In this document: in pieces, positions 1 through 64,000 of the stretch
How positions within the stretch are numbered: position 1 is the stretch's first letter
Layout of the letters: every line of letters begins with the position of its first letter
Translations under genes and position numbers: made by a program
The notes under the pieces: generated by a model
Databases searched by the model: none
Told to the model about the DNA's origin: nothing
What the model saw: only the letters and a program-made list of their open reading frames with translations
From: Candidatus Woesearchaeota archaeon
GTDB lineage: Archaea; Nanobdellota; Nanobdellia; Woesearchaeales; DSVV01
Direction of reading: 5' to 3'
Assembly: GCA_018303075.1 (NCBI GenBank)
Contig: JAGVYW010000001.1
Coordinates: 7,156-71,155 of the forward strand
DNA length: 64,000 nucleotides

Positions 1-1
1 A

Positions 2-361
2 ATAAAACCTCTTCGAGTTATCTCAAAGAATATGCTTGCAAAAGGAAAACTTCAAATTACATTATTAGACGGTACTTGTCTATTGCTGCAGCAAAAAGAT
101 GCAGTCAATAAAAATATTGCAGTAGGTGATACTGTAGTCTATAATTATGTTGAAAAAAAGATATCAGATGTTTTAAAATATGATATTGGTAATTATGTTA
201 ATGTTATCGATGGAAAAAATATAGGTTCATGTGGTGTGATTGAATCAATCAAAGACAATACAATCGTGCTGGTTACACCAGATAATAAAAAAATACAAAC
301 ATTAACTGAATATACAATGTTAGTTGGAAAAAAACAGCCAGTTGTCAAATTACAAAAATAA
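2..361 (+). CDS. rps4e: 30S ribosomal protein S4e, C-terminal part (the 5' end lies outside the window)
   Basis: The reading frame is open from position 2 with no start codon. The KOW-like C-terminal motif GNYVNVIDGKNIGSCGVIESI matches the S4e C-terminus. Its position immediately upstream of L5 matches the archaeal operon order L24-S4e-L5. Confidence 0.65.
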   Translation: MKPLRVISKNMLAKGKLQITLLDGTCLLLQQKDAVNKNIAVGDTVVYNYVEKKISDVLKYDIGNYVNVIDGKNIGSCGVIESIKDNTIVLVTPDNKKIQTLTEYTMLVGKKQPVVKLQK

Positions 362-371
362 GGTATGTACA

Positions 372-884
372 ATGAATGTTATGAAAAATATTCGGATTGA
401 GAAAATAACACTTAATGTTGGTGCTGGAAATGATCAAGCAGTGTTGGAAAAAGGACTTAAATTAATTAAGCATATAACTGGAGTAAATCCTGTAAAGACA
501 TTTACAAATAAAAGGATTCCAACATGGGGTTTAAGACCTGGGCTGCCAATAGGATGCAAGTTGACTTTACGAGGAGCAGCAGCAGAGGAATTGTTTGGAA
601 GAATGTTGAAAGCAAGAAATAACAAATTAAATAATAATCATTTTGATCATCATGGTAATGTATCGTTTGGAATTCATGAATATATTGATATTCCTTTGGT
701 TAAATACCTGCCAGAACTTGGATTAATGGGACTGCAAGTCTGTGCAACATTAGAACGTCCAGGATATCGTGTAAAAAAAAGAAAATTACTGCAGCGTAAA
801 ATACCGGGAAAACATATCATTAAACCACAAGAATCAATTGAATTTATGAAACAAAAATATGGTATTTCAATTGAAGAGGATTAA
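372..884 (+). CDS. rpl5: 50S ribosomal protein L5 (uL5)
   Basis: The translated ORF aligns to the uL5 family along its length. The start was chosen at the ATG at 372 (MNVMKN) to avoid overlap with S4e. Confidence 0.9.
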   Translation: MNVMKNIRIEKITLNVGAGNDQAVLEKGLKLIKHITGVNPVKTFTNKRIPTWGLRPGLPIGCKLTLRGAAAEELFGRMLKARNNKLNNNHFDHHGNVSFGIHEYIDIPLVKYLPELGLMGLQVCATLERPGYRVKKRKLLQRKIPGKHIIKPQESIEFMKQKYGISIEED

Positions 885-950
885 GATCAAAATTAACAAA
901 AAAATAAAGAGAAAGAAACAATAAAGATTCATAAAAAATATTCATGGAGG

Positions 951-1187
951 ATGTTTATGACATATAGCGATTATCGAAAACCATTAAAACAGCTTCGAGC
1001 AAAGCCTGCAAAGCTAAAGAAATATCTGAAGCATAACTCTCCAAAAAAAAGGACAACAGGTCTTTCATTGAGGAGATGCAGACGATGCGGCCAGCATGGA
1101 GCTCATATAAGCAAATATAATCTGCACTATTGCAGACATTGTTTTCGAGAAGTTGCAACAAAGATAGGATTTAAAAAATACAGTTAA
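951..1187 (+). CDS. rps14: 30S ribosomal protein S14 type Z (uS14, zinc-binding)
   Basis: The C-terminus carries CRRCGQHGAHISKYNLHYCRHCFRE, the characteristic Zn-ribbon of type-Z S14. The N-terminus is longer than usual, so an alternative start at 957 is possible. Confidence 0.8.
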   Translation: MFMTYSDYRKPLKQLRAKPAKLKKYLKHNSPKKRTTGLSLRRCRRCGQHGAHISKYNLHYCRHCFREVATKIGFKKYS

Positions 1188-1208
1188 AAAATGTAAATAA
1201 ATATTTAT

Positions 1209-1613
1209 TTGGTGGAAACTATGACATTCAATGATCCGTTAGCAAATATGTATTCCCATATCTTAAATAGTGAAAAGATTGGGAAAAAAGAGTGTGTTAT
1301 TAAACCAGTGTCAACTTTTATGAAAGAGAATCTTCGTCTTTTGAAAGAAAAAGGGTATATTGAAGATTACCAAGAAACAGTTGATAATAAAGGAAATGTC
1401 TTAATAATCAAGCTCAATGGAAGAATTAACAAATGCAATGTTATCAAACCACGATTCTCAGTGAAAGTTGATAATTACGAGAAATTTGAGAAAAGATTCC
1501 TTCCAGCAAGAAACTTTGGTATATTATTAGTTTCAACGCCAAAAGGATTAGTGGCACATGAAACAGCAAAAGAACAACATACAGGAGGAAGGCTTGTTGC
1601 ATTTTGTTATTAA
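1209..1613 (+). CDS. rps8: 30S ribosomal protein S8 (uS8)
   Basis: The protein contains the S8 family motif DPLANMYSHILNSE and ends in the conserved C-terminal GGRLVAF. A likely true start is the ATG at 1221. Confidence 0.9.
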   Translation: MVETMTFNDPLANMYSHILNSEKIGKKECVIKPVSTFMKENLRLLKEKGYIEDYQETVDNKGNVLIIKLNGRINKCNVIKPRFSVKVDNYEKFEKRFLPARNFGILLVSTPKGLVAHETAKEQHTGGRLVAFCY

Positions 1614-1658
1614 ATGTTTATTTTTGAAAATAACTTAGATTAAAAGATTGAACAATCC

Positions 1659-2204
1659 GTGATCAATATGAAAATTACACAATATACAGAACAATTGGAA
1701 ATTCCTGAAGGAGTAACTGTGGCACTTAACGAAGGAATTGTTATAGTAAAAGGAAAAAATGGAGAATTACATAGAGAACTATCAAGCAAAAAAATAAATA
1801 TTTCAATTGGCAAGTCTGAGGTTAATTTTTCAATACCTGTTATGGCTAAGGCTGAAAAAATGCTTTTAGGTACATTTAAATCACATATAAAAAATATGAT
1901 AGAAGGTGTGCAGAAAAATTATAAGTATAGCTTGAAAATCTGTTCTGGACACTTTCCAATGAATGCTGCAGTAACTAATAATCAAGTAGTTGTCAAAAAT
2001 TTTATTGGTGAAAAAAAACCAAGAGTATTATCTATTATCAAGGGAGTAACTGTTAAAGTTGACGGAGAAGTTATTACAGTTGAAAGCAATGATATTGAAT
2101 TAGCAGGAATGACTGCTGCAGCAATTGAAAGATTAGTTAGCAGAACTGGATTTGACAAGCGTGTATTTCAGCAAGGTATATATATTACTGAGAAACCTCG
2201 ATAG
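1659..2204 (+). CDS. rpl6: 50S ribosomal protein L6 (uL6)
   Basis: The translated ORF matches the uL6 family, and the gene sits in the expected operon position after S8. Confidence 0.9.
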   Translation: MINMKITQYTEQLEIPEGVTVALNEGIVIVKGKNGELHRELSSKKINISIGKSEVNFSIPVMAKAEKMLLGTFKSHIKNMIEGVQKNYKYSLKICSGHFPMNAAVTNNQVVVKNFIGEKKPRVLSIIKGVTVKVDGEVITVESNDIELAGMTAAAIERLVSRTGFDKRVFQQGIYITEKPR

Positions 2205-2233
2205 AAAAGTGATTATTAAAAGGTGTCATTATC

Positions 2234-2845
2234 ATGAATAAATCATTATTGGAACAAAGAAACAAGATGAAGAGAGAAAAACCTGCGTTTATACGGCAAG
2301 ATGCTTATAAACGAAAAAGGCTGCCAGATACTTGGAGAAGCCCTCGCGGATTACATAGCAAGCTTAGAATCAATAAAAAAGGTAATGCTAAGAAGGTATC
2401 TCCTGGATTTAAGTCACCTGTGGAAGTAAGGGGATTAAGTAGAGAAGGGTATGTTATGCATAATATTTCAACACCATCAGCTTTAACTAATCTGGACAAA
2501 AACACGGATGCTATCATAATTTCAGCAGCAGTTGGAAATAAGAAACGGTTGTTGATATTAGCAGAAGCAATAAAAAAAGGATTACGTGTATTGTTTGTCA
2601 AAGATGCAGAAGCACGCAAGAATGAATTGCAACAGAAATTTATTGATCGTCTTGATAAGAAAAAACAAAGTGCACAGCAAAAAGAGGAAAAAAAGAAAGA
2701 AGCAGAAAAGAAAGCTGAGAAAAAAGGAATTGAAAAGCTGGCAAATGAGAAATCAGCTCAGAAAGCTCCAGAAATGAGTGCAGAAGAAAAGAAAGAAGCA
2801 GAAAATAAAGAAAAAGAGAAGTTGTTGATACAACCTCAACAATAA
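2234..2845 (+). CDS. rpl32e: 50S ribosomal protein L32e (eL32) with a ~70-aa Lys/Glu-rich C-terminal extension
   Basis: The N-terminal ~130 aa match eL32 (PRGLHSKLR... motif). The C-terminal tail KKKQSAQQKEEKKKEAEKKAEKK... is low-complexity. Confidence 0.8.
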   Translation: MNKSLLEQRNKMKREKPAFIRQDAYKRKRLPDTWRSPRGLHSKLRINKKGNAKKVSPGFKSPVEVRGLSREGYVMHNISTPSALTNLDKNTDAIIISAAVGNKKRLLILAEAIKKGLRVLFVKDAEARKNELQQKFIDRLDKKKQSAQQKEEKKKEAEKKAEKKGIEKLANEKSAQKAPEMSAEEKKEAENKEKEKLLIQPQQ

Positions 2846-2869
2846 TCCAAATATTATGAGGTATAAATA

Positions 2870-3334
2870 ATGGATTTACGAAAGAAAAAAATGCTCGCGG
2901 GAAAAGTATTAGGATGTTCACCTTATAGGGTGAGATTTGATATAGAGAGATTAGATGAGATTAAAGAAGCAATCACTAAAAAAGATATTATCTCATTAGT
3001 TAAGGATTATGCTGTCTGGAAAGAAAATGTTCAAGGAATATCAAGAGGAAGAGCTAAAAAAAGACATTTACAGCGAAAAAAAGGTTTACAGAAAGGTTTT
3101 GGAAGTAGAAAAGGCAGTAAAAATGCTAGAAATCCTCAGAAACTTGAATGGAAACGAAGAATACGATTATTACGTGTTTATCTGAAAATATTGCGTGACA
3201 AACAATATATCACTACAACAAATTATCATACATTATACATGAAAGCAAAAGGCGGCTTTTTCAGAAGCTTAAAACATATTAAATTATATGTCAATGAACA
3301 TAAATTGCTTCAGAAACCAATTAATATGCAGTAA
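2870..3334 (+). CDS. rpl19e: 50S ribosomal protein L19e (eL19)
   Basis: The basic protein matches the eL19 family, and the gene occupies the eL19 position in the operon. Confidence 0.85.
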   Translation: MDLRKKKMLAGKVLGCSPYRVRFDIERLDEIKEAITKKDIISLVKDYAVWKENVQGISRGRAKKRHLQRKKGLQKGFGSRKGSKNARNPQKLEWKRRIRLLRVYLKILRDKQYITTTNYHTLYMKAKGGFFRSLKHIKLYVNEHKLLQKPINMQ

Positions 3335-3391
3335 TCAATAAAGTTAATTAAAAAATAAATAACAAATCAAAAAATAAACCAATGATGTATT

Positions 3392-3964
3392 ATGACAAAA
3401 CAAATAAGGGTTATACAGAAGAGAAGAAGAAGAGAAGGAAGAACTAATTATCACAAGCGAATAAAAATGCTGCTTGGAAAAACTCCAAGAGTGATTATTC
3501 GTCTATCAACTAATACAGTGGTTATACAATTAGCAAAGTTCAATGAAAAAGGAGATGCAATACTTGCAGCAGTAAATAGTATTGTATTAGAACAACATGG
3601 TTGGAAATTTAAAAAAAATAATCTACCATCATGTTATCTTACAGGATTATTGTTAGGGAAAAAAGCTAAAGAATTGGGCATAACACAAGCAATTGCTGAT
3701 ATTGGTCTACATACTTCAATCAAAGGAAGCAAGATATATGCAGTAATAAAAGGACTGCTTGATGCAGGATTATCAATACCTGTAAGCAAAGATATCTTGC
3801 CATCAGATGATAGAATTCAAGGAAAACATATTGCAGCTTATTTTGCTCAAAATAAAGTCAAACCTAATAATGAACAACAATTTCATGCGTATAAGCAGCA
3901 GCAATTAGCTGCAGAGAATATATCTGTATCATTTAATGAATTAAAAAAAAAAATTATGGGATGA
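3392..3964 (+). CDS. rpl18: 50S ribosomal protein L18 (uL18)
   Basis: The N-terminus RRRREGRTNYHKRIKML is typical of archaeal L18P. Confidence 0.85.
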   Translation: MTKQIRVIQKRRRREGRTNYHKRIKMLLGKTPRVIIRLSTNTVVIQLAKFNEKGDAILAAVNSIVLEQHGWKFKKNNLPSCYLTGLLLGKKAKELGITQAIADIGLHTSIKGSKIYAVIKGLLDAGLSIPVSKDILPSDDRIQGKHIAAYFAQNKVKPNNEQQFHAYKQQQLAAENISVSFNELKKKIMG

Positions 3965-3971
3965 TTATACT

Positions 3972-4868
3972 ATGAAACAAGAACAGCCTGAACAAAAAGT
4001 GCAAGAAGAAGCAGTTAAAGAGATTGTAAAAGATGTAATAGAAGAAGAACCTATTGTTATTCATCCTGAAACAGCAGGAATTGAAGCACTAAGTGAAGAA
4101 GCTGTTAAAAAGGTTGAAGAAGCTGTTGAAAAAGGACAAACTAAAACAGAATTTGATGCTTCTGCATGGAAACCAAAAACAGATCTTGGTAAAAAAGTCA
4201 AAAATGGAGAAATTACAACTATTGATGAAATATTAAATGCAGGAATTCGTATAATGGAGCCTGAAATCGTTGATTTTCTACTTAAAAATCTTGAATCAGA
4301 TTTGTTAATGATTGGACAAGCAAAAGGTAAATTTGGCGGAGGTCAAAGAAGAGTATTTCGTCAAACACAAAAGAAAACTAAAGAAGGAAATAAACCAAAA
4401 TTCTCAACTTTTGCAATCATTGGAAATAAAGATGGATACATTGGATTAGGGTATGGAAAAGCAAAAGAAACAGTTCCAGCAAGAGAAAAAGCTCTCAGAG
4501 AAGCAAAATTAAATATTATCAAAATCAAAAGAGGAAATGGAAGCTGGCAAGATAAAAGCAAAGAAGCACATTCAATTCCATTTTCAGTAACAGGCAAATG
4601 CGGATCAGTTATACTTAAATTAATGCCGGCACCAAAAGGTACAGGATTATGTGTAGAAAAAGAATGTCAAAAAGTACTAAAACTAGCGGGTGTTAAGAAT
4701 ATCTGGGCAAAATCATTAGGGCATAGATCAACAAAGATGAATATGATTTTAGCATGCTTTGATGCATTGCATAAATTATCAACTACAAAAACATCACCTA
4801 TTGATTATGAAACTTTAGCAATTGTCGAGGGAAGTGTACAAAATGGCACAGCAAAAGCAGAACAATAA
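3972..4868 (+). CDS. rps5: 30S ribosomal protein S5 (uS5) with an acidic N-terminal extension
   Basis: The uS5 core spans GGGQRRVFRQ...GYIGLGYGKAKE. About 80 aa of Glu-rich sequence precede the core. Confidence 0.85.
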   Translation: MKQEQPEQKVQEEAVKEIVKDVIEEEPIVIHPETAGIEALSEEAVKKVEEAVEKGQTKTEFDASAWKPKTDLGKKVKNGEITTIDEILNAGIRIMEPEIVDFLLKNLESDLLMIGQAKGKFGGGQRRVFRQTQKKTKEGNKPKFSTFAIIGNKDGYIGLGYGKAKETVPAREKALREAKLNIIKIKRGNGSWQDKSKEAHSIPFSVTGKCGSVILKLMPAPKGTGLCVEKECQKVLKLAGVKNIWAKSLGHRSTKMNMILACFDALHKLSTTKTSPIDYETLAIVEGSVQNGTAKAEQ

Positions 4869-5310
4869 GCAATCATCAAAGAAAGAAGCAAAAGAATCTA
4901 GTGAATCAGCAGATGCTGTAAAATTCACAGAACAAGATCAATTAGTAGTAGCTGTGCGAATCAGAGGTTTAGTCAGAGTACCAGGTCATATTAAAGATAC
5001 ATTGCAAATGTTAAACTTACATAAGAAAAACTTCTGCTGTGTCTATAAAGATACACCAAGCATCAGAGGAATGCTGCAAAAGGTAAAAGATTATATCACT
5101 TTTGGCACAATTGATTATGCTTTATACACTCAGATTGTTGAAAAACGAGCAGAGAAAGATGTAAAGAAGAATTGTATGAAGAAGTTTTTTAGATTACACC
5201 CACCAAGAAAAGGATATGGAAGAAAAGGTGTAAAAGTACCTTTTGCTAATTCAGGAGCATTAGGAGATAGAAAGAATGAAATGAAAGATCTGTTAATCAG
5301 AATGTTATAA
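4843..5310 (+). CDS. rpl30: 50S ribosomal protein L30 (uL30)
   Basis: The ORF shows the archaeal L30 pattern VVAVRIRGLVRVPGHIKDTLQMLNL. The start is placed at MAQQK; an ATG at 4822 would overlap S5. Confidence 0.8.
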   Translation: MAQQKQNNKQSSKKEAKESSESADAVKFTEQDQLVVAVRIRGLVRVPGHIKDTLQMLNLHKKNFCCVYKDTPSIRGMLQKVKDYITFGTIDYALYTQIVEKRAEKDVKKNCMKKFFRLHPPRKGYGRKGVKVPFANSGALGDRKNEMKDLLIRML

Positions 5311-5332
5311 CTATTATAGTGAGGAATTTATT

Positions 5333-5779
5333 ATGGTTACAAGAAAACGCGGAAAAATGTCAAGACATCGTGGATCACACACTCATGGTTATGGTGCAAT
5401 GAAAAAGCATCGAGGCAGTGGAAACAAAGGAGGAAAAGGAATGGGTGGTTCAGGAAAAAGAGCTGATTCAAAAAAACCTTCTATCTGGAAAAATAAAGAT
5501 TATTTTGGCAAGCATGGATTTGTTAATGCAACAACAAAAAAACAAAATACTATCAATATTCGTGATATTGAAGAAAAACTGGACAGATATGCAGCAGAAC
5601 AAAAAATAACTCTTGCAAATAATATTTATACAGTTGATCTATCATCATGGGGAATTGACAAGCTGTTAGGTACTGGAAAAGCTAAGCATTCTTATATGAT
5701 AACAGTTGCTGCAGCTTCACAGCAAGCAATTGAAAAAATAGAGGCTGCAAGCGGAAAAGTAATATTAATTAAAGTATAG
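5333..5779 (+). CDS. rpl15: 50S ribosomal protein L15 (uL15)
   Basis: The Gly/Lys-rich N-terminus RGSHTHGYGAMKKHRGSGNKGGKGMGG is typical of uL15. Confidence 0.85.
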   Translation: MVTRKRGKMSRHRGSHTHGYGAMKKHRGSGNKGGKGMGGSGKRADSKKPSIWKNKDYFGKHGFVNATTKKQNTINIRDIEEKLDRYAAEQKITLANNIYTVDLSSWGIDKLLGTGKAKHSYMITVAAASQQAIEKIEAASGKVILIKV

Positions 5780-5814
5780 TATTTGCTGAGTGAGCGAAGC
5801 GAACTCGCAAATAC
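5779..5814 (+). repeat. Stop-codon-proximal hairpin with conserved loop GAGCGAAGCGA (copy 1 of 3)
   Basis: The sequence is GTATTTGC-tgagtGAGCGAAGCGAactc-GCAAATAC. It begins on the last base of the L15 stop codon. The loop contains the stable GCGAAGC mini-hairpin. Confidence 0.6.
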
Positions 5815-5866
5815 CTAAGAAGAATAAATTTATAAACTAATAATTGTTAGATTTAAATAAGGGGTA

Positions 5867-7297
5867 TTGTTCATGTCTTTATGGAAAAACTTAATCTATA
5901 ATCTGCCTGAAGTTGCAGGGCCAACACAGCGAAAACTAGGTTTTAAAGAAAAATTAAAATGGACCATGCTGATTCTTGTTCTGTTTTTCGTGCTTGGTGC
6001 AGTCCCTCTTTTTGGTTTAGGTGAAAATGCATTAGCTCAGTTTGAATTCTTATCATTAATCCTTGGAGCTTCTTTTGGAAGCATCATATCATTAGGTATT
6101 GGTCCAATTGTTACTGCATCTATTGTTATGCAATTGTTGAATGGTTCTGGATTAATAAGTTTCAATCTTCAAGAAGCAGAAGGAAAAAAAAGATTCCAAG
6201 GTACTCAAAAATTATTGGCAATTGTCTTTATCGTGTTTGAAGCAGCTGTCTATGTATATATGGGTGGGTTAGCACCAAATGCTGCATTGCAAGGTACAAG
6301 CGCTTATTTTTCTCTCCAACTGATGCTTGTCTTTCAATTAATAATCGGAGGATTTTTGATCTTGTTCATGGATGAGATTGTTAGCAGATGGGGTTTTGGT
6401 TCAGGATTATCATTGTTTATCGCAGCAGGAGTATCAAAATCATTATTCGTTCAAGCATTCTCATGGTTGCCAGCTATAGGTGGAACAACTGAAATAAGTT
6501 ATGCAACTGGAGCTGTGCCTCAATTATTCCAAGCATTTGCTGCAGGAGATTTGCAGACAGCTGTGCTAGCAATATCAGCATTATTATCAACATTTGCAAT
6601 CTTTGCAATTGCAGTATATTCTCAAGCAATGAAAGTTGAGATTCCATTATCCTTTGGAAGAGTTAGAGGGCATGGAATAAGATGGCCATTGAGCTTTATT
6701 TACACCAGTAATATTCCTGTTATCTTGATATCTGCATTATTAGCAAATCTACAATTATGGGCAAGATTACTGCAAAACTGGGGCAGACCTCTTTTAGGAA
6801 CTGTTGATGCATCAGGCAATGCTGTTTCAGGTATTGTTGCATGGTTATCTATTCCTGGAGGAAGGAGAGGTTTGCTTGGTATGATTATCACTCAAGGTGG
6901 ATTTGGTATTGGTTTTAAACCATATATACAAGCAATAGTTTATCTTCTCGTATTAGTGATAGGGTCTATTGTGTTTTCATATTTCTGGGTGCAAACTTCA
7001 GGAATGGATGCAAGATCACAGGCAAAGCAATTATTGAACTCAGGATTGCAAATCCCAGGATTTAGAAGAGATGAAAGAATTCTTGAAAGAATCTTAAGCA
7101 GGTACATTACACCATTAACAATTATGGGTGGATTAACTATTGGATTTTTAGCTGGATTTGCTGATCTGCTTGGGTCATTAGTTAATGGAACATCATTGTT
7201 ATTAACAGTTATGATCATCTATAGATTATATGAAGATATTGCAAAACAACATATGATGGATATGCATCCTATGCTTAGAAAAGTTATGGGAGGATAA
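5867..7297 (+). CDS. secY: preprotein translocase subunit SecY
   Basis: The ORF encodes a 476-aa protein with about 10 transmembrane segments. It follows L15 as in the conserved operon and shows SecY-family motifs. Confidence 0.9.
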   Translation: MFMSLWKNLIYNLPEVAGPTQRKLGFKEKLKWTMLILVLFFVLGAVPLFGLGENALAQFEFLSLILGASFGSIISLGIGPIVTASIVMQLLNGSGLISFNLQEAEGKKRFQGTQKLLAIVFIVFEAAVYVYMGGLAPNAALQGTSAYFSLQLMLVFQLIIGGFLILFMDEIVSRWGFGSGLSLFIAAGVSKSLFVQAFSWLPAIGGTTEISYATGAVPQLFQAFAAGDLQTAVLAISALLSTFAIFAIAVYSQAMKVEIPLSFGRVRGHGIRWPLSFIYTSNIPVILISALLANLQLWARLLQNWGRPLLGTVDASGNAVSGIVAWLSIPGGRRGLLGMIITQGGFGIGFKPYIQAIVYLLVLVIGSIVFSYFWVQTSGMDARSQAKQLLNSGLQIPGFRRDERILERILSRYITPLTIMGGLTIGFLAGFADLLGSLVNGTSLLLTVMIIYRLYEDIAKQHMMDMHPMLRKVMGG

Positions 7298-7332
7298 AAC
7301 ATTCATTCGCTTTGCTCATGATATGTTTTATC
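7293..7332 (+). repeat. Stop-codon-proximal hairpin with conserved loop (copy 2; loop core in opposite orientation)
   Basis: The sequence is GATAAAACAT-tcATTCGCTTTGCTCATgat-ATGTTTTATC, with a perfect 10-bp stem that spans the secY TAA stop. The loop core ATTCGCTTYGCTCAT is the reverse complement of the loop of the other two copies. Confidence 0.6.
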
Positions 7333-7335
7333 AAT

Positions 7336-7467
7336 TTTAAACAAGACGAATTCCACTGGTCTATTTGACAGGTGGTGGAATTCGTAAGCGTCAAGAACCA
7401 CCCTCAATAGACATTTACAGGAACTTCGTTCATGCCACTGGTCTATTGACCAGTGGTTCTTGACAGT
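7336..7467. repeat. MITE-like repeated element, copy A (about 130 bp)
   Basis: About 65 nt at the 5' end are near-identical to positions 14475-14540, and the 3' ends also match (catgccactggt...tgacag). The element has an internal hairpin acgaattccac/gtggaattcgt and imperfect terminal inverted repeats caagacgaattccactggtc / gaccagtggttcttgac. Confidence 0.5.
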
Positions 7468-7512
7468 TAGTGCGATTGAATGTAATGAAATCGCACTAAG
7501 TTTCGCTTTCAA

Positions 7513-8352
7513 TTGGCGAAAGAATTGGAGGAGTTTTTTATGTTAGATTCAATATTTAATCCAATTTTATTTCCTGTCTTAAGATTACACCCTTTTTTAG
7601 CTATTGTAATCATTTCATTTGTTCTATCATTATTGATGACAATTGCATACAAATATCTTACTAACCAAAGTCTTATGAAATCTATGAAAGATGAGATTAA
7701 GGAACTGCAGAATGAAACCAAAACATTGAGAGATAACCCAAAACAGATGATGACTGTACAGAAAAAGGCAATGGAAACAAATATGAAATATTTTATGCAG
7801 TCATTAAAACCAACATTGATCACATTCATTCCAATAATTCTGATATTCTCATGGCTTAATGCACATATGGGATACTTGCCTATCGTAAAAGATACTGAGT
7901 TTAGCGTTGCATTTGAATTTGATGACAGCGGCGGGGTTGTGCAATATTTAGGCGGAGATAGTACTTATAATAATTCAAACAGCAGTTTAAATACTTCTTT
8001 ACTTTTATTAAACAGTTATAATCAAACAGTATTAGATAAAAGCGCAAAATTTGTCTATAAGAGTGGAGTTGGAGATTATACTCTGCGTTACAAGTATAAA
8101 GACAAAGAATACAAACAGCAAGTAATAATAGTTGAGAATATTAAAGATAGAACTTATGCTTTACCTGAACAAACTGTTGGTAAAGAAGGTTTGTCGAGCA
8201 TAAAAACAAGCAATGAAGAGATTAAGCCGCACAAGGATATATTCATTCTTGGTTGGATTCCTTGGATTAAGACTTTTGGTTGGTTGGGAAGTTATGTGCT
8301 GCTGTCAATTGTGTTTAGTTTGATTCTTAGAAAAGTGATGAATGTATATTAA
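7513..8352 (+). CDS. DUF106/EMC3-family membrane protein (archaeal YidC/Oxa1-like insertase homolog) with an Asn/Ser-rich C-terminal extension
   Basis: The protein has a TM1, coiled-coil, TM2-TM3 architecture (KKAMETNMKYFMQSLKPTLITFIPIILIFSWL). A DUF106 gene near secY is typical in archaea; the M. jannaschii homolog Mj0480 sits in the same neighbourhood. An alternative start lies at 7540. Confidence 0.55.
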   Translation: MAKELEEFFMLDSIFNPILFPVLRLHPFLAIVIISFVLSLLMTIAYKYLTNQSLMKSMKDEIKELQNETKTLRDNPKQMMTVQKKAMETNMKYFMQSLKPTLITFIPIILIFSWLNAHMGYLPIVKDTEFSVAFEFDDSGGVVQYLGGDSTYNNSNSSLNTSLLLLNSYNQTVLDKSAKFVYKSGVGDYTLRYKYKDKEYKQQVIIVENIKDRTYALPEQTVGKEGLSSIKTSNEEIKPHKDIFILGWIPWIKTFGWLGSYVLLSIVFSLILRKVMNVY

Positions 8353-8400
8353 TTTTTTCCAAACAGAGTTTGGAAAAAATTAATCTAGTTGGAATTCTGT

Positions 8401-8847
8401 CTATATCAATATATTATATCTTTCTTTTATTGTATTTAATATTAAGATTGTTTCTGTTCTTTCAACAAATTCATAGGTTTGGATCTTTTTTAGAAATATA
8501 TCTAAAGCTTTTCTTGTTTTGAATTTCGCTATTACAATAGAATCAAAATCTCCAATTATATCATATACTGCAGAAACATGCTGATCTATGGCTATCTTTT
8601 TTTCAACTTCAAATAATTTACCCTTTGAAACTCTGATCTTAATGATTATATTCACATCATATCCTAACTTTTCATAATCAATATGCGCTATGTATTCTTT
8701 GATTATTTTTTCTTTTTCTAATTGTTTCATCCTCTTCATTATTGTAACTACTGAATATCCAATTTGTTTGGCTATCTCTCTTAATGAAAGCCTAGCATTT
8801 CCCATCAATACATTCAATATCTTTTTATCAATCTCGTCTATCATCAT
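8401..8847 (-). CDS. lrp: Lrp/AsnC-family transcriptional regulator
   Basis: An N-terminal HTH (ILNVLMGNARLSLREIAKQIGYSVVTIMKRMKQLE) is followed by a C-terminal RAM domain. The gene is transcribed divergently from glnA. Confidence 0.8.
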   Translation of the reverse strand: MMIDEIDKKILNVLMGNARLSLREIAKQIGYSVVTIMKRMKQLEKEKIIKEYIAHIDYEKLGYDVNIIIKIRVSKGKLFEVEKKIAIDQHVSAVYDIIGDFDSIVIAKFKTRKALDIFLKKIQTYEFVERTETILILNTIKERYNILI

Positions 8848-9052
8848 CTTTTATTCCATTAACACTTGTTTATTTTTCTAATTATAATCTAATAAATACT
8901 TTATATTTATAAAGCTTTTTGTTATTGTGGTTAATAAATGTTAACTAAATCTTTAAATAACTTAATATAATGCTAACACTTACTATATGAATTGATAATC
9001 ATTATGTTAATATTAAATGTTAAGTGTGAATAATTAAATGGACTGTTGAAAC

Positions 9053-10375
9053 ATGGAAATTAAAGAGATATATGAGATAATAGCAAAAGAAAATGTTAGA
9101 TTTATAGAAATGGAGTTTACAGATATATTTGGCGTGTTAAAGTCAATAAATATACCTGTGGAATGCATGAAAGATGCAATTGAAAGAGGATTATGGTTTG
9201 ATGGTTCGTCAATAAAAGGTTTTACCAGGATTAAGGAAAGCGATATGTATCTTAAGCCGGATTTAGATACATTTGCAATTATTCCTGATGATAAAGAAGT
9301 AAAGACAGCTAGTTTTTTTTGTGATGTTTATACTTCTGATGATGAATTATTTGCAGGATCGCCACGTACTGTGCTAAAAAAAGTGATTGAAGAAGCAAAG
9401 AAGGAAGGTTATGTCTTTAAAGTAGGTCCAGAGGTTGAATTCTATTTTTTCAAAAAGACAGCAGATGGCAAGATTGTAATTCCTGATTATGATGATGGCA
9501 GTTATTTTGATAGTTCAACAGGTGATATAGGAAGTGAGATCAGAAAAGAAGTAATGCTGAAACTTAAAGCTTATGGAATACACTCAGAAAGAGCGCATCA
9601 TGAAGTTGGACATGGGCAGCATGAAATAGGTTTTAGGTATGATGTTGCATTAGTTACAGCAGAAAGAGTAATTACATTGAAAAAGATAATCAAAATAGTT
9701 GCGCATAAATACGGGTTAATTGCATCATTTATGCCAAAACCTTTGTTTAAAAAACCAGGTAGTGGTATGCATATTCATTTTAGTTTATTTGATCCAGATG
9801 GAAAGCCTTTGTTTTATAACGAAGAAGATAAATATAAATTATCACCATTAGCAAAAAATTTTATTGCAGGGCAATTATCTTACATAAAAGAAATGTCAGC
9901 AATATTAAATCCAACTGTGAACTCATACAAACGATTGGTTTCAGGATATGAAGCTCCTGTTTATATCTGTTGGGGAGGAAAAAACAGATCTGCTCTTATT
10001 AGAATTCCACATTATATGAAAGGAAAAGAAAGCTCTGTTAGAGCGGAGATACGTTGTCCTGATCCAAGCGCATCGCCTTATTTAGTATTTGCAGCTTTGC
10101 TTAAAGTTGGATTGGAGGGTATAAAGAAAAAGAAAAGTTTAATGCCTTCATATGAAGATAACATATTTGAACAATCAAAAGAAGAGCTTGAAAAAATTGG
10201 AATAGAGACTTTGCCAGAAAGCTTAAGTGATGCATTAAAGATTTTCAAGAAAAGCGACCTAATGAAAGAATTGTTAGGGAACAAACTTTTTGGAAATTAT
10301 CTATATGCAAAAGAAAAGGAATGCGAAGAATTCAGAATAGCTGTAACTGATTGGGAAGTTAATACTTATTTATAA
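9053..10375 (+). CDS. glnA: glutamine synthetase type I
   Basis: The 440-aa protein has GS N-terminal beta-grasp and catalytic domain motifs (for example GSGMHIHFSLF and the NPTVNSYKRL region). Confidence 0.9.
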   Translation: MEIKEIYEIIAKENVRFIEMEFTDIFGVLKSINIPVECMKDAIERGLWFDGSSIKGFTRIKESDMYLKPDLDTFAIIPDDKEVKTASFFCDVYTSDDELFAGSPRTVLKKVIEEAKKEGYVFKVGPEVEFYFFKKTADGKIVIPDYDDGSYFDSSTGDIGSEIRKEVMLKLKAYGIHSERAHHEVGHGQHEIGFRYDVALVTAERVITLKKIIKIVAHKYGLIASFMPKPLFKKPGSGMHIHFSLFDPDGKPLFYNEEDKYKLSPLAKNFIAGQLSYIKEMSAILNPTVNSYKRLVSGYEAPVYICWGGKNRSALIRIPHYMKGKESSVRAEIRCPDPSASPYLVFAALLKVGLEGIKKKKSLMPSYEDNIFEQSKEELEKIGIETLPESLSDALKIFKKSDLMKELLGNKLFGNYLYAKEKECEEFRIAVTDWEVNTYL

Positions 10376-10652
10376 TAGTAACAGCTGTTTTTTTTCTATT
10401 TCTTTCTTCTTTTCGTTCAGAAATGATTTGTCCTGTTTACTCCTGATTTTTTTGTTATTTCTCCAGCTAAACTTGAACCTAAATCTAATAATGTCAGATA
10501 TACTCGCGCTTCATTTCCAGCTAATCCTAGTTCACGTATTGGGATGTTTTCATCAACTCCGTCTTACACAAGCAGCATGAGAATGGTGATGTGTGGTATG
10601 AATTTTTTTTGAAGAAGGTTGAGAATGGGAAATTTGTTAAAGTTGATAATAG

Positions 10653-11873
10653 CTAGAATTCAAATAATTTCTTTTGTTTTTTTAGATTGTCCAGCAAAAT
10701 GCTCTGCTTTAATTGTAAACTGCAATCATAATTAAATCTCTTTTTGATAAATGCTAATGTATAATTTAACATTGTTTGTTTATCTTCGAATTCAATAGGT
10801 TGTGCTGCTACTGCTTTTCTTGTTGCTTCTCTTACAACCCAAACACCTAATGGGGCAATATATTCGTTTGGGTCAACAAAACGTAAAGTGAGTATGCTTG
10901 CTTGTTTTTTTGTTTGCTGCAACTTTTCAAGAATTGCTAATCTAGCAGCGTAATAGCCACCAACTGTTGAAGATGCATATTCTTTTCTTCCATAATAATC
11001 TTCATAGTCTGTTGCAAATGATGTTTTTTCTGAGATAATTGTTTCAAATAATTCATACTGCCATTCGTTTGGAAAGAATAAGATCAGATAATAATTTCCA
11101 AGATGCCCTCCAAAATATGCTTTGTAGCAATCAAGTTGGTTGTAATCTTTTATTTGTTTGATTAATGTTTTTCCAATTGTATCATCTGTTAAAGTTATTG
11201 ACCATCTTGTCGGCACTAATTTTCTTTGTGTTTTTACTCCGAGATTTCCTGTACTCACAATTTTTGTTAGATAATGCTCATCGAATCCAGCGGTGTAAAG
11301 CTCCTGCAATGCAGCTACTGCTTTTACATCTGTGTCAGAAACAATCTTATCAACTTTTGTTGGAACTTTGATATTTTCTGTAATTTGCGCTTTTCTTAAT
11401 TCAATATTACAGCCATGAGGAGCTTCTTCTCTGTTGAGTGTAAGGCTGAAGTTTGGTTTTTTTGATAAATTTATCTCTATATCCACTGGTTTTTGCGAAA
11501 GAGAAAGCTCTTGTGATAGCTCTAAGAATTTGTTGGTAGATGAATTATTAGACGGATTGTTTATTGATTTGATATTTGCTTTAAACTGTGCATTGACTAA
11601 CTGTGTTCTTAAATCAATTATTTTAGGAATTGAATAATTTTCTCTGCTCCAAAGCAAAGGCTCATCGTTTTGTCTGTATTCCTCTGTATTAAGAATGCCA
11701 ACATTTATGTTAGGATAACCAAATCTTCCAACAAAGATGTTAGGAGATGCTCCAAAGTAATCCTGCTTTGCTTTTTTGTTGAATTCCTCCTGTGATTGCA
11801 GCTTTATCTTCTTTGGATCTAATGCAGGAAAATGCAATGTTCTGCCTTTGTCTTTGATGTATGATATGTCCAT
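10653..11873 (-). CDS. conserved archaeal protein, possibly Nre-family (DNA-repair-associated)
   Basis: The start was chosen at MDISYIKDKG; the upstream ATG of the 489-aa frame would overlap the divergent DHH gene. The Nre assignment rests on recollection of the family (motif PNIFVGRFGYPNINVG) and is tentative. Confidence 0.35.
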   Translation of the reverse strand: MDISYIKDKGRTLHFPALDPKKIKLQSQEEFNKKAKQDYFGASPNIFVGRFGYPNINVGILNTEEYRQNDEPLLWSRENYSIPKIIDLRTQLVNAQFKANIKSINNPSNNSSTNKFLELSQELSLSQKPVDIEINLSKKPNFSLTLNREEAPHGCNIELRKAQITENIKVPTKVDKIVSDTDVKAVAALQELYTAGFDEHYLTKIVSTGNLGVKTQRKLVPTRWSITLTDDTIGKTLIKQIKDYNQLDCYKAYFGGHLGNYYLILFFPNEWQYELFETIISEKTSFATDYEDYYGRKEYASSTVGGYYAARLAILEKLQQTKKQASILTLRFVDPNEYIAPLGVWVVREATRKAVAAQPIEFEDKQTMLNYTLAFIKKRFNYDCSLQLKQSILLDNLKKQKKLFEF

Positions 11874-11970
11874 GAAATAAAGAAAGTTTTTTTGGATTAA
11901 ATAGTTATTGAAAACAGTGGTGTGCCAGAAAACAATTAAACATATAAATGACTCTTTGTTTTTCAGATTC

Positions 11971-13017
11971 ATGCCAAGTTTACAAGAAGATATTAGTTTT
12001 ATCCGCAAAGAGCTGGAAACTAGCAAAAAACCATTGTTTCTATTTGATGATGATCCAGATGGGTTAACATCTTTTTTGCTGCTATACAGAAAAATACAGC
12101 GTGGAAAAGGGATATTTATCAAAAGCAGCCCGAATATTGAAAAAAAATATCTTAAACAGGTTCAAGAATATGGTCCGGACAAAATCTTTATCTTAGATAT
12201 GCCTATTGTTGAACAAGAGTTCATTGATGGAGCATTACAGTCAGGGGTACAAAAAATATTATGGATTGATCATCATGAACCTCAGAAAAATACAGGTGTT
12301 TATTATTTGAATCCTAGAAATTATATTGATGCTGATAATAGACCGACGAATTATTGGGCATATCTAATCGTACAGCAGGATCAATGGATTGCTATAGTTG
12401 GATGCTTATCTGATTGGTTTCTTCCAGAGTTTGCTGCAGAATTCTCAAGCAAATATCCTGAGATGCTGCCAAGCAATATCACAAAAGTTGACGAAGCATT
12501 GTTTACTACAAAAATAGGTGGTTTGTCCCGTATTTTTTCTTTTATACTTAAAGGAAAGTCAGATGACGCTAAGAAATGCATAAAAATTCTTACAAGATTA
12601 GAGCATTTTGATGAAGTATTACATCAAACAACTGCTCAAGGCAAGTTTGTATATCAAAAATTTGAGGCAATTAATAAGGAATATCTAGAAACATTGGATA
12701 ATACAAAAAATGCTCAGATTGTTGGCAATCTTTTGCTGTACAAATATAGCGAGATGAAAACAAGTTTTACTTCTGATCTGTCTAATGAACTACTATTTAA
12801 GAATCCTGGCAAAGCCATTCTAATCTGCAGAGAGAAATCTGGAGAAATGAAATGCAGCATGCGCGGAGCAAATTATGATCTTCCAACAATAATCCATAAA
12901 TCCCTTGAAGGACTGCAAGGATATGGCGGAGGACATACACATGCATGTGGTGTTTGTGTCAAGCTGAGGGATTGGGATGTTTTTTTGGAGAGGGTTAAAA
13001 AAGAAATCGAATCATAA
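11971..13017 (+). CDS. DHH-DHHA1 family phosphoesterase (RecJ/NrnA-like)
   Basis: The protein has DHH motifs LFLFDDDPDGLTSF and IDHHEP and the C-terminal DHHA1 GGGH motif (GGGHTHACG). The start is placed at MPSLQ; an alternative ATG lies at 11908. Confidence 0.6.
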   Translation: MPSLQEDISFIRKELETSKKPLFLFDDDPDGLTSFLLLYRKIQRGKGIFIKSSPNIEKKYLKQVQEYGPDKIFILDMPIVEQEFIDGALQSGVQKILWIDHHEPQKNTGVYYLNPRNYIDADNRPTNYWAYLIVQQDQWIAIVGCLSDWFLPEFAAEFSSKYPEMLPSNITKVDEALFTTKIGGLSRIFSFILKGKSDDAKKCIKILTRLEHFDEVLHQTTAQGKFVYQKFEAINKEYLETLDNTKNAQIVGNLLLYKYSEMKTSFTSDLSNELLFKNPGKAILICREKSGEMKCSMRGANYDLPTIIHKSLEGLQGYGGGHTHACGVCVKLRDWDVFLERVKKEIES

Positions 13018-13060
13018 AATGAATCGACTATAAAAAATACTTTCTTATTTTAAGTAATAA

Positions 13061-13231
13061 ATGATAATCTATAATCCACATAATGGACAGTTCCTTAATG
13101 AGAGAATTAAAAAAGCAGATGAGTTGTTTAATCAAATCCCCACAAAATATTGTTTTATTACTGGATCTTTTCTCTATAAAGAAAAATACAATGATATAGA
13201 TATCTTTTTAATATCTAGAACTTTTCTATGA
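13061..13231 (+). pseudogene. minimal nucleotidyltransferase (MNT) fragment
   Basis: This 56-aa frame MIIYNPHNGQFLNERIKKADELFNQIPTKYCFITGSFLYKEKYNDIDIFLIS carries the GS...D.D nucleotidyltransferase motif. It is too short for an intact MNT. A following ORF at 13228-13419 is in another frame. Confidence 0.25.
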
Positions 13232-13459
13232 GCTGTGTTTCTAAGAACATGCTTCCTAAAAAGCAATTAAAGGTTACTCTTTCAGATTATTGGCATGTTA
13301 TTAATGAGGGTATTCCAACTTTATTAAACCAAAAAAGTAAATATCATAAAGATGTTCGTTTTCTTATACTCTATACTGAATACTTCAAAACTGGAGAGGG
13401 TGTAAAATTTCCGATTTAAAAGCCAAACATTAATAAATGAACGATATTCTACTATCCCT

Positions 13460-14332
13460 ATGAAGGGTGAAGTTTTTTTTAATCATGAGAAGTTAAAAAT
13501 AATCTGCGAAGATGTACTTTCAACAGATAAAATTCCTAAAAATAGCGTTGATTTAATAGTTACATCTCCTCCTTATAATGTTGATATAAAATATAATTCT
13601 CATAATGACAAAATAAATTATGAAAAATATTTAGAATTTAGTCATAAATGGTTATCCAGATGTTTTGAATGGTTAAAAGATGATGGAAGATTATGTCTAA
13701 ATATTCTCTTAGATAAAAATAAAGATGGTCAGCAGAGTGTTGGTGCAGATTTTACAACTATTGCAAAAAAAATAGGTTATAAGTATCATTCTACAATTAT
13801 CTGGAATGAAGGAAATATTTCAAGAAGAACTGCTTGGGGTTCTTGGCTAAGTGCATCTGCTCCTTATGTAATTGCACCTGTAGAACTAATCCTAATTTTA
13901 TATAAGCAAGATTGGAAAAAGAAAGAGAAGAAAGAGTCAGATATAACACGACAAGAATTTATGGATTGGACTAATGGGTTATGGACTTTTCAAGGGCAAA
14001 GTAAAAAAGGAGCCGGAGGTCATCCTGCACCGTTCCCGATTGAGTTACCTAGAAGATGTATTAAATTATTTAGCTTTGTCGGAGATGTTGTATTAGATCC
14101 TTTTATGGGAAGCGGCTCGACATTAATTGCTGCCGCCAACAATAATAGAAAATCAATAGGAATTGATGTCGATAAAGAATATTGTGCGATAGCAAAAAAA
14201 AGATTAATTGCTGAAGCCAATATTTTTGAAAAGAAATTGCATGAAATGAAAGTCGAGAAAGAAAAACCCATCACTAGAAAAAGAACGGATTCCAATCCTA
14301 CTCAGAAATTGCTCGATGTTACTGTCAATTAA
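13460..14332 (+). CDS. DNA methyltransferase, beta-class (N4-cytosine or N6-adenine)
   Basis: Motif IV (VTSPPYNV) precedes motif I (LDPFMGSGST), which is the beta-class permuted order. SPPY is typical of N4C/N6A methyltransferases. Confidence 0.8.
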   Translation: MKGEVFFNHEKLKIICEDVLSTDKIPKNSVDLIVTSPPYNVDIKYNSHNDKINYEKYLEFSHKWLSRCFEWLKDDGRLCLNILLDKNKDGQQSVGADFTTIAKKIGYKYHSTIIWNEGNISRRTAWGSWLSASAPYVIAPVELILILYKQDWKKKEKKESDITRQEFMDWTNGLWTFQGQSKKGAGGHPAPFPIELPRRCIKLFSFVGDVVLDPFMGSGSTLIAAANNNRKSIGIDVDKEYCAIAKKRLIAEANIFEKKLHEMKVEKEKPITRKRTDSNPTQKLLDVTVN

Positions 14333-14355
14333 ACAAACAATAAGGTATGACAAAA

Positions 14356-14821
14356 ATGGCAAAAACTAAGGAAGAAATGTCGCAAGCTGATTTGATTATG
14401 GAATATTATAAGAAACATCCTAAAAGAGAGATACCTCATCCTGAAATTGTTGACTGGGTTGTTGATGAGTTTAAACAAGACGAATTCCACTTGTCTATTG
14501 ACAGGTGGTGGAATTCGTAAGCGTCAAGAACCACCTTAGGTGTTATCGATAAGCATGCCACTGGTTTGAAAAGTATTTAGAGATCCTGACAGAGCAATTA
14601 GAAAATTATCACAAGAAGGACAACTCATCAAAATAAATAAAGGAGTTTACAAATATGACCCTGATTTCGTACATAATAGAGAACTTGAAGATTTTACACC
14701 TGCACAAAAAGAAGAAATTTTTAAGAGGGATAATTACAGATGTGTAATTTGCGGTAGAGGAAAAGCAGTGTTTGTTCTTGATGTATCGCTTCGCTATTTT
14801 GATGGAACGACGAGCCACTAA
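14356..14821 (+). pseudogene. HNH/Zn-ribbon endonuclease-like gene disrupted by a MITE-like insertion (possible degraded restriction partner of the methyltransferase)
   Basis: The 5' part (MAKTKEEMSQADLIMEYYKKHPKREIPHPEIVDWVVDEFK...) terminates inside the repeat. The 3' part runs in a different frame from 14570 to 14821 with no start codon. It encodes a winged-helix-like segment and a C-x2-C motif (RDNYRCVICGRGK). Confidence 0.4.
14475..14590. repeat. MITE-like repeated element, copy B (inside the HNH-like pseudogene)
   Basis: This is the same element as 7336-7467: the 5' ~65 nt are about 95% identical and the 3' terminal motif is shared. Its length is not a multiple of 3, consistent with the frameshift between the gene halves. 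Confidence 0.5.
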
Positions 14822-14898
14822 AAATTACTTTATTCTAAATTATTCCGAAATCTTTAAGTAGGTGTTTTATAATCATATTTCTTTAAGAGGTTTTGTAA

Positions 14899-15972
14899 AT
14901 GGTATATGTATCTCCATCATTATTAGCTGCTGACTTTTCAAAAATTAAACAAGAACTGCAATCTGTCATAAATGCAGATTATCTGCATATTGATGTTATG
15001 GATGGCAAGTTTGTTGAGCAGAAAACTTTGTTTTTTGATATTGAAAATGTGAAACTAATTAAGAAGTACAGCAAAATTCCGTTTTTATCACATTTGATGG
15101 TTGAGAATCCTTTAGAGTATATCAAAAATTATGCAAAAGCAGGAAGCAGTATTATCTCATTTCATATTGAAGCAAAAGATGATACTTTTGCAGTTATCCA
15201 TGAGATTAAGAAGTATAAATGCAAAGTTTCAATTGCTTTAAATCCTGAAACTCCTGTTGATAGAGTATTACCTTATCTTGCGCTTATTGATCATGTGTTA
15301 GTTATGTCAGTTGTGCCTGGAAAAGGAGGACAGCAATATATTGATAGTACAGATGCTAGAATAAGATTATTAAGACAAATCATTCAGCAAATGGATTTTA
15401 ATATATTAATCGAAATTGACGGCGGAGTTAAACTAGAGAATTGTTTTAAACCAATAATGGCTGGTGCTGATATTCTTGTTTCTGGTACAGGAATTTTTGG
15501 TGCGCAAAATCATAATGAGGTGATTGAGAAAATGAAAGACATTATTTTACTCGGAGCAGATCATGCAGGTTATAAATTAAAAGAATATGTTAAACAATTG
15601 CTTGCTCAGAAAAATATTGCGTATAAAGATTTTGGAACAAATAGCGAAGAATCTGTAGACTATCCAATCTATGCACAAAAGGTTGCCAAACAGATTTCAC
15701 AAGGCAAGGCAAAACGTGGAATCTTGGTTTGTGGGACAGGACAAGGAATGGCGATGGCTGCAAATCGATACAATAATGTAAGGGCAGCACTGTGTTTAGA
15801 TACTTATTTTGCACAACAAGCAAGAGAACATGTGGATAGTAATGTGTTGTGTTTAGCAGGAAGAGTAACAAAACAAGAAGATGCTGAAAATATTGTTGAG
15901 ACTTGGTTAAATACTTCTTTTAGTGGAGAAGATAAAAGGGTTAGAAGATTGAAGCAGATTGAAGATGTATGA
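14899..15972 (+). CDS. bifunctional ribulose-phosphate 3-epimerase / ribose-5-phosphate isomerase B fusion (Rpe-RpiB)
   Basis: The N-terminal ~215 aa match Rpe (SPSLLAADF, HIDVMDG, IDGG). The C-terminal ~140 aa match RpiB/LacAB (GADHAGYKLK, SVDYPIYAQKVA, GILVCGTGQGMAMAANR). Confidence 0.85.
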   Translation: MVYVSPSLLAADFSKIKQELQSVINADYLHIDVMDGKFVEQKTLFFDIENVKLIKKYSKIPFLSHLMVENPLEYIKNYAKAGSSIISFHIEAKDDTFAVIHEIKKYKCKVSIALNPETPVDRVLPYLALIDHVLVMSVVPGKGGQQYIDSTDARIRLLRQIIQQMDFNILIEIDGGVKLENCFKPIMAGADILVSGTGIFGAQNHNEVIEKMKDIILLGADHAGYKLKEYVKQLLAQKNIAYKDFGTNSEESVDYPIYAQKVAKQISQGKAKRGILVCGTGQGMAMAANRYNNVRAALCLDTYFAQQAREHVDSNVLCLAGRVTKQEDAENIVETWLNTSFSGEDKRVRRLKQIEDV

Positions 15973-16048
15973 AAAAGAAGCATGAGAGAAAGCAATTCAG
16001 TAATATTTATAAAGCAATTCTTTTTCTGTTCAGTATATGCGCTGATGG

Positions 16049-16203
16049 TCTAATGGTTACAATCTTTTAGGAAAAGCTTGACCAAAACTTGTGGGTTTCC
16101 TCACTACGTTCGTCAAGCCCACTAAAAAAAGATTGCTGTAAATGACTGTGGCCTTCCAAGCCGCGTATCTGGGTTCGAATCCCAGTCAGCGCATTTCTTT
16201 TCT
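16049..16203 (+). tRNA. tRNA-Gly(UCC) with an ~84-nt intron at a non-canonical position in the D-arm (about positions 21-23); CCA not encoded
   Basis: The acceptor stem pairs GCGCUGA (16049-16055) with UCAGCGC (16196-16202), followed by the discriminator A. The T-arm is CUGGG-UUCGAAU-CCCAG. An intact anticodon arm GUGGC-CUUCCAA-GCCGC gives anticodon UCC at 16165-16167. The 5' exon carries the D-stem and D-loop GUCU-AAUGGUUA. The intron (about 16070-16153) has complementary ends CAAUC/GAUUG and internal helices cttgac/gtcaag and gtggg/cccac. Confidence 0.6.
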
Positions 16204-16237
16204 TTTTTCAAGTAGATTTATATATCTAATAAAATAA

Positions 16238-17920
16238 ATGAGAACGATGATCGTCAAGACATATAACTCATTAAAAAGAAAGAAAAATGAGTTTCTTATA
16301 AATAGAAAACAGAAAAAACAAGTAAAATCATTATATAAGAAAAAACTTGTAATTATTCAAATAGATGGTTTATCGTATGATGATCTTATTTTTTGTATGA
16401 ATGATGGATATGCACCATTTCTTAAAAAACTAATAAATGAACAACAGTACTTTCTGAAGCAATACAATCCAGGATTGGTCAGCACTACTCCTGTAATACA
16501 AGCAGGTATTCTCTATGGGGATAATAATGATGTTGCTGGATTTCGTTTTGTAGACAAAGAGAGAAAAAAAGCAGTTAGCCTTGAAAGTCCATTGGATGCT
16601 TTTTATTTAGAGAATACTTATTATAAAGACAAAAAAGGTTTGCTGGCTGATTATGGCAGCAGTTATTTTAATCATTTTTCAGGAACTGCTGAACGATCAA
16701 TGTTTACAATGTCTACATTGTGGAAGCAAAGCAAACTGCAAAAATTAAAACAAACAGATCTACTGCTTATATTTCTAGCAAATCCATTGCGTATCGTGAA
16801 AGTGGCATATTTAGCAGCATATGAGATAATAATCGAACACCTTGAAGGTGTATGGCGAGGCATCGTTGCGTTTTTTAAATGGAAAAGAGCAAAAATACCT
16901 TTAGTATATTCATTAGTAAGGATGAATATGAATGTCATCTGCAGAGAATTAGCAACACTTGGCACAATAATTGATATGAGCAGAGATACACCAATAATCT
17001 ATACAAATTACATTGGCTATGATGAAGTATCGCATCATCGAGGACCTAGCAATAAAAGTGTTTATCGTATTGTCAGGGCAATCGACAGGAATATAAAAAG
17101 GATATGGAACAAAAAACCATCAGAATATGAAATGATCATCCTTTCAGACCATGGACAGACTGAAGCACTTCCGTTTAAGTGTGTATATAAGCAGTCATTG
17201 GGTGATTTTATACAGCAATTAACAGCAGTTCCAGTTTCATTTGACGAGGAGATTGATACTGAAGAGATTACACTTGAATATATAAAAAGATATCTGGATG
17301 AGGCAAGCAAAAAAAACAAATTTGCAGGACTGCTGACAATATTTGAGAGCAAAAAGTTAGAAAAAGAAAAGAAAAAGAAACTTACTGCAATCAGTATAGC
17401 TACATCCTGCAATCTGGCACAGATATACTTTCTGATTGAGAAAAAAAAGCTGGTCAGAACAGAAATTGACCAATTTTATCCAGATTTTATCTCAGAGCTG
17501 ATCAAACATCATGGGATAGGAGTAGTATTTGGCAGAGGCGAAAATCATTTCTTCATCTTAACGAAAGAAGGAGAGATAACATTCACTGCAACTGGAGAAA
17601 TAAGCACAGATGAAGATAGAAAAAAATTAGCTTACTTATTGAATAATTATAAAATGAATATATCACATGAAATTTTTATAAAACAAATCCTAAAAATGAT
17701 GCAAAAACCATTAGCTGGGGATCTTATTATAATAGGTTCAATGATTAAAGACAAAGATAACAAACAAAAAATGATAAGTTTTGTCGACCACTTTGGCAGC
17801 CATGGAGCATTTGGGGGAAAACAGACAAATGCTTTTATCATAACAAAAGATGAGATCAAAGAAGAAATCTATGATGCTACACAAATTCATAAAATTATTA
17901 AGGAGAGGTATTGCAGATAA
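16238..17920 (+). CDS. alkaline-phosphatase-superfamily enzyme (type I phosphodiesterase/nucleotide pyrophosphatase-like)
   Basis: An N-terminal metal-site motif LVIIQIDGLSYDDL and a later ILSDHGQTE motif are typical of the PF01663/alkaline phosphatase superfamily. Confidence 0.55.
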   Translation: MRTMIVKTYNSLKRKKNEFLINRKQKKQVKSLYKKKLVIIQIDGLSYDDLIFCMNDGYAPFLKKLINEQQYFLKQYNPGLVSTTPVIQAGILYGDNNDVAGFRFVDKERKKAVSLESPLDAFYLENTYYKDKKGLLADYGSSYFNHFSGTAERSMFTMSTLWKQSKLQKLKQTDLLLIFLANPLRIVKVAYLAAYEIIIEHLEGVWRGIVAFFKWKRAKIPLVYSLVRMNMNVICRELATLGTIIDMSRDTPIIYTNYIGYDEVSHHRGPSNKSVYRIVRAIDRNIKRIWNKKPSEYEMIILSDHGQTEALPFKCVYKQSLGDFIQQLTAVPVSFDEEIDTEEITLEYIKRYLDEASKKNKFAGLLTIFESKKLEKEKKKKLTAISIATSCNLAQIYFLIEKKKLVRTEIDQFYPDFISELIKHHGIGVVFGRGENHFFILTKEGEITFTATGEISTDEDRKKLAYLLNNYKMNISHEIFIKQILKMMQKPLAGDLIIIGSMIKDKDNKQKMISFVDHFGSHGAFGGKQTNAFIITKDEIKEEIYDATQIHKIIKERYCR

Positions 17921-17985
17921 TTAATCTTTTTCTATCATAGGAAAATTAATATGATAGGACATCGACTGAGATAATGATAATAAAT

Positions 17986-18927
17986 CTAAAAGCTCCTCAT
18001 CTTCTCAAACTCTTTATACCTAGAATCAATTTCTGCTGAAGTCAATCTTTTCATTCTATTCAAAGAAAAATCCTCTGCATTAAATGAAGCTATTGTTGAG
18101 CCATACACAACTGCTTTTTTGATGTTTGCAAATGACATATCATCTGTTGCAGCTAAGTATCCAATAAATCCCCCTGCAAAACAATCTCCACAGCCTGTTG
18201 GGTCTTTGATTAACTCTAAAGGATACCCTGGAGCATTAAAATGAAGTTCATTGCCTGCTGAATCTTTAGCAAACAACAAAGCACCATGCTCTCCTTTTTT
18301 GATGATGCAATATTGTACACCTAATAATAATGCTTGCCTTGCAGCCTGTACAAGATTGACTGTGTTAAATAACATCCTAGCTTCGCTGTCATTGATTACT
18401 AATGCATCTACTCTTTTGATTACTTTAATCAGGCTTTCCTTTGCTGTTTGTATCCAGAGATTCATTGAATCAAGAACTATAAATTTTGGTTTGGCTAATT
18501 GCTCTATTACCTTTAATTGCAGCATTGGGGGGTTATTTGCAAGCAGTATATACTGAGCATTTTTGTATTCTTCAGGAAGGTCTGCCTCAAAATCTGCTAA
18601 TGAATTAAGCTCTGTTTTCAATGTATGTGCTTGATTCATATCAAATTCATATTTACCTGACCATCGAAAGTTTTTGCCTTGAATTGTTAATCCATTAAGA
18701 TCAATATTTCTTTGCTGCAGTAATTGAAGCTGTTCTTTAGGAAAATCTTCTCCTGCAATTGCTACAATCCCCAGCTTGATTTTAATTTTGTTTTCTACAG
18801 AATTTGTGAAGAATGAAGCAGCATAGCTTGCATATATTGCAGAACCTCCAAGAACAGTTTTAACTTCACCAAAAGGTGTAGAGATATCGTCTAGACCTAT
18901 GCTTCCTATGATTATCATTTGCACCAT
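17986..18927 (-). CDS. PfkB-family carbohydrate/nucleoside kinase (ribokinase-like)
   Basis: The protein has a Gly-rich N-terminus IGSIGLDD and the C-terminal anion-hole motif DPTGCGDCFAGGF. Confidence 0.8.
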   Translation of the reverse strand: MVQMIIIGSIGLDDISTPFGEVKTVLGGSAIYASYAASFFTNSVENKIKIKLGIVAIAGEDFPKEQLQLLQQRNIDLNGLTIQGKNFRWSGKYEFDMNQAHTLKTELNSLADFEADLPEEYKNAQYILLANNPPMLQLKVIEQLAKPKFIVLDSMNLWIQTAKESLIKVIKRVDALVINDSEARMLFNTVNLVQAARQALLLGVQYCIIKKGEHGALLFAKDSAGNELHFNAPGYPLELIKDPTGCGDCFAGGFIGYLAATDDMSFANIKKAVVYGSTIASFNAEDFSLNRMKRLTSAEIDSRYKEFEKMRSF

Positions 18928-19003
18928 CTGATTTTAGAATTATGTTTGATTTAAAAAGTTAATCCAGAAAGATTTATATTATTCACTATTTAACTTCATA
19001 ATT

Positions 19004-19453
19004 ATGGCATTAAAAATAATGGAAAAAGATTGCTGTGATATATATGAGAAGTTTGACAAGAAAAATCTTTTGGTTAAAAGCTATTATTATTGGGACGTGC
19101 TTGCAAGAAACAAACAAGTTACACTTGGATCTTGTGTAATTATCCTTAAACGTCATGTTGAAAACTTTGGGCAAGTTGAACCAGATGAACTAACAGAACT
19201 TTCTGACGCTGTTCAAGAACTAGAAAAAGCTCTAAAAAATACATTTGCCTATGATAAAATCAATTATCTTATGCTAATGATGGCAGATAACCACGTCCAC
19301 TTTCATGTACTTCCTCGTTATCAAAAAGATAAAGAGTTTAATAAGATTAAATTTCAAGATAAATGCTGGCCAAAACTCTCAGATATGCAGTCACAAGAGA
19401 TTTCTAAAGAGACAATTATGAAGATAAAGGAAAAGATAATGTCGGGATACTAA
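19004..19453 (+). CDS. HIT-family (histidine triad) hydrolase
   Basis: The histidine triad HVHFHVLPR is present. Confidence 0.7.
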   Translation: MALKIMEKDCCDIYEKFDKKNLLVKSYYYWDVLARNKQVTLGSCVIILKRHVENFGQVEPDELTELSDAVQELEKALKNTFAYDKINYLMLMMADNHVHFHVLPRYQKDKEFNKIKFQDKCWPKLSDMQSQEISKETIMKIKEKIMSGY

Positions 19454-19635
19454 CAATGAAATAAAGCTTTTTTATTGGAAAAAAAGCCTTGTTTAAGCTT
19501 CTTTATCTGCAGATAAGCTTTAGTAATTGCCTATAAAGCTTTGGAAGAGAGCATAAAGCTTTGAGTGTAATCATTTAGAAAGTATGTTTATAAACAACAT
19601 TGTCTTACTATAATATATCATAATGGAGGGATAAT

Positions 19636-21264
19636 ATGAAACTAAAAAATATAGGCAACAAATTATTTACACTATTTGTGTTATTAGTTTTTGTTTTAGG
19701 CACAATACCATTAGCCTTTGCAAGTGAAGATGAAAATAAAAGTAATTCTGGATTAGGTATAGGATTAGGTGCAATCGCAAATGAAGAAGCTTCTGCAGCA
19801 GTAGATATCCAAATAGATACTCAAATTGAAGCAGCTGTACAAACAGAAGTTGCAGCTGAAACAAATACAGAAGCAGCATCATCTTTTGAAGCAAGAGTAA
19901 AAAACTGTATTGCTAGAGTAACTAAGAATCATCCAAAAGCAGATGAAGCAAGAATTGAAAAATTCTGTAGAAAACACATTGAATTAAAGATGAAGATTAA
20001 TGAAAAGATAGGTGAAAAAAAAGAGAAGATAAAAGAGATCAAAGGAGATATAAAAGAATTAGATGAAAAAAGAAAAGAGAATCTCAGGGAATTCAAGCAA
20101 AAATTGGCAGAGAAGAACAAAGATATTAATGAATATAGGTTAAGAACATTAGCAAAAGTAGCAGAGAAAAATGAGAAGATTGCAAAAATGGCAGAAAACC
20201 TTAATGAAAAAGGATTAGAAGTATACACACATTTGAGTGAAAAAGCTAAGCAATGGTGCAATGATAATGCAGAGCAATGTGAAAAAAGAATAAAAAACTG
20301 GAAGCTTGAAAAAGCTAAAGACAAGCGAAAGATAGCAAAAGAAAAATTGGATAAGATTGAAGAAAGATATATCAAAGCAAAAGAAAAGTTTGAAGATGCT
20401 GAAAAAAAATATAAAGAACAAAAAGATCAATTTTCTGAGGTAAAAGAAAAACTAAAAGCATGCAAAAATGACAATCCTTCTGAAGAATGCAAGCAATTGC
20501 AGCAATTAGCAGTTGAAAAAGCAAAAAGAGTGGTGCAGCATTCAATTGAACTGCTTACAAATCATCTAGAAAAGATCAAAGAAAGGATAAATGAGAATGA
20601 AAATATTGCAGACGAGGAAGTTACAAAAATAACTACAGAGATTGATGCTCAGATTAAATTGTTGTCTGAACTTTCTGCAAGAGTTGAAGCAGCAAAGACA
20701 AAGGATGAAATAAAGTCTCTTGCAAAAGGAATACAGGATATATGGAGAAATTACAAGCACAAAGCTGAATCCCATGCATTAAATGTTGCGAATGCTAAAA
20801 TTTTAGGTGTTGTTGAAAGAAGTGAAAAAGTAGAAGATAAATTTCAATGTGTGTTAAACCAGCTTGAATCAGAAGGAAAAGACACAGCTGAGATTGACGC
20901 ATTAGTTGAAAGATACAACACAATGATTACAAGTGCAAGAGAAAATTACGCAAAAGCAAGAGAATCATTCAAAAATGCAATTGAGCTTCGCACAAGCAAG
21001 AATCTAACTTCAGTAGAGATTGAGCAAGTTATAAAGTTAAACAAAGAAGGAAAAGCAGAGCAAGATTCAGCAAAAGCAGCAGTTAAAAATGCACATGAAG
21101 TTGTAAAAGAAATAGTGAAAGCTATTAAAGAGAATGGAGGAGATTTAGACAGCTGCAGCAAAGCTGTTGATAAAGAACTAGAGAATGAAGATGTGCAGGA
21201 AGTTGTAACAGAGAATAATGTGGCTCTTGATGAAGAGATAACTGCTGAAAATAAAGGTGATTAA
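19636..21264 (+). CDS. secreted/surface coiled-coil protein (Lys/Glu-rich)
   Basis: An N-terminal signal/TM segment (LFTLFVLLVFVLGTIPLAFA) is followed by about 500 aa of heptad-like charged low-complexity sequence with a few Cys. Confidence 0.5.
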   Translation: MKLKNIGNKLFTLFVLLVFVLGTIPLAFASEDENKSNSGLGIGLGAIANEEASAAVDIQIDTQIEAAVQTEVAAETNTEAASSFEARVKNCIARVTKNHPKADEARIEKFCRKHIELKMKINEKIGEKKEKIKEIKGDIKELDEKRKENLREFKQKLAEKNKDINEYRLRTLAKVAEKNEKIAKMAENLNEKGLEVYTHLSEKAKQWCNDNAEQCEKRIKNWKLEKAKDKRKIAKEKLDKIEERYIKAKEKFEDAEKKYKEQKDQFSEVKEKLKACKNDNPSEECKQLQQLAVEKAKRVVQHSIELLTNHLEKIKERINENENIADEEVTKITTEIDAQIKLLSELSARVEAAKTKDEIKSLAKGIQDIWRNYKHKAESHALNVANAKILGVVERSEKVEDKFQCVLNQLESEGKDTAEIDALVERYNTMITSARENYAKARESFKNAIELRTSKNLTSVEIEQVIKLNKEGKAEQDSAKAAVKNAHEVVKEIVKAIKENGGDLDSCSKAVDKELENEDVQEVVTENNVALDEEITAENKGD

Positions 21265-21490
21265 AATGAAAAAAATCATTGCAATCAGCATAATGATGTT
21301 ATTAACAGCATTAATTATTTCAGCTTGCACAAAAACAACACAGACAACACCAACTGTACAGCAGCAACCAGTAGAATCTGGACAAAGCTCTGATGTAACA
21401 GCAGCACAAGATCTGCCAGATGAGAATGAATTTTCTCAACCATCTGTTGACAAATTAGATTCAGATTTTGATTTATTTAATGACTGGTAA
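21257..21490 (+). CDS. small secreted/lipoprotein-like protein
   Basis: The N-terminus ends in a lipobox-like ...LIISAC, followed by an acidic Thr/Gln-rich tail. It overlaps the preceding gene's stop codon. Confidence 0.3.
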   Translation: MIKMKKIIAISIMMLLTALIISACTKTTQTTPTVQQQPVESGQSSDVTAAQDLPDENEFSQPSVDKLDSDFDLFNDW

Positions 21491-21579
21491 AATAATCAGT
21501 TTTATTAGATTTTTTATTTTTTTTTATTAATTCAATTTTTCAACAAGTTTTTTATATACCTACTTCTCCAATAAGCTTA

Positions 21580-22866
21580 ATGAAGATAAACAAAACCAAG
21601 AATAATGAGAATGTAAATGATATACTCAATCAGATATCAAAACAATATGAGATCTCAGACAAAGATAGAAAGCAGACTAGTAAAAGAATAACTGAATTCA
21701 TAACTCAATTAAAACTGCAACTCAAAAAGAATAATATAAACGCAAAAGTCATGCTTGGAGGCAGTGCAGCCAAATCAACTTATATCAAGAATGATTTTGA
21801 CTGCGATATATTTGTGCGGTTTAATTATAATAAATATGCAAAAGAAGAACAGAGTATATCAAAATACTTGCAGAAAGCACTTCAAAAATATAATTTTATA
21901 ACAATTCATGGTTCCAGAGATTATTATCATGTCAAAAAAGATGATGTAAATTATGAAATAGTACCTGTATTAGACATAAAAGATCCAAAAAAAGCAGTAA
22001 ATGTGACAGATATGTCGCCATTGCATGTAGAATGGGTAAAGAAGCATATCAATAATAATCTTCGCGATCAGATAATACTTACAAAAGTATTTCTTAAGAC
22101 AAATAATCTTTATGGCGCTGAATCATATGTAAAAGCATTTTCTGGGCATGTTGTTGATATTTTATTAGTGCAATACAAAACATTTCTTAATCTGCTGAAG
22201 CAGTCGCAGAAGTGGAAATTATTTGAAGTAATTGACGTCGAAAAACACAATACAGCTAAATGGCTGAATGAATCAAAGATCTCTCCGCTGATTGTAATTG
22301 ATCCATTATTGCCAAGCAGAAATGCCTGCGCAGCATTAAGCAAGGAAAAGTTTGTTTTATTCAAAGAAACAGCAAAAAAATTTCTAGACAATCCTGATAA
22401 AGAATTCTTTACCAAAAAAACAATTAGTGCAGAACAACTGCAGCAGCAGTTAAATAAAGAGTATAAGAGCAAAAAGATTATAGTTGTTAAAGTTACTCCA
22501 TTAAATGGAAAAGAAGATATAGTTCTGACAAAAGCATTAAAAGCATTTGAGTATCTAAAAAAAATCATTCTTGAAAATTATTTTTTTCTTTTTGACAGCG
22601 GGGTTGATTTTAGCAATAAGAAACAAGTATCTTATTTTTTTGTCACAAACAAAAAAATATTGGATAAACAAAAACTTATTAAAGGACCAGCTGCTGAATT
22701 TACTGAAGGGTGTAAAGCGTTTGCTGCGAAACATACTTCTGCATTTTTGAGAGGAAAACAGTGGTTTGCATATGAAAAAAGGAAGTATATAACTCTTGCA
22801 CAGCTAATTAAAAAAGAATTAAACAATAAATATATTGCTGAAAGAATAAAATCTGCAGAATTGTAA
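21580..22866 (+). CDS. cca: archaeal CCA-adding enzyme (class I tRNA nucleotidyltransferase)
   Basis: The pol-beta-type nucleotidyltransferase motif VMLGGSAAKSTYIKNDFDCDIFV lies near the N-terminus. The length (428 aa) is typical of archaeal CCA enzymes. Both tRNAs in the window lack an encoded CCA. Confidence 0.65.
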   Translation: MKINKTKNNENVNDILNQISKQYEISDKDRKQTSKRITEFITQLKLQLKKNNINAKVMLGGSAAKSTYIKNDFDCDIFVRFNYNKYAKEEQSISKYLQKALQKYNFITIHGSRDYYHVKKDDVNYEIVPVLDIKDPKKAVNVTDMSPLHVEWVKKHINNNLRDQIILTKVFLKTNNLYGAESYVKAFSGHVVDILLVQYKTFLNLLKQSQKWKLFEVIDVEKHNTAKWLNESKISPLIVIDPLLPSRNACAALSKEKFVLFKETAKKFLDNPDKEFFTKKTISAEQLQQQLNKEYKSKKIIVVKVTPLNGKEDIVLTKALKAFEYLKKIILENYFFLFDSGVDFSNKKQVSYFFVTNKKILDKQKLIKGPAAEFTEGCKAFAAKHTSAFLRGKQWFAYEKRKYITLAQLIKKELNNKYIAERIKSAEL

Positions 22867-23078
22867 AAGAGATTGTGCCAAAAGTAATTAACCACTTTGT
22901 TCTATATAAGAATTAATGGTTGAGATAATTATTTTATGAAATTTATGGTCAACCTTACATAGCTTTTTTGTAACAATTCTTTCATTAATAGTAAAAATGC
23001 GATGGGGTTTAACCCAACTCTCAAATAATAAATTTCCTTCTTCTAAAAGGAAAAGGCATAAGTACAATATCGCATTGA

Positions 23079-23309
23079 TTATACATTATTCCACCGTTCA
23101 TCTGCTTCATTATTCCAATCTTTCTTGAGAATCTGCTCTGAAGCAAGCATTGTCATAATTGACTCTGCATTTGGGTGTTTTTCTAATTTTTCAAGTTCAT
23201 CTAATTTTTTATTGATAATCCTTCTAACATATTCGCTCCATTTTATTTCAGTATGATTTCTCATTCTTTTATATACAGAATACTCAATTGATAAAGTAAT
23301 GTTTGTCAT
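23079..23309 (-). CDS. ribbon-helix-helix (CopG/Arc-like) protein, possible antitoxin or small regulator
   Basis: A beta-strand ITLSI is followed by helices (SVYKRMRNHTEIKWSEYVRRIINKKLDELEK). The start is placed at MTNITLSI. Confidence 0.4.
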   Translation of the reverse strand: MTNITLSIEYSVYKRMRNHTEIKWSEYVRRIINKKLDELEKLEKHPNAESIMTMLASEQILKKDWNNEADERWNNV

Positions 23310-23391
23310 ACCGTATATAAGTGAGCACACTTATTTAAATTTTTTGGAAAATATAAAAAGTTTTATATTGAAGAACATAATAATAACATTT

Positions 23392-24000
23392 ATGCCATTC
23401 AAATTTCACAAAAAGCGATTTATTGAAGAACAAAAGCTTCCATTAATAATAATAACAATTGGTATTCTTATATTATTTGTGAGTATATTTATAGACAATA
23501 GTATTTTACAATCTGCAAAAACAATCAACAATGTTTATATAACATTCTTCTTTCATTGGCTCAGTGATTTTACGCTAATATTTACTATAATTGGTGTTTT
23601 TATATCACTATTGTTTTTTTATGAAGAAAAAAAAGATAGTATTTTTCAGCTATGGCTTATCTTATTGCTGACACTTATTGTAACTGTAATTATCAAAGTT
23701 GCTGTTGCAAGAACACGTCCATCAGAGATTTTATTTGGCTTTTCTGGATTAGATTATTCATTCCCATCACAGCACACTGCATTTGTATTTGCTGTACTTC
23801 CATTACTCTACAAAAGATTAAAAGAACTAAAATGGTATTTTCTTGGATTTGCTATTATTGTTGGTATAAGTAGGATCTATCTTACTGTCCACTACACAAG
23901 TGATGTAATTGCTGGTGCATTAATTGGCTATATTATCGGTTGGTGTGTTGTCACATTTAGAGAGAAATATAGATATTTGCAGGATTATACAATAAACTAA
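23392..24000 (+). CDS. PAP2-family membrane phosphatase
   Basis: All three PAP2 motifs are present: KVAVARTRP, PSQH, and SRIYLTVHYTSD. Confidence 0.7.
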   Translation: MPFKFHKKRFIEEQKLPLIIITIGILILFVSIFIDNSILQSAKTINNVYITFFFHWLSDFTLIFTIIGVFISLLFFYEEKKDSIFQLWLILLLTLIVTVIIKVAVARTRPSEILFGFSGLDYSFPSQHTAFVFAVLPLLYKRLKELKWYFLGFAIIVGISRIYLTVHYTSDVIAGALIGYIIGWCVVTFREKYRYLQDYTIN

Positions 24001-24033
24001 TAGGATAGGAATGATATTTATCTTGGTGTAAAC

Positions 24034-24612
24034 ATGAACCAATACTTTGAAATAAAAAGAAAACTGCTTCATATCCTATTAGGAATCATCTTAATTGTTC
24101 TTCTATATTATGATATTCTTACTGCAATAATTCTGATAATAACAATAGTAATTGGATTAATTGCTGCGTATAGTGCAAAACATTGTACTCTGCCAATTAT
24201 TTCATGGTGTCTAGATAAATTTGAAAGAAGAAATGTATTTCCTGGCAAAGGTGTTTTTACTTTTTTAATAGGAACAACAATAGTAATAGCTGTATTTCAA
24301 AAAGAGATTGCATTGGCAGCAATTGCAATTCTCACCTTTGGCGATTCATTCTCACATCTGATTGGAAGATACTATGGCAATATAAAACATCCTTTAAACA
24401 ATGAAAAACTAATAGAAGGCACAATTGCGGGCATTGTTATTGGATTTGCATCAGCACTCTTTTTTGTCTCTCCTATAGAAGCATTCTCAGCAGCTCTTTT
24501 TGCAATCAGTTTTGAATCTTTTGAAATAAGAATAAAACAATATATCATTGATGATAATATAAGCATACCTGTTATTGCAGGAGTTGTTATATTTGTTTTA
24601 CGGTTACTCTAA
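24034..24612 (+). CDS. polytopic membrane protein, CTP-transferase/dolichol-kinase-like
   Basis: Six transmembrane segments and an FGDSFSHLIGRYYG motif resemble CdsA/dolichol kinase C-terminal motifs. The assignment is tentative. Confidence 0.35.
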   Translation: MNQYFEIKRKLLHILLGIILIVLLYYDILTAIILIITIVIGLIAAYSAKHCTLPIISWCLDKFERRNVFPGKGVFTFLIGTTIVIAVFQKEIALAAIAILTFGDSFSHLIGRYYGNIKHPLNNEKLIEGTIAGIVIGFASALFFVSPIEAFSAALFAISFESFEIRIKQYIIDDNISIPVIAGVVIFVLRLL

Positions 24613-24743
24613 ATCAACATGAATTATATTTGTTTAGTTTGTTCAATTTTTCGAAATTTTACAGAATTATTACGCAAAGCTTTATATATTAGTATAACCA
24701 AAATTACATAAATTAAATTAAAATCAAAAGGAGTGAGATTTTT

Positions 24744-25598
24744 ATGAATAAAAAAGGTGTTTATTCTTTATTAATTGTAGTACTTGTAGTTGTAATAGGC
24801 GCATTAGCATTACTGAGCATAAACGATACAGGCAATGTACTTACTGGAAGTGTTGTATTAGAGATTGATGAGAAAACATTTTCAGATTGTATGAATGTAG
24901 AAGCAAATAGATTAGGAGAATATGATAATATTGAAACTTACTGCAAATGTAAAGCAGAAGAAAAAAAAGGCTGTAACCTATACTTAAAGAAGAAAAACAG
25001 CAAGATGTGTGAAGCGGGATATCTGCCTGAATTCCAATGTGAAAAAAATTCACGGCAAAAAGATATCCAATATCAGAAATATCAATTTGCAGATTGCAAA
25101 AGTAAAATGGTTCCTGTCAAAGAATGTGACTCTGGTTGTGCTGGAGATATCTGTGCAAATCAAGCGTGCACTGATACAGACGGCGGAAATAAACCATATA
25201 TTGGTGGAACTGTTAAAGGAAACAACAAGTTTGACCAGATGACTGAGTTAAGTGATATTTGCACATCTTCTGATACATTAAGAGAATTCTATTGCAAAAA
25301 TGATGTTATTTCAGATATGTACACATCATGTTCTTTTGGCTGTGACAAAGCAAAAGCAGAATGCATTGTTGCTCCTTGTACTGACACAGATGAAGGTCAA
25401 GCAATCTATAAAGCAGGCAAAACAACAGGTGCAGTATTTGGCGAGTCAATTGATGTAAAGACAGTAAAAGATGATGTATGTGTTAACAGCAAACAATTAA
25501 AAGAATATTATTGCCATTTAACTGGAGCTGTTTCATCAGTAACAGTAGATTGCACATATGGCTGTAATGAAGGAAAGTGTACTGCTCCGACTGGATAA
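24744..25598 (+). CDS. Cys-rich secreted repeat protein (N-terminal TM anchor)
   Basis: A signal/anchor segment is followed by repeated modules containing CTDTDGG / CTDTDEG and many paired Cys. Confidence 0.5.
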   Translation: MNKKGVYSLLIVVLVVVIGALALLSINDTGNVLTGSVVLEIDEKTFSDCMNVEANRLGEYDNIETYCKCKAEEKKGCNLYLKKKNSKMCEAGYLPEFQCEKNSRQKDIQYQKYQFADCKSKMVPVKECDSGCAGDICANQACTDTDGGNKPYIGGTVKGNNKFDQMTELSDICTSSDTLREFYCKNDVISDMYTSCSFGCDKAKAECIVAPCTDTDEGQAIYKAGKTTGAVFGESIDVKTVKDDVCVNSKQLKEYYCHLTGAVSSVTVDCTYGCNEGKCTAPTG

Positions 25599-25628
25599 AA
25601 ACAATTATAAAAATAGAGGTGTATAAGT

Positions 25629-27059
25629 ATGTTAAAAAAGGCAAATAATTATAGTTTAGTTATAGTTGGTATTGTTGCAGTTGTTGCGGTTGTTGCATTG
25701 TTTAAGATGTCAGGCAGTAGTTCTTCGATAGAAGTTGAACAAGAATTTGTAACTGAAGATATAACAGGAAATGCAGTTGCAACAGTAAATAATATGCAAG
25801 TTAAAGGAGCAACTTGTAATGTTTTAAAAAGTGGTTCAATTAATTACACAACTTATGGTAGTAGTTATCCTATACGGGTAAATCCAAAGCAATCTTACTG
25901 TGGTACTTCTGAAATCACTGTACCAAAAACAGATGTAGTAAGTTATTCATATAGATGCCAAAATGGCAAATTATACAATGGAACAGTTGTTTGCTCAAAT
26001 GGTTGTGATTCAGCAACAGGAAAATGTAAAACAACAGTTGTACCATCCTCCTCCTTATCTCAACAGATACAATGTTCTGGATTCAAAAATGCAACAAAAA
26101 CAATGATAAATCTTTCTTTTCCTATTAATACTTTTGATGGTTATACATCATCTGTTATTCAAGAGAAATCTATTATTCAAGAGAATAAGACTTTTTGCAG
26201 TTCTACCATTGGTGGATATGATATAACTAGCCTTTCATGTGAAAATGGAATCTTAAAGAATAAAACTATATCATGTAAGCAATATGATTGTGTTGATGGA
26301 GTGTGTCTTAAACCAAGCTGCAAAGAATACAAAGCTTCAAATGGTACAATGATGGTGAACTATTTAGAAATGGATAAGGGTAAATATTCTTGGGGTTATG
26401 GAAAATCTAAAAACATATCAAAACAAATGTGTAATGGTAATAATTTAATCGTATACTCTTGTTATAAACAAAATAATACTTTACAGAAACAATATATTAA
26501 TTGTGAAAATGGATGTAATCTTAATACAGATGTATGCAACCAAAATTATTGCTCTGAATTCAAAAATGTAACAAATGGAGAAATATATATTAATGCAACT
26601 TTGTATTTGAAGAATTATAATAATAATGATTATTTTACTAGTTATTATGGAACTTATGCAAAGGAAAAACCTTATTGTTTGAATTCAAATGAATCAGCTA
26701 TTTATAGATGTACTAGTGGTCTATTAAATACAGAGAAAATAAAATGTAAAGATGGTTGTAATTGGTCAACAGGAGGGTGTAAAACAACAACAATACAAAC
26801 TTCTTCGCTGGTTGTTCAGGATTTTAGCTGTAATTTAATAAATGAAACCCACTTTAATATGACTTATCCAGATGGAGACATATATCCAACTAAAATAGGT
26901 GAATCTAATTGTGGTAATTATATTTATGGCCAATCAAGTTATCAACCAACAAATGCAACATTAATGTATTCTTATAACTGCAGTGGCAGTAAACTTTATA
27001 ATATAACCCAAAAATGTCCAAAAGGATGTGTTATATCTGCAGGAACATGTAAAGAATAA
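25629..27059 (+). CDS. Cys-rich secreted repeat protein (paralogous architecture)
   Basis: An N-terminal TM anchor is followed by at least six repeated modules of the type Y.C.NG.L.N....C..GC......C, which are Asn-rich. Confidence 0.5.
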   Translation: MLKKANNYSLVIVGIVAVVAVVALFKMSGSSSSIEVEQEFVTEDITGNAVATVNNMQVKGATCNVLKSGSINYTTYGSSYPIRVNPKQSYCGTSEITVPKTDVVSYSYRCQNGKLYNGTVVCSNGCDSATGKCKTTVVPSSSLSQQIQCSGFKNATKTMINLSFPINTFDGYTSSVIQEKSIIQENKTFCSSTIGGYDITSLSCENGILKNKTISCKQYDCVDGVCLKPSCKEYKASNGTMMVNYLEMDKGKYSWGYGKSKNISKQMCNGNNLIVYSCYKQNNTLQKQYINCENGCNLNTDVCNQNYCSEFKNVTNGEIYINATLYLKNYNNNDYFTSYYGTYAKEKPYCLNSNESAIYRCTSGLLNTEKIKCKDGCNWSTGGCKTTTIQTSSLVVQDFSCNLINETHFNMTYPDGDIYPTKIGESNCGNYIYGQSSYQPTNATLMYSYNCSGSKLYNITQKCPKGCVISAGTCKE

Positions 27060-27078
27060 TTTTTTTATTTTTTTTTAT

Positions 27079-28338
27079 TTACAAATTTTTCTTAAGAAAG
27101 AATAAATATGCTGGTAAGACTGTAATGGTATTGCCTTTCTGTTGTATCTTTTCTTGTTTTGCTTTTGAAACAACAACACCTTCTTTACAATTAAATTGCT
27201 GCATAAAAGCAAGTAATCCATTTATCTCAATCTTCCCATATTTTATTTCAATAGGGATAATTTTCTCTTTTGTAATTATAGCATCAACCTCATTCTTGTA
27301 AGAATCTCTCCAAAAAAATTCTGCTTTGAGTTTATTTATAATTACTGATTCAAATACTTTTGATTTTGAATAGTCATCTTCTCTAAATAAAATATCTCCT
27401 GAAATAATAGTTGGATAATATTTTTTTAACTTTCGCTCTATTTTCCTTCTATTTCTTGAATAATTGTATAACTTTCGTAAAAGAAACGATTCTTCAAGAT
27501 ATGAAAGATACAAAGATAATGTTTGCCGTGCAATATTTAATTCTTTTGCAAGATCATCTAATTGAATTATCTGTCCAGGCTCTTCCATAATTATATTTAC
27601 AAGCGATTGTATAAGAGAAATATCTTTAATTGCAAAAAGAATCGGAATATCACTATAAATTGTTTTTTCAATAATATTTTCTCTAATATATTTTTTAATC
27701 AGCTCTTTATCCTGCAGATCGATTATTTCTGGAAATCCTTGCGTAATAATAAATTGCTGAAATAATTGAGAAAGCTCTTTTTCATACAATTTCTCGTTTT
27801 TTATTTTAATTCCTTTAAATGCTAGATACTCTAAAAATGTTAATGGTTCAATCTTAAACTCAAATATTCTTCCAGCAAGCGACTCTTTTGATTTTCTTCT
27901 GATAAACAATGATTCAGAACCAGAAATAATAATCTTAACGTTTTTAGAGTAATTGTCATAAATCCTCTTAATCTGTTCTTCCCAATTCCTTACTTTTTGT
28001 ATTTCATCAAATAAAAATAGATATTTCCCTTGATTTAACTGTTTATTCATCAGTTGCTCATATTCCTTGATAATCTCTCGTATTTCTTTATCTCTAAATT
28101 CGTCAAACGAAAAATACATGATATTCTCAGGATTTATTCCTTGTTTGATATAATCATCAACTATTTTAAACATTAATGTAGTTTTACCTACTCTTCGTAA
28201 GCCAGTCAAGGAAATAATCTGCTTCTGGGTGATACACTTGTTTATTATTGTATAAATCTCTCTATCTTTATACTCTAATTCTAACTTTTCTTTCCACCAT
28301 TTGTTTGATTCTTGAAGTACATCTTTAATTTGCGGCAT
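27079..28338 (-). CDS. AAA+ ATPase, archaeal AAA_14/DUF4143 family
   Basis: The Walker A site is GLRRVGKTT and Walker B is LFLFDE, with a C-terminal DUF4143-like region. Confidence 0.7.
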   Translation of the reverse strand: MPQIKDVLQESNKWWKEKLELEYKDREIYTIINKCITQKQIISLTGLRRVGKTTLMFKIVDDYIKQGINPENIMYFSFDEFRDKEIREIIKEYEQLMNKQLNQGKYLFLFDEIQKVRNWEEQIKRIYDNYSKNVKIIISGSESLFIRRKSKESLAGRIFEFKIEPLTFLEYLAFKGIKIKNEKLYEKELSQLFQQFIITQGFPEIIDLQDKELIKKYIRENIIEKTIYSDIPILFAIKDISLIQSLVNIIMEEPGQIIQLDDLAKELNIARQTLSLYLSYLEESFLLRKLYNYSRNRRKIERKLKKYYPTIISGDILFREDDYSKSKVFESVIINKLKAEFFWRDSYKNEVDAIITKEKIIPIEIKYGKIEINGLLAFMQQFNCKEGVVVSKAKQEKIQQKGNTITVLPAYLFFLKKNL

Positions 28339-28608
28339 GTTGAACTAACCCTAAATCGATTTTATGTTAGTCATAACTAACGTAGATTTATAAATGTTTT
28401 GGGTGAGAGTAGTTAATAATTGTGCTGTGCTCATAAATAATAAGAAAATACATTCAGCAATGTACCCAAAAAATTATTTATTTTGCTATATTCCACAATA
28501 AGTTAAATTTGTATCTCTAAATTTCTTCTTGCCTGTTGTTACAAGGATTTTTTCTTTGATGTTTTTAAATTTGATTAATAATTTGTTTAGAACAAACTGC
28601 TGTGATAA

Positions 28609-29145
28609 TCAAGGTAATCTATCCAATTGTTTTACTTGATAATTCTCTTCTTCTATAGTAATTACTTCCTCTTCCTGTTTCTTATGTTCTTCTGCTTTCT
28701 TTGGCTCTTTTTTCTCTTTTTCATGATGCTCTGCTATGAATGCCTTATCTCTTATCTTGCTCTGCACAGCATCCATCTCTTCCGGCTGCAATTGTTTAGG
28801 CTTCCATTGAAAGTTAATGCCATCATCTTCTCGTCTAGATAACACCATACAAACAAGATGTGGATATGGATTATTAGTATTGTCACCATTAAACATAACA
28901 ATATTTGTGCCTTGCGCTCCAGAAGCTTCAAACAATGCAGATGCAGTTGTATTTGCTACAGTAAACAATTGCTGAACAACTATATCCTGCAATGCTTCAA
29001 TTGTATCAACATGCTGTTTAGAAAAAATTTCAACATGACCAAGTGCTGCTGGATATTCACTTAACATAGCTAGAACTATTGCATCCTCATAAACAATCTT
29101 TGCTTTTAATTTTCCTTCTTTTATTTTACAAAGTTTACATTCCAA
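28609..29145 (-). CDS. HIT-like protein with a degenerate histidine triad and a charged C-terminal tail
   Basis: An N-terminal C-x2-C (MECKLCKI) and GHVEIFSKQH match the HIT fold. The triad position reads PHLVCMV, so only one His remains. Confidence 0.45.
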   Translation of the reverse strand: MECKLCKIKEGKLKAKIVYEDAIVLAMLSEYPAALGHVEIFSKQHVDTIEALQDIVVQQLFTVANTTASALFEASGAQGTNIVMFNGDNTNNPYPHLVCMVLSRREDDGINFQWKPKQLQPEEMDAVQSKIRDKAFIAEHHEKEKKEPKKAEEHKKQEEEVITIEEENYQVKQLDRLP

Positions 29146-29171
29146 AAAAACTCACTTCGTTCGTTTTTTTA

Positions 29172-30320
29172 TCATCCAATTCTTGAGATAAGGTCATCTT
29201 CATTGTTTTGCTCTTTATCTTCTTTATTTTTATCTTCGTTATATTCCTCTACTTCTTTTTTCTCGACGTATTCTTTCAATTTTGATAAATCTACATCCTT
29301 GAAAATCTCCTGCAATTCTGCTATTTTTGAAATCTTCTCTTTTAGCAATGGCAGATCATGCAATAAAAGATACTTAAGCTTAGGATTAATCGCAAGCACT
29401 TCCATAAAATCTTCATAAATCTCTTCTTCAGCCAATTTCTCTGACAATTGTTGTTTTTTAAAGTTCTCCTCTAATTCCTTAAATACATCAATCTGCACAG
29501 GTTTTTGCTGTATAATTGATGGCTGTGAGAATTGTGATTGTTGCTGTTGTACAACTTCAGCTTCTTTGATTATTGGTTTTGATTGTTTTTGCACAACACT
29601 TTGTCTATCTTCACCTAATTCTTTCTTTCGTATAACTGATATAATCTCATCAATCTGAATATTCTTGAGAAGCATCTGTAATTGTGGATTAGTCTGAGCT
29701 AATGCTTTAAATTGTTCAGAATTCTCAACAATAAGCCGTTTTAATGGTATATTTTTGTCAATTATTGCAAAAGCTTCTTCTTTTGTATATGATGTTGATG
29801 GTAAAGAACTTGTTTTCTGCTGTTGCTGTATTGGAAATTTAGCATACGCATTCTTCAGCATTAATGGCAGATTCTGTTTTAGCACTTTGTACAATTCTTC
29901 CTCTTTTATTTTATCAATATCTCCTTTTTTAAACTCAAACACGTCAATGCCATCATTTTTTTCTCGAGGAATAATATGCAATAAGAAATGCTGGCTTTGC
30001 TGTCCTGCAACAACTCCATTTGCAACAAAAATTATATCACCAAACACTAAAACACCTTCTTTGACAGCTTTTGAGATTTCTTTTATCTTTACACTCAAAT
30101 GCTGAAATGTTTCAGGAGGCAATAATGGAAGAATGGGGTAATGTTCTTTTGGCATTACTAGTGTATGCCCTTTAAATGCTGGATTGATATCAAGAACAGC
30201 AATTATCTTATCATCTTCATATATTTTCTTAGATGGAATCTCTCCTTTAACTATTTTACAAAAAGGACAATTTGCTTTCTGTGCTTCTAATGCTTGCTGT
30301 TGTTCTGGAGTAAGCTGCAT
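29172..30320 (-). CDS. HIT-domain protein with a ~250-aa Gln/Lys/Glu-rich C-terminal extension
   Basis: The HIT fold is supported by CPFCKIV...GHTLVMPKEH and QSQHFLLHIIPR. The remainder is low-complexity. Confidence 0.55.
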   Translation of the reverse strand: MQLTPEQQQALEAQKANCPFCKIVKGEIPSKKIYEDDKIIAVLDINPAFKGHTLVMPKEHYPILPLLPPETFQHLSVKIKEISKAVKEGVLVFGDIIFVANGVVAGQQSQHFLLHIIPREKNDGIDVFEFKKGDIDKIKEEELYKVLKQNLPLMLKNAYAKFPIQQQQKTSSLPSTSYTKEEAFAIIDKNIPLKRLIVENSEQFKALAQTNPQLQMLLKNIQIDEIISVIRKKELGEDRQSVVQKQSKPIIKEAEVVQQQQSQFSQPSIIQQKPVQIDVFKELEENFKKQQLSEKLAEEEIYEDFMEVLAINPKLKYLLLHDLPLLKEKISKIAELQEIFKDVDLSKLKEYVEKKEVEEYNEDKNKEDKEQNNEDDLISRIG

Positions 30321-30393
30321 GGAGGATAAAAAGATGAGAGACTTAATAAAGTTTAGTATTTTCTGAATTCACTTCGTTCATTCAGAAAAATAC

Positions 30394-30732
30394 TTACTTG
30401 ACTTCTTCAGCAATTATAGAATATCCATCATTTGTCTTTATTACTTTTCCTGTAACTGTAATATTCTGTCCTTCAACGAAGCTAAGATTCTCAGCGCCAA
30501 AAAGCGAGACATTAACAAAACACTGCTGAGCTATTGTTAAAAAGTAATTATTGCTTATTTCTCGTGCATTAACAATTGTTCCTTTTACAGCAATTGTTTT
30601 GTCAATATCTTTATCAGAGATTGTTGATATGCTTCTTTCGTCAAGCTTTGCAGTCTTTAGAAAAGCAAATAACAAAATAATACCTATAAAAAAAGTAACA
30701 ATAGCAATTTTAGTTATTGTTGATTCCTGCAT
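30394..30732 (-). CDS. membrane-anchored OB-fold protein
   Basis: An N-terminal TM segment precedes a beta-rich segment IAVKGTIVNAREI...ITVTGKV, typical of tRNA_anti-like OB folds. Confidence 0.35.
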   Translation of the reverse strand: MQESTITKIAIVTFFIGIILLFAFLKTAKLDERSISTISDKDIDKTIAVKGTIVNAREISNNYFLTIAQQCFVNVSLFGAENLSFVEGQNITVTGKVIKTNDGYSIIAEEVK

Positions 30733-30799
30733 CTATCTGATGTTGTTTTATTATATAAATAGTTATTTGTTTTTTGAGCTGTTTTTAGTATAAAGAGAA

Positions 30800-32062
30800 T
30801 TATAATACATCTCCATATAAAGAATATTCATCAACTTTTACTATTTTCACTTTTGGCATCTCTCCTAGTTTAAAATCCCCTTTTACAACAACTTGTTTAT
30901 AAGTATAATTCCTTCCCAACATTGTTTGCGTTCCTTTTTTGCCATAATCATCGATTATAATAATACCCTGCCAACCTATCCATTTCTGATTAATTGATGG
31001 CAATAGTGATTCAAATAATTGCGTAAGTCTTTTTGAACGTCCAGCGATAATCCTTCCATTGTGTTGAGGGAATGCTGCTGCTAATGTTTTTGGACGTGCA
31101 GAATAACGAGAGATATTGATCACATCAAACTGCAATTGTTTGACAACGTCTAATGTTTCATTAAACTGTTCATCTGTCTCATATGGAAACCCACAAATAA
31201 TATCAGTTGCAATAGTTATCTCAGATATTTTCTTCCTTAATTTCTGGACGATTTCAAAAAACTCTTCTTTTGTATAATTTCTTTTCATTGCATTTAATAC
31301 TGCATTATTTCCCGCTTGAATTGGTATATGCAAAAACTTGAACATTTTGGGATGCCTAAATATTTCAGCAAGTTCATTGATATAAAGCTTGAAATGATCA
31401 GGATTACCCATACCTAATCTAACCATAAATGTTCCATCTAATGCTAAAATCTTCTGCAGCAGGATAGGCAATGTACAGCCAATATCTAATCCATAAACAG
31501 CAGTGTCCTGAGAAGTCAGCCAGATTTCTTTGATACCTTGATTAACTGCTGTTTTTATTTGCTGCAATATTGCTTCAGTTTCAAAAGACAGCAGATTAAA
31601 TCGCGCAGCTTTTGTCTTGCAGAAAGTGCAGCTGCCTAAACATCCACGATTAATTGGGATAATTTCAATAATTGGATTTTTTCTTATTTTTGGAAGATTC
31701 AATCGTTGATTGTTTTCTTTCTTTGTTAATATTATTCTATTGCCTTGCAGTGTCTGTTCAACAACATAAGTGATATTATTGATTTGAGTAGTTCCAAGCA
31801 GTGATACTTCCGGCAGCTTTTCTGGATCTGTCTGCGCAATACATCCAGCAATAACAATTGGCTTTTTTGGCAAGGCTTTTAAGCATCTGAAGAAATCTTT
31901 TTCAGTAGCATTTTTTACTGTGCAACTATTTATAACAATCAAATCAGCTTGTTCTGCTGTCTGCACTATCCCATAACCCTCTTTCTGCAATATCCCCTGC
32001 ATAGTTTCAGTATCAGCAACATTGTTTGAACAACCTTGAGTAATAAAAAATATTTTGTGCAT
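30800..32062 (-). CDS. radical-SAM methylthiotransferase, MiaB/MtaB family (archaeal e-MtaB-like)
   Basis: An N-terminal UPF0004/MTTase domain with Cys (FITQGCSNN, VINSCTV) is followed by the radical-SAM motif CLGSCTFC and a C-terminal TRAM-like domain. Confidence 0.75.
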   Translation of the reverse strand: MHKIFFITQGCSNNVADTETMQGILQKEGYGIVQTAEQADLIVINSCTVKNATEKDFFRCLKALPKKPIVIAGCIAQTDPEKLPEVSLLGTTQINNITYVVEQTLQGNRIILTKKENNQRLNLPKIRKNPIIEIIPINRGCLGSCTFCKTKAARFNLLSFETEAILQQIKTAVNQGIKEIWLTSQDTAVYGLDIGCTLPILLQKILALDGTFMVRLGMGNPDHFKLYINELAEIFRHPKMFKFLHIPIQAGNNAVLNAMKRNYTKEEFFEIVQKLRKKISEITIATDIICGFPYETDEQFNETLDVVKQLQFDVINISRYSARPKTLAAAFPQHNGRIIAGRSKRLTQLFESLLPSINQKWIGWQGIIIIDDYGKKGTQTMLGRNYTYKQVVVKGDFKLGEMPKVKIVKVDEYSLYGDVL

Positions 32063-32093
32063 AATCAGTAGTAACTTTAGTTGTTTTTTTAAT

Positions 32094-32285
32094 CTATTCC
32101 TTCTTTACATTAACTGCTTTTGGACCTCTGTCCCCTTGTTCTACATCATATGTAACTGAATCATTATCTTGTAAAGTTACGCCTTCTGCTAAAGCTGTTT
32201 GATGTACAAAAACTTCTTTTCCGTCTTCGCCTGCAATAAATCCAAATCCTTTCATCTGGTTAAAAAATTTTACTGTTCCTTTCAT
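32094..32285 (-). CDS. csp: cold-shock protein (CspA family)
   Basis: The 63-aa protein MKGTVKFFNQMKGFGFI...FVHQTAL carries RNP1/RNP2-like motifs. Confidence 0.85.
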   Translation of the reverse strand: MKGTVKFFNQMKGFGFIAGEDGKEVFVHQTALAEGVTLQDNDSVTYDVEQGDRGPKAVNVKKE

Positions 32286-32401
32286 GTTTAATCCCCATAT
32301 TTAATTTAATCTAATCTTCAGAAACAACTCGACATAGTCAAAAAGCTCTGATTACTCCCTAGAAAAGAGGGTTCCTTTTTAAATGCTTCTGTTTATTGTA
32401 T

Positions 32402-32522
32402 GTGTTTAGCACAATAAGGTCTAAATTCAATCGATTTCTAGACGAGAGCCACGAGAGGATACTCCATCCTGGAACGCAGCTCCTAAGGAAATCTCGTCGA
32501 GAATTTCGAAGGTGCTAAACAC
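32402..32522. ncRNA. candidate structured RNA, 121 nt, closed by an 11-bp terminal helix; 5S-rRNA-sized with a loop-C-like motif (family unassigned)
   Basis: GTGTTTAGCAC at the 5' end is perfectly complementary to GTGCTAAACAC at the 3' end. An internal helix pairs CUAGACGAGA with UCUCGUCGAG. The motif CCAUCCUGGAACGCAG resembles 5S loop C (CCCAUCCCGAACACGG). The overall topology does not fit 5S cleanly, and the element could instead be a structured 5' UTR of the minus-strand csp gene. Confidence 0.3.
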
Positions 32523-32551
32523 ATACCGTGAATCAAAAGCATTTATAAATT

Positions 32552-33010
32552 ATGAATTCTTCCAAAATATTCGGAGTTGATACTATGGCAGTAAAACAAG
32601 GAGATACAGTAAAAGTAGAATATACTGGAACATTTGAGAATGGAGAAATGTTTGATTCTTCAAAAGGCAATGGACCATTGCAGTTTAAAGTTGGCGGGCA
32701 TGAAGTGATAAAAGGTTTTGATGATGCTGTTCTTGGTATGGAAGTAAACCAAGAAAAAAGCATAATAGTCGAACCAAAAGACGGTTATGGAGAACCAAGA
32801 GAAGAATTAAAGCACAGAGTGCCGAAAAATAAAATTCCTGCAGATGTTACTCCACAAGTTGGTCAAACACTTGGCTTGCAAGATCCACAAGAAAGAGTGT
32901 TTCCAATAAAGATTGTTGCTGTTGATGCAGACTCAATCACAATTGATGCAAACCATCCACTGGCTGGTAAAACACTGCATTTTAAGATTAAATTATTGGA
33001 GATTTTGTAA
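32552..33010 (+). CDS. FKBP-type peptidyl-prolyl cis-trans isomerase (short archaeal FKBP/SlyD-like)
   Basis: The FKBP fold is supported by GDTVKVEYTGTFENGEMFDSS...GFDDAVLGMEVNQEK with an insert-in-flap region. Confidence 0.8.
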   Translation: MNSSKIFGVDTMAVKQGDTVKVEYTGTFENGEMFDSSKGNGPLQFKVGGHEVIKGFDDAVLGMEVNQEKSIIVEPKDGYGEPREELKHRVPKNKIPADVTPQVGQTLGLQDPQERVFPIKIVAVDADSITIDANHPLAGKTLHFKIKLLEIL

Positions 33011-33475
33011 TAAGATTTTATTTCTCTTTTTTATTATTGTCTTTTTTATCTTTTCTTTGTTCTCTTTGACTTTTTTTCCAATTTCTAACAAAGGAATAAC
33101 AACAAAATCTCTATTAGACAACCTTGGATGAGGTATTGTCAACTTGCTTGTTTTTATCCTTTTGTTTCCAAAGAATAAGATATCAATATCGATTGTTCGC
33201 GGGCCATTTTTGATTATCTTCTTTCGCTTCATTTTCTTCTCAATAGTCTTAACAAATAATAATAATCTTTGTGGGCTTAGACTTGTTTTTGCTTTTAGTA
33301 CGCAATTATAGAAATTTCTCTGATTAATATAGCCAACTGGTTTTGTTTCATAGAGAGAAGATACTTTTTTAACGACTATCTTCTCATCAAGCAATCTAAT
33401 TGCTTTCAATAGGTTTTTTTTTCTATTGCCAATATTTGAGCCAAGAGCAAGATAAATAATTACCATTTTATTCAC
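32993..33475 (-). CDS. folK: 2-amino-4-hydroxy-6-hydroxymethyldihydropteridine pyrophosphokinase (HPPK)
   Basis: The protein has the HPPK signatures YLALGSNIG, GPRTIDIDILF, and IPHPRLSNRDFVVIPL. Confidence 0.8.
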   Translation of the reverse strand: MNKMVIIYLALGSNIGNRKKNLLKAIRLLDEKIVVKKVSSLYETKPVGYINQRNFYNCVLKAKTSLSPQRLLLFVKTIEKKMKRKKIIKNGPRTIDIDILFFGNKRIKTSKLTIPHPRLSNRDFVVIPLLEIGKKVKENKEKIKKTIIKKRNKILLQNLQ

Positions 33476-34352
33476 TTTTACTGTATTCTTCTAACAGTTG
33501 CACAACTTGCTTATGTTCTTTTATATCGTGTACCCGTAGATAAGAAATTCCTTTAAGCAATGCAATTGTATTCATTGCAATTGTTCCTGGCAATCTCTCC
33601 TGCACATCTGCTCCTGTTATCCTGCCTATAAATGATTTTCTTGATGTACCTAATAATATTGGATAATCTAATGAAATAAAGGCATCAAGATTGCGAATTA
33701 TCTCAAGATTATGTTCAACTGTTTTTCCAAATCCAATCCCTGGGTCTAAAATAATATTCTGCTGTTTGATCCCTGCTTTTTTTGCAAACATTGCTCTTTC
33801 TGCCAGAAATCGTTTAATCTCTGCAATCACATTTTCATATTTTGGTTCATGCTGCATTGTTTGAGAAGTTCCCTGCATATGCATAATAATAACAGTTGCA
33901 TTATATTTTGCAATTACTTTTGTCATTGCTGAATCAGATAATCCTGTGATATCATTAATAATATTTGCTCCTAATTTCAAGCATTCTTCAGCAACAACTG
34001 TTTTATAAGTATCAACAGATATCAAAACAGGCAGATGATTGTCAGCAATATATTGTTTCATTGCTTTTACTACTGGCAATAATCTTTCTAATTCTTGCTC
34101 AGCACTGATTGATACAGCTCCTGGTCTTGAACTTTCTGCGCCAAAATCAAGAATATCAGCTCCATCCTCAATCAACTGAATTGCGTGTTCTATGGCACTT
34201 TCTACTGAAAGATATTTTCCACCGTCATAAAAAGAATCATCAGTAAGATTAATGATTCCAATTAATCTAATTTTTTTTTCTTTTTCTGTTTTTTTTTCCT
34301 TTCTTAGAATTTTTCCCATAATATCCCTGAATAAATTCTTTAAAATCAACAT
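33468..34352 (-). CDS. folP: dihydropteroate synthase
   Basis: The pterin-binding domain shows GIINLTDDSFYDGG and DILDFGAESSRPG. Its 5' end overlaps the upstream gene's 3' end; an internal start such as MGKILRK is likely. Confidence 0.85.
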   Translation of the reverse strand: MLILKNLFRDIMGKILRKEKKTEKEKKIRLIGIINLTDDSFYDGGKYLSVESAIEHAIQLIEDGADILDFGAESSRPGAVSISAEQELERLLPVVKAMKQYIADNHLPVLISVDTYKTVVAEECLKLGANIINDITGLSDSAMTKVIAKYNATVIIMHMQGTSQTMQHEPKYENVIAEIKRFLAERAMFAKKAGIKQQNIILDPGIGFGKTVEHNLEIIRNLDAFISLDYPILLGTSRKSFIGRITGADVQERLPGTIAMNTIALLKGISYLRVHDIKEHKQVVQLLEEYSKSE

Positions 34353-35133
34353 GCAGCTGCTTTGTTATCTTACCAGCCTTGCCTTTACCAACAATAATTG
34401 CATCAATTTTTACAATAGGCACTATTTCCATTGTAGTATTAGTTAAGAAACACTCATCACAACCAATAAGGTCATTCTTCGTCAGTTTTCTTATCTCAAC
34501 TTTAAGATATTTCTCAGCAAGTTTGAGAACAATACTCCTTGTAATACCATCTAATACACGAGGCGAGGTCAATAACTTGCCGTTTTTGATGATATAAAAA
34601 TTACTTGTTGTACATTCTGTAATCTCTTCACCATGAGAAAATAATGCATCAAATGCTTTCTTCTCCTTTGCTTCTCGTGCTGCAAGGATATTAGCCAGAA
34701 AGTTTATTGACTTTATTTTAGGCAATGTTCTAGAATATTTTGAGATTATTAATTCTACACCATTATATAGAGAAACATCATAAGCAATAAATTCTTTTGC
34801 AATAATAAAAAATTGTGATTTGCAATCTTTAACTAATCCCATCTCGCCAATACCGCGAGTAACAGTTAACCTGATATATGCTTCAACAAGCTTATTCTTT
34901 TTGATTGTCTTCTCAATTTCTGTTTTCATCTGCTGTTTTGTTATAGGAATAACTAACTGCATCTGCTTTGCAGAGAGGTATAACCTATTAAGATGTTCAT
35001 CAGCCATAAAGAGTTTGCCATTATAAGTTCTTAGAGTTTCAAACACGCCATCGCCATACAGCAAACCATGATCAAATACAGAAATGCATGCTTTTTCTTT
35101 TGGGATTAGTTTGCCGTTGATGTTTATGTACAT
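34267..35133 (-). CDS. class IV aminotransferase-fold protein, probably 4-amino-4-deoxychorismate lyase (PabC) or branched-chain aminotransferase
   Basis: The fold is supported by GLLYGDGVFETLRTYNGK, EHLNRL, and the folate-gene context. A Lys-rich C-terminal tail overlaps the folP start. Confidence 0.55.
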   Translation of the reverse strand: MYININGKLIPKEKACISVFDHGLLYGDGVFETLRTYNGKLFMADEHLNRLYLSAKQMQLVIPITKQQMKTEIEKTIKKNKLVEAYIRLTVTRGIGEMGLVKDCKSQFFIIAKEFIAYDVSLYNGVELIISKYSRTLPKIKSINFLANILAAREAKEKKAFDALFSHGEEITECTTSNFYIIKNGKLLTSPRVLDGITRSIVLKLAEKYLKVEIRKLTKNDLIGCDECFLTNTTMEIVPIVKIDAIIVGKGKAGKITKQLHVDFKEFIQGYYGKNSKKGKKNRKRKKN

Positions 35134-35211
35134 GATTAAGAAGAGGATTTATTGACTATATAAATTTTTGCTCCATAAGTTTTATTAACCCAAAATAAAA
35201 AACAAGAGAAT

Positions 35212-36354
35212 ATGTGTGAAAAACTTATCTCAATAAGAAACAAATTTATAAAAATCATCTATAAAGGAATATGCAGGCCTATCTTCTTTCGTATTGATCC
35301 AGAGGCTATCCATGATACAATGATTAAAAGAGGAAAGTTTCTTGGGAATTACTCACTAACAAAGAAAATAACAGGATTCTTCTTCTCTTACAAAAACAAA
35401 AAACTGCAGCAAACAATCGCTGGTGTTACATTTCCAAATCCAATTGGATTAGCTGCTGGATTTGATAAGAATGCTGAGCTAACGCAGATTCTTCCTCATG
35501 TATGTTTTGGGCATGTTGAAGTTGGCTCAATTACTGGAGAATCATGCTTTGGCAATCCAAAACCAAGATTATGGAGACTGCCAAAATCACAATCACTCAT
35601 TGTTTATTATGGACTGAAAAACAAAGGCGCAGAAATTATAGCAAAAGAATTAGAACTGCTTAAGCAAAAAGAAAAAAGACTGGTTCCATTAGGGATTAGC
35701 ATCGCAAAAACAAACTGCAAAGAAACTGCTGAAACTTCTGCAGCAATTGCTGATTACTGTAAAGCATATTCATTATTAGAACCACTCTCGGATTATATAA
35801 CTATAAACATCAGCTGCCCAAATGCTTATGGCGGCCAGCCGTTTACAAATGTACATGATTTAGACAAACTTTTGAAAGAAATAGCTAAAATAAAGACAAG
35901 AAATGATATGCCTACTTTTTTAAAACTTTCTCCTGATCTTGCAGATGAAGAACTTGATAAGATAATCGAGGTTTCAAGAAAATATAAGATAACAGGATTT
36001 ATCTGTTCAAACCTGACAAAAAGCAGAGATAATCAAAAAATAATTGAAAAGAATATTCAAACAGCAGGCGGATTATCTGGCAAGATTGTTCAAGACTTAG
36101 CAGACAAACAAATAAGCTATATTTATAAAAAGACAGGCAAAGAGTTTGTTATCATCGGCTGCGGCGGGGTGTTCACAGCAGAAGATGCATACAGAAAAAT
36201 AAAGTTAGGAGCTTCATTGATTCATCTTATTACAGGAATGATATATGAAGGGCCGCAATCAATCAGTGAGATAAATCAAGGTTTAGTAAGATTATTGGAA
36301 AAAGATGGATTAAATAATATTTCTGAGGCTATTGGAAAGGAAATATCATATTAA
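35212..36354 (+). CDS. pyrD: dihydroorotate dehydrogenase, class 2 (quinone-type, bacterial/eukaryotic-like)
   Basis: DPEAIH, FPNPIGLAAGFDKNAE, PRLWRL, and GGLSG match class-2 PyrD along the protein, including the N-terminal extension. Confidence 0.8.
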   Translation: MCEKLISIRNKFIKIIYKGICRPIFFRIDPEAIHDTMIKRGKFLGNYSLTKKITGFFFSYKNKKLQQTIAGVTFPNPIGLAAGFDKNAELTQILPHVCFGHVEVGSITGESCFGNPKPRLWRLPKSQSLIVYYGLKNKGAEIIAKELELLKQKEKRLVPLGISIAKTNCKETAETSAAIADYCKAYSLLEPLSDYITINISCPNAYGGQPFTNVHDLDKLLKEIAKIKTRNDMPTFLKLSPDLADEELDKIIEVSRKYKITGFICSNLTKSRDNQKIIEKNIQTAGGLSGKIVQDLADKQISYIYKKTGKEFVIIGCGGVFTAEDAYRKIKLGASLIHLITGMIYEGPQSISEINQGLVRLLEKDGLNNISEAIGKEISY

Positions 36355-36428
36355 TGACATCACTAAAACTTTCTTTTGATTCTAAATCCTACGGTAATCT
36401 TTATTAACTATAACATTATATAATCTAT

Positions 36429-38738
36429 ATGCGAGGCTTTGTTGTTTATCCAACATATAGAATCATTGAAAATAAAGCATATGTCTACTTATTTGGAAAA
36501 CTAGAAAACGGAGAAAGTTTTTTGGCAATAAATCTTTTTCAACCTTATTTTTATATAAAAGAATCAGATCAAAAAAAAGCAACAGAGATTCAAAAAACAG
36601 AGAAATTTATAATAGAATCAACTAACTTCTCTAATTTCAAAAAAGAACCTATTATCAGGATAATTATTGATGTTCCAAACCAAGTGCCGCCATTAAGAAA
36701 ATTATTTGAGGATAATAAGATCATTACCTATGAAGCAGATATTCGTTTTGCATATAGATTTATGTTTGACCATGATATAAAAGGGTCATTGACTATAAAA
36801 GGAGAATATAAAAAAGGAAACTTTGTGGATAGGATATACGAAAATCCTGAACTTTCAGCTGCAGATGTCTATGAGGCAGAGCTTAAGGTTGTTTCATTAG
36901 ATATTGAGACTAACAGTAGTGCAACTGAAATCTATTGTATTGCATTATCCACAAATAATCATACTGAAGCATATATTACAAGTGAAAAAGAAGTTGATAA
37001 TAAATATACAAAGATATTCAAGGATGAAAAAGCAATGCTTGAATATTTCAAAGAAAGAATACAAGCACTTGACCCAGATATAATTACAGGTTGGAATGTA
37101 ATAGATTTTGATCTGCACGTTTTAAAAGAAAGAATGAAATACTACAAAATACAATTTGTTATAGGCAGGGCAGATTGGGAATGTAAAATACGAATTGAAT
37201 CTGATTTTATGCGCGAATCTTCTGCAGATATTGCAGGAAGACAAGTTTTAGATGGTATTGCGTTATTAAAAAACAATTTTGTTAAACTCAATGATTACAA
37301 ACTTGATACAGCAAGCCAAGAAATCCTTGGCAAGAAGAAAGCAATAGAATTTATAGATAAAAGAGCAGAGATAGAAGCATTTTATAAAATTGACAAGAAA
37401 ACATTGATTGAATATAATATTATTGATACGAAACTAGTGCTGCAGATACTAGACAAAAAGAACTTGATCAATATCACAATCCAACGCTCAATGCTTACAG
37501 GCATGCAGTTAGAGAGAGTTTCTTCATCAATTGCTTCATTAGATTCATTATATCTAAGGGAAACAAAAAAACGAGAAATTGTATGCCCAACTGCGCATAT
37601 TGATGATTCAACAGAAAGAATTAAAGGAGGTTATGTCAGAGATTCTTCACCAGGAATTTATGATTATGTATTAGTGCTTGATTTCAAGAGTCTATATCCA
37701 AGCATTGTTCGTACATTTAATATTGATCCAATCACATTTGATAAAGATGGAGAAATTGAAACTCCGAATGGAGCAAGATTTAGAAATGAAGTAGCAATTC
37801 TGCCTGAACTAATCCAGCATCTCTGGCAGATGAGAGATGCAGCAAAGAAAAAGAAAGATGATGTTGCAAGTTATGCGATTAAAATTACAATGAATAGTTT
37901 CTTTGGGGTTCTGGCCAACCCTGCATGTAGGTTTTATAGTTTAGATGTAGCAAATGCAATTACATCATCTGGAAGACATATTGTGCAGGAAACAGCTGAA
38001 ATGATTGAAAAAAAAGGTTTTCCAGTAATATATGGCGATACTGATTCAACTTTTGTTTTATCAGGAAAAAAGAATGAAAAAGAAACAGAACTTCTTGGCG
38101 AACAGCTGCAGAAAGAGATAAATCATTACTATACACAGCTTGTTAAAGAAAAATATAATAGAACATCTTATTTAGAGCTTGAATTTGATAAAGTATACAA
38201 AAAGTTCATCCTGCCAAAGATTAGAGGCCAGGAAACAGGAGCAAAAAAAAGATATGCTGGATTATTGGTAGAAGATGGAAAGGAAGAAGTTGATATTGTA
38301 GGTCTAGAATTTGTTAGGCGAGACTGGACAGAACTTGCAAAAGTATTCCAGATGGAGCTGCTTAACAGAATATTTAACAATAAAGAAGTGCAGGAATATA
38401 TCAAACAATTTACAAAAGAGGTATTAGCTGGGCAGCATGATGATTTATTAGTATACCGAAAAGCAATCAGAAAAGAAGTTGCTGAGTATACTAAAACAAC
38501 TCCACCTCATGTAAAAGCAGCAAGATTGCTTGGGGATGATTTAGATTCAAATATTATAGAATATGTAATCACAATTGAAGGTCCTGAACCAATACAGAAA
38601 AAACGCCATAAGATAGATTATCAGCATTATATTGACAAGCAGATGAAACCAATTGCAGATTCTATACTCTGTTTCTTTAAAACGTCATTTGATGAATTGA
38701 CAGCGTCAAAGAAGCAGAAAACGCTGTTTAATTATTAG
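36429..38738 (+). CDS. polB: family B DNA polymerase
   Basis: The exonuclease motif LDIETN, the polymerase motif B KITMNSFFG, and motif C YGDTDS are all present in a 769-aa protein. Confidence 0.85.
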   Translation: MRGFVVYPTYRIIENKAYVYLFGKLENGESFLAINLFQPYFYIKESDQKKATEIQKTEKFIIESTNFSNFKKEPIIRIIIDVPNQVPPLRKLFEDNKIITYEADIRFAYRFMFDHDIKGSLTIKGEYKKGNFVDRIYENPELSAADVYEAELKVVSLDIETNSSATEIYCIALSTNNHTEAYITSEKEVDNKYTKIFKDEKAMLEYFKERIQALDPDIITGWNVIDFDLHVLKERMKYYKIQFVIGRADWECKIRIESDFMRESSADIAGRQVLDGIALLKNNFVKLNDYKLDTASQEILGKKKAIEFIDKRAEIEAFYKIDKKTLIEYNIIDTKLVLQILDKKNLINITIQRSMLTGMQLERVSSSIASLDSLYLRETKKREIVCPTAHIDDSTERIKGGYVRDSSPGIYDYVLVLDFKSLYPSIVRTFNIDPITFDKDGEIETPNGARFRNEVAILPELIQHLWQMRDAAKKKKDDVASYAIKITMNSFFGVLANPACRFYSLDVANAITSSGRHIVQETAEMIEKKGFPVIYGDTDSTFVLSGKKNEKETELLGEQLQKEINHYYTQLVKEKYNRTSYLELEFDKVYKKFILPKIRGQETGAKKRYAGLLVEDGKEEVDIVGLEFVRRDWTELAKVFQMELLNRIFNNKEVQEYIKQFTKEVLAGQHDDLLVYRKAIRKEVAEYTKTTPPHVKAARLLGDDLDSNIIEYVITIEGPEPIQKKRHKIDYQHYIDKQMKPIADSILCFFKTSFDELTASKKQKTLFNY

Positions 38739-38762
38739 TATTTGCTTGTTCACTTTGTTCAC
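38736..38762. repeat. 26-nt repeat TAGTATTTGCTTGTTCACTT[T/C]GTTCA (copy 1; second copy at 47466-47492)
   Basis: This is a near-identical 26-mer containing tandem TGTTCAC half-sites. It lies between the convergent polB and alaS 3' ends. Confidence 0.5.
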
Positions 38763-38765
38763 AAT

Positions 38766-41300
38766 TCAAATATTAGTAATATCACAAAGATCAAATAATT
38801 CTCTCTTAAATCGTTCAATTGTTTTCGCTGCATGTTCTGGTTGAGTTCTTAGAATAGAGCACGTTTTTGCAATTACATCACCCACATATTCTTCAGTTGA
38901 AGTAAGTTTTGTCATACTATATTCTATTTTCTCTCCTTTTTCATCCATCTTTTTTGCTTTTTTCCATTTATCAAATAATTCCTGCGTTCTTGCTGGAATT
39001 TGCTGCACTTCACATTGCAAGAGTTTTGCTATAACATCTGCAGCTTTACTCTCGTCACTTTCTTCTTGAACTGCAGCATTTCCTGCTGTAAATGTTATTC
39101 GCACAATTCCATCCTGTATCTTTGCAGTTTTGATTATCTTAATCTTATCAACTTCTTGAGTATTGTCCAGATGTGTTCCACCGCAGCATTCAACATCTGT
39201 ATTAATAATATTCACAATTCTCAGTTCTTTTCCAGGCACAACTCCTCCTTGATAAATATTCAAACCAAACAATTTTTCAGCTTCATCACGAGGATAGAAT
39301 TTTTTAACTATTGGAATCCTTGCTTCAATTATCCTATTTGCTTCTTGCTCTATCTTTCTAACCTCATCTTCAGTAAGGTTTGAAAAATGGGTTATATCAA
39401 TATGTGCTTTTTCCAATGTTTTCTTTGCTCCAGCTTGATTGATATGGTTTCCTAAGATAGTTCGTGCAGCTGCATTTGTGATATGCGTAGCTGTATGATG
39501 TTGAGCAAGCTGCATTCTTCTCTTAAAATCAATTTTGCATTCAACAGCTTCTCCTTCTGGAATTTTATGTTCAGCAGTTAATTCATGAACAATAACATGT
39601 TTGTACTTAAACACATTAACTACTGGTTCATTTTGAATAGTTCCGCAGTCATGCAGCTGTCCGCCTGACGTAGGATAGAAATAAGTCTGATCAAGAATTA
39701 TATATCTGCCAATTATCTTTAAAACATGCGCTTTGAACTCTATTTTCTTCCAATCATTAAAATATAATATATTTGTTGCAGGAACATCAGCAATATCAAG
39801 TACTATGTCTACTTTTGTTTCATGTTCCTGCTTTTCTTTGTCATGCTGGCTGGCGACAAGTGCATAAAAATTATCAGGAACTCGAACATTTTTTCCAAGT
39901 TTTTTTGCTTCTTCTGCAATAAGTTCAGGAGCTATTCCATTGCTGTCATATAGTTTAACAAGAACAGCAGGAGTTACCTCTTCTTTAACAATTCTTTGCG
40001 CTATAGCTTTTGATTTATCAACAGTTTGTATATATTTATGTCTTTCAACATCTAATATTTTTTGTACATTTGCAATATTTTCTTTTAATTCTGGAAACAA
40101 TGGCTTCAAATAATCTGCATGCTCCTCTGCAATATCCCTAAGATCAAGATTCCAATTATATTTATCATTGAAGTACAATGCTCTTCTTAAAATTACTCTT
40201 AAATTATATCCTCCACCTACATTGCTTGGCAGTCCACCATCTGCTAATGCAAAAAGCAGAGAACGTGTATGCTCAGCAATTGAAAAAAGAGCTGATAAAG
40301 GAATAACATTTGATTTCAAGAAAGAAACATCAACTTTTAATTGATCTGCAATCTTTTGCCACATCTTCTGAAGATCATCGACTTCATCTGTATTTAGATA
40401 AGAACTAAAAGGTAAGAATTGCTGCATTAAATGCTTGTCGACTTTTATGCCTGTTTGATGAAACAGTTTTTTGCATACTGCAGGGAATGTTGTTTCATAG
40501 CTAGTTGCAGCTGCCTGAGTAAACCAAGCATTTCTCTCATGTCCCATACCCATGTCTAACACATTTAGATTTAATTCTTTTTTTATTCCCTGTTGTGTTA
40601 CTTCATATAACATATAAACTTGATTGCCTAGTTCAAGTCCTCGAGAAAAGAATTCCATACATGGTCCAAAGTTTCCTCCTCCTGTCCATGCATCTTCATG
40701 AAATGTAATCTCTTCATTTGGAAGACCTAAACCTTTGCTCAACCAAGAATGTATATCTGCAAAATATTTTTTCTGATTGAATTCTTTTGGAGGAGTAAAA
40801 GCATGCTGTCCTATCATTACAAAACCAGTATAATGTGCTCCAGTAATCCCAACATTATCAATATCATTAAATCTTAAGCAGAACTGCGGTACAACTAACG
40901 GATTTGCAGGAGGCTTTACTTCTCCTGAAACAACATAAGGCTGAAAATCATAGATGCTTGCTTGTACAAACTCAGTATCTTCTCTCCAACGTGCTATTAC
41001 TGGATAACGTTTTATTGGTGTATAACCCAATTTCTGGAAATGTTTAGCAAATTCCTGCCATACTTCAATGTAATCTAATTTTTTCTTTGCAGGAGGATTT
41101 TCAAAAAATCTGAATCCTCCTGAGCAGCTTGGATCTCCACAATTATGCTGGTCATTGTTAACTGTCCAAAAGAATGTTCCGCATGTTTTACATTGCTTTC
41201 TCAAAAAACCTTGCTCTTGCAATACAGAAATAGCATAATATTTCTCTGGATTCTTGCTTGCGATTGTTTTAAACTCTCTTTTGATTTGTTTAATATCCAT
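38766..41300 (-). CDS. alaS: alanyl-tRNA synthetase (archaeal type)
   Basis: The 844-aa protein has a class II core, an editing domain, and a C-terminal DHHA1-like domain, with an archaeal-type N-terminus. Confidence 0.9.
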   Translation of the reverse strand: MDIKQIKREFKTIASKNPEKYYAISVLQEQGFLRKQCKTCGTFFWTVNNDQHNCGDPSCSGGFRFFENPPAKKKLDYIEVWQEFAKHFQKLGYTPIKRYPVIARWREDTEFVQASIYDFQPYVVSGEVKPPANPLVVPQFCLRFNDIDNVGITGAHYTGFVMIGQHAFTPPKEFNQKKYFADIHSWLSKGLGLPNEEITFHEDAWTGGGNFGPCMEFFSRGLELGNQVYMLYEVTQQGIKKELNLNVLDMGMGHERNAWFTQAAATSYETTFPAVCKKLFHQTGIKVDKHLMQQFLPFSSYLNTDEVDDLQKMWQKIADQLKVDVSFLKSNVIPLSALFSIAEHTRSLLFALADGGLPSNVGGGYNLRVILRRALYFNDKYNWNLDLRDIAEEHADYLKPLFPELKENIANVQKILDVERHKYIQTVDKSKAIAQRIVKEEVTPAVLVKLYDSNGIAPELIAEEAKKLGKNVRVPDNFYALVASQHDKEKQEHETKVDIVLDIADVPATNILYFNDWKKIEFKAHVLKIIGRYIILDQTYFYPTSGGQLHDCGTIQNEPVVNVFKYKHVIVHELTAEHKIPEGEAVECKIDFKRRMQLAQHHTATHITNAAARTILGNHINQAGAKKTLEKAHIDITHFSNLTEDEVRKIEQEANRIIEARIPIVKKFYPRDEAEKLFGLNIYQGGVVPGKELRIVNIINTDVECCGGTHLDNTQEVDKIKIIKTAKIQDGIVRITFTAGNAAVQEESDESKAADVIAKLLQCEVQQIPARTQELFDKWKKAKKMDEKGEKIEYSMTKLTSTEEYVGDVIAKTCSILRTQPEHAAKTIERFKRELFDLCDITNI

Positions 41301-41666
41301 ATAACAAAAGTAAGTTAAGTTTAGGTATATAAAAGTATCTCTGAAGAATTGTTACTGTACAATTTCATAATTAGTACAGAGAACTTTGCAAAATTCTTTG
41401 CAAAGTTCTTCGTAAACATTCTCAATTATACCTGTATCCTGCATAGTAATATAAGGTATATTACATCCAATTTATTAACGTTGATTCTGACTGTGTAATA
41501 TACTGTATAATACGGTGTTTATTAGTTATATACTGTAAGATACATGTAATGACAGACTCGAGAAAAGAAATCATAAAAACAGACAACACTACCTCGCTGT
41601 GATTACTAAACCGAAACCTTTAAAGACTGCCTCAGTTTTACCTATTAAAAGTTATACATTTTACAA

Positions 41667-42527
41667 TTGAGGTCGCTTAAAATGTCACAAATTGTGCAAA
41701 TAAAATCCCTTGTACTCGCAGCAGTTACAGATAAGATTGGCTATGTAAAGGCTCGAAAAGAGGCCGATAAATTAGCTTCAGAACATGGCTTGAGAGTAGC
41801 TGATACGCCGATGGCAATACAAGCTATGGCTAATCATCCTGAAGTTCGTGAAGCAATAAGGCCAGGATGGATAGACACAATCACTGGCGAATATCATGGC
41901 CAACGAGATGGCGATAGTTCTTATGAAACATGGCATTCCGTAGGTTCTTTGGCAACTGCAAAAGGATTGGAAAAAGTATTTTCCAAAGTTGGAGAATATG
42001 CATTTATGCAGATTGCTGATGACGAATGGATTGCTGTCGGAAAAGGCAATTACAACGGTCAGGATGTTGCAAGAATCCATCTTGATGATGTTAAGAAAGG
42101 CAGTGTGCCTGCAGCAGGAACTCCTTATACTGTTTTTATACGATTGGGCAAGGACAAAGCCAACATCAATGACAGAGGTCAATTAACGTATGATACTTTC
42201 ATGAGTGATGACAGAGTGCTTATGATTGCAGGTTCTCCTGATAACAGGGAAGCACTGGCTAAAATGCTCTTTGGCAGAAAAGAATATGGCGGAGAAGGCT
42301 GGAGCAATATTGGAAGCTATCATAGAATAAATGAAGTTGGCTTTGACGCTCAAGCTAAGGGGCGCCTGGTGTACCTCAACAACAATAGTGTTGGCCTCGT
42401 TGGCGACGGCAACATCAACAACCTTTATGGGCGTTTCGTCGTGGTAGGCGCAGTTGCGCGCGAAAAATCAGCTCCTCTGAGCATCGTGCAGCCAACTCTC
42501 GAGCAGACACTGGCAGTTATCAAATAA
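41667..42527 (+). CDS. hypothetical protein encoded by a GC-rich, compositionally atypical ORF (probably foreign)
   Basis: GC content is visibly higher than in the flanks (for example ggcgcctggtgtacctcaac...gtggtaggcgcagttgcgcgcg). No recognisable family was found. The likely start is MSQIVQ at 41682. Confidence 0.4.
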   Translation: MRSLKMSQIVQIKSLVLAAVTDKIGYVKARKEADKLASEHGLRVADTPMAIQAMANHPEVREAIRPGWIDTITGEYHGQRDGDSSYETWHSVGSLATAKGLEKVFSKVGEYAFMQIADDEWIAVGKGNYNGQDVARIHLDDVKKGSVPAAGTPYTVFIRLGKDKANINDRGQLTYDTFMSDDRVLMIAGSPDNREALAKMLFGRKEYGGEGWSNIGSYHRINEVGFDAQAKGRLVYLNNNSVGLVGDGNINNLYGRFVVVGAVAREKSAPLSIVQPTLEQTLAVIK

Positions 42528-43405
42528 TCCAGACCTGAACAAAGAAGGCATGTTAAAAGCCGTATCTCAGCTGTATAAACATTAAATTACCGATATTTTT
42601 TTATATTCTTCTTGTTATTTCTATTTTTGTCCCAGTTGCTTCGTCAACTTTGATGAAGTTATGAAGTAGCTTGGAACTACACGCCATTTCACTATGGCAA
42701 CATCGCTGTTATAAAATACAACCACGACAGCTAACGTCTGAAGTGGTGGTGGCTTTCAGGAAAGTGAAATGGCTACTATAGTGGCGCCTGGTGTACCTCA
42801 ACAACAATAATAATGGCCTCGTGTCATCTTTAAGTTGCTTTGCTCCTTTTCGAGCCATGATTCCGTTACGTATGGAAATCTTGGTTGCTGCAAGAAGGTC
42901 CTCGCTCACAGTATTGGTCAATTGTGATGCTCTCAAATCAAGTGCCCTGATGGCTTGCTCATTGATTGTACTCTTGACTTTGATTCCTGCAACCTGAGGA
43001 TAATTCTTTTTGATGAAGTTCTCTCCAAGCTTTATTCCTTGCTTGAATTTCTTTTTTGAATCGAGAAAGATTGCTGCAAGAAAGAGGTTCTTTGGATGAA
43101 AATAGTCATAGACTCTAATATTATATTCTTTGCTTTAATAACAGATTCTGTAAAAAGAAGATTAATCCTACAATATAAAGGGAAATTTTTATTTCCATCA
43201 TATGAAATAGACAAACATAAGCAATTATTGTGTCTTTATTGCATGTGCTTTAGCATTTCAAGAAAGCGTAATTTGGTCAGATGATAAAAAATTAAAAGAA
43301 CAGCAGAAAATAACTATTCTCAACACAGAAGAGATTATGGATATTATTTTCTAATTCTTTTTTTTAAACAAAAACTTTATATAACACCTCAGCATATATT
43401 TTATC

Positions 43406-43825
43406 ATGGATGAAGCAATAATTGAACAAGAAGTTTCTTTTGAAGAAACATCAGAGATTATACAATATGTAGGTTTAGATCAATTAGATGATAAAGAAAG
43501 AGAAACACTAAACAAATTATCAACAGAATATCACCCTAAAGTAAAGCGTTTATTGCATAACAATACTTCTTTAACAATACATATTAAAAAACTTAGAAAT
43601 AATTCCAAAAACGAAAAAAAGCGGCATAAATATAGCATTACAGTAAAGACAGTATCTCCAACAAAACCATTCCGAGCAGCATCTAATGATTGGAACTTAA
43701 ACACAGCAATACATGATGCATTTATGAATCTAGAAAAAGAATTAGAAAGAGTATACAAGAAAAATGATATTCATAAGAATCATATAAAGTTCTCAACAAG
43801 TAATAAAACTAAAAAGAAGAAATGA
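43406..43825 (+). CDS. hypothetical protein
   Basis: A 139-aa charged protein with no recognised motifs. Confidence 0.3.
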   Translation: MDEAIIEQEVSFEETSEIIQYVGLDQLDDKERETLNKLSTEYHPKVKRLLHNNTSLTIHIKKLRNNSKNEKKRHKYSITVKTVSPTKPFRAASNDWNLNTAIHDAFMNLEKELERVYKKNDIHKNHIKFSTSNKTKKKK

Positions 43826-43834
43826 TAATGAATT

Positions 43835-46183
43835 CTATTTTTCAGAATTGTCTTCTTTGTTATCACTTTCTTCCTTATTACTATCTTCTTGCTTAGGTTC
43901 ATTTTCAGGTTCTCCTTCTTGATCATCTCTTTCCTGATTTTCTGGTTTTTTATCTTCTTCTCTTTCCATTTCTCTGTTATCTCTTTCTCTTCCATCACCA
44001 ATATGTTCTCGATCCTGTTCAAGTTGTTCTATCTCTTTTTGCAATCGTTGTACATCAGTAAAATCTGGAGCTTCTGGACTTGCTTGTTTTGCATCATGGA
44101 GCAACTGTTTTATCTCTTCAGGACTTAAGCTTTCAAAAGAACGGTCACCAATATTGATTTTTCCTTCTTTCTGCATCCTTCTGAGATCCTCCATGAAATT
44201 GAACTGTTGCTGTCCATGCTGTTGCTGACCGTAGTTTTCTCCAATAGGGAATCCTTGTAGCATTGTTGGAATCTCAACTTTTCTTATGACGCCGCCAATA
44301 GCTTCTTCCCTCTTATTTTCATACATCTCTTGATACTTTGCTTGTCCAGTTCCTTCTGTCATCTTTTGCGTGATTATTTCTTTACATGCATCCATTCCAA
44401 TAAATTCGCCATCTTTTATGCATTCTTGGGGAGTTCTTCCTTGACCACCTGGACTTCCACTGCCAAATTCAGGGAAATCACCTTCACCAAATTCTCCTCC
44501 AGAAAATCCTTGACCTTGTCCTTCTCCTTGCTGATATTTATCTTTCATAATTGTTTCACATGCTTCTTGACCTATAAATTCTCCATCCTTCATACATTCT
44601 TGGGGAGTTCTCCCTTGACCTTCACCACCTTCACTACCCATGCCCTGTCCTTGACCTTTAAACTTTTCTTCGCATGCTTCTCGACCAATAAATTTATCAC
44701 CATCAAAACATTCTTTTGGTATTTTTCCTGCATCACGCATTTTTCCAATGCATTCTTTTTCACCAATTGGCTTTCCACCTTCAATGCATTCTTCAGGGAT
44801 ATTTCCTGTTGCCATCATCTTTTCTTCGCATGCTTCCCTGCCTATGAAATCGTCACCATCAAAACATTCTTTTGGTATTTTCCCTGCTTCTTTCATCTTT
44901 TCCAGACATGCGTTTTCTCCAATAGGTCTTCCTTTTTCAACACATTCTTCTGGAATATCACCTGAATCCATTATCTTCTGTTCGCATTCCTCTCGCCCAA
45001 TAAACTTGCCATTTTCCATGCATTGCTTTGGCATTTTCCCAGAATCAACCATTTTCTTGGTGCATTGTTTCTCTCCGATAAACTTGCCATCTGCAACACA
45101 TTCTTCAGGCATTTCACCAGATTCAATCATCTTTTTTGTGCATTGTTTCTCTCCGATAAACTTGCCATCTTTCATACATTCTTCAGGAGGTTCGCCGTGT
45201 TTTTCAATCATTATCTTCTTGCAATCTTCTCTTGTTTTGACACCTGCATCTTTGCATTCTTGTGGTGCAAACTTGTCAAACATCATATCTTCTGACTCAT
45301 CCATAATCTTTCTAAATTCTTCTCGCATAAATTCTGGTAATAGTTCTTCACCTGCATATTCTCCTTCAGAATCAAGCTCTTGGCAGGCTTCTTCGTTTTC
45401 TTCAAACTCACAAAGTATAATCAATTTTTTTTCTTTTTCACAATATGTCTTCATCTTCTGCACAGGAATATCTTGGCATTGACAATTCTGTATATCTTGG
45501 ACGCATGATCTCAATACTTCTACAAATTTATCTGTTGCTTGCCCCTGCATCTTTCTTATATCTGTTTCAATATATTCTTTTAACCAAGCTGGAGCTGTAT
45601 CAGGATTGCATTTTTCTTCTTGCTCCATGAGTGTATAATCGATGCTTGCCAATTGTTCACAGAGGGAGACAATTTTGCCTGCTAATTCTCCTGCAATCTT
45701 ATTTTTTTCTACCTGGCTGGAAAGAGAATCATATAACTCATGGATCTTTTCTTCATCAGGCAATTGTTCTTGCAATTGTTTAAGAATGTCTTGTATCTCT
45801 TTGCTGTCAGCTTCAACCTGTCTTTTTAATTCTGGAGAGATCTCATCTTCAATCAATGCTGAGATATTCTTTGCATTTACTAATGCAACTGTCAAGGCAG
45901 CTGTTTTGTTCTCGGCAGCCATCTGCTGCGCTTCAGCTGCTTTTTCCTTGACAATCTCTAATGCATATTCCACCTTTTCATCTCCATCTTTTGTTGCCAG
46001 TTTTACCTCTTCAACAACCTCATCAATAAAATAAAATGGACTATCTGGAGTAATTCCTGCTTTTGGCGCTTCGATGACAACTTCCTCTTCCTCTACTGCA
46101 GCAGCAAGAATGCCGAGCATAAAAATACTGATTAATGATAGAAATAATAAACTTACTATCTGTCTTACTCTTTTTTTTTGCAT
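43835..46183 (-). CDS. large secreted Cys-rich protein with at least eight tandem ~24-aa repeats (DGKFIGEKQCTKKM..SG.MPEEC)
   Basis: An N-terminal signal peptide precedes an acidic coiled region and then tandem repeats, which are also visible at the DNA level around 44430-45300. The C-terminus is an acidic Glu/Asp/Lys tail. Confidence 0.6.
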   Translation of the reverse strand: MQKKRVRQIVSLLFLSLISIFMLGILAAAVEEEEVVIEAPKAGITPDSPFYFIDEVVEEVKLATKDGDEKVEYALEIVKEKAAEAQQMAAENKTAALTVALVNAKNISALIEDEISPELKRQVEADSKEIQDILKQLQEQLPDEEKIHELYDSLSSQVEKNKIAGELAGKIVSLCEQLASIDYTLMEQEEKCNPDTAPAWLKEYIETDIRKMQGQATDKFVEVLRSCVQDIQNCQCQDIPVQKMKTYCEKEKKLIILCEFEENEEACQELDSEGEYAGEELLPEFMREEFRKIMDESEDMMFDKFAPQECKDAGVKTREDCKKIMIEKHGEPPEECMKDGKFIGEKQCTKKMIESGEMPEECVADGKFIGEKQCTKKMVDSGKMPKQCMENGKFIGREECEQKIMDSGDIPEECVEKGRPIGENACLEKMKEAGKIPKECFDGDDFIGREACEEKMMATGNIPEECIEGGKPIGEKECIGKMRDAGKIPKECFDGDKFIGREACEEKFKGQGQGMGSEGGEGQGRTPQECMKDGEFIGQEACETIMKDKYQQGEGQGQGFSGGEFGEGDFPEFGSGSPGGQGRTPQECIKDGEFIGMDACKEIITQKMTEGTGQAKYQEMYENKREEAIGGVIRKVEIPTMLQGFPIGENYGQQQHGQQQFNFMEDLRRMQKEGKINIGDRSFESLSPEEIKQLLHDAKQASPEAPDFTDVQRLQKEIEQLEQDREHIGDGRERDNREMEREEDKKPENQERDDQEGEPENEPKQEDSNKEESDNKEDNSEK

Positions 46184-46229
46184 AAGAATCCCCTCTTCTT
46201 GGAATTATAACATCTATCTGTTTATAATC

Positions 46230-47429
46230 TTATTCTTTTAGGCTTTGCTCTTTTAATATTGTATCCTCTTTCTTAAGCTTATACTGTTGATACCATGTAT
46301 AGCAATCATGATCGTACATTTTTTCATACCACTTGCATTGCAGAGCAATACATTGATGATTCTCAAGCTTTTCATCCTCTTTACAAATAATCTTTTCGCA
46401 TTGATGGTTCTTAACAATCTCATCAAATTCACATTCAAGTTTCTGACAGCTATGGTTGATTGTAATCTCATCATCCATACAATTCAGACTTTCGCAGGAA
46501 TGATCTTTTATGATCTCATTATCTAAACATTCAAATTTCTGGCAGCTATTATTGTTGCAGATCTCATCATTGCCACATTCATCATCCCCGCAGCATTGAT
46601 ATTTCTTACATTGATGGGATTCAAGAGGATCAATATATTCGCATGTATTGCAATCTAATTTTTGGCAGATGCTGTTTTCACAGATCTCATCAGCCATGCA
46701 TTCATTGTTTTTTTCGCACAATGGAAGTTCACTGCATTCTTTAGCAATTGAAAATCCTGATTTTTCACATTGGTAGTAGACCATAAATTCCTTGATCTTT
46801 TTGTCAGTATCCCATTTTAATGTAAATCTATTGCCATCATTCTTTCGTTTCATTGTGATTGTGAAATTTTCAAATCCTTCGCTTGTAACAACAGGAGTGT
46901 GCCGTATCACTCTATTTGTATCTAGCTTTGCATTGTAATTCAGCGAATAAGGATTAGCAAAACGGAACTCTTTATTTTTGCTGATCGAAAGGTCATTGAT
47001 AAGAAATTTGCCTACAAATGTGTCATTTCTCATATAACAGGATTCAACAAATGATTGATTCAGCATTCTGCAGCTAAAACTAAATATTGGGCATTTGGCA
47101 GTATACCTTTTCTTTCCAATCTTGATGTAATATGAGGTTGGTTCACCTGCAACAAAGATGCCATCTTGTGATTCATATGTATAATAGGTTACTTTTTTCT
47201 TACCTTCTGTTTTCTCTCTGCTACTCCATGCTCCTTTGACAGGAAAATAATTATCTTCTGCTTTAACTAGCCTAGCTGTAACATCATTTCGTATCAATGA
47301 ATCATCAATCTTCAGCGAGCCATCGTCCTTGCATTCGATTTTTGTTGCTGAAACAAATGAGAGGGAAAGAAGGCTGCAAAAGACTAACACCAAAATGATT
47401 CTATTAGAACGTCTGTTCAATGATGCCAT
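46230..47429 (-). CDS. secreted protein with C-terminal Cys-rich repeats (C.x.EI...H.C..L.C modules)
   Basis: A signal peptide is followed by a beta-rich domain and then about seven short Cys repeats (CQKLDC, CQKFEC, CESLNC, CQKLEC...). Confidence 0.55.
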   Translation of the reverse strand: MASLNRRSNRIILVLVFCSLLSLSFVSATKIECKDDGSLKIDDSLIRNDVTARLVKAEDNYFPVKGAWSSREKTEGKKKVTYYTYESQDGIFVAGEPTSYYIKIGKKRYTAKCPIFSFSCRMLNQSFVESCYMRNDTFVGKFLINDLSISKNKEFRFANPYSLNYNAKLDTNRVIRHTPVVTSEGFENFTITMKRKNDGNRFTLKWDTDKKIKEFMVYYQCEKSGFSIAKECSELPLCEKNNECMADEICENSICQKLDCNTCEYIDPLESHQCKKYQCCGDDECGNDEICNNNSCQKFECLDNEIIKDHSCESLNCMDDEITINHSCQKLECEFDEIVKNHQCEKIICKEDEKLENHQCIALQCKWYEKMYDHDCYTWYQQYKLKKEDTILKEQSLKE

Positions 47430-47465
47430 TTTCTTGTTTTTATGTGGTTAAGGAATATAAATGTT

Positions 47466-47492
47466 TAGTATTTGCTTGTTCACTTCGTTCAT
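47466..47492. repeat. 26-nt repeat, copy 2 (just upstream of the TATA-like box of the minus-strand gene that starts at 47429)
   Basis: One mismatch relative to 38736-38762. On the minus strand it reads TGAACgaagTGAACaagcaaatacta, directly upstream of aaacatttatatt (BRE/TATA-like), about 30 nt before the ATG. Confidence 0.5.
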
Positions 47493-47694
47493 ACATGATA
47501 AAGATATTGATTATATTATGAATTCTCTGCAATTGAAAGTAAAAGCAAGATTAGAAAAGAGAATTATAGATGGTTATAAAGGAATCAATCTAAGCCTTGT
47601 AGAACCATTTGTAGTTGATGCCTTAAAAGAACTAAAAGTGATTTAGTTTCTAGTAATCAAAAATCATATAAACACAAACAATTCTAAATATGGA

Positions 47695-48219
47695 ATGCCA
47701 ACAAAAAAAGCATCTATCCATATCATTCTTACAGGTGGAACAATTGATTCGTATTGGAATGGCACCATTGATACTGCTACGCCATTAAAAGAATCTTCTA
47801 TTCCTCTATTTATCTAATCGTTAAAACTCTATGATAAGGTAATGTTCACAACTATTTGTATGAAAGACAGTAGACAATTAGTACAATCTGACAGAAAAAA
47901 GATTTTGATTGCAACTGAACAAAGTCCATGCAAAAAGATAATTATTACGCATGGAACATATACAATACCCGATACAGCTAAGTTTCTGCAGACTAATTTA
48001 CAGCGAAAAGACCAAACAATTATCTTGACAGGTTCAATGATTCCATTAACTGGATTTTCTCCATCAGATGCTCCTTTTAATTTAGGTTTTTCATTTGCAA
48101 AACTGCCAGAATTATCTGCTGGAGTTTACATCTGCATGAACGGAAGAATCTTCACAGCAGATGAAACTATTAAGCTCTTATTTGAAGGAAGGTTTGCGTC
48201 TGTGTTTGGGGAAAAGTGA
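47695..48219 (+). pseudogene. L-asparaginase N-terminal-domain gene carrying an in-frame TAA stop (codon 41)
   Basis: Asparaginase motifs occur in order and with correct spacing: ILTGGTIDS, IIITHGTYT (the HGTDT equivalent), and ILTGSMIPLTGFSPSDAPFNLGFSFA. A single TAA at 47815-47817 interrupts an otherwise continuous frame. No C-terminal asparaginase domain is present. Confidence 0.5.
48127..48219 (+). repeat. ~90-bp direct repeat, left copy (3' end of the asparaginase-like gene)
   Basis: About 90% identical to 48933-49025. The two copies flank the MNT-HEPN cassette. Confidence 0.7.
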
Positions 48220-48260
48220 TCTTAATAACATTTATATATCTGCAATGCATATTATATTTT

Positions 48261-48554
48261 ATGGTGCGAGACAGACTGCAAATACTAAAACTAAAAAAGA
48301 AGATTCTTCCAGTCTTAAGAAAATATCATATTAAAAGAGCGGGTATTTTTGGAAGCTATGCACGTGGAGAACAAAAGAAAAAGAGCGATGTAGATATCCT
48401 AATACTGCCTCCACATGGGCTTGGTCTTGGTTTTATAAGAATTGAATCTGAATTAGAAAAAGTTTTAGATACAAAAGTTGACTTACTTTCATATAATGGG
48501 ATTAATCCTCGCCTAAAAAATAAAATTTTAAAAGATGAGGTCAGAATACTTTGA
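48261..48554 (+). CDS. minimal nucleotidyltransferase (MntA-like antitoxin)
   Basis: The nucleotidyltransferase motif is GIFGSYARGEQKKKSDVDIL, in a protein of about 100 aa. Confidence 0.75.
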   Translation: MVRDRLQILKLKKKILPVLRKYHIKRAGIFGSYARGEQKKKSDVDILILPPHGLGLGFIRIESELEKVLDTKVDLLSYNGINPRLKNKILKDEVRIL

Positions 48555-48898
48555 ATAGAGACTCAATTATCTTCTTAGAGCATATGCTTGATGCAATTAA
48601 TAATATTGACAAGTTTATGTTAACTGTTACTAAACAAGAATTCTTTACTAATGTTGAGAAACATAGCGCAGTAGTTCGCCAACTTGAGATTCTCGGTGAA
48701 GCTGCTAAGAACCTAAAACATTCTTTTATATCGAAATATCAATCTATTCCTTGGAAAGAAATAATCGGTTTGAGAGATAAAGTTATACATCATTATTTTG
48801 GACTTGATATGGAGATAATATTTGATATCGTAAACAAAGAATTACCTCCTTTGAAAAAAAATCTTCAAAAGATAATCAAAATAGAGAATGAGAAATAA
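48551..48898 (+). CDS. HEPN-domain protein (HepT-like toxin, DUF86)
   Basis: The R-x4-HxY HEPN motif is RDKVIHHY. The start overlaps the MNT stop (ATGA), which is the typical MNT-HEPN pair organisation. Confidence 0.75.
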   Translation: MNRDSIIFLEHMLDAINNIDKFMLTVTKQEFFTNVEKHSAVVRQLEILGEAAKNLKHSFISKYQSIPWKEIIGLRDKVIHHYFGLDMEIIFDIVNKELPPLKKNLQKIIKIENEK

Positions 48899-48932
48899 TA
48901 TGCACTCATGTTTGACACTTCTTAATCAACCA

Positions 48933-49025
48933 TACATCTGCATGAACGGAAGAATCTTCACAGCAGATGAAACTATCAAGATCCTATCAGAAGGAAGGTT
49001 TGCGTCTGTGTTTGGAGAGAGATAA
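48933..49025 (+). repeat. ~90-bp direct repeat, right copy: an orphan duplicate of the asparaginase-like gene's 3' end
   Basis: It encodes YICMNGRIFTADETIKILSEGRFASVFGER*, compared with ...YICMNGRIFTADETIKLLFEGRFASVFGEK* in the left copy. Confidence 0.7.
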
Positions 49026-49183
49026 GTATTAAACAATATATTTTTTTAAAATTATGTATTCCATACATGCTATCCAACTGGTTCTTTATTTCATCCTATA
49101 TTACAAAAACATAACATAAAATCCATTAAATATGTAAAATAAGATAAAATATATAAACTCTGCCTCCATGTATTAAATAATCC

Positions 49184-49324
49184 ATGAAGAAACCAATATC
49201 TGCAACCATTGATGAAACTCTGATAAAATGGATAGATAAAAAGCTCAAAGATTCTACAGCATATCGCAATAAATCACATTTGATAGAAATAGCACTGCAA
49301 AATATGAAGAAAGATGAGAAATAA
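49184..49324 (+). CDS. ribbon-helix-helix (CopG-family) small protein
   Basis: The 46-aa protein MKKPISATIDETLIKWIDKKLKDSTAYRNKSHLIEIALQNMKKDEK has beta-alpha-alpha RHH topology. It lies immediately upstream of the secretion ATPase and is not in the supplied ORF track because it is under 60 aa. Confidence 0.5.
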   Translation: MKKPISATIDETLIKWIDKKLKDSTAYRNKSHLIEIALQNMKKDEK

Positions 49325-49391
49325 CGTTAGTTGGTAGCAATTAGTTTGTAGTTATCAACTAATAAAAAATCGAACGGAGTGAAGATTTTTT

Positions 49392-52300
49392 ATGCAACAA
49401 AAAAAAGACTGGGATTTTGAAGTGATTAAAGAAGGAGAAGAAAATATATTGTACATATATTGTGAAGGGGTAAGCATATCGCCTTTAGTTGAAGATTCAA
49501 GTATTGTGATGATTAGAACAATCGATATTCTTTCTCAAGTATCCGGTATAAGCAAGATAATATTCAATCAAAAAAGAGATTATGAGTATGATTTCAAACA
49601 AACACAGATTCTTGCAGAGATTGCAGAACTTTATAAAAAACTAATAAAAGAAAAGAATTATTTCAATTATCCTACTGCTGGTAATTACGATAATAGGATT
49701 ATCAATCAGAAATATAATGAATTGCGAGAAATTATATTTAAACATATGAAAGGAGATCCTATTGGCGCATATATTGAATTAACAAGAATAATGCGAAGAG
49801 AAAAGATTGATCTTGAAAAAGTAGTTGAACAGATACAACAGGATATTACAAAAAGGTATATAGCAATAATAAGCTACGTTACAAGCCTTCTTGAAAAGAC
49901 AAGAATGCTAATACTTGCAAAACCATACATTGCTGGCTATAAAATTGGAGATAGAAGCGTTTACAAATACATTTTCACTCCGTCAATAAAGCCAGATTTT
50001 ATGTTTACAAAATTAATGGCTAATTTTCCAAGCAATGCTGAAGAGATTGATTCATACATAATTGGCGACGATACAGATGTTACTATCTTTCGTCTGCCTG
50101 ATTCAACAATAATACTCTATCATATTGTACCGCCTGAATTCAAGCTTCCTGAAGAAAAATATGAATTATTAGATATGGCAAGAAAAATTCTTGCAGAACA
50201 CAAGCCAAAACAAGAAGAGTTTACAGATCCAGAAAGGATGCGCGAGGTATTTTCTAATATTGGCAAGGACTTGCTTGAAGAGATTGCAACATCGAAGAAT
50301 ATTATGTTGAGAGAGAAAGAGCTGCAAAAATTAACGCAAATCTTAGTGCGATACACTATTGGTTTTGGGTTGATTGAAGTGTTATTGCAGGATGATGATA
50401 TGCAAGATATCTCAATCAACAGTCCATTGGGAAAGATACCTATATTCATTGTGCATGGAAAATATGGCGATTGCACAACAAATATTATCCCGACAAAATC
50501 AGAATCTGAAAGCTGGGCGTCAAAATTGAGATTAATCTCTGCCCGTCCATTAGACGAAGCAAATCCAATATTAGATACAGAATTAGAACTGCCTGGTGCA
50601 TCTACAAGAGTTTCTGTAATTACACGGCCATTAAATCCAACAGGACTAGCATTTTCTTTTAGAAAACATAGAGATAAACCCTGGACGTTACCATTGTTCA
50701 TTAAATTCAAAATGTTGAATCCTATTGCAGCTGGTTTAATCAGTTTCCTTGTTGATGGAACGCGGACAATTTTAATTGCAGGAACAAGAAGTGCAGGAAA
50801 ATCATCTTTTTTGACAGGGGTGCTTGTTGAGATTATGAGAAAGTATAGGATAATAACAGTAGAAGACAGCGTTGCAGGTGATTCTGAGATATTAATCAGA
50901 AATAATAATAAATGGCAAAGAACAACAATAGGGAATCTTATTGATAAACAGCTAGAGAAACAAGTTTCATTACAGACATTTTCTGGACATGAGGTTGCAG
51001 AAAATACTGAAGATATTGAAATTTTTGCAATGAACAAAAAAGGAAAGATCGTAGTCACAAAACCTTCTGTATTTATTCGACATAAAGTAACAAAACCAAT
51101 CTATGAGATAAAAACAAGAACAGGAAAGATATTGAAAGTAACAGGAGATCATTCTCTATTTGCAATTGGAGAAAACGCAGAGATTTCAGAGGCAAAAGTG
51201 AATAATCTAAACATCGGAAACAAAATAGCTGTAGCAAGAAAACTACCGTTAATCAATCAAGAAAAAGAATTTATGAACATATTATACGATGTAATTGAAA
51301 GAACAGATTCATTTATTACAGGTTTAACAACAAACTATTGCTTAGAACATCATTTTAATGATATATTATCATTTGGTTCAGCAAGAAATGTTAGCTCTGC
51401 AACAATAAAAAGTTGGAGAAGAAACAAAGTTCTTCCTGGATATATTGCTAAAGATCTTATGACACTCCATCAAACACTTGACTTTTCAACAGATAAATTC
51501 AGAATCAATAATTCACAGAAATTGATATCATTAAAGATACAATTGAATGAAGATTTTATGACATTTATTGGATTATGGATTGCAGATGGGTGTTATGATA
51601 AAAAATCAATTATCATATCCTGCAATGATCCAGAAGACAGAGCAGTTGTAGAAAAAGTTGGAAAAAGCTTTGGAATACAATACAAGATGCATAGTGATGG
51701 CATTTCATATATGCTCAATTCCAAAACATTGAAAGTGGTATTGCAGGATATTCTTTCATGCACTGGGGATTCATACACTAAAAGAGTTCCTGGATGGATA
51801 TACACACTCTCCCCGCAGCAAATTGCTGCATTTTTACGAGGAGTATTTACTGGCGATGGCTGCGCTACAGACAAAGAAATAGTAATCAATCTTTGTAGCA
51901 GGCATCTTCTCTCTGATATGCAAACATTACTCTTGATTTTCAATATTAGTCTGAGAATAGGGAATTTTATTCCAAGAGATAAAACAATACGAGCTGCTAT
52001 CTCTGGAAACGAATATCTAACAAGTTTTGCAAAATATATTGGATTTCTACAACCATATAAAAACAATGTTCTTTCAAGACTTTGTGAGAAAAAGATAACT
52101 CATGATACAACAGATACATTTGATTTAAGAATAAATACAAAAATAGAACTTGCTAACTTATTTGGCAAGAGATTCAATAAAAATGATTACATAAACAGAA
52201 ATAACAGCATAGGAAGAAGAAAACTTACATCATTATTGCAAGTACAATCGCAAACACAGATGCTAGAGTTACAGCATCAAATACTAGAAAACTTAAAGCA

Positions 52301-53234
52301 ATTGCTTGAATCAGATATATATTGGGATGAGATAATTGAGATAGAAAAAATGGAGAATTTTGAAGGATATGTCTATGACCTTTCTGTACCTGATTATGAA
52401 AGCTTTATCTGTAGAAATATTATAGCACACAATACGTTAGAGTTGCCTAACAAAGCTTTTCGTGATCTTGGATTTAACATACAATCAATGAAAGTTGCAA
52501 GCGCATTGGCCCATGATTCAACAGAAGTTTCTGCTGAAATTGGAATCAGAACAACACTTCGTCTAGGAGATTCAGCATTGATTGTAGGAGAAGTTAGAAG
52601 TAAAGAAGCAGTTGCATTGTACGAAGCAATGCGTGTTGGCGCTGCTGCAAATGTTGTTGCAGGAACAATTCACGGCGATTCTCCTTATGGGGTATATGAC
52701 AGAGTTGTAAATGATATTGGCATTCCCAAGACATCATTCAAAGCAACAGACATCATCATTGTTACAAATCCAATAAAATCAGCAGATGGTATGCATAAAT
52801 ACAAGAGAGTTACACAGATAACAGAAGTGCGAAAGCGCTGGGAAAATGATCCAATGGAGGAAAAAGCATTTGTTGATCTGATGAAATATGAGCCAAAAAC
52901 AGATGAATTATTGATCACTCCTGACCTAAAAAATGGCGATTCAGAAATTCTCAAAGCAATTGCAGGAAATGTCAAGGAATTTGCTGGCAGCTGGGATGCA
53001 GTATGGGATAATATCCTTTTACGTGGAACAATTAAAGAGAATATAGTGAAGATGGCAGAACAAACAAAAAATGACGAATTATTGGAGGCTCCATTTGTGA
53101 CAAAAGCTAATGACATGTTCCACATAATATCTGAAAAAGTAAAAGAAGAAGTTGGTTTTTTAGACAGTAAAAAGATACTCTTTCAATGGAATGATTGGTT
53201 GAGTAGAGAAGTAAGAAAGACGCAGAAAAGTTGA
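49392..53234 (+). CDS. type II/IV secretion-family ATPase (FlaI/GspE/VirB11-like) containing a large intein
   Basis: The Walker A site is AGTRSAGKSS. The Asp box RIITVED|TLEL is split by the intein. Downstream motifs are LIVGEVRSKEA and TIHGDSP (the His box). The extein is about 758 aa with a long N-terminal domain. Confidence 0.85.
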   Translation: MQQKKDWDFEVIKEGEENILYIYCEGVSISPLVEDSSIVMIRTIDILSQVSGISKIIFNQKRDYEYDFKQTQILAEIAELYKKLIKEKNYFNYPTAGNYDNRIINQKYNELREIIFKHMKGDPIGAYIELTRIMRREKIDLEKVVEQIQQDITKRYIAIISYVTSLLEKTRMLILAKPYIAGYKIGDRSVYKYIFTPSIKPDFMFTKLMANFPSNAEEIDSYIIGDDTDVTIFRLPDSTIILYHIVPPEFKLPEEKYELLDMARKILAEHKPKQEEFTDPERMREVFSNIGKDLLEEIATSKNIMLREKELQKLTQILVRYTIGFGLIEVLLQDDDMQDISINSPLGKIPIFIVHGKYGDCTTNIIPTKSESESWASKLRLISARPLDEANPILDTELELPGASTRVSVITRPLNPTGLAFSFRKHRDKPWTLPLFIKFKMLNPIAAGLISFLVDGTRTILIAGTRSAGKSSFLTGVLVEIMRKYRIITVEDSVAGDSEILIRNNNKWQRTTIGNLIDKQLEKQVSLQTFSGHEVAENTEDIEIFAMNKKGKIVVTKPSVFIRHKVTKPIYEIKTRTGKILKVTGDHSLFAIGENAEISEAKVNNLNIGNKIAVARKLPLINQEKEFMNILYDVIERTDSFITGLTTNYCLEHHFNDILSFGSARNVSSATIKSWRRNKVLPGYIAKDLMTLHQTLDFSTDKFRINNSQKLISLKIQLNEDFMTFIGLWIADGCYDKKSIIISCNDPEDRAVVEKVGKSFGIQYKMHSDGISYMLNSKTLKVVLQDILSCTGDSYTKRVPGWIYTLSPQQIAAFLRGVFTGDGCATDKEIVINLCSRHLLSDMQTLLLIFNISLRIGNFIPRDKTIRAAISGNEYLTSFAKYIGFLQPYKNNVLSRLCEKKITHDTTDTFDLRINTKIELANLFGKRFNKNDYINRNNSIGRRKLTSLLQVQSQTQMLELQHQILENLKQLLESDIYWDEIIEIEKMENFEGYVYDLSVPDYESFICRNIIAHNTLELPNKAFRDLGFNIQSMKVASALAHDSTEVSAEIGIRTTLRLGDSALIVGEVRSKEAVALYEAMRVGAAANVVAGTIHGDSPYGVYDRVVNDIGIPKTSFKATDIIIVTNPIKSADGMHKYKRVTQITEVRKRWENDPMEEKAFVDLMKYEPKTDELLITPDLKNGDSEILKAIAGNVKEFAGSWDAVWDNILLRGTIKENIVKMAEQTKNDELLEAPFVTKANDMFHIISEKVKEEVGFLDSKKILFQWNDWLSREVRKTQKS
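50868..52433 (+). mobile_element. intein (522 aa) with a LAGLIDADG homing-endonuclease domain, inserted in the Asp box of the secretion ATPase
   Basis: Block A begins with Ser: SVAGDSEILI. The LAGLIDADG motifs are FIGLWIADG and FLRGVFTGDG. The C-terminal block is VYDLSVPDYESFICRNIIAHN followed by the +1 Thr. Removing the intein restores RIITVEDTLELP. Confidence 0.8.
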
Positions 53235-53271
53235 TAATTATTATTTGGTCAATAGAATAATCAGAATGTGA

Positions 53272-55485
53272 ATGATAATGGCAGACAAAGAAGAAGAAAT
53301 GAGAAGATTAATGGAAAAGTATAAGAAGAAGATGAATCAGCAGTTTGGAGAATCTTCTTTTGAGGAATATACACCTGAAAAGATAACAAGTGTTGAGTAT
53401 GAAAAATTCAAGAAAGAGCGTATGCCAAAGATATTGACATGGTATGAAAAAACATGTAATTTCTGCGGTAATATCTTAAAATTAAAACCAGGAAAAGAAG
53501 ATGAAGCAGATATAATTGAATCATTAAGAATTGCGCACATTGAAACAACACCAGAGGGCGTAACTCGTTTTTCTATACTTATTCCATTCTTATTAATTGT
53601 AGGTGGTGTATTACTAAGCATTGTAATACCTGGAATCTTTGGCGGCAGTCCAAGCACATTTTTTATAATGATATTTATTTTTATTGGATTAGTTATGATG
53701 TTTTCTCTAAAATCATTGCCGCGATTTTTTGCTGATCATTACAGATTAGAAGCAAGCAATGAGATGGTTTTGTCCATATTTTATATTGTAACATATATGA
53801 GACACACATCAAACCTAGAGCTTGCTGTTCGTTTTGCATCTGATCATTTAACAGGACAATTAGCATTAGATTTAAAGAAAGTACTATGGGATGTTGAAAC
53901 AGAGAAATATGGCAATATTAAAGAATCAATTGATAATTACTTAGAAACTTGGAGAAAGTGGAACATGGAATATATTGAAGCATTCCATTTAATTGAATCT
54001 TCATTATACGAAACATCTGAACCTAGAAGAATTGAGATGTTAGAAAAAAGCCTTAATTTAATTCTTAGTGAAACATATGAAAAGATGCTGCATTATGCAC
54101 ATAATCTAAAATCTCCAATTACAATGCTTCACATGTTAGGAATAATCCTGCCAGTCTTAGGATTAGTTATGCTGCCATTAATTGTAAGTTTCATGGGTAA
54201 TGTAAAATGGTATTATATAGCAACTATCTATAACATTATTCTTCCAATTGGTGTATATTATCTTGGAAAAAATATACTCTCACAACGTCCAACTGGCTAT
54301 GGTGATACTGATGTCAGCGATGAAGTACCAAGCTTAAAAAAATATAAGAATATCAATTTTAAGTTAGGAGCTGTTGAATATTCAATAAATCCTGCGTATA
54401 TGTGTATAGGTATTGGAATACTATTTTTACTTATTGCATTATTACCTATAATGCTGCATGTAGTAGGTTTTCCAGATCTTGGTTTTGGTGAAGAGGATAA
54501 AGGAACAGGTTGTATGAAAACATTTTGTTTATTGGATTATAGAGAAGTAACAACTGCAGAAGAAACATTTATTGTTGGTCCATTTGGATTTATTGCCTCA
54601 ATTCTTAGTTTGTTCTTTCCATTAGCAATTGCTTTCTCACTTGGATTGTACTACAAGATGAGCAGTCAAAATATTATCAAAATTCGAGAAGATACAAAAA
54701 AGCTTGAGAATGAATTTGCATCTGGTTTATTTCAGTTAGGCAACAGATTAGGAGATGGAATTCCAGCTGAAAGTGCATTTGGAAAGGTTGCAGAAGTTAT
54801 GCAGAATAATGAAGCAGGAAAATTTTTTTCAATAGTTAATCAAAATATCCTAAAATTAGGGATGGATGTAGAAACAGCAATATTTAACAGTAAAACTGGA
54901 GCAATTGTTTCATTTCCATCACAAATGATTAATAGTTCTATGAAAGTATTAATTCAATCAGTAGAAAAAGGTCCAAAGATTGCTGCACAATCTCTAGTAA
55001 ATGTTTCTAGGTATATTAAAGAAATGCATCGTGTTAATGAACGATTAAAAGATCTTTTGGCAGATGTTATTTCTTCAATGAAGTCACAAATAAGTATTAT
55101 GACACCAGCAATCGCTGGAATAGTTGTAGGCATTACATCAATGATTGTTAATATATTGGGAAAACTTGGTCCAATGTTAAAAGCAAAACAAGCAGAACAA
55201 TCAGGAGTAGCCGGGGCATTCCAAGGGGTTGATTTCTTTAATGTTGGCATACCTGTATATTACTTTCAACTTGTTGTAGGAATCTATGTTGTACAAATAA
55301 TCTATATCCTAACTATTTTAGTAAATGGAATTGAAAATGGCACTGACAAACTGCAAGAAAATTACTTACTAGGAAAAAACCTTATAAGAAGCACAATAAT
55401 CTATGTAGGAATATCATTAGTAGTAATGATTGCATTCAACTTAATAGCTAATGCAGTCATTGGTGGAGTGTTGGGTGCGGGATAG
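53272..55485 (+). CDS. FlaJ/TadC-like polytopic membrane platform protein of an archaeal type IV pilus/archaellum-like system
   Basis: The 737-aa protein has two blocks of transmembrane helices separated by cytoplasmic domains, and it lies immediately downstream of the FlaI-like ATPase, as in flaI-flaJ and tadA-tadBC pairs. Confidence 0.6.
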   Translation: MIMADKEEEMRRLMEKYKKKMNQQFGESSFEEYTPEKITSVEYEKFKKERMPKILTWYEKTCNFCGNILKLKPGKEDEADIIESLRIAHIETTPEGVTRFSILIPFLLIVGGVLLSIVIPGIFGGSPSTFFIMIFIFIGLVMMFSLKSLPRFFADHYRLEASNEMVLSIFYIVTYMRHTSNLELAVRFASDHLTGQLALDLKKVLWDVETEKYGNIKESIDNYLETWRKWNMEYIEAFHLIESSLYETSEPRRIEMLEKSLNLILSETYEKMLHYAHNLKSPITMLHMLGIILPVLGLVMLPLIVSFMGNVKWYYIATIYNIILPIGVYYLGKNILSQRPTGYGDTDVSDEVPSLKKYKNINFKLGAVEYSINPAYMCIGIGILFLLIALLPIMLHVVGFPDLGFGEEDKGTGCMKTFCLLDYREVTTAEETFIVGPFGFIASILSLFFPLAIAFSLGLYYKMSSQNIIKIREDTKKLENEFASGLFQLGNRLGDGIPAESAFGKVAEVMQNNEAGKFFSIVNQNILKLGMDVETAIFNSKTGAIVSFPSQMINSSMKVLIQSVEKGPKIAAQSLVNVSRYIKEMHRVNERLKDLLADVISSMKSQISIMTPAIAGIVVGITSMIVNILGKLGPMLKAKQAEQSGVAGAFQGVDFFNVGIPVYYFQLVVGIYVVQIIYILTILVNGIENGTDKLQENYLLGKNLIRSTIIYVGISLVVMIAFNLIANAVIGGVLGAG

Positions 55486-55582
55486 ATGAGAATAAGAAAG
55501 GAGTAGGTAAGAAACTAAAAAGTCTTGTTCTTGATCATTGTAATTATTCTGTATAAAATTGCTAAACGCCATTTTAATCACC

Positions 55583-55879
55583 TCACTGCTCTTCAGTTGC
55601 TTCATCAAGATAACCTTGCATGAAACTTTCTTCCCAAGCTTTTAATTCATCATTAATGCAAAATTCTTCTAGATGATCTTTTGAATAGATGTCAGCATCA
55701 TTGTTATCAGCAAACTCTTGTTCGAGCTTTTCAAATGCAATTCTTGCTGAAATCATTCGTCTTTTGTTTCTATTCCTTTTTGCTTCTTGATTAGAATCTT
55801 GAAAGTCAAAGTATACATAATTATCTTGTTCTTGTTCATATCCCTGATTAACTAATTGTATTGTATTCATATTGCTCAC
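55583..55879 (-). CDS. small acidic hypothetical protein
   Basis: A 98-aa Glu/Asp-rich protein with no recognised motif. Confidence 0.3.
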   Translation of the reverse strand: MSNMNTIQLVNQGYEQEQDNYVYFDFQDSNQEAKRNRNKRRMISARIAFEKLEQEFADNNDADIYSKDHLEEFCINDELKAWEESFMQGYLDEATEEQ

Positions 55880-56411
55880 CTCTTTATACCAAAAATCTTT
55901 ATAAAATAATTTACTGCTGTAAATTATTTTTTAATTATAAAACTACGATTTTGTTATTTTACATCTTAACTATACTACATTTCTTGCTGCTTTCTTGGAA
56001 AGCATTGTTATTCTTTCAACAAACAAGCCATGGATTGTATCATAACTCATATCATTGCAAGTATATTGTTCATCAAGCCTATACATCATAATCACCTCTG
56101 TTATTTTTTTCATATCTTCTATTGTAGGACTTAGTAAAATAATAAGACAAAGGGCTTTAGGGGTTGAATCGCCCTTGTCAAAGTCAAACAAAATAAGTAT
56201 TATAGTAGAATAAGTCCTTTATATACTTCACAGCTCCATGTCCAGTGACCAGTGCAGAGTGTTTATAGTGGCCAGTGGACATCAGTTTCACAGTGCTCAG
56301 CTATTATTCGCTCAATTGAAATCGCTCAATTTAAAAAATAGACTTTTCCAAATTAAATCAGAACAACATTTATAAATCTTCAATTACTCCAGCAATTAAG
56401 GTGAGAATATT

Positions 56412-56852
56412 ATGCAAATTAAAGATTTACAGCCAAAACAAGGAAAAGTTGATATTACTGTTGATGTTGTTGAAAAAGCAGCTCCTAAGGAATTTCAAAA
56501 ATTTGGGAATCCTGGGAAATTATGTAATATAAAAATAAAAGATGAAACTGGGCAGACAACAATGACATTGTGGAATGAACAAGTTGAAAAAATAAACATT
56601 GGTGACAAAATAAAAATTACTAATGGTTATGTCAATGAGTGGCAGGGTGAGCTACAATTATCAACTGGTAAATTTGGAAAATTAGAGGTTGTTGGCAAAG
56701 CTGTTCTAAATGAGAAATCAAATAATTCTCCAAAACCAATTGGGGTTGAAGAAGAAGAAGAGATTGACGATACAACAGAAAAAGAATCTGAAGAAGCAGA
56801 TGAAGAAGAATCAGACAGCCATGACAATATTGAAGAAGAAGAGATAAACTAA
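56412..56852 (+). CDS. ssb: single-stranded DNA-binding protein (single OB-fold archaeal SSB with acidic C-terminal tail)
   Basis: The OB-fold pattern matches Sulfolobus-type SSB (VDITVDVVE...DETGQTTMTLWNE...GELQLSTGKFGKLE). The C-terminal tail is EEEEIDDTTEKESEEADEEESD. Confidence 0.65.
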   Translation: MQIKDLQPKQGKVDITVDVVEKAAPKEFQKFGNPGKLCNIKIKDETGQTTMTLWNEQVEKINIGDKIKITNGYVNEWQGELQLSTGKFGKLEVVGKAVLNEKSNNSPKPIGVEEEEEIDDTTEKESEEADEEESDSHDNIEEEEIN

Positions 56853-56911
56853 TAATTTTGAGAAATAGCAATTTCTCAAAATTATTATTCTTAAACCAAC
56901 AAGAGATTTTT

Positions 56912-57463
56912 ATGAAAGAGATTGAAGTAAAGGTACTTGAAATTAATCAACAAGAGATAATAAAAAGATTAGAATCTCTTGGCGCAAAAAGAATTCTAAG
57001 CAATGCTTTGATTGAAGATTGCAGATTTGATTTTCGGGATAATCTTCTTAAGAAAAAGAAAGAATTGCTGAGACTAAGAAAGATTGAGAAAGATGCTTAC
57101 CTTACATATAAAAACAACTATTCTGTACAAAATAATGTCCGCAACCAAGATGAATTCGAAACAAAAGTTGGAGATTCTGAACAGATGAAAAATATTTTAT
57201 TAGGATTGGGTTTGCAAGTTAAAAGTATTCGCCAAAAACGAAGAACATCTTATTTATATCAAGATATAAGAATAGAAATTGATAATTTCCCAAAAATTCC
57301 AGTATTTCTTGAGATTGAAGCGCCATCTGAACAGAAAATCAGACAAATGCTTGAAATATTAGATATACCTTTAGAAAAAGCAATCCCTTTAACAAGCGGG
57401 GAAGTACTAAAGAAATATTGTAAAGATGACAAACATCTAATTTTTCCAAATTCTAATACATAA
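56912..57463 (+). CDS. CYTH-domain protein (CyaB/thiamine-triphosphatase-like triphosphate tunnel metalloenzyme)
   Basis: The N-terminus carries the ExExK motif (MKEIEVKVLE). The length (~180 aa) and charged beta-barrel pattern fit the family. An alternative start lies at 56858. Confidence 0.6.
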   Translation: MKEIEVKVLEINQQEIIKRLESLGAKRILSNALIEDCRFDFRDNLLKKKKELLRLRKIEKDAYLTYKNNYSVQNNVRNQDEFETKVGDSEQMKNILLGLGLQVKSIRQKRRTSYLYQDIRIEIDNFPKIPVFLEIEAPSEQKIRQMLEILDIPLEKAIPLTSGEVLKKYCKDDKHLIFPNSNT

Positions 57464-57498
57464 ACTATATAAATAATTCAATAAACTCAATAATTAAT

Positions 57499-57572
57499 GG
57501 GTCGGTAGCTCAGCCTGGGAGAGCACACGGCTGAAGACCGTGGCGTCATGGATTCAAATTCCATCCGGCCCA
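57499..57572 (+). tRNA. tRNA-Phe(GAA), no encoded CCA
   Basis: The acceptor stem pairs GGGUCGG with CCGGCCC, followed by the discriminator A. The D-arm is GCUC-AGCCUGGGA-GAGC. The anticodon arm CACGG-CUGAAGA-CCGUG gives anticodon GAA. The T-arm is AUGGA-UUCAAAU-UCCAU. Confidence 0.85.
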
Positions 57573-57894
57573 TTCATTCTTCTTAATATTAATAAATTAT
57601 TAAGTTCAAACTTAACAATTTATACTTTATATAAAATATAAGCAATAATTATATATAAACTACACACCTAACATTATCATTGGTTATAAAACTATGGAGA
57701 AAAGTTGGGTGTGAGATGAAAAGATTATAATCATAGTGATAGAGATATCACAGCTATTAACTACCAAAAATCCACAAACAAAGATATTCTCTACAATAGA
57801 AATATTGTAGAGAAGTCTTTTTTTATTAGTTGGAACTAAGAAAAGAAAGAATTTACATATCTGTATGTGATTCTATAATCTGAATTAATACTTA

Positions 57895-58098
57895 TTGGTG
57901 AGAACAATGTCATTTAAACAATTATTTGGATTAGAAGCAACAGAATTAACTGATGCTGAAATATTAAACAAGATCAACGAAGCAGAATCAAAGAATTTAG
58001 ATAAAGTTAGTTTTCTTCTCCCAAATGGTACTTCAATTGAAATAAAATTGCAGCATTCAGATTATTTTGAATGCGGTATTAAAGATGGCAATTCATAG
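57895..58098 (+). CDS. hypothetical small protein
   Basis: A 67-aa ORF preceded by a palindrome-rich AT region. It has no recognised motif. Confidence 0.2.
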   Translation: MVRTMSFKQLFGLEATELTDAEILNKINEAESKNLDKVSFLLPNGTSIEIKLQHSDYFECGIKDGNS

Positions 58099-58123
58099 AA
58101 AGAATTTCATTATTTAGCCAATA

Positions 58124-59686
58124 CTATTTCTCATTAACTTTCACAACAACCTTCTTATAATGCTTTTCCAATTCCTTAAAAGTTACTTTGCAAGAAACTA
58201 ATCTTGATAGAATAGAGTATAATTCATCAATCTTTACTCTAATCTGAGAGGTAGTATCTCTATCACGAACAGTAACAGATTTATCCTCTAAGCTGTCAAA
58301 ATCAAATGTTATACAATAAGGAATACCTATCTCATCAGCACGAGCATATCTACGTCCAACACTGCCGCTGCGATCATATTGACAGACAAAATCATCTTTT
58401 AATAATTGATAGACTTCTTTTGTCTGTTCTTCTAATTTATTAACCAATGGAAATACTCCAACTTTAATCGGAGCTAATTTAGGATGCAATTTCAGCAGAA
58501 TATTTCCTCGTTTTTTATCATCATGATATGCGTCAAACAAAAATACCAGCATTGCTCTTTCTACTCCTAAAGCTGGCTCTGCAACTACATGAGGTATAAC
58601 TTTTTGTTTGGTTTCTTCATCAAAGATGCTCAAATCTTTGCCAGAATGCTTCATATGCTGATGCAGATCAAAATCTGTTCGATTAGCAAAGCCTTGCAGT
58701 TCTTTCCATCCCATAGGAAAATGATACTCTAAGTCCCATGTATCAAGCGCATAATGGCTTTTTTCGTCTTTAACGTGTTGTCGTATCCGCAAATGCTCTG
58801 GATTAACACCAAGTCCAACAAACCATTGGTGAAATTGTGCTAACCAATAACCATGCCATTGTGTTTTTATAATATTCTGTTTTAATGTATCTTTGATAGT
58901 CATTTCCTTTTCTTTATTTTTTTTATGCTGCATTTCTTCAGAATATACTTTTAACGAATAATCCATAACATCTGCAATAAACGAACAATCATTTGCTTTT
59001 AATGGATGTATAAAATATTCCATCTCCATCTGCTCAAATTCTCTGCAGCGAAAAATAAAATCTCTAGGAGAAATCTCATTTCTGAATGCTTTGCCTTGCT
59101 GTGCAATACCAAAAGGCAGTTTTAATCTTGCTGTTTCAACAACTAACTTAAAATTGGTAAATATCAACTGTGCTGTTTCTGGTCTTAAATATGCTGTATT
59201 GCCTTCAACAGGTCCAACATTTGTTGCAAACATAAGATTAAATTGTTTAGCATCTGCTAATTCTCCTTTACAATTCGGACATTTAATGCTATTTTCTTGA
59301 ACAAGTTTGTTGATAGCATCTTTTTTTAAACCATCTGCAGTAATCTTAAGTACATCTTCAACAAGATGATCTCCCCTAAATCGCTGCTTGCATTTCTTGC
59401 ATTCTAAAAGAATATCTTCAAAATTATCAACATGACCAGAAGCTTTCCATATTTTTGCATGCGATACAATTGCTCCGTCAATGCCAACAATATCCGGTCT
59501 ATTATTAACAAAAGTATTCCACCACTGCTGTTTGATATTATTCTTAAAATTAACACCCAATGGACCATAATCAAATATTCCAGATAATCCACCATAAAGT
59601 TCAGAGCTTTGAAAAACAAAGCCTTTTTGCTTGCAGAATATTGCAAGCTGTTCTGTTGTGATTGATGTTTGGTGTGTATGTGTCAT
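58124..59686 (-). CDS. glyS: glycyl-tRNA synthetase (archaeal/eukaryotic-type class II)
   Basis: The N-terminal signature is FVFQSSELYGGLSGIFDYGPLG. Class II motifs and a C-terminal anticodon-binding domain are present. Confidence 0.85.
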   Translation of the reverse strand: MTHTHQTSITTEQLAIFCKQKGFVFQSSELYGGLSGIFDYGPLGVNFKNNIKQQWWNTFVNNRPDIVGIDGAIVSHAKIWKASGHVDNFEDILLECKKCKQRFRGDHLVEDVLKITADGLKKDAINKLVQENSIKCPNCKGELADAKQFNLMFATNVGPVEGNTAYLRPETAQLIFTNFKLVVETARLKLPFGIAQQGKAFRNEISPRDFIFRCREFEQMEMEYFIHPLKANDCSFIADVMDYSLKVYSEEMQHKKNKEKEMTIKDTLKQNIIKTQWHGYWLAQFHQWFVGLGVNPEHLRIRQHVKDEKSHYALDTWDLEYHFPMGWKELQGFANRTDFDLHQHMKHSGKDLSIFDEETKQKVIPHVVAEPALGVERAMLVFLFDAYHDDKKRGNILLKLHPKLAPIKVGVFPLVNKLEEQTKEVYQLLKDDFVCQYDRSGSVGRRYARADEIGIPYCITFDFDSLEDKSVTVRDRDTTSQIRVKIDELYSILSRLVSCKVTFKELEKHYKKVVVKVNEK

Positions 59687-59742
59687 TTTATTGTGTTTGT
59701 GAGTAAAGATTTATATAGTTTATCTATTATTTTGTTCTAACT

Positions 59743-60522
59743 ATGGAAAGCAAAATAACAAACAATAAAAAATGGAAAACATCTATAGCAAACTCAACTG
59801 ATAAACAAACTCTTGTAAGAGGGTATCCTTTAGAAGATTTAATACAAAACTTAAATTTTACCCAAGCTATTTACTTAATTCTTAAAGGAGAGCTGCCAAC
59901 AAAGCAAGAAGAGCAAATGCTAAACGCTATTTTTGTTGCAGCTATTGACCACGGCATTGCTTCACCATCATCGCAAGTTGCAAGAATTGTTTTTTCTGGA
60001 GGAAACTCGTTAAACACAGCAGTTGGTGCAGGAATTTTGACATTAGGAGATTCACATGGCGGCGCAATTGAGCAATGCGCAAAACTATTGCAGGAAAACA
60101 AGGACAAACCAGCAAAAGAGATTGTTGCGGAGATTCTGCAGCAAAAGAAAGTCTTGCCTGGTCTTGGCCATAAAATTTACAAAGATGAGGATCCGCGAAC
60201 AATACAATTATTTTCTATTGCAAAAAAACTAAGATTATATGGCAATTATTGCAAATTAACAGAAGAGATACAAAAAGAGATTGAAAAACAAAAAGGAAAA
60301 AAGCTTTGCATAAACATCGACGGTGCAATCGCCGCAATAATGTCAGAGATGCAGTTTGACTGGAGACTCGGCAAAGGTCTGTTTATCATCCCTAGAACAG
60401 CTGGTTTAGTTGCACATGCTCATGAAGAATGGTGCAGAGAAAAACCATTCAGAAGATTGGATGAAGATGAATATTGCTATGATGGAAAAGATGAACGAAA
60501 ATTGCCGAAAAAAATAGAATAA
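59743..60522 (+). CDS. citrate-synthase-family protein, short form (citryl-CoA lyase-like)
   Basis: The citrate synthase signature is LPGLGHKIYKDEDPR. At 259 aa it corresponds only to the small/C-terminal catalytic part of the fold. Confidence 0.55.
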   Translation: MESKITNNKKWKTSIANSTDKQTLVRGYPLEDLIQNLNFTQAIYLILKGELPTKQEEQMLNAIFVAAIDHGIASPSSQVARIVFSGGNSLNTAVGAGILTLGDSHGGAIEQCAKLLQENKDKPAKEIVAEILQQKKVLPGLGHKIYKDEDPRTIQLFSIAKKLRLYGNYCKLTEEIQKEIEKQKGKKLCINIDGAIAAIMSEMQFDWRLGKGLFIIPRTAGLVAHAHEEWCREKPFRRLDEDEYCYDGKDERKLPKKIE

Positions 60523-60555
60523 TTAATCATTTATTAAGATCAACTTGTTGTGATT

Positions 60556-60939
60556 CTAACAATTCAATTTTTGCATAAATTCATCAAGAGAAAGATGATG
60601 TCTAAGATAAATTCTATCATTAAAACGCAGCAATGACATCGACACTGTAAAATCATAAGCAGTTGGAACATCCACTTCTCTATTAAAATAGATCTCATCT
60701 AAACCTTTCAGAAAGTCTATTGTCGGATAACCTTGAAAGAATCCTTCAGGTGCAACTGCAATAGTTCTTGATTCAATCGCTTGCTGTATTAAAGCATGTG
60801 GAGTAATAATTGGAGCTCTAACTCCAGCTAAAATTGTTGCAAGCATAAATGAATAAGGTGAACATGATATATTAGCCTCTGTTACCTCTCGCATACTGCC
60901 TTGATCAATAAGAGTTTGTAAATCAATATCTACTGCCAT
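60556..60939 (-). CDS. hypothetical protein (possibly the sensor/ligand-binding part of a split regulator)
   Basis: A 127-aa protein immediately downstream of, and co-oriented with, the HTH_10 ORF. Confidence 0.3.
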   Translation of the reverse strand: MAVDIDLQTLIDQGSMREVTEANISCSPYSFMLATILAGVRAPIITPHALIQQAIESRTIAVAPEGFFQGYPTIDFLKGLDEIYFNREVDVPTAYDFTVSMSLLRFNDRIYLRHHLSLDEFMQKLNC

Positions 60940-61012
60940 ATAAAACAGAAGACAAAACGAGTATAACTAATTTATACCAGATATATCAGGTAATAGAAAA
61001 AGAGGTTTATAA

Positions 61013-61276
61013 TCAGATTTTCGCTGCAATTCCGCACAATAACTTATTCTCTGCTTTCAATAAATGTTCTCCAGCAGTTGCAGAACTCAATTGCAACGCT
61101 TTTGCAATCTCAACTATTGTTGTCTTTCTTGGCAGTTCATAATATCCTTGTTGGACTGCATATGAGAAAATCTTTTTTTGTTGTTTTGATAACAATGGCT
61201 GTGAAAAATCAACATCGCCGATAAAAAGAGTCTTGAAACTGCCAATTTTTTTTAGTTCTTTGATCATCAGCTGCAT
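61013..61276 (-). CDS. HTH_10 (Bat-type) helix-turn-helix DNA-binding protein
   Basis: The HTH_10 pattern is LSKQQKKIFSYAVQQGYYELPRKTTIVEIAKALQLSSATAGEHLLKAENKLL. Confidence 0.5.
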   Translation of the reverse strand: MQLMIKELKKIGSFKTLFIGDVDFSQPLLSKQQKKIFSYAVQQGYYELPRKTTIVEIAKALQLSSATAGEHLLKAENKLLCGIAAKI

Positions 61277-61395
61277 AATTGTTATACAGAATTATTACTA
61301 TAATAATTTATTGATTTGCTGATTCTTTTCACAGTTACATCCTGTCCTAGTTAATCTCTGTCGTAGTTAACATCTGTCCGGATTACAGAGCTTTA

Positions 61396-61432
61396 GTATT
61401 TTCTGAATGAGCGAAGCGAATTCAGAAAATAC
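61396..61432 (+). repeat. Hairpin with conserved loop GAGCGAAGCGA (copy 3)
   Basis: The sequence is GTATTTTCTGAAT-GAGCGAAGCGA-ATTCAGAAAATAC, with a perfect 13-bp stem. The loop is identical to the copy at 5779-5814, and the 5' stem is related to it (GTATTTNCTGA). Confidence 0.6.
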
Positions 61433-61475
61433 TATTAGCATAAACAATATAAACTAAAACTAATTTAAATAGTTT

Positions 61476-62024
61476 ATGGTAACTCTTAAGACACAGCGAT
61501 TGATTCTTCATCCTGTCAAGATTTCTGATGCAGAAGCAATTTACAATCTGACACGAGATGAAGAGATTCTAAAATACACACAAGTGCCAAGAGATTATTC
61601 TATCAAAAAAGCAAGAGAACACATTACTAAAGAAAACAAGAAAGTAAAACAAGGAAAAGCATTGCATCTTGCAATTACTCTCAAAGAAAACAAGAAAATC
61701 AATAAACAGATGATTGGTATTATCAGCTTAAACAGCATCAACAAACAACATAAAAGGGCTGCAATTGGCTATTGGCTTGGCAAGCAATACAGAAACAAAG
61801 GATACATAAAAGAAGCATGCAAAGTTTTACTAAGTTTTTGTTTTAATCAATTAAAACTCAACAGAATTCAGTTCTCTTGTTCTACAGAGAATAAAGCATC
61901 ACAAAAAGTAATTGAATCACTCAACGCAGTATTTGAAGGCATACAGCGCCAGAAAACATATAAAGACTGCAGGTTTCACGATAAACGAGTATATGCAATA
62001 TTAAAAGAAGAATACAGTCGATAA
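61476..62024 (+). CDS. GNAT-family N-acetyltransferase (RimJ/RimL-like)
   Basis: The acetyl-CoA binding region is IGYWLGKQYRNKGYIKEACKVLLSFCF. Confidence 0.7.
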   Translation: MVTLKTQRLILHPVKISDAEAIYNLTRDEEILKYTQVPRDYSIKKAREHITKENKKVKQGKALHLAITLKENKKINKQMIGIISLNSINKQHKRAAIGYWLGKQYRNKGYIKEACKVLLSFCFNQLKLNRIQFSCSTENKASQKVIESLNAVFEGIQRQKTYKDCRFHDKRVYAILKEEYSR

Positions 62025-62026
62025 AA

Positions 62027-62821
62027 ATGAATGAAAAATTACTAAACAAACAATTTTCTGTTGGATTGCAAGCAGTGAAAGAAGCATCAAAGATAGCAAT
62101 GCAATATTACAAAAATTTGCCAAATATACAAAGAAAAGCTTCTGGCAGTGTTGTTACATTAGCTGATTTTGCAGCTGAGGATAAGATGTTCTCAATAATT
62201 GAAAGAAATTTTCCATATGACTCTTTGCATGGCGAAGAATCTGGACTGCAAAAAAAGAAAACAAAATATACATGGGTAGCTGATCCAATAGATGGCACAT
62301 CAAATTACATGCATGGTCTGCCTATGTTTGGAGTATCGCTTGCATTGCTTGAAAACAACAAACCAATCATTGGATTTGTATCATTGCCTTTTTACCAAGA
62401 GATATTTTATGGGATAAAGAGAAAAGGCTCTTACTTAATAAAAAACAAAAAGAAATTTCTTTTAAGTGTTTCAAAGACAAAGGAATTCAAAGATTCATTG
62501 CTAATAATAAGTGCAAGGGCAAGAAGCGATTATGCAACTTTGGAGAAACTAATAAGAATCTTTATTCCATATTGTAATTATCGCAGTTTTGGTTCTGTTG
62601 TCTTTAATCTTATGCAGCTTGCAAAAGGAAATGTACAAGCTGTAATCAGCCACGGTCTTCATCCATGGGATAATGCAGCATCATTTGTTATAACAGAAGA
62701 AGCAGGTGCAAAAATAACAAACTTTCAAGGAAAGAAATGGAATCTCAATGAAAAAAGCTTTTTGATAACAAATAATATACTTCATAAAGAATTTTTAGAT
62801 ATAATCAAGAAGAATATGTGA
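62027..62821 (+). CDS. suhB: inositol monophosphatase-family phosphatase (IMPase/FBPase-like)
   Basis: The family motifs are WVADPIDGTSNYMHGLPMFGVSLAL and HPWDNAAS. Confidence 0.8.
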   Translation: MNEKLLNKQFSVGLQAVKEASKIAMQYYKNLPNIQRKASGSVVTLADFAAEDKMFSIIERNFPYDSLHGEESGLQKKKTKYTWVADPIDGTSNYMHGLPMFGVSLALLENNKPIIGFVSLPFYQEIFYGIKRKGSYLIKNKKKFLLSVSKTKEFKDSLLIISARARSDYATLEKLIRIFIPYCNYRSFGSVVFNLMQLAKGNVQAVISHGLHPWDNAASFVITEEAGAKITNFQGKKWNLNEKSFLITNNILHKEFLDIIKKNM

Positions 62822-62857
62822 GAATCAGTCTTATCGAAGAAGATAACTAAAAGATAA

Positions 62858-63979
62858 TTAATACCTTTCCAATGTTTCAACAATATCTTTTGTCATCTTA
62901 TCTAATGAGAATCTCTTAACAGCTGTTTCGCGTGCATGTTTTCCTAATTTCTCACGCAATTCATGGCTTTTAAGCAATTGATCAAGCTTAAGCGATAATA
63001 CTAAAGAGTTTCTAAATGGAAACAGCATTCCATTATATTTTTCAAGAACATAATACTTGACATAACCAACAGGGGTTGTTACAACAGGAATGCCGCATGC
63101 CATTGCTTCAACTGTACTTAATGAAGTAGTTTCTGTTAATGAAGGCAGTACATAAATATCCATTGCCTGAAGATACTGCAAAACATTATCAGTTGCACCT
63201 GCCATAATAATATTTCTATCTGATCTAAACTCGTCTTCCAGATCCTTGATGCCCTTTCCGACAATCAGCAGTCTTATGTTTTCATGTTTTTTCTCGATGA
63301 TTCTAAATGCTCTATAAAGTGTGATTATATTTTTTTCTCGTGCTAATCTTCCGACAAATCCAATAACAAAAGTATCTTTTTTCAGGCCAAGTTTTTGTTT
63401 TGCTTCTTCTTTATTATGCGTAGGTCTAAAATGCGCAGTATCAGTGCCTAGAAAAATTATTTTTGATTTTGTATGAATTCCATTCTTTATAAATAATTCT
63501 TTGAGTTCAGGAAAAGGCATCAGCAATAGGTCGCATTTTCTATAGATAAAACGAGCAAGCATCTTTGTCATTACATTAATCAGATGTTTGAACTTTCCGA
63601 TACTTTTGGTAGTCAACTCCCATTCAATAGAATGTATATAGCTAATGATAGGTTTTTTAAGTCTTTTTCCTGCTAAAACAGCGCTTATTCCAATAGGTCC
63701 GATTGTTTGTGTAAAAAGAATATCATGTTCTCTCATAATCTTCTTGACTGCAAAATAATGAAAGTTTGAAAAAGAAATATCACCTAACTGAATATTAATA
63801 ATTGGAAACCTTATAATATTTACTCCCTCTAATTCCGGCATTTTTCCAGGAAAATCTGGAGCAATGATTGTTATAGAGAATGATTCTTGTAATGCTGGAA
63901 GCAGTTGAGTAAGAAATCTAGTAATACCATCCCAACGCGGCAGAAAGCAATCTGTTGCAATCAACAATTTCTTTTTCAC
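62858..63979 (-). CDS. glycosyltransferase family 4 (GT-B fold)
   Basis: A C-terminal GT4 domain carries GFVGRLAREKNIITLYRAF and the ...TSLSTVEAMACGIPVV motif (E-x7-E region). Confidence 0.75.
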   Translation of the reverse strand: MKKKLLIATDCFLPRWDGITRFLTQLLPALQESFSITIIAPDFPGKMPELEGVNIIRFPIINIQLGDISFSNFHYFAVKKIMREHDILFTQTIGPIGISAVLAGKRLKKPIISYIHSIEWELTTKSIGKFKHLINVMTKMLARFIYRKCDLLLMPFPELKELFIKNGIHTKSKIIFLGTDTAHFRPTHNKEEAKQKLGLKKDTFVIGFVGRLAREKNIITLYRAFRIIEKKHENIRLLIVGKGIKDLEDEFRSDRNIIMAGATDNVLQYLQAMDIYVLPSLTETTSLSTVEAMACGIPVVTTPVGYVKYYVLEKYNGMLFPFRNSLVLSLKLDQLLKSHELREKLGKHARETAVKRFSLDKMTKDIVETLERY

Positions 63980-64000
63980 ATTTTTTTCATGTTTATCTTC

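Follow-up and report, generated by a model that had tools for sequence, protein, structure and literature searches.

Two related short sequences lie within the 64,000-nt stretch of a Woesearchaeota contig analysed here (the window), one in an intergenic spacer and the other inside a gene beside a DNA methyltransferase, which raises the question of what kind of sequence they are and how they came to occupy these places. Copy A, a complete element of a variant subfamily with re-determined boundaries (124 nt, positions 7342..7465, forward strand), is located in the spacer between secY and an EMC3-like gene on the same strand as both, and left-end comparison of the copies places a TTTAAA hexamer directly 5′ of it (7336..7341, +). 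It is identical to the corresponding sequence on the syntenic contig L027, 99.6% identical to that on L028 over the part present there and about 85% identical to the main family, with a different 36-nt segment in its middle that marks the variant subfamily. Copy B (14476..14567, +) represents the first 92 of the 113 nt of a main-family element, as established by alignment to the full-length alleles L004, L027, L028 and L030; its hairpin 1 is intact, and a deletion has removed the right end together with the right arm of hairpin 2. The TTTAAA hexamer of this copy (14470..14475, +) is host coding sequence, namely the Phe-Lys codons of the peptide EFKKRTGK.

The relatedness of the two sequences, claimed in a preliminary description of this DNA, is borne out by a common 5′ module with 66 of 67 nt (97%) alike from TTTAAA on (7336-7402 against 14470-14535). 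Probes of 26 and 32 nt from this module each matched these two places only in the window, with no matches in 100 shuffled windows, and blastn-short found no further window copies beyond A and B. For copy B, the span of 14475-14590 given previously overshoots at its right end, because TCCTGACAG near 14590 is HNH coding sequence (RDPDR) that also occurs in homologues without the element. A weaker palindrome at 56230-56300, previously thought related, shows no significant resemblance to the element and instead forms part of a different conserved stretch.

Many further copies, as the preliminary description had suggested checking, were found outside the window in a metagenome-assembled genome (MAG) and in metagenomes. 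An exact scan with a 22-nt hairpin-junction word detected the element in one other Woesearchaeota MAG and at 22 places on 21 groundwater metagenome loci, and 23 distinct sites (23 or more overall) were counted after strain duplicates had been removed. The main form is 113 nt long and is accompanied by variants of 124, 116 and 85 nt, all too short to encode a transposase. Among the 18 copies of exactly 113 nt, 11 are identical, six carry one difference from the consensus and one carries four, a near-identity that suggests recent spread. The ends are sharp, with flanks diverging at once outside TTTAAA/CAAGACG...GGTTCTTGACA/ (slashes mark the junctions here and below). The compact 85-nt form in L001 lacks precisely the middle segment, at whose borders the short direct repeat CCAC is found, and this loss resembles the repeat-mediated core deletions described for palindrome-associated transposable elements, or PATEs (PMC3119063). 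Scans of viral contigs with junction, left-end and right-end words, and blastn searches of plasmid and phage collections, returned no copies. Copies A and B belong to a dispersed, multi-copy mobile repeat family.

Insertion follows a fixed rule on one side only. TTTAAA directly precedes CAAGACG in 19 of the 20 copies with a locatable left end (TTTAAAA in the other one), and the right flanks are variable and unrelated to each other. Filled and empty alleles differ by exactly 113 nt, both at one shared locus (L038 filled, L034 empty) and in the nuclease gene (L004 filled, L024 empty); the empty alleles read GTTTAAA/ATAGGG in L034 and GAATTTAAT/AAGAGA in the element-free ortholog L024. Target duplication amounts to at most 1 nt (an A). 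The hexamer itself is host sequence and not part of the element, because nuclease homologues read EFKKRTGK across the site and the empty allele L034 keeps GTTTAAA; seven full-length nuclease homologues without the element have [FYWL]-[KN]-K-[RQ]-[TM]-G at the insertion point. Special avoidance of TTTAAA in the genome was considered and rejected, as the hexamer is only mildly low (0.77-0.86 of Markov expectation), like other TAA-containing palindromes. A general interpretation of the targets as archaeal TATA boxes is not supported, given that the left flanks have no BRE-like consensus, and it is further weakened by the Shine-Dalgarno leaders of many downstream genes.

Classical prokaryotic MITEs are deletion derivatives of insertion sequences with a DDE transposase, and carry terminal inverted repeats as well as, in most cases, target duplications. 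The Woesearchaeota element is likewise small, multi-copy, mostly intergenic and presumably mobilised in trans, but it has neither of these two hallmarks: the imperfect terminal inverted repeats reported before are reduced to 5 nt (CAAGA and TCTTG) complementary between the consensus ends. The earlier label "MITE-like" is accordingly apt for a multi-copy mobile miniature element and does not extend to a classical MITE.

In place of inverted repeats, the element has two sub-terminal hairpins. Based on folds and pair counts, hairpin 1 of copy A (7346..7385, +) consists of the previously noted 11-bp stem, which is real and pairs ACGAATTCCAC with GTGGAATTCGT, and an additional apical 5-bp stem, and hairpin 2 (7390..7464, +) consists of an outer stem of GTCAAGAACCAC and GTGGTTCTTGAC around the variable middle and the apical palindrome CCACTGGTCTATTGACCAGTGG. 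The fold of copy A consists of two long hairpins (RNA -54.4 kcal/mol, z = -6.2; DNA z = -8.0) and that of the truncated copy B of hairpin 1 only, and single-strand DNA folds of the element have z = -7 to -13. The structure is conserved, with 97% of cells paired (100% in helix 1 of hairpin 1) and compensatory changes at two pairs. The hairpin tips CCACTTGTCTATTGACAGGTGG and CCACTGGTTTATTGACCAGTGG, at consensus positions 12-33 and 83-104 and hence 11 and 9 nt from the ends, are alike at 18 of 22 nt (82%) in direct orientation. The L001 variant has other bases 5′ of the right tip, and in an attempted IS608-style pairing of guide and cleavage site complementarity could not be demonstrated.

We consider it likely that copies A and B are non-autonomous IS200/IS605-type transposable elements, that is, PATEs. 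The PATEs of Haloquadratum walsbyi, such as HqIRS46, are likewise too short for a transposase, lack terminal inverted repeats and target duplications, carry a conserved oligonucleotide of 4-6 nt on their 5′ flank alone, form "homogeneous" families of >90% identity and insert into other IS605-type elements, all as observed here, and the 22-bp direct repeat in the near-terminal palindromes of HqIRS46 has its counterpart in the two 22-nt tips (PMC3119063). The two differ in that PATEs belong to haloarchaea and the present element, without sequence similarity to them, to a DPANN archaeon; in addition, the Woesearchaeota element has a hexamer target, TTTAAA, no related IS605-type parent was found for it in the loci searched, and its copies strongly favour the sense strand of the genes beside them. 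The PATE kind of transposase-less IS200/IS605 relative is known; this Woesearchaeota family is new as a member.

Established IS200/IS605 elements (IS608, ISDra2 and Sulfolobus IS605) also insert 3′ of an unduplicated AT-rich oligonucleotide and have sub-terminal imperfect hairpins at left and right without inverted repeats. The IS605 elements of Sulfolobus islandicus insert at 5′-TTTAA, which matches the TTTAA(A) of the Woesearchaeota element (PMC11043419; bioRxiv 10.1101/2023.03.06.531077). Unlike these, the Woesearchaeota element encodes neither TnpA nor TnpB, and its right end is TTGACA as opposed to TTCAC in the Sulfolobus elements. As the enzyme we infer a Y1 (HUH) TnpA, supplied in trans, which would bind both of the related sub-terminal hairpins in the top strand and cleave at two places, 3′ of the TTTAAA flank and 3′ of the terminal TTGACA. 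Cutting would release a single-stranded circle, with the donor being resealed, and the circle would then be pasted 3′ of another TTTAAA in single-stranded DNA, leaving the target unduplicated. Copy B would have landed in this manner in the TTT AAA (Phe-Lys) codons of the HNH nuclease gene, and in this window it has since lost its right end.

An IS200-family TnpA is encoded on element-bearing contigs (L021 and L038-L041; NCBIfam NF033573, 110 bits, cut-off 55), with HLH as its HUH motif and the tyrosine in EQYIKNQ. When IS608 TnpA (its sequence checked against PDB 2a6m) served as tblastn query, a single TnpA was recovered, in L021. Immediately upstream of the IS200-family TnpA gene, one copy of the element is nested, an adjacency that is reminiscent of bacterial REP/REPIN sequences and RAYT, in which a domesticated TnpA-like Y1 enzyme is believed to disperse short extragenic hairpin repeats. 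However, the adjoining gene is an ordinary IS200 TnpA with its own IS ends (110 bits, against 25 bits for the RAYT model with its cut-off of 80), and comparison with L034-L037 shows a separate IS200-type element into which the miniature element has inserted. In contrast to GTAG-headed REP doublets, which are inverted, the two hairpins of the unit are also directly oriented, and the unit has defined ends and a fixed target. Because the IS200-type element to which this TnpA belongs has unrelated hairpins (CGCAGC..GCTGCG) and different ends, the TnpA is probably not the cognate enzyme of the miniature element.

In about 300 kb of related loci and the viral contigs, neither a full-length element carrying these hairpins nor a solitary end turned up; an 18-nt partial end match in L002 is inside a gene and probably due to chance. 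Pfam detected no transposase among the 19 window ORFs, and single-sequence tblastn with ISDra2 TnpB (verified against PDB 8bf8) gave no match. The lack of a cognate IS200/IS605 partner in the searched loci and viral contigs would also fit a non-autonomous mobile element moved by another enzyme, either a Y2 HUH enzyme (IS91/ISCR/Helitron-like) or an IS110-/IS607-type recombinase. IS91/Helitron-type elements do not duplicate their target and have a fixed flanking oligonucleotide and a hairpin beside the 3′ end, traits that fit the element too. We nevertheless regard mobilisation by such an enzyme as unlikely, given that similar, directly oriented palindromes at both ends are the signature of IS200/IS605 elements and PATEs and not of IS91 (PMC3119063), that a TTTAA(A) target has archaeal IS605 precedent (PMC11043419), that the TnpA on element-bearing contigs is of the IS200 family, and that no Y2, IS110 or IS607 gene was seen in a non-systematic search.

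The gene interrupted by copy B follows an intact beta-class N6/N4 DNA methyltransferase of 290 aa (13460..14332, +; PF01555, 1.7e-50, 172 bits), which has an N-terminal SPPY and a C-terminal FMGSGST motif and matches a site-specific DNA-methyltransferase of a Woesearchaeota MAG. Homologue alignment identifies the interrupted gene as an HNH nuclease, so both members of the pair had been recognised correctly from the outset. The 5′ fragment of this pseudogene (14347..14475, +) comprises codons 1-43 and ends in ...VVDEFK, with residues 1-44 of the intact homologue P0001 aligning by tblastn to 14347-14478. The 3′ fragment (14570..14821, +), delimited by homologue alignment and tblastn, is in a different reading frame, and its homology to intact nucleases (residues 48-113) stops at 14767. 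In relatives, intact nuclease homologues of 197-200 aa directly follow the same kind of methyltransferase, and in L023-L026 the 200-aa HNH homologues start 15 nt after the N6_N4_Mtase gene; the nuclease has generic HNH-domain similarity only. The methyltransferase motifs and the conserved adjacency point to a putative type II restriction-modification pair, represented here by an intact methyltransferase beside a dead nuclease, and in this respect the original reading of the locus is mostly right. Its further suggestion, that the repeat inactivated the nuclease, needs correction: the insertion is neither the only nor demonstrably the inactivating lesion, because residues 114-200, including the HNH catalytic core, are also missing in all alleles.

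Exact excision of 113 nt restores the open reading frame in all three mid-gene insertions, which interrupt the HNH nuclease, a SAM-methyltransferase (GxGxG...FFK/EKGF) and a Zn-ribbon protein. For the nuclease, the continuous reading frame anticipated from in-silico excision is regained in the full-length allele L004 and not in the window allele, because relative to L004, L027, L028 and L030 a 31-nt deletion has taken the right end of the element together with 10 nt of the gene. Such exact restoration, along with the uniform sense orientation of within-gene copies, would also be expected of an intron, either archaeal with a bulge-helix-bulge or self-splicing, that leaves the interrupted genes functional. 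This we regard as extremely improbable: the predicted folds are two independent hairpins with no bulge-helix-bulge (two 3-nt bulges around a 4-bp helix) across the junctions, nothing near the element's 3′ end could pair with the UUUAAA at the 5′ exon end, the copies have unrelated 3′ flanks, group I and group II introns are far larger than 113 nt, and no Rfam ribozyme matched. Moreover, most copies are intergenic, copy B has no 3′ junction, and its host gene is without its catalytic half.

The orientation of the copies is strongly biased. All four within-gene insertions and about 14 of 15 informative intergenic copies are on the coding strand of the genes they interrupt or adjoin (L005 is the only opposite case), which amounts to about 18 to 1 co-oriented copies, compared with only 72 co-oriented to 51 opposite among genes at distances above 1.5 kb on these contigs. 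Copies sharing one contig have the same orientation (3/3 cases), and most copies are 13-110 nt upstream of a co-oriented start codon. The bias is local to adjacent genes and not contig-wide, and the simple lagging-strand rule of IS200/IS605 elements does not predict it. It could stem from counter-selection of antisense insertions or from a use of the non-template strand, where single-stranded, as target. That near-exclusive sense orientation reflects something beyond ordinary transposition seems to us rather unlikely; it would mean either transcription-coupled integration, in which transcription bubbles or R-loops expose the non-template strand as a single-stranded target, or an omega-RNA-like nature of the element. 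In the latter case a promoter-less guide-RNA cassette would be read through from host promoters with the downstream flank as guide, and would be retained via a TnpB-type nuclease acting at TTTAAA-flanked empty sites.

The sense bias and the position upstream of start codons would also suit an element that is above all a functional RNA and mobile by chance, providing hairpins that stabilise or process mRNA, or an omega-RNA-like scaffold with the downstream flank as guide. Sense transcription would matter for the retention of such an RNA, and hairpin 1 contains a T.G pair that becomes an A.C mismatch on the opposite strand. We consider this very unlikely, however. Rfam scans of both copy types matched no family, transposon-associated RNA motifs included, and returned only generic hairpin hits far below the thresholds, and TnpB was undetected by single-sequence tblastn in the available sequence. 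Copies inside open reading frames break them, and the host therefore does not control the element; selfish spread is already indicated by the near-identity of the copies and by the presence/absence alleles, and the bias could come from antisense counter-selection or non-template-strand targeting.

As a likely non-autonomous IS200/IS605-type element, the family documents a well-bounded, apparently active miniature element of this type in a small-genome DPANN archaeon. Its exact ends, TTTAAA target and empty and filled alleles should help the annotation of MAGs and the avoidance of false gene calls and assembly breaks, and the locus of copy B illustrates the step-wise decay of a restriction nuclease beside a methyltransferase that has survived. 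For any TnpB-type nuclease from the same transposon lineage, the fixed TTTAAA also provides a predicted TAM, and the preference for the sense strand, should it prove mechanistic, would be relevant to target finding by single-strand transposons in archaea.

The window is archaeal; it encodes a SecY of the Sec61 type (plug domain present), an insertase resembling EMC3/TMCO1 and an Nre protein. Its G+C content is 32%, and several groundwater metagenomes hold near-identical contigs. The 5' module described for the two repeat stretches, copy A (7342-7465, in the spacer between secY and the EMC3-like gene) and copy B (14476-14567, in an HNH nuclease pseudogene), was recovered with 66 of 67 nt identical. 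Probes of 26 and 32 nt from this module had no other match anywhere in the window, and none of 100 shuffled windows gave a match to any probe. Two long hairpins form when copy A is folded (RNA -54.4 kcal/mol, z = -6.2; DNA z = -8.0), and copy B retains only the first of them. Three smaller hairpins lie beside copy A in the same spacer, at 7290-7333 (GGATAAAACAT..ATGTTTTATC), 7467-7499 (TTAGTGCGATT..AATCGCACTAA) and 7501-7521 (TTTCGC..GCGAAA); no exact repeat of the second was found in the other loci.

The two copies belong to a larger family. Among 185,579 species genomes scanned for an exact word of the element, one copy was detected, in another Woesearchaeota MAG (L001), between genes for Sm-like and L37e proteins, and a scan of metagenome contigs detected 22 copies at 21 loci, nearly all from one metagenome. 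The viral, plasmid and phage sequences searched contained none. Eighteen copies are exactly 113 nt long, including 11 that are identical, six with one difference from the consensus and one with four. At 124 nt, copy A is a variant whose middle differs, contig L008 carries a divergent 116-nt form, and the L001 copy is an 85-nt form without the middle, the missing part being bounded by the short repeat CCAC. Around one copy, on contig L012, the left flank is that of L018 and the right flank that of L007, a mosaic due either to recombination between element copies or to chimeric assembly at the repeat.

When aligned, the copies end sharply at common points (...TTTAAA|CAAGACGAATTCCAC...GGTTCTTGACA|...), and their flanks are unrelated. 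Three independent lines of sequence comparison show TTTAAA to be host sequence and the insert to be exactly 113 nt. Across the insertion site in the nuclease, its seven full-length homologues share [FYWL]-[KN]-K-[RQ]-[TM]-G, a motif regained only if the element begins at CAAG after TTT AAA. An intact ortholog that is 84% identical (L024) reads GAATTTAAT|AAGAGA where the window and the related strain L004 hold the insert. Upstream of a tnpA gene, the same locus without the element (L034; empty site GTTTAAA|ATAGGG) and with it (L038-L041) differs by exactly 113 nt. Target duplication amounts to one A at most. In-silico excision of 113 nt regains the reading frame in all three mid-gene insertions (HNH nuclease, SAM-methyltransferase and Zn-ribbon protein), and the fourth genic copy lies six codons ahead of a stop.

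The imperfect terminal inverted repeats previously proposed amount to only 5 nt, and the ends are not inverted repeats. In the element, a 4-nt linker joins hairpin 1, which is preceded by 4 nt, to hairpin 2, which is followed by 1 nt. The 22-nt tips of the two hairpins, set back from the ends by 11 and 9 nt, are direct repeats of each other (18/22 identical). Pairing holds in 97% of cells across seven variants, with compensatory changes at two pairs; given the small number of variants, this conservation is supportive rather than decisive for the hairpin structure. Palindrome-associated transposable elements (PATEs) are transposase-less derivatives of IS605-type transposons, which lack inverted terminal repeats and target duplication, carry similar near-terminal palindromes, use a targeting oligonucleotide of 4-6 nt and show core deletions between repeats (PMC3119063), and the 113-nt element matches every one of these traits. 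Its TTTAAA target has an archaeal precedent in Sulfolobus islandicus, where IS605 elements insert at 5'-TTTAA, the TAM of their TnpB (PMC11043419; bioRxiv 10.1101/2023.03.06.531077). The repeat is a genuine mobile element of a known, PATE or IS200/IS605-type kind. Given the PATE anatomy and the TTTAA precedent, we favour single-strand 'peel and paste' transposition by a Y1 TnpA acting in trans as the most likely mechanism, with the enzymology inferred.

No transposase was found among 19 ORFs of the window that were analysed. Using IS608 TnpA (sequence verified against PDB 2a6m) as the tblastn query, we identified one homologue, 25 nt downstream of an element copy on contig L021, which scores 110 bits against the IS200 family model NF033573 (cut-off 55); assignment as a RAYT was rejected, as that model gives only 25 bits. 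Relatives with flanking sequence place the gene in an IS200-type element of ~0.65 kb that encodes a 145-aa TnpA and has a CGCAGC..GCTGCG hairpin at each end (L021 1-660; L034; L035; L036 2300-2860; L038-L044). The 113-nt element, whose own hairpins and ends are unrelated, is inserted into this IS at TTTAAA between the left hairpin and the tnpA start, and this nested arrangement occurs in most samples, L034 being the empty allele. The short contig L043 has a copy-A-type middle at the nested site, which means that a second insertion or a conversion took place there or that the contig is chimeric. Searches for solitary element ends in ~300 kb of related sequence, as a sign of a full-length parent, and for TnpB by single-sequence tblastn gave no match. 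An IS200/IS605 TnpA thus shares contigs with the 113-nt element but is probably not its cognate enzyme.

Copy B had been read as inactivating the nuclease of a restriction-modification pair. The beta-class N6/N4 methyltransferase (ORF 13460-14332) is intact, and the neighbouring gene is an HNH nuclease pseudogene whose intact homologues (197-200 aa) directly follow the same kind of methyltransferase in L023-L026. In alignments with an intact homologue, its residues 1-44 correspond to 14347-14478 and its residues 48-113, in a different frame, to 14570-14767; residues 114-200, which include the HNH core, have no counterpart in the window. The full 113-nt insert is present in related strains (L004, L027, L028, L030), but the window allele lacks 31 nt, a gap that takes in the element's final 21 nt plus 10 nt from the nuclease gene. 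The nuclease therefore carries three lesions (the insert, the 31-nt loss and the missing residues), among which the sequence data give no order. The pairing of an intact methyltransferase with an element-interrupted nuclease holds, but the insertion is not the sole lesion, and the window allele, unlike the mid-gene insertions in their 113-nt form, is beyond repair by excision. The element sits in a restriction-modification pair that is already decaying.

The palindrome at 56230-56300, suggested to be a weaker relative, is unrelated to the element and lies in a conserved ~140-nt stretch (56195-56332; 82% identical to L006 11345-11482) that begins just past a TTTATATA box; this stretch may be a small RNA gene, and it had no Rfam match at gathering score. 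A second dispersed hairpin family (TAGTATTT..GAGCGAAGCGAA..AAATACTA), also unrelated, occupies intergenic spacers (window 5777-5840 and 61394-61457; L019 ~8430-8469; L006 ~4182; L013 ~6149; L020 ~3530), one copy lying between the L15 gene and secY. An RT-16 RNA (42630-42781; Rfam RF03019, 84 bits) adjoins a 43-nt repeat (42358-42400 and 42780-42822), one copy of which falls within the 3'-terminal part of ORF 41667-42527. Between the copies there are four differences, three being adenines in the downstream copy, which is the pattern of a template and variable repeat pair of a diversity-generating retroelement; no ORF of reverse-transcriptase size occurs within 42.5-43.4 kb. Further repeats comprise many 26-aa Cys-containing units (78-nt DNA period) in a 782-aa protein with a DUF5667 N-terminus (43835-46183, minus strand), 48-nt periodic repeats in the neighbouring ORF (46384-46705), and an 86-nt direct repeat (48127-48212 and 48933-49018; 93% identity, spacing 806 nt).

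The element is strongly biased in orientation. All four genic insertions are sense, as oriented by the element, and, of 15 informative intergenic copies, ~14 match the coding strand of the neighbouring genes (the opposite case being L005), with four copies between divergent genes and none between convergent genes. Over 23 insertion sites (the window and L001-L022), adjacent genes show a coding-strand bias of ~18 to 1, compared with 72 co-oriented versus 51 opposite among genes of these contigs at distances >1.5 kb. The direction of the bias fits lagging-strand-template insertion combined with co-directional genes, but neither its strength nor its local nature does. Selection against antisense copies might account for it, as might targeting of the non-template strand or a role at the RNA level that depends on read-through transcription. 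An Rfam search with the element did not support assignment to any known RNA family or ribozyme, and a bulge-helix-bulge intron is very unlikely, as no such structure forms at the element junctions in the folds. A PATE or IS200/IS605-type element with well-defined ends and target is newly seen in Woesearchaeota; of its features, only the orientation bias might lead further.

What the first reader, a model, noticed from the sequence alone, without database searches (positions are those of the whole stretch)
14899..19453. Rpe-RpiB fusion enzyme within a compact pentose/nucleoside salvage cluster
A single 357-aa protein joins ribulose-phosphate 3-epimerase and RpiB-type ribose-5-phosphate isomerase, the two non-oxidative pentose-phosphate isomerisation steps. 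It is followed by an alkaline-phosphatase-superfamily phosphodiesterase or pentomutase-like enzyme, a PfkB ribokinase-like kinase and a HIT nucleotide hydrolase. This looks like a streamlined route for channelling scavenged nucleosides and ribose into central metabolism, which fits a reduced-genome symbiont. RpiB itself is unusual for archaea, which typically use RpiA.
Basis: partly seen in the sequence, partly recalled or inferred. Interest (0 to 1): 0.5.

Follow-up and report, generated by a model that had tools for sequence, protein, structure and literature searches.

The report
Fused pentose-phosphate epimerase–isomerase gene
A small groundwater archaeon encodes two consecutive pentose-phosphate enzymes (Rpe and RpiB) as one intact protein, a rare fusion seen so far only in ultra-small archaea and bacteria, but the genes beside it are not a conserved sugar or nucleoside salvage cluster.

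Summary
ORF 14899-15972 (+) encodes a 357-aa protein with a full-length Rpe domain (aa 4-200) and a full-length RpiB domain (aa 216-354). Both score above the curated NCBIfam cut-offs. There is no stop or frameshift, and the core catalytic residues are present. The same gene appears in independent assemblies.

About 45 same-order relatives exist. All named ones are Woesearchaeota or Nanoarchaeota, plus one Falkowbacteria. A separate reverse-order RpiB-Rpe fusion occurs in Patescibacteria and one Micrarchaeota. I found no paper describing either fusion.

The "salvage cluster" reading is not supported:
- An intron-containing tRNA-Gly gene lies between the fusion and the alkaline-phosphatase-family gene.
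- The PfkB kinase is on the opposite strand.
- None of eight other fusion neighbourhoods (seven distinct relatives) contains these three genes.
- Two relatives that keep the phosphatase-kinase pair do not have the fusion upstream.
- The 560-aa protein is an uncharacterised enzyme resembling nucleotide pyrophosphatases and phosphonoacetate hydrolase, not a pentomutase.

Most likely this is a stand-alone bifunctional enzyme of the non-oxidative pentose phosphate pathway that interconverts xylulose-5-P, ribulose-5-P and ribose-5-P. Interest is modest: a new architectural variant built from well-known enzymes.

The parts
14899..15972 (+). Rpe-RpiB fusion gene (357 aa)
   Evidence: ORF. Both Pfam domains are full length and both NCBIfam equivalog cut-offs are passed. 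The AF2 model has pLDDT 92.8 and pTM 0.88. The identical gene is present in other assemblies.
14908..15498 (+). Rpe (ribulose-phosphate 3-epimerase) domain, aa 4-200
   Evidence: PF00834, E 2.9e-57. H30, D32, H65 and D174 are invariant in 21 fusion proteins. The loop motif is MSVVPGKGGQ, with Lys where 94 of 117 standalone Rpe have Phe.
15544..15960 (+). RpiB (ribose-5-phosphate isomerase B) domain, aa 216-354
   Evidence: PF02502, E 1.9e-52. D221, H222, C278 and H311 are invariant in alignment A1; T280 is present in the window (CGTG) but is Ser in some relatives. The domain aligns to T. maritima, C. thermocellum and E. coli RpiB structures. Deviations: V312 where the structures have Asn, and R347 where most relatives have His.
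16039..16193 (+). tRNA-Gly(UCC) gene with an 83-nt intron (16060-16142) in the D-loop; a separate gene between the fusion and the AlkP gene
   Evidence: Rfam tRNA scores 20.9 bits on the 3' part. Default ARAGORN missed it. After the intron is removed, ARAGORN calls a 72-nt tRNA-Gly(tcc).
16238..17920 (+). Alkaline-phosphatase-superfamily protein of the NPP / phosphonoacetate-hydrolase type (560 aa), specific function unknown; not shown to be linked to the fusion
   Evidence: PF01663, E 9.7e-11. No NCBIfam hit. Metal and nucleophile residues D43, T84, D262, H266, D304, H305 and H522 are invariant. Best fold matches are 1ei6, Xac NPP, ENPP5/6/7 and PafA.
17986..18927 (-). PfkB-family kinase (313 aa), opposite strand; close relative of PDB 3kd6
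   Evidence: PF00294. 3kd6 matches at E 1.1e-83 over aa 3-310. All NCBIfam equivalogs score far below their cut-offs.
19004..19453 (+). HIT-family protein (149 aa), divergent from the PfkB gene
   Evidence: PF01230, E 1.1e-09. Best PDB match is 2oik at 8.2e-11.

Best explanation
ORF 14899-15972 encodes a genuine bifunctional enzyme of the non-oxidative pentose phosphate pathway in a groundwater Woesearchaeote (DPANN). The N-terminal Rpe domain interconverts xylulose-5-P and ribulose-5-P. The C-terminal RpiB domain interconverts ribulose-5-P and ribose-5-P. The two are joined by a linker of about three residues. One polypeptide therefore carries both reactions that share ribulose-5-P, giving 1:1 stoichiometry, one gene in place of two, and possibly local hand-over of the intermediate.

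Shown here: domain identity, integrity of the frame, presence of the core catalytic residues, recurrence of the fusion across a clade, and a confident compact structure model. Inferred: the substrates, bifunctional activity, and any channelling.

The gene is its own transcription unit. The tRNA-Gly, AlkP-family, PfkB and HIT genes downstream are neighbours by local genome arrangement, not a conserved functional cluster.
For: - Both domains are full length and above curated equivalog cut-offs.
- Rpe metal and acid-base residues H30, D32, H65 and D174 are invariant in 21 fusion proteins. So are RpiB residues D221, H222, C278 and H311. T280 is present in the window and is Thr or Ser in relatives. 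The RpiB residues line up with solved RpiB structures. Their roles follow the trypanosomatid RpiB mutagenesis paper PMC4783025.
- The AF2 model has pLDDT 92.8 and pTM 0.88. Helix 205-212 runs almost directly into strand 216-220.
- The identical gene occurs in independent assemblies.
- 45 same-order proteins were retrieved. In a rough neighbour-joining tree their Rpe domains fall almost entirely into one group.
- A TTTATAA box and an AAGAGG motif lie upstream of the ATG (sequence read directly).
- Woesearchaeota are reported to carry a complete non-oxidative pentose phosphate pathway in most genomes (PMC8421398).
Against: - No activity data exist.
- The rpe equivalog score is only 1.6 bits above its cut-off.
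- The Rpe active-site loop has Lys142 where 94 of 117 standalone Rpe have Phe.
- The RpiB domain has V312 where solved RpiBs have Asn, and K346-R347 where most relatives have Arg-His. Substrate preference could therefore differ.
- Transketolase and transaldolase, the pathway partners, were not found in the window or its upstream flank. The rest of the genome could not be examined.
Confidence: 0.8

Rival explanations
1. One reading: the fusion, the AlkP-family enzyme, the PfkB kinase and the HIT hydrolase form one compact cluster. Together they channel scavenged nucleosides and ribose into central metabolism.
For: - The four genes are adjacent.
- The PfkB kinase is very close to PDB 3kd6 (E 1.1e-83). 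I recall that entry being titled a nucleoside kinase with AMP bound; this is memory and was not checked.
- NPP-type enzymes and HIT proteins act on nucleotides in general.
- AlkP-PfkB adjacency is kept in two related Woesearchaeota, and HIT in one of them.
Against: - A tRNA gene separates the fusion from AlkP, PfkB is on the opposite strand, and HIT is divergent from PfkB.
- None of eight other fusion neighbourhoods (seven distinct relatives) has these genes. That includes relatives at 77% and 71% identity.
- In the two relatives that keep AlkP-PfkB, a cupredoxin gene lies directly upstream, not the fusion.
- Bacterial members of the AlkP family are fused to a DUF360/YvlD membrane domain, Yip1, EEP or glycosyltransferase domains. 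That points away from pentose metabolism.
- No phosphopentomutase-like fold match was found.
- Two further HIT genes lie elsewhere in the window.
Confidence: 0.07
2. The fusion acts on six-carbon sugar phosphates, like the E. coli AlsE and RpiB/AlsB pair. The RpiB domain would convert allose-6-P to allulose-6-P. The Rpe-like domain would convert allulose-6-P to fructose-6-P. These are also consecutive steps with a shared intermediate.
For: - The Rpe domain also hits the D-allulose-6-P 3-epimerase model NF007266 (163.6 bits), and PDB 3ct7 (AlsE) matches at 5.7e-34.
- The Rpe loop Phe-to-Lys change and the RpiB Asn-to-Val and His-to-Arg changes could alter specificity.
- From general knowledge, E. 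coli RpiB also isomerises allose-6-P.
Against: - NF007266 scores far below its 271-bit cut-off, whereas the rpe and rpiB equivalogs pass theirs.
- No sugar transporter or allose kinase lies nearby.
- Published reconstructions credit Woesearchaeota with a non-oxidative pentose phosphate pathway, which needs these two activities.
Confidence: 0.07
3. The fusion is an artefact: two adjacent genes joined by an assembly or sequencing error, or a decaying pseudogene.
For: The window comes from a metagenome-derived genome, and no read-level data were available.
Against: - The identical ORF occurs in independent assemblies.
- Dozens of diverged orthologues keep the same junction with a linker of only a few residues.
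- Catalytic residues are conserved in both halves.
- The two-domain structure model is confident.
Confidence: 0.02

Closest known systems
Standalone bacterial-type Rpe (e.g. PDB 1tqj Synechocystis, 1rpx potato chloroplast) and RpiB (e.g. 1o1x Thermotoga maritima, 3he8 Clostridium thermocellum, 1nn4/2vvr E. coli)
   Same: Each half aligns end to end with these enzymes (E 3e-40 and 8e-36). Each keeps the metal-binding or catalytic residues.
   Different: Here both are on one chain with a linker of about 3 residues. The Rpe loop has Lys142 instead of Phe. RpiB has V312 for Asn and R347 for His. No PDB chain covers both halves.
Reverse-order RpiB-Rpe fusions of Patescibacteria (CPR) and one Micrarchaeota
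   Same: They have the same two domains in one protein of about 350-390 aa. They come from ultra-small, reduced-genome lineages.
   Different: The domain order is opposite. Their Rpe domains are only 27-39% identical to this one, less than many standalone Rpe, and fall apart from the Rpe-RpiB group in a rough tree. This suggests an independent fusion. In 15 of 27, the position equivalent to His30 is Gln.
Other sugar-phosphate pathway fusions reported in archaea and CPR: Rpe fused to the transketolase N-terminus in Thaumarchaeota, Hps-Phi, G6pd-Pgd in Diapherotrites (PMC11237513), and RuBisCO fused to ribose-1,5-bisphosphate isomerase in CPR (PMC6389311)
   Same: All are fusions of enzymes from one pathway, often in small-genome lineages.
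   Different: None of these papers mentions an Rpe-RpiB fusion. The partner combination here is different.
E. coli AlsE (allulose-6-P 3-epimerase) plus RpiB/AlsB
   Same: The same two protein families catalyse consecutive steps with a shared ketose-phosphate intermediate. This comes from general knowledge; the AlsE structure 3ct7 matches at 5.7e-34.
   Different: In E. coli they are separate proteins acting on hexose phosphates. Here the AlsE model scores below its cut-off while the rpe model passes.

Membership tests
Ribulose-phosphate 3-epimerase (Rpe; PF00834, TIGR01163) | Full-length match to the family model above the curated cut-off | tested here: met
   PF00834 scores 193.7 bits over profile 2-198/198. 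TIGR01163 scores 214.2 bits against a 212.6 cut-off, which is a narrow pass.
Ribulose-phosphate 3-epimerase (Rpe; PF00834, TIGR01163) | Metal-binding and acid-base His/Asp/His/Asp set | tested here: met
   H30, D32, H65 and D174 are invariant in 21 fusion proteins and in nearly all 117 standalone Rpe compared. Assigning them roles rests on general knowledge of Rpe structures.
Ribulose-phosphate 3-epimerase (Rpe; PF00834, TIGR01163) | Canonical active-site capping loop PGFGGQ | tested here: inconclusive
   The window has PGKGGQ. Lys is found in 35 of 40 Rpe-RpiB fusions and Phe in 94 of 117 standalone Rpe. The effect on activity is unknown.
Ribulose-phosphate 3-epimerase (Rpe; PF00834, TIGR01163) | Catalyses xylulose-5-P to ribulose-5-P epimerisation | not testable with these tools
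   This needs an enzyme assay.
Ribose-5-phosphate isomerase B (RpiB; PF02502, TIGR01120) | Full-length match to the family model above the curated cut-off | tested here: met
   PF02502 scores 177.3 bits over profile 1-138/138. TIGR01120 scores 157.9 bits against 138.65, and NF004051 scores 173.9 against 135.
Ribose-5-phosphate isomerase B (RpiB; PF02502, TIGR01120) | Catalytic Cys base with Thr, the Asp-His pair and the ring-opening His (E. coli Cys66, Thr68, Asp9, His10, His99) | tested here: met
   C278, T280, D221, H222 and H311 align to these residues in 1nn4, 1o1x and 3he8. Their roles are as described in PMC4783025.
Ribose-5-phosphate isomerase B (RpiB; PF02502, TIGR01120) | Conserved secondary active-site residues: the Asn after the catalytic His, and the C-terminal Arg-His (not strictly family-defining) | tested here: not met
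   V312 replaces Asn; it is Gly in the five nearest relatives. K346-R347 replace Arg-His, as in the two nearest relatives. H138N in Leishmania RpiB lowers activity but does not abolish it.
Co-functional gene cluster or operon for pentose/nucleoside salvage | Genes co-oriented and contiguous enough to be co-transcribed | tested here: not met
   A tRNA gene lies between the fusion and AlkP. PfkB is on the minus strand. HIT is divergent from PfkB.
Co-functional gene cluster or operon for pentose/nucleoside salvage | Gene neighbourhood conserved across genomes that carry the fusion | tested here: not met
   No AlkP, PfkB or HIT gene is called next to the fusion in L001-L008 or the P0023 contig. 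In L027 and L028 a cupredoxin gene lies directly upstream of AlkP-PfkB, not the fusion. What is conserved in L007 and the window is Nre - DHH/DHHA1 - fusion; L006 and L008 keep DHH/DHHA1 upstream of the fusion.
Phosphopentomutase (DeoB), proposed for the 560-aa protein | Sequence or fold match to phosphopentomutase | tested here: not met
   There is no NCBIfam hit and no PDB sequence hit. The 50 best fold matches are phosphonoacetate hydrolase, NPP/ENPP and PafA/SPAP phosphatases.
D-allulose-6-phosphate 3-epimerase (AlsE, NF007266) | Score above the equivalog cut-off | tested here: not met
   163.6 bits against a 271 cut-off.

The most novel reading that the evidence does not exclude
Rpe and RpiB have been fused at least twice independently, once in each domain order. 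Both fusions are confined to ultra-small, reduced-genome lineages (DPANN archaea and CPR/Patescibacteria), with some transfer between them. The fusions carry a recurrent change of the Rpe active-site capping residue from Phe to Lys or Arg. This would point to selection in such cells for a single enzyme that equilibrates the pentose phosphates, perhaps with hand-over of ribulose-5-P between the two sites.
Probability: 0.3. Interest if true: 0.45.

Novelty: new variant of a known kind. Interest (0 to 1): 0.3.

Why it matters
The fusion is a clean natural "Rosetta stone" joining the two enzymes that share ribulose-5-phosphate. It offers a compact single-gene module for equilibrating pentose phosphates.

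It also affects genome annotation. Pipelines that name it only "ribulose-phosphate 3-epimerase" or only "ribose 5-phosphate isomerase B", as the source names do, can wrongly report the other step as missing in DPANN and CPR reconstructions.

If both domain orders really arose independently and only in ultra-small symbionts, that is a small but concrete example of convergent enzyme consolidation during genome reduction. The suggested nucleoside-salvage cluster, which would have been the more interesting claim, is not supported.

Tried and rejected
- The genome-contig scan with the fusion protein returned only standalone Rpe genes of Clostridia and Bacilli at 35-41% identity. The source genome and fused relatives were not recovered, so no genome-wide check for transketolase, transaldolase or RpiA was possible.
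- A look-up of the last gene of the window found nothing. The look-up of the first gene only extended into the ribosomal protein operon.
- The afdb50 fold library was unavailable.
- Cluster look-ups for the best standalone Rpe and RpiB relatives gave no organism names, so the donor lineage of each half is unresolved.
- Seven literature searches and four of the five papers read found no description of an Rpe-RpiB fusion. The fifth paper was read for RpiB residue roles. Absence from this open-access library is not proof that the fusion is unpublished.
- The conserved upstream DHH/DHHA1 protein had no informative PDB match. A possible nucleotide-related link through it was not pursued.
- The short ORFs between the methylase and the fusion gave no significant Pfam hit.
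- ARAGORN's forced intron call on the unspliced tRNA, tRNA-Ser(gct) with a 64-nt intron, was rejected. Splicing out 16060-16142 gives a canonical 72-nt tRNA-Gly(UCC) that matches the orthologues.
- The neighbour-joining tree is rough: BLOSUM distances, midpoint rooting, no support values. It is used only as a hint.
Full report
**What is in the sequence**

- 14899-15972 (+, 357 aa)
- 16238-17920 (+, 560 aa)
- 17986-18927 (-, 313 aa)
- 19004-19453 (+, 149 aa)

The 357-aa protein matches Pfam Ribul_P_3_epim over aa 4-200 (E 2.9e-57, whole profile). It matches LacAB_rpiB over aa 216-354 (E 1.9e-52, whole profile). With NCBIfam it passes the equivalog cut-offs for both activities. TIGR01163 rpe scores 214.2 bits against 212.6, a narrow pass. 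TIGR01120 rpiB scores 157.9 against 138.65.

The frame is continuous through the junction. The same 357-aa gene, in the same context, is on contigs from two other assemblies of groundwater metagenomes, ENA ERZ978281 and JGI 3300025308.

**The organism**

The neighbouring 560-aa protein is 100% identical to an NCBI protein from "Candidatus Woesearchaeota archaeon" on a 115-kb contig. The window also carries an archaeal ribosomal protein operon, an archaeal-type CCA-adding enzyme, family B DNA polymerase and Nre. GC content is about 32%. This is a DPANN archaeon from groundwater.

**Integrity of the two catalytic sites**

I aligned 21 fused proteins at 41-77% identity to the window protein.

In the Rpe half, H30, D32, H65 and D174 and the PGxGGQ loop are invariant. 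From general knowledge of Rpe structures, these four residues are the metal-binding and acid-base set.

In the RpiB half, D221, H222, C278, H311 and R350 are invariant. T280 is present in the window's CGTG motif and is Ser in some relatives.

Residue-by-residue alignment to the solved RpiBs of T. maritima, C. thermocellum and E. coli puts C278 and T280 on the catalytic Cys and Thr. It puts H311 on the ring-opening His and D221/H222 on the Asp-His pair. The roles of these residues are described, with mutagenesis, in PMC4783025.

There are three deviations:
- Lys142 sits in the Rpe capping loop, where 94 of 117 standalone Rpe compared have Phe. Lys is found in 35 of 40 same-order fusions.
- V312 sits where the solved RpiBs have Asn. 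The five nearest relatives have Gly.
- K346-R347 sit where most relatives have Arg-His.

These are second-shell or substrate-contact positions. They leave the chemistry intact but could shift specificity.

**Structure**

An AlphaFold2 model built on the 21-sequence alignment is confident: mean pLDDT 92.8 and pTM 0.88. The last Rpe helix (205-212) runs almost directly into the first RpiB strand (216-220). The linker is thus about three residues, and the high pTM suggests a fixed arrangement of the two domains. No PDB chain covers both halves.

**How widespread is the fusion**

A search of 5.8 billion clustered proteins found 34 clusters with both domains in the same order. An exhaustive HMMER search of 1.84 billion representatives, followed by BLAST of each half, gave 45 Rpe-RpiB proteins, some of them fragments. 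It also gave 27 representatives with the opposite order, RpiB-Rpe.

Every fused protein that carries an organism name belongs to a DPANN or CPR lineage:
- Rpe-RpiB: Woesearchaeota, Nanoarchaeota and one Falkowbacteria.
- RpiB-Rpe: "Patescibacteria group", Komeilibacteria and one Micrarchaeota.

The Rpe domains of the reverse-order proteins are only 27-39% identical to the window's, which is lower than many standalone Rpe. In a rough neighbour-joining tree, the same-order fusions fall almost entirely into one group, apart from the reverse-order ones. Together with the opposite domain order, this points to at least two independent fusion events.

Lys or Arg at the loop position also occurs in 14 of 27 reverse-order proteins. 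That could be convergence or shared ancestry of CPR/DPANN-type Rpe; I cannot tell which.

**Is there a salvage cluster?**

The anatomy argues against it. Between the fusion and the 560-aa gene lies a tRNA gene (16039-16193). The PfkB gene is on the opposite strand and convergent with the 560-aa gene. The HIT gene is divergent from PfkB across a 76-nt spacer. TATA-like boxes precede the fusion and the 560-aa gene (sequence read directly). That makes at least four separate transcription units.

Comparative context argues against it more strongly. I examined eight other neighbourhoods of fused genes, covering seven distinct relatives. They span 77% identity down to a CPR bacterium. None contains an AlkP, PfkB or HIT gene next to the fusion.

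What recurs upstream in Woesearchaeota is Nre - DHH/DHHA1 - fusion (L007 and the window; L006 and L008 keep DHH/DHHA1). Downstream in several relatives there is a gap of about 500 nt and then PIG-L plus a GT4 glycosyltransferase.

Conversely, the AlkP-PfkB pair is kept in two related Woesearchaeota, with AlkP at 80% and 58% identity. In both, the gene directly upstream of AlkP is a cupredoxin, not the fusion. One of these loci starts at the contig end, so nothing further upstream is visible there.

The fusion/AlkP adjacency therefore appears to be a rearrangement particular to this genome, with the breakpoint at the tRNA gene.

**What the neighbours are**

The 560-aa protein has the alkaline-phosphatase-superfamily metal and nucleophile set, and these residues are invariant across 28 relatives: D43, T84, D262, H266, D304, H305 and H522. 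Its model (pLDDT 86) is closest in fold to phosphonoacetate hydrolase, bacterial NPP, ENPP5/6/7 and PafA-type phosphatases. No phosphopentomutase appears in the top 50.

It has no NCBIfam assignment and no PDB sequence relative. Bacterial family members are often fused to DUF360/YvlD or Yip1 membrane domains, EEP domains or a glycosyltransferase. So "AlkP-superfamily phosphodiesterase-like" is right, "pentomutase-like" is not, and its substrate is unknown.

The PfkB protein is very close to PDB 3kd6 (E 1.1e-83). All NCBIfam equivalogs score far below their cut-offs. A nucleoside kinase role is possible but untested.

The HIT protein is a generic HIT family member, and two more HIT genes lie at 28609-30320.

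No transketolase, transaldolase, RpiA, PRPP synthetase, nucleoside phosphorylase or RuBisCO was found among the window ORFs scanned, or in the roughly 10 kb upstream seen on a matching contig.

**Most likely function**

This is a bifunctional enzyme of the non-oxidative pentose phosphate pathway that equilibrates xylulose-5-P, ribulose-5-P and ribose-5-P. This fits the report that most Woesearchaeota genomes encode a complete non-oxidative branch (PMC8421398).

The fusion guarantees equal amounts of both activities from one gene. It may also favour transfer of ribulose-5-P between sites, but that last point is inference only.

The main functional rival is an AlsE/AlsB-like pair acting on allose-6-P and allulose-6-P. 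It is disfavoured because the AlsE model scores 163.6 bits against a 271 cut-off while the rpe model passes. No hexose uptake or kinase genes are nearby either.

**Novelty**

The proteins are already in public databases, named after one half or the other. The literature searches did not turn up a description of an Rpe-RpiB fusion. The papers I read did not mention it either. They include a census of archaeal fusions, which reports Rpe fused to transketolase in Thaumarchaeota, Hps-Phi and G6pd-Pgd, and a paper on RuBisCO-isomerase fusions in CPR.

I rate this as a new architectural variant of well-known enzymes, of modest interest. The larger claim of a salvage cluster is not supported.

Noticed in passing
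window 16039-16193 (+); L001 2859-2961; L006 about 4914-5020: The window has a tRNA-Gly(UCC) with an 83-nt intron in the D-loop (16060-16142). Default ARAGORN missed it, and the spliced form is a canonical 72-nt tRNA. The orthologous tRNA-Gly in two relatives (fusion proteins 77% and 71% identical) lacks the D-loop intron. Those carry an insert of about 31 nt in the T-arm instead. A LAGLIDADG ORF is called on the opposite strand next to or overlapping the tRNA there.
   Followed up: partly
window 13030-14830: A block of about 1.9 kb sits between the DHH/DHHA1 gene and the fusion; in relatives L007 and L008 those two genes are directly adjacent. The block holds an N4/N6 DNA methylase (13460-14332, PF01555 E 1.7e-50). 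It also holds two short ORFs in different frames (14356-14520 and about 14570-14821, the latter ending after a CxxC motif) that read like pieces of one broken gene. Neither has a significant Pfam hit.
   Followed up: partly
window 10653-13017 and L007; DHH/DHHA1 also in L006 and L008: Nre - DHH/DHHA1 phosphoesterase - fusion is the conserved gene order around the fusion in L007 and the window; L006 and L008 keep DHH/DHHA1 upstream. The DHH protein is unassigned: Pfam scores are weak and there is no useful PDB relative.
   Followed up: partly
window 28609-29067 (-) and 29172-30320 (-): Two further HIT-domain genes are present. One is a 382-aa protein with HIT and DcpS_C-like matches at its N-terminus. 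That makes three HIT genes in 64 kb.
   Followed up: no
window 49392-53234 (+): A 1280-aa ORF contains an intein splicing domain with a LAGLIDADG endonuclease (aa about 511-1014). The intein is inserted in a T2SSE-type secretion/pilus ATPase-like protein.
   Followed up: no
window 59743-60522 (+) and 47842-48219 (+): Two genes look truncated. A 259-aa protein matches only the C-terminal half of the citrate synthase profile (164-352/357). A 125-aa ORF matches part of the asparaginase N-terminal domain (50-161/193).
   Followed up: no
L004/L005 6001-9522 (Falkowbacteria): In the CPR bacterium, the fused gene's start overlaps the preceding ORF. It is followed on the same strand by an FGGY-family sugar kinase and a GDPD glycerophosphodiesterase. 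This looks more like an operon than anything around the window's gene.
   Followed up: no
reverse-order fusions P0124-P0242 (alignment A3): In 15 of 27 RpiB-Rpe proteins, the position equivalent to the Rpe metal ligand His30 is Gln. In only 7 of 27 is the position equivalent to Ser7 a Ser. Their Rpe halves may be functionally divergent.
   Followed up: no
P0023 contig (no DNA held): In one Woesearchaeota-like relative on a 697-kb contig, a PRK/uridine-kinase-family gene (PF00485) lies divergently next to the fusion.
   Followed up: no
P0259: A 4856-aa protein in the representative library carries an RpiB-like domain at residues 885-1015.
   Followed up: no

Follow-up and report, generated by a model that had tools for sequence, protein, structure and literature searches.

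Directly downstream of an Rpe-RpiB fusion gene, a setting that defines the syntenic locus compared below, the window (the whole 64-kb stretch of DNA analysed here, with a G+C content of 32%) carries a tRNA-Gly(UCC) gene in three parts—a 5' exon, an intron, and a 3' exon—at 16039-16193 on the plus strand (Table 1). Acceptor stem, T arm, a complete anticodon arm with a CUUCCAA loop, and an upstream D-stem and D-loop can all be read from the sequence, as the initial annotation had described; its coordinates, 16049-16203, were shifted by +10, and the intron, given as about 84 nt, is 83 nt long. The first exon ends in AAUGGUU, corresponding to A14 A15 U16 G18 G19 U20 U20a, and the second begins with A21, placing the intron in the D-loop between nt 20a and A21, that is, in class 20/21 and not in the D-stem. 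The earlier proposal of a tRNA-Gly(UCC) with a non-canonical D-arm BHB intron in a DPANN-type archaeon thus stands in its elements, with the position refined to 20a/21.

The two halves belong together: the 5' acceptor strand pairs with the 3' end of the gene at 7/7 positions, and the same 5' exon is contiguous with the remainder of the tRNA in intronless or differently interrupted orthologues, which bears out its earlier assignment to this gene. The minimum-energy fold of the 155-nt stretch, at -51.3 kcal/mol (z = -4.1 relative to shuffles), is a cloverleaf with an intron hairpin leaving the D-loop. Spliced in silico, the sequence is called by ARAGORN as a 72-nt tRNA-Gly(TCC) that keeps the universal tertiary nucleotides U8, A14, G18, G19, A21, U54, U55, C56, and A58. 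It also reads as G1-C72, C2-G71, G3-C70, A73, and C35 C36, which we take to be the archaeal/eukaryal glycine identity set.

Table 1. Features of the tRNA-Gly(UCC) locus in window coordinates; arrows within bulges mark predicted cleavage.
Feature	Position	Strand	Sequence, pairing, or remark
Putative archaeal TATA box	16006..16013	+	TTTATAAA; ~26-33 nt upstream of tRNA 5' end
5' exon (nt 1-20a)	16039-16058	+	GCGCUGA acceptor strand, U8 G9, D-stem GUCU, D-loop AAUGGUU
5' acceptor strand	16039-45	+	GCGCTGA; sequence reading
D-stem, 5' strand	16048-51	+	GTCT, with UG in front; sequence reading
D-loop	16052-59	+	AATGGTT(A), AAUGGUUA; sequence reading
BHB central helix, exon strand H(a)	16053..16056	+	AUGG (A15 U16 G18 G19); pairs with CUGU
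5' bulge B1	16057..16059	+	UU↓A; cleavage after U16058 (predicted)
Intron, 83 nt	16059-16141	+	Excision gives 72-nt tRNA-Gly(TCC)
Closing helix h', 5' strand	16060..16068	+	CAATCTTTT (CAAUCUUUU); 9 bp with 16127-35
Family A intron core	16072..16122	+	AAAAGCUUGACCAAAA..GUGGG..GUCAAGCCCAC; near-identical in L008, L004, and L013 introns
Inner intron helix, 7 bp	16076-82 / 16112-18	+	GCTTGAC / GTCAAGC; sequence reading
Closing helix h', 3' strand	16127..16135	+	AAAAGATTG (AAAAGAUUG); 9 bp with 16060-68
BHB central helix, intron strand H(b)	16136..16139	+	CUGU; A-U, U.G, G.U, G-C with H(a)
3' bulge B2	16140..16142	+	AA↓A; cleavage after A16141 (predicted); A16142 becomes A21
3' exon	16142-16193	+	A21, D-stem UGAC, U26, anticodon arm, variable loop GUAU, T arm, UCAGCGC, A73
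D-stem, 3' strand	16143-46	+	TGAC (UGAC); sequence reading
Anticodon arm	16148-64	+	GTGGC-CTTCCAA-GCCGC; anticodon UCC at 16155-57
T arm	16169-85	+	CUGGG-UUCGAAU-CCCAG; sequence reading
3' acceptor strand	16186-92	+	TCAGCGC (UCAGCGC); sequence reading
Discriminator A73	16193	+	CCA not encoded after it
T-rich tract	16194..16209	+	TTTCTTTTCTTTTTTC; sequence reading
Class I (archaeal) CCA-adding enzyme gene	21580..22866	+	Pfam tRNA_NucTransf2, 3.2e-30

The comparison covered 15 tRNA-Gly genes, and 14 of them have a TTTATAAA or TTTATTAA box at the same upstream distance (~26-33 nt); from its position and this conservation we infer that it serves as the promoter. The T-rich tract behind the gene is likely an archaeal transcription stop, and such tracts follow many of the same 15 genes. 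Identical copies of the intron-bearing gene occur on two further public metagenome contigs (L003 and L017).

Archaeal markers in the window include ribosomal proteins L32e and L19e, which are of archaeal or eukaryal type, archaeal Nre, and the class I CCA-adding enzyme; SecY and a family-B DNA polymerase are encoded as well, and the named proteins closest to the adjacent Rpe-RpiB fusion come from Woesearchaeota/Nanoarchaeota MAGs. The CCA-adding enzyme, which has an additional weak match to CAA_C below threshold (2.9e-4; 20.9 bits vs a cut-off of 22.2), would supply the 3' CCA absent from the tRNA-Gly gene. Among the ORFs of the 64-kb window (~70 aa or more) there was no match to EndA, RtcB, or archease, so that the splicing machinery would have to be encoded elsewhere in the genome. 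EndA has been reported in all DPANN examined, with an (alpha-beta)2 form in Nanoarchaeum, an epsilon2 form in ARMAN, and, in several other lineages, an alpha4 form whose extra L3 loop is associated with more disrupted tRNA genes (PMC5829648).

That standard tRNA finders would miss the gene had been anticipated, and indeed default ARAGORN and the Rfam tRNA model at its gathering threshold reported nothing at 16039-16193. Permissive Rfam settings recovered the 3' exon only (20.9 bits vs a cut-off of 29), while ARAGORN in intron mode (-i) modelled 16038-16194 as a tRNA-Ser(gct) with an intron of 64 nt. When all exon 1/exon 2 boundaries were spliced by brute force, ARAGORN accepted hundreds of combinations. 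No further partial tRNAs were found across the whole window at Rfam E <= 1, and no known RNA within the intron at E <= 10. For one relative with a short intron, default ARAGORN gives the wrong label, Tyr. The BHB models of tRNAscan-SE 2.0 were trained on Crenarchaeota/Euryarchaeota and Thaumarchaeota (PMC8450103), and incomplete DPANN tRNA sets point to undetected disrupted genes (PMC5829648).

Register and conservation of the splice motif

The BHB is defined as a 4-bp helix with a 3-nt bulge at each end, on opposite strands, the splice sites lying within the bulges, whatever the position in the tRNA (PMC4090602). In the window gene, this motif lies at 16053-16059 / 16136-16142, where a 9-bp closing helix h' directly abuts both sides and the geometry is a strict 3-4-3 BHB. 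Both junctions, whose folding the initial annotation had named as a check, are BHB-compatible; the complementary intron ends CAAUC/GAUUG that it pointed out are the outer 5 bp of the 9-bp helix, and the internal helices it mentioned are represented by the 7-bp GCUUGAC/GUCAAGC. The central helix contains two G.U pairs and is absent from the unconstrained minimum-energy fold, and forcing it costs 0.2 kcal/mol (-51.1 vs -51.3). The outer helix h is weak, consisting of 2 bp (A14-U22 and U13.G23) or, alternatively, of the D-stem two nucleotides off. A first, hand-built BHB (TACA 16058-61 / TGTA 16137-40) was rejected; it left h' and H(b) separated by 6 unpaired nucleotides and gave a 12-nt D-loop.

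Canonical introns place the first two anticodon bases within the BHB central helix (PMC4090602), a geometry that implies a cut after the second nucleotide of each bulge and thus a 5' splice site after U16058. We calibrated this rule on the T-arm introns of two relatives (L001 and L002), which had been picked without any BHB pattern: their UCCG/CGGA helices, with bulges AG↓N and AA↓U, yield exactly position 53/54.

A loosely defined BHB could be found somewhere in 65% of shuffled sequences, so the existence of such a motif means little by itself, and the weight is carried by its register and its conservation. The generic scan was not discriminating and was replaced by an in-register test, according to which a central helix with at least 3 closing pairs arose in 0.15% of intron shuffles, and an in-register BHB with an h' of at least 9 bp in none of 200,000.

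We then scanned species-representative genomes with a pattern requiring a tetranucleotide complementary to the D-loop 3 nt upstream of the 3' D-stem strand. The scan yielded 13 species-level genomes with an intron of 22-89 nt at the same 20a/21 site, nine of them titled Nanoarchaeia, Nanoarchaeota, Woesearchaeota, or archaeon, and four given the title 'uncultured Methanosarcinales' by their submitters. The register was identical throughout (13/13), with h' starting 3 nt past AUGG/ACGG and ending right at H(b). Because the search pattern imposed H(b) pairing and the 3-nt 3' bulge, these two properties are not independent evidence; the length of the 5' bulge, the abutting closing helix, and covariation in that helix are independent of it. 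The gap between H(a) and the closing helix (B1) measured 3 nt in 13/13 genes. In the junction alignment, 96.4% of cells were paired vs 83.5% in shuffles, a value that none of 500 shuffles reached, and H(a)/H(b), the strand H(b) being pre-selected by the pattern, were paired in 100% of cells. All six of the closing pairs tested (the first 6) had changed on both sides across the 13 species, and sliding the register left 22-49% of cells paired. In the two genomes with C16 (ACGG), H(b) reads CCGU, putting a G opposite that C.

The third base of the bulges fixes the splice sites. In B2 it is A in 13/13 genes, whereas in B1 it may be A, C, or G (C or G in L007, L012, and L016), and thus the universal A21 must come from the 3' exon. 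Spliced in silico, eight of the genes, including that of the window, were called tRNA-Gly by ARAGORN, either having no second intron or being called despite one. Seven of the 13 (L004, L005, L008, L010, L013, L015, and L016) carry a second intron at 53/54 or ~59/60. A gapped exon pattern run over the species genome collection gave no match, and over the metagenome collection its only match was the identical copy L017. Partial tRNA-Gly duplications adjoin the gene in L006 and L020.

Functional reading of the gene and its competitors

Taken together, the sequence evidence makes it very probable that the tRNA-Gly(UCC) gene at 16039-16193 (+) is functional, that it belongs to a DPANN archaeon of Woesearchaeota/Nanoarchaeia type, and that its 83-nt BHB intron at 20a/21 is protein-spliced. 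Transcription would start from the TATA box ~27 nt upstream, and in the precursor the D-loop residues A15-U16-G18-G19 pair with CUGU near the 3' end of the intron to form the BHB central helix, a pairing shown by the sequence and by its relatives. By analogy with established archaeal tRNA processing, EndA would cleave after U16058 and after A16141, an RtcB-type ligase would join the exons and probably circularise the intron, RNase P and tRNase Z would trim the ends, and the enzyme encoded at 21580-22866 would add CCA, giving a 72-nt tRNA-Gly. Since BHB recognition is independent of position, a strict 3-4-3 motif should not, in principle, require a broad-specificity heterotetrameric EndA.

A disabled gene or pseudogene, in which a short mobile element or some other insertion interrupts the D-loop of a transcript that stays unspliced, is a decidedly improbable reading. 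It could draw on the splicing enzyme genes not being found in the 64-kb window, on an insertion that has its own conserved inverted repeats and core, as a small mobile element might, and on the duplications in L006 and L020, which indicate that the locus rearranges. Against this, the exons keep all universal tRNA nucleotides and a perfect acceptor stem, the promoter is conserved, and the exact 3-4-3 BHB sits in the sole register that restores A21 and is kept, with a covarying h', in 13 species.

Scarcely credible is a tRNA-Ser(GCU) interrupted by a 64-nt intron at the canonical site in the anticodon loop, for which the intron-mode ARAGORN call speaks. That program places introns only in the anticodon loop, so we regard its call as an artefact: the call entails mismatches in both the D-stem (tctg/caat) and the anticodon stem, it makes a 'variable arm' out of what is a perfect 5-bp anticodon arm with a CUUCCAA loop, and it is refuted by L001, L002, and L018-L021, in which the same exons form a plain tRNA-Gly(UCC), and by the in-register BHB at 20a/21. 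The core of a group I or group II ribozyme takes up a few hundred nucleotides or more. Given size, host, and motif, a self-splicing intron of either group, of the sort that interrupts tRNA genes in Patescibacteria and other bacteria, is effectively refuted: low-GC, small-genome uncultured lineages such as Patescibacteria do have group I introns in tRNA genes (PMC13011429), but the host here is archaeal, a BHB is present, 83 nt is far too short for such a ribozyme, and the insertion fits none of the Rfam intron families at E <= 10.

Intron turnover and related introns at other tRNA positions

The tRNA-Gly gene looks different from one relative to the next at the syntenic locus. In L001 and L002, whose Rpe-RpiB proteins are 77% and 71% identical to that of the window, the D-loop intron is missing and an intron of 31-33 nt is located at 53/54. 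In L018-L021 (50-53% identity), the locus holds an intronless 72-nt tRNA-Gly(UCC), which in L020 is called tRNA-Gly(tcc) by default ARAGORN. L008 has a tRNA-Gly gene whose neighbourhood differs from that of the window and whose intron is 94% identical to the window's (79/84), as against only 86% for the exons (62/72). A peroxiredoxin gene beside L005 was tried as a further probe for relatives; the protein is ~70% identical across many phyla and made a poor one, its look-ups leading to the unrelated locus L023 and to L024, a copy of the L005 genome.

Sequence relationships among the introns cut across their positions. What we call family A comprises, besides the window intron, the D-loop introns of L008 and L004 and, in L013, an intron in the anticodon loop of a tRNA-Thr(UGU)-like gene, with conserved ends A|CAAY...RUUG and the core consensus AAAAGCTTGACCAAAA...GNGGG...GTCAAGCCCNC. 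Local alignment of the window intron (Gly 20a/21) with that of L013 (Thr-like 37/38) gave z = 12.9, and 0/2000 shuffles scored as high. Family B, with the core TTGAYRGAAAGCA...GGAACG, occupies the D-loop in two genes, L005 and L009, and the T-loop (59/60) in L004; here, L005 Gly 20a/21 against L004 Gly 59/60 gave z = 28.8, a score reached by 0/2000 shuffles. The 3' exons of L004 and L005 are identical. The strand that pairs with the exon appears adapted to the local exon. The Thr-like gene of L013 has unusual D- and T-loops and is called by neither ARAGORN nor Rfam; we regard it as real because its orthologue in L024 shows compensatory stem changes and a 14-nt canonical BHB intron (CUUG/CAAG). 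A second copy of the family A core was not found in the 64-kb window, nor did the core match anything in a viral contig collection, and none of the window ORFs of ~70 aa or more encodes a reverse transcriptase. The core may fold into a candidate pseudoknot (GCUUGAC/GUCAAGC plus GUGGG/CCCAC), with one compensatory change (GAGGG/CCCUC) among 4 sequences and loop lengths that look sterically awkward.

Within a comparison covering a handful of loci, with 64 kb of the window genome and 2-20 kb pieces of its relatives, the turnover pattern, the 94%-vs-86% identity, and the sequences shared across positions suggest intron mobility in DPANN. The window intron is then most likely, albeit with lower confidence than the identity of the gene, a copy, acquired recently, of an intron family that is mobile or exchangeable. 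More specifically, and as a tentative proposal to which we give somewhat less than even weight, family A could be a mobile BHB-intron family of Woesearchaeales that spreads between tRNA positions and between genomes, with conserved ends, a core of ~50 nt, and an exon-pairing strand that depends on the site. In a stronger version, the conserved core may be needed for mobility or may endow the intron, once excised (circular), with its own function.

The alternative, which bears on the origin of the intron only, is that it is old and vertically inherited, and that selection for some role of its RNA, for instance as a stable circular RNA or a protein-binding element, has kept it conserved. We think this unlikely, if well within the range of serious explanations. 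An intron more conserved than its exons, as between the window and L008 (94% vs 86%), would fit it, as would the single compensatory change in the core (GUGGG/CCCAC to GAGGG/CCCUC) and the precedent of functional long archaeal tRNA introns such as that of tRNA-Trp with its box C/D RNA (PMC4090602). Against it, the closest syntenic relatives, with 71-77% identity in the neighbouring protein, do not have this intron, and those farther off have none; at the same site, other genomes carry introns that are unrelated or much shorter (22-38 nt), from which it follows that the tRNA requires no interior sequence; related intron sequences turn up at other tRNA positions; and the intron lacks box C/D motifs and any Rfam match.

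Relation to known archaeal introns

Positions 20/21, 53/54, and 59/60 are known sites of non-canonical introns in archaea (PMC4090602), and D-arm and T-arm introns are typical of that domain (PMC12397907). The window gene shares with the non-canonical BHB introns of Thermoproteales, Nanoarchaeota, and others the same 4-bp helix and two 3-nt bulges. Its D-loop 20/21 intron belongs to a documented class, and the gene is one more case, useful for annotation and unsurprising to a specialist; it differs in its host, a Woesearchaeota-type DPANN archaeon from a group for which the literature we searched describes few such introns, and in its length, as archaeal tRNA introns have a median of 12-25 nt (PMC4090602) and 83 nt is long. 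The box C/D intron of euryarchaeal tRNA-Trp is likewise unusually long with a conserved interior, but that intron lies at 37/38 and not in the D-loop, and neither C (RUGAUGA) nor D (CUGA) boxes occur in 16059-16141, which also has no Rfam sRNA match at E <= 10. Nanoarchaeum equitans and ARMAN, with their split and multi-intron tRNAs, offer another parallel in disrupted DPANN tRNA genes with BHB-like processing, to which the two-intron relatives described here may be compared, whereas the window gene is contiguous, has a single strict BHB, and presents nothing suggesting trans-splicing or permutation. Patescibacteria resemble our case in having tRNA genes hidden from standard annotation in ultrasmall uncultured organisms (PMC13011429); their group I introns are bacterial, self-splicing, and much larger, in contrast to an archaeal intron of 83 nt bounded by a BHB.

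The nearest precedent for the intron families comes from Thermoproteales, where families of transposed tRNA introns have been described under the name 'intron transposition' (Fujishima et al. 2010, as summarized in PMC4090602). On the strength of that summary, the likeness lies in related introns at differing positions—here family A at Gly 20a/21 and Thr-like 37/38, and family B at Gly 20a/21 and 59/60—and the difference in scale, since our pattern spans related DPANN genomes and a handful of loci rather than many copies per genome. A limited literature search found nothing similar for intron transposition in DPANN, an absence that is no proof of novelty.

The first consequence is practical: an otherwise missing tRNA-Gly(UCC) gene, unreported by default ARAGORN and Rfam and mislabelled as Ser in intron mode, is recovered, and interrupted tRNAs missed in this manner make the tRNA sets of DPANN genomes look more 'incomplete' than they are, an issue that PMC5829648 brings up explicitly. 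More interesting than the single gene is the comparative picture, in which the orthologue is intronless, interrupted at 53/54, interrupted at 20a/21, or equipped with two introns depending on the relative. If family A is mobile, 'tRNA intron transposition', so far a matter of Thermoproteales, would extend to DPANN archaea, and very closely related genomes with identical exons and shuffled introns (L004 vs L005/L013) would make the mechanism of intron gain open to dissection. Should these patterns hold genome-wide, Woesearchaeales would become a second independent system, besides Thermoproteales, for the gain and movement of tRNA introns.

Repeats and mobile-element-like features in the window

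Outside the tRNA-Gly gene, the window holds several repeat-bearing loci (see table below). The two copies of a short direct repeat differ at four positions. At three of these the second copy has an adenine (AATAATAATGG vs AATAGTGTTGG); the remaining one, T vs G, is at the left edge of the repeat. An ORF that has no Pfam match contains the first copy close to its 3' end, and an RT-16 RNA is situated between the copies. This arrangement looks like the variable repeat and template repeat of a diversity-generating retroelement, but a search of the window for a reverse transcriptase gene found none.

Further along, a nucleotidyltransferase/HepT toxin–antitoxin pair is bracketed by a direct repeat with 93% identity between copies and adjoins a fragment of an asparaginase gene; insertion of the cassette into a gene, accompanied by target duplication, is a possible origin. 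Tandem repeats occur both in a DUF5667 protein and, with a different period, in the ORF beside its gene. An intein that carries a LAGLIDADG homing-endonuclease domain splits the secretion-family ATPase.

Features in the window and at related loci
Feature	Locus	Position	Strand	Score
ORF	window	41667-42527
Direct repeat, about 41-43 nt	window	42358-42400, 42780-42822
Rfam RT-16 RNA	window	42630-42781	+	84 bits
DUF5667 protein, 782 aa	window	43835-46183	-
Tandem repeats in it, period 78 nt (26 aa)	window	44373-45190
ORF with 48-nt-period repeats	window	46230-47429
Asparaginase N-terminal fragment	window	47842-48219
86-nt direct repeat	window	48127-48212, 48933-49018
Nucleotidyltransferase/HepT pair	window	48216-48554, 48551-48898
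Type II/IV secretion-family ATPase ORF, 1280 aa	window	49392-53234	+
LAGLIDADG_3 homing-endonuclease-like ORF	L001	2877-3701	-
LAGLIDADG_3 homing-endonuclease-like ORF	L002	4971-5348	-
Partial tRNA-Gly, 5' exon and intron start	L006	694-799
Partial tRNA-Gly, 3' end	L020	about 3260-3290
tRNA-Thr(UGU)-like gene	L013	about 4165-4020	-
tRNA-Thr(UGU)-like gene	L024	12511-12617	+
tRNA-Gly(UCC), 94 nt	L012	6314-6409	-

Surroundings of tRNA-Gly in relatives

In two syntenic relatives (L001 and L002), a free-standing LAGLIDADG_3 ORF lies directly 3' of tRNA-Gly on the other strand; this ORF is missing from the window. Incomplete copies of tRNA-Gly exons adjoin the intact gene at two other loci—directly upstream in L006 and ~100 nt downstream in the intronless L020 (TCCGGCTTCGAATCCCGGCCGACGCA)—and could be traces that recombination or integration events at this gene left behind.

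tRNA genes missed or misnamed, and genome titles

A tRNA-Thr(UGU)-like gene shared by L013 and L024 has an atypical D-loop without GG (AGUAGCUA) and atypical T-loops (CGCACAU / UGCAAUU), with compensatory changes in the stems between the two copies. The L013 copy carries a 74-nt intron at 37/38 from the same sequence family (family A) as the window's D-loop intron, and the L024 copy a canonical 14-nt intron plus a variable-loop insertion. Neither ARAGORN nor Rfam called the former, and default ARAGORN made no call on the latter.

Four of the 13 genomes with a D-loop intron in tRNA-Gly (L007, L014, L015, and L016) bear the submitters' title "uncultured Methanosarcinales archaeon", although their tRNA-Gly genes and promoter contexts resemble those of Nanoarchaeia genomes; the titles may be wrong, the bins may be contaminated, or the intron may be distributed more widely. 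Another of the 13, L012, has a D-loop intron of just 22 nt, and its tRNA-Gly is reported as "tRNA-Tyr (ata)" by default ARAGORN, so that short D-loop introns can lead to mis-annotation of a gene and not just to its being missed.

Follow-up and report, generated by a model that had tools for sequence, protein, structure and literature searches.

A probable fossil DGR cassette with a retained AvpA-like variable-protein gene and RT-16 RNA next to alaS in a Woesearchaeota genome

What is the GC-rich island, with its direct repeat and palindromes, that lies next to alaS in this Woesearchaeota genome? Within the window (the whole 64-kb stretch of DNA that was analyzed), the island at 41400-43092 has 40.5% GC versus 32.4% for the window, and GC is ∼32% on either flank. 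The ORF at 41667-42527 reaches 44.2% GC versus the same 32.4%, with a GC3 of 36% versus 18-26% in alaS, polB, and neighboring or downstream genes. These values bear out the initial annotation, which considered the ORF compositionally foreign. Synteny with homologs elsewhere is also lacking, as the neighbors of the gene differ in L001 and L004. We suggest that the island is very probably a fossil cassette of a diversity-generating retroelement (DGR), one that probably came with a head-tail archaeal virus and was then reduced by several deletions. Each oddity first reported at this locus is a named part of such a cassette, which includes a variable repeat (VR) and a template repeat (TR):

41400-43092: foreign island next to alaS, 40.5% GC (L007, its intact relative, 41%)
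41381-41408, no strand: perfect 12-nt inverted repeat, GAACTTTGCAAA-ATTC-TTTGCAAAGTTC, where the reverse transcriptase (RT) gene is truncated
41400-41444, minus strand: 5' remnant of the DGR RT gene, 15 initial codons (MQDTGIIENVYEELC) that match the L007 RT N-terminus exactly
41446-41464, 41495-41513, and 41525-41543, no strand: three 19-nt imperfect palindromes of the GTAATATAnnnTATATTAC type, between RT and the target operon
41549-41583, plus strand: stump of the small basic ORF, ATG then an immediate stop, with ∼194 nt (L007 2962-3155) missing
41682-42527, plus strand: AvpA-like DGR variable-protein gene, 281 aa (mechanical TTG start at 41667)
42358-42400 and 42780-42822: direct repeat, with cores at 42361-42400 and 42783-42822 that are identical at 37/40 positions
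42358-42445, plus strand: VR, encoding L-NNNSV-GL-V-G-DGN-I-NNLY-GRFV; its first 43 nt are the repeat copy reported initially
42432-42459, plus strand: recipient elements, now degenerate, at the VR 3' end, with IMH GTCGTGGT instead of GTCGGGGT
42630-42781, plus strand: RT-16 RNA (Rfam RF03019), covering the whole model (positions 1-158 of 158) and ending 1-2 nt before the TR
42683 and 42763: hairpin arms GCCATTTCACT and AGTGAAATGGC, one long-range stem of RT-16
42783-42822, plus strand: truncated TR, first 40 of about 87-90 nt, ending CTC AAC AAC AAT AAT AAT GGC CTC G
42823-43092, minus strand: internal piece of a gene for a phage-type portal/MuF fusion, matching aa 490-579 of the L007 protein (677 aa) at 90% identity

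The true start of the ORF is probably the ATG at 41682 because homologs begin with MSQIV. Searches of the ORF and of the minus-strand frame downstream of it against Pfam, NCBIfam, and PHROGs returned nothing usable, and the description of the ORF as having no recognizable family holds for these three collections only, since its profile and predicted fold are AvpA-like. A family profile searched against PDB identified AvpA (5IOO; E = 8.3e-5), aligned over the VR and C-terminus. With an AlphaFold model of the protein (pLDDT 87.5), Foldseek against PDB identified 5ioo_A (E = 1.2e-9, probability 1.00, TM 0.77; ∼16% identity to AvpA over the fold) and no other match below E = 0.3. On the strength of these profile and fold matches, the product is predicted to be an AvpA-like variable protein with a C-type-lectin fold. 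The lead to a capsid or structural protein did not hold for the ORF itself. AvpA-like proteins have been reported in Woesearchaeota, some of them with "no DGR" (Handa et al. 2016, PMC5006420).

Homologs of the ORF number 92, at 40-89% identity; none has a Pfam domain, and those with names are nearly all from metagenome-assembled genomes of Woesearchaeota or Nanoarchaeota. IMG/VR, scanned with the alignment of the target protein, yielded no relatives, a point against the reading proposed here. The alignment of homologs is conserved but for one block, L-x5-GL-x-G-x3-I-x3-GRFV, which coincides with the repeat; where most homologs have the motif GRFVGV, the window protein has GRFVVV. The dN/dS ratio is 0.08-0.38 outside the VR, and pN greatly exceeds pS inside it; the gene is under purifying selection. 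An extra A at 42519-42530, found in all other assemblies too, causes a frameshift that cuts off the last ∼20 residues, and the gene is otherwise intact. The lost C-terminal tail, NNPDLNKEGMLKAVSQLYK, is conserved and still legible in the +1 frame at 42523-42579.

The repeat itself has the form expected of a VR/TR pair. Its 26-nt core has two matches in the window versus zero expected from 100 shuffles. Read in frame with the ORF, the two copies are CTC AAC AAC AAT AGT GTT GGC (upstream) and CTC AAC AAC AAT AAT AAT GGC (downstream). Over 40 nt, all three mismatches are at adenines of the downstream copy and none at non-A positions, and each falls at position 1 or 2 of an in-frame AAY codon (P = 0.017 for position alone). 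Differences confined to adenines are a DGR hallmark, and on this pattern the downstream copy reads as TR and the in-gene copy as VR. By itself, the window pair is statistically weak (three mismatches, a 40-nt TR stump, and P of about 0.02) and the case depends on relatives.

Twenty genome loci encoding the target family were compared, and the complete cassette among them is that of L007, a contig of 15.6 kb from the bin of an Aenigmatarchaeota MAG. The features of L007 are:

RT gene, minus strand: 572 aa; RVT_1 and HTH_40; LGNLTSQ...YVDD motifs
Small basic ORF, between RT and target: 65 aa, 7.3 kDa, pI 9.7; Avd-like by size and charge
Target gene, after the small ORF: 75% identical to that of the window, followed by RT-16 and the 87-nt TR
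Portal/MuF fusion and large terminase genes, minus strand, after the TR: Portal_Mu/Phage_portal plus MuF (677 aa), and Terminase_6N

NCBIfam has no DGR-specific RT model, and the best match of the L007 RT, below cut-off, is a group II intron RT; its assignment to DGRs therefore depends on the LGNLTSQ motif and context. The 65-aa ORF has no Pfam or NCBIfam match and fits the size and charge criterion of Paul 2015; it is also intact in L001/L006 and in variant contig L070. A prohead-protease-like gene lies on the other side of RT. Judged by its portal, terminase, and prohead-protease-like genes, L007 is a head-tail virus or provirus with the DGR within its morphogenesis module.

In L007, 13/13 VR/TR mismatches are at TR adenines (P = 5e-8) over the 87-nt TR, and VR-TR spacing is 426 nt versus 422 nt in the window. 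Two non-A bases (T and C) that separate the TR of the window from that of L007 are common to the VR and the TR remnant of the window. The window VR exceeds the available full TRs by one codon, and the rest of it is consistent with past adenine mutagenesis from an L007-like TR plus one extra AAY codon. Because VR and TR share these two lineage-specific bases and the VR fits past adenine mutagenesis, the DGR is predicted to have worked in this lineage before it decayed.

Comparison by BLASTN delimits what the window has kept of L007 and what it has lost:

Window 41401-41574 = L007 2789-2961: 90% identical; 15 RT codons and the divergent promoter with three palindromes
L007 2962-3155: missing in the window; small ORF
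Window 41584-42821 = L007 3156-4396: 81% identical; target gene, RT-16 spacer, and first 42 nt of the TR
L007 4397-4757: missing in the window; 3' half of the TR and portal C-terminus
Window 42813-43077 = L007 4758-5023: 91% identical; portal aa 490-579

Nothing elsewhere in the 64-kb window matches L007. The gene order of a virus-like contig and 270 nt of its portal gene are kept, in agreement with the first suggestion of an integrated virus or lateral acquisition. The 90-aa internal portal fragment is the only provirus hallmark in the window, in which no att site or integrase was found. A viral origin for the island thus depends on one virus-like contig and on this 270-nt fragment.

Between target gene and TR, the window retains a complete RT-16 RNA that scores 84.4 bits with its covariance model versus a gathering score of 50. 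The two complementary arms first reported as a hairpin between the repeat copies are present, and the Rfam alignment of RT-16 shows both as paired. Scanning metagenomes for a core pattern of RT-16 yielded 43 loci, 22 of which are relatives. RT-16 is above threshold in 17 of the 20 relatives scanned. An AAY-rich TR ending in GTCGGAATAG follows within a few bases 3' of RT-16 in 19/19 relatives inspected, and in six of the 19 an RT ORF starts 106-146 nt further on. Since RT-16 directly precedes the TR in all 19, it appears to be the constant 5' neighbor of the TR in this DGR lineage. A candidate pairing of TGTCCCAG, 5' of RT-16, with a conserved GCTGGGAC, 3' of the TR, was dropped for lack of clear covariation. 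RT-1 to RT-19 have been described merely as motifs near RT genes, with only RT-10 tied to a DGR (Weinberg et al. 2017, PMC5737381). The window RNA is a full-length match to RF03019. In contrast to RF03019 as published, near RT genes and with no assigned role, RT-16 here is the immediate 5' neighbor of a DGR TR and, in the window, survives without any RT gene.

The donor side of the cassette is broken in its RT, small ORF, TR 3' half, and IMH*. The RT remnant diverges after 15 codons and reaches a stop after 30, and RT motifs (YxDD, SQ) are absent from all six frames of the 64-kb window. Homology to L007 begins at 41401, within the perfect palindrome at 41381-41408 that had been reported upstream of the ORF. 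The right arm of this palindrome corresponds to RT codons 13-16 and the left arm is an inverted duplicate; with this makeup, and lying exactly where RT is truncated, the palindrome resembles the scar of a deletion. A mir-19 match on it (21 bits, E = 0.7) is taken as chance. The upstream repeats are confirmed as three 19-nt units in 41446-41543, each an imperfect palindrome of the form GTAATATA-N3-TATATTAC, within the block that is 90% identical to L007 2789-2961; these would be operator or promoter elements of a divergent promoter. The features first described as internal palindromes are present, but they are three unrelated things: the long-range stem of RT-16, a deletion-junction scar, and operator-like repeats.

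Further downstream, the TR of the window ends at GGCCTCG (42822), and its 3' half and IMH* (GGAAT) are absent. The TR end GTCGGAATAG is present in L007, L018, L028, L037, and L066 and absent in the window, and relatives share a conserved tail 3' of the TR, GGAATAG...GCUGGGAC. After 40 nt, the TR is instead fused to the portal fragment, which has neither a start nor a C-terminus. A start-less minus-strand frame does exist here, as first described, but it is open for 141 codons at 42712-43134 rather than for 160 codons at 42709-43190. The true coding remnant is 42823-43092 only, and the run of the frame into antisense of TR and RT-16 is accidental.

The recipient side is broken in its IMH and hairpin, elements defined for nanoarchaeal DGRs by Paul et al. 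2015 (PMC4372165). Where relatives have complete elements, their VR terminates in GTCGGGGTAG(G)CGCC-GGA-GGCGC, that is, a GGGGT IMH and then a GRA-loop hairpin, and the TR ends in GGAAT. The IMH and hairpin are intact in L004/L013, L007, L011, L016, and L018. In the window, the IMH is mutated to GTGGT, and the GCGCC-GGA-GGCGC hairpin has lost its GGA loop and one arm through a 9-nt deletion. When folded as DNA, the stretch 3' of the window VR does no better than shuffles; the argument for the hairpin therefore depends on its conserved sequence and not on folding energy.

Loss on both sides suggests how the intact and decayed forms may relate. In the intact form, exemplified by L007, RT-16 and TR would be transcribed as one RNA. 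Following the DGR literature, the DGR RT would copy the TR into cDNA with misincorporation opposite adenines, and the cDNA, with the IMH (GGGGT) and the GRA-loop hairpin as guides, would take the place of the VR in the 3' part of the AvpA-like gene. The outcome would be a rewritten C-type-lectin-fold binding surface. The window locus is predicted to have stopped diversifying and to encode one frozen allele of an AvpA-like binding protein that is kept by the host. The element indeed looks frozen because five other assemblies of the same genome, from different samples, all carry exactly this VR, with the proviso that these are consensus assemblies, in which low-frequency VR variants are invisible. 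Among the features that define a DGR, the repeat pair is found in the window, whereas a nearby RT, a full-length TR with IMH*, and an IMH and hairpin at the VR end are not. With only 15 N-terminal codons left and no RT in 64 kb, the window thus holds a DGR remnant rather than a complete DGR.

Damage to the recipient elements bears on whether the locus could still be an active DGR target, its VR rewritten in trans by an RT and a full TR located elsewhere in the genome or on an infecting virus. Remote DGR targets are documented (PMC5758913), and L013, which is RT-less, has a VR that mismatches the L007 TR at 11 A and 0 non-A positions, with a VR pS of 0 versus a dS of 0.71 in the rest of the gene. 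A full-length TR also ends contig L068, from the same sample as a window-type contig. But the mutated IMH and lost hairpin of the window VR, its excess of one codon over the available full TRs, and its identity across five assemblies from different samples all count against ongoing rewriting, and we consider activity in trans improbable for this copy.

The deletions could alternatively be artifacts, with the RT stump, missing small ORF, and TR/portal fusion arising where host DNA was mis-joined to reads of a co-occurring virus. The check for chimerism was run on contigs of other assemblies: junctions are spanned independently, and contig ends and alternative continuations cluster there. L069 stops at 42807, L068 passes into a full TR beyond about 42777, and L070 diverges after 41574 with its small ORF intact. 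L072 has a 23S rRNA 3' end and 35 RT codons on its left side, and L073 retains the portal C-terminus. Contigs of other assemblies therefore break or switch exactly at these junctions. However, an 88-kb contig of a different sample, L071, runs colinearly and gaplessly along window 39406-47825 at 99.94% identity. The TR/portal junction is independently spanned by L072, L074, and L075, the alaS/RT-stump junction and small-ORF deletion are spanned by L068, L069, and L071, and both flanks of the island have about 32% GC. A chimera is thus highly improbable. Alternative continuations in L068, L070, L072, and L073 reflect either structural variation between strains or cross-overs in the assembly graph with an intact element that co-occurs.

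The 40-nt direct repeat exists, as first reported, and is close to a foreign island, but the proposal that it bounds the island as an att-site duplication made by an integrase, or that it is a plain segmental duplication of the 3' part of the gene, has a negligible chance of being right, as both copies are inside the island, no integrase is seen in the region, L007 carries the same pair at the same spacing with an 87-nt TR and 13/13 differences at adenines, and RT-16 comes before the downstream copy in each relative that was checked.

A fossil DGR cassette at this locus fits a wider pattern. In other genomes, the target gene occurs at non-syntenic sites and in varied states of decay. Fragments of RT lie upstream of the gene in L008, L012, and L015, the small ORF is kept in L001/L006, and a full TR with no RT within the sequence examined is present in L018 (6.9 kb) and L056 (10.9 kb). 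L004/L013 have neither TR nor RT. Homologs L001 and L004 have no TR or RT within 10 kb, suggesting that the family is often RT-less locally. The VR of L013, with 11 A and 0 non-A differences and no synonymous VR change, leaves room for trans-acting or shared TR/RT units. Other family members, those of L056 and L060, lie among cellular genes, which counts against the viral reading proposed here.

Among known systems, the closest likeness is to DGRs of Nanoarchaeota and other DPANN archaea (Paul et al. 2015, PMC4372165; Handa et al. 2016, PMC5006420; PDB 5IOO). Shared features are an RFxGV motif encoded by the IMH, an IMH of xGGGGT versus an IMH* of xGGAAT, a GRA-trinucleotide-loop hairpin within the gene, a small basic ORF that separates RT from target, and a TR rich in AAY codons. 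Fragmentary DGRs were also noted by Paul et al. 2015. Unlike these DGRs, the window copy lacks RT, small ORF, TR 3' half, IMH, and hairpin, and the intact relative L007 is inside a head-tail virus morphogenesis module with its RT divergent from the target. The DGR of Bordetella phage BPP-1 (mtd-avd-TR-brt) is likewise virus-borne, with adenine-specific transfer from TR to VR, a C-type-lectin-fold target with a C-terminal VR, and IMH/IMH* plus a hairpin. In BPP-1, the structured RNA is 3' of the TR (the RT-10 motif; Weinberg 2017, PMC5737381), whereas RT-16 here is 5' of the TR. Sequence comparison revealed no Avd homolog, and the L007 RT has a C-terminal HTH_40 extension, in contrast to BPP-1.

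DGRs, AvpA-like proteins, fragmentary DGRs of DPANN archaea, and the RT-16 motif are all already published. Modestly new are the adjacency of RT-16 and TR, the viral context of the AvpA-like target, and the stepwise loss of machinery with the protein retained. The orphan Rfam motif RT-16 gains a concrete context and can be tested as an RNA scaffold or primer of DPANN DGRs. AvpA-like proteins, hitherto discussed as cellular symbiosis factors, are now linked to a head-tail virus. Across genomes, the decay series is one in which the diversifying machinery is lost and the diversified protein is kept. This raises a further, speculative possibility, to which we give a minor chance: that chromosomal AvpA-like genes of Woesearchaeota and Nanoarchaeota are captured targets of virus DGRs, retained by their host cells under selection, with copies that still have an IMH and hairpin being rewritten in trans by TR/RT units on other loci or infecting viruses. 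If so, RT-16 would be a 5'-located scaffold of a DGR lineage with an architecture unlike the 3' spacer of Bordetella, and the window copy would represent an end state, the frozen allele.

Other assemblies of the same population carry alternative continuations at the junctions of the decayed diversity-generating retroelement (DGR) cassette, as follows:

L072, 1-900: 3' end of the 23S rRNA and 35 codons of the reverse transcriptase (RT)
L070, 1-340: intact 65-aa ORF
L068, 1-260: full-length template repeat (TR)
L073, 1-800: portal C-terminus, kept behind a scaffold gap

Either the locus of the remnant is structurally polymorphic or it is tangled with a co-occurring intact element.

Beyond the remnant, the window has the following reading frames:

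43096-43284, plus strand: 62-codon ORF (MKIVIDSNIIFFALITD...); Pfam PIN_2, E = 0.05, below threshold
43406-43825, plus strand: 139-aa protein; Ribosomal_S30AE match, E = 9.5e-6
43835-46183, minus strand: 782-aa protein with a DUF5667 domain at its N-terminus
46230-47429, minus strand: 399-aa Cys-rich protein of no family, adjoining the gene of the 782-aa protein

The 62-codon ORF ends prematurely; in its sub-threshold match, it resembles a PIN-domain toxin over the N-terminal third, and it is probably a gene fragment located directly outside the remnant. Ribosomal_S30AE is a mostly bacterial family of hibernation factors and is unusual in an archaeal genome. Internal repeats of the 782-aa protein are Cys-rich 'GKFIGEKQC...' units, and the GC content of its gene (about 38-40%) is above that of its surroundings. 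This protein and its 399-aa neighbor appear to be host proteins, either secreted or located at the surface.

In L007, the virus-like contig with an intact cassette, the TR is followed by a conserved 3' tail (GGAATAGTCAAGCT...GCTGGGACA, then a T-run; 4442-4470), with equivalents at matching positions in the related loci L028, L032, L037, L056, and L058. The 5' edge of the RT-16 RNA (window 42628) carries TGTCCCAG, a sequence complementary to the GCTGGGACA portion of the tail. These two segments could form a closing helix or a terminator; no clear covariation was seen between them.

In L028, L066, L037, and L058, related RT-16/TR units serve at least two target genes in tandem. L037 and L058 contain as many as five or six paralogs of ∼298 aa that start with M(T/N)(R/P)IIPR.LI.HLEW and constitute a target family different from the AvpA-like one. 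The AvpA-like family is itself multicopy within genomes, with two or three paralogs on different contigs of single MAGs (L011, L012, and L016 in one; L006 and L019 in another; L018, L021, and L022 in a third). When the variable repeat (VR) of L013 (= L004; 10674-10755), a chromosomal copy lacking an RT, was compared to the L007 TR (4355-4441), which belongs to a different MAG, 11 differences were at adenines and 0 at other positions. Between the VRs of L013 and L007, synonymous divergence is zero, versus a dS of 0.71 for the gene body. The adenine-only differences, together with the absence of synonymous divergence in the VR, hint at shared or trans-acting TR/RT units.
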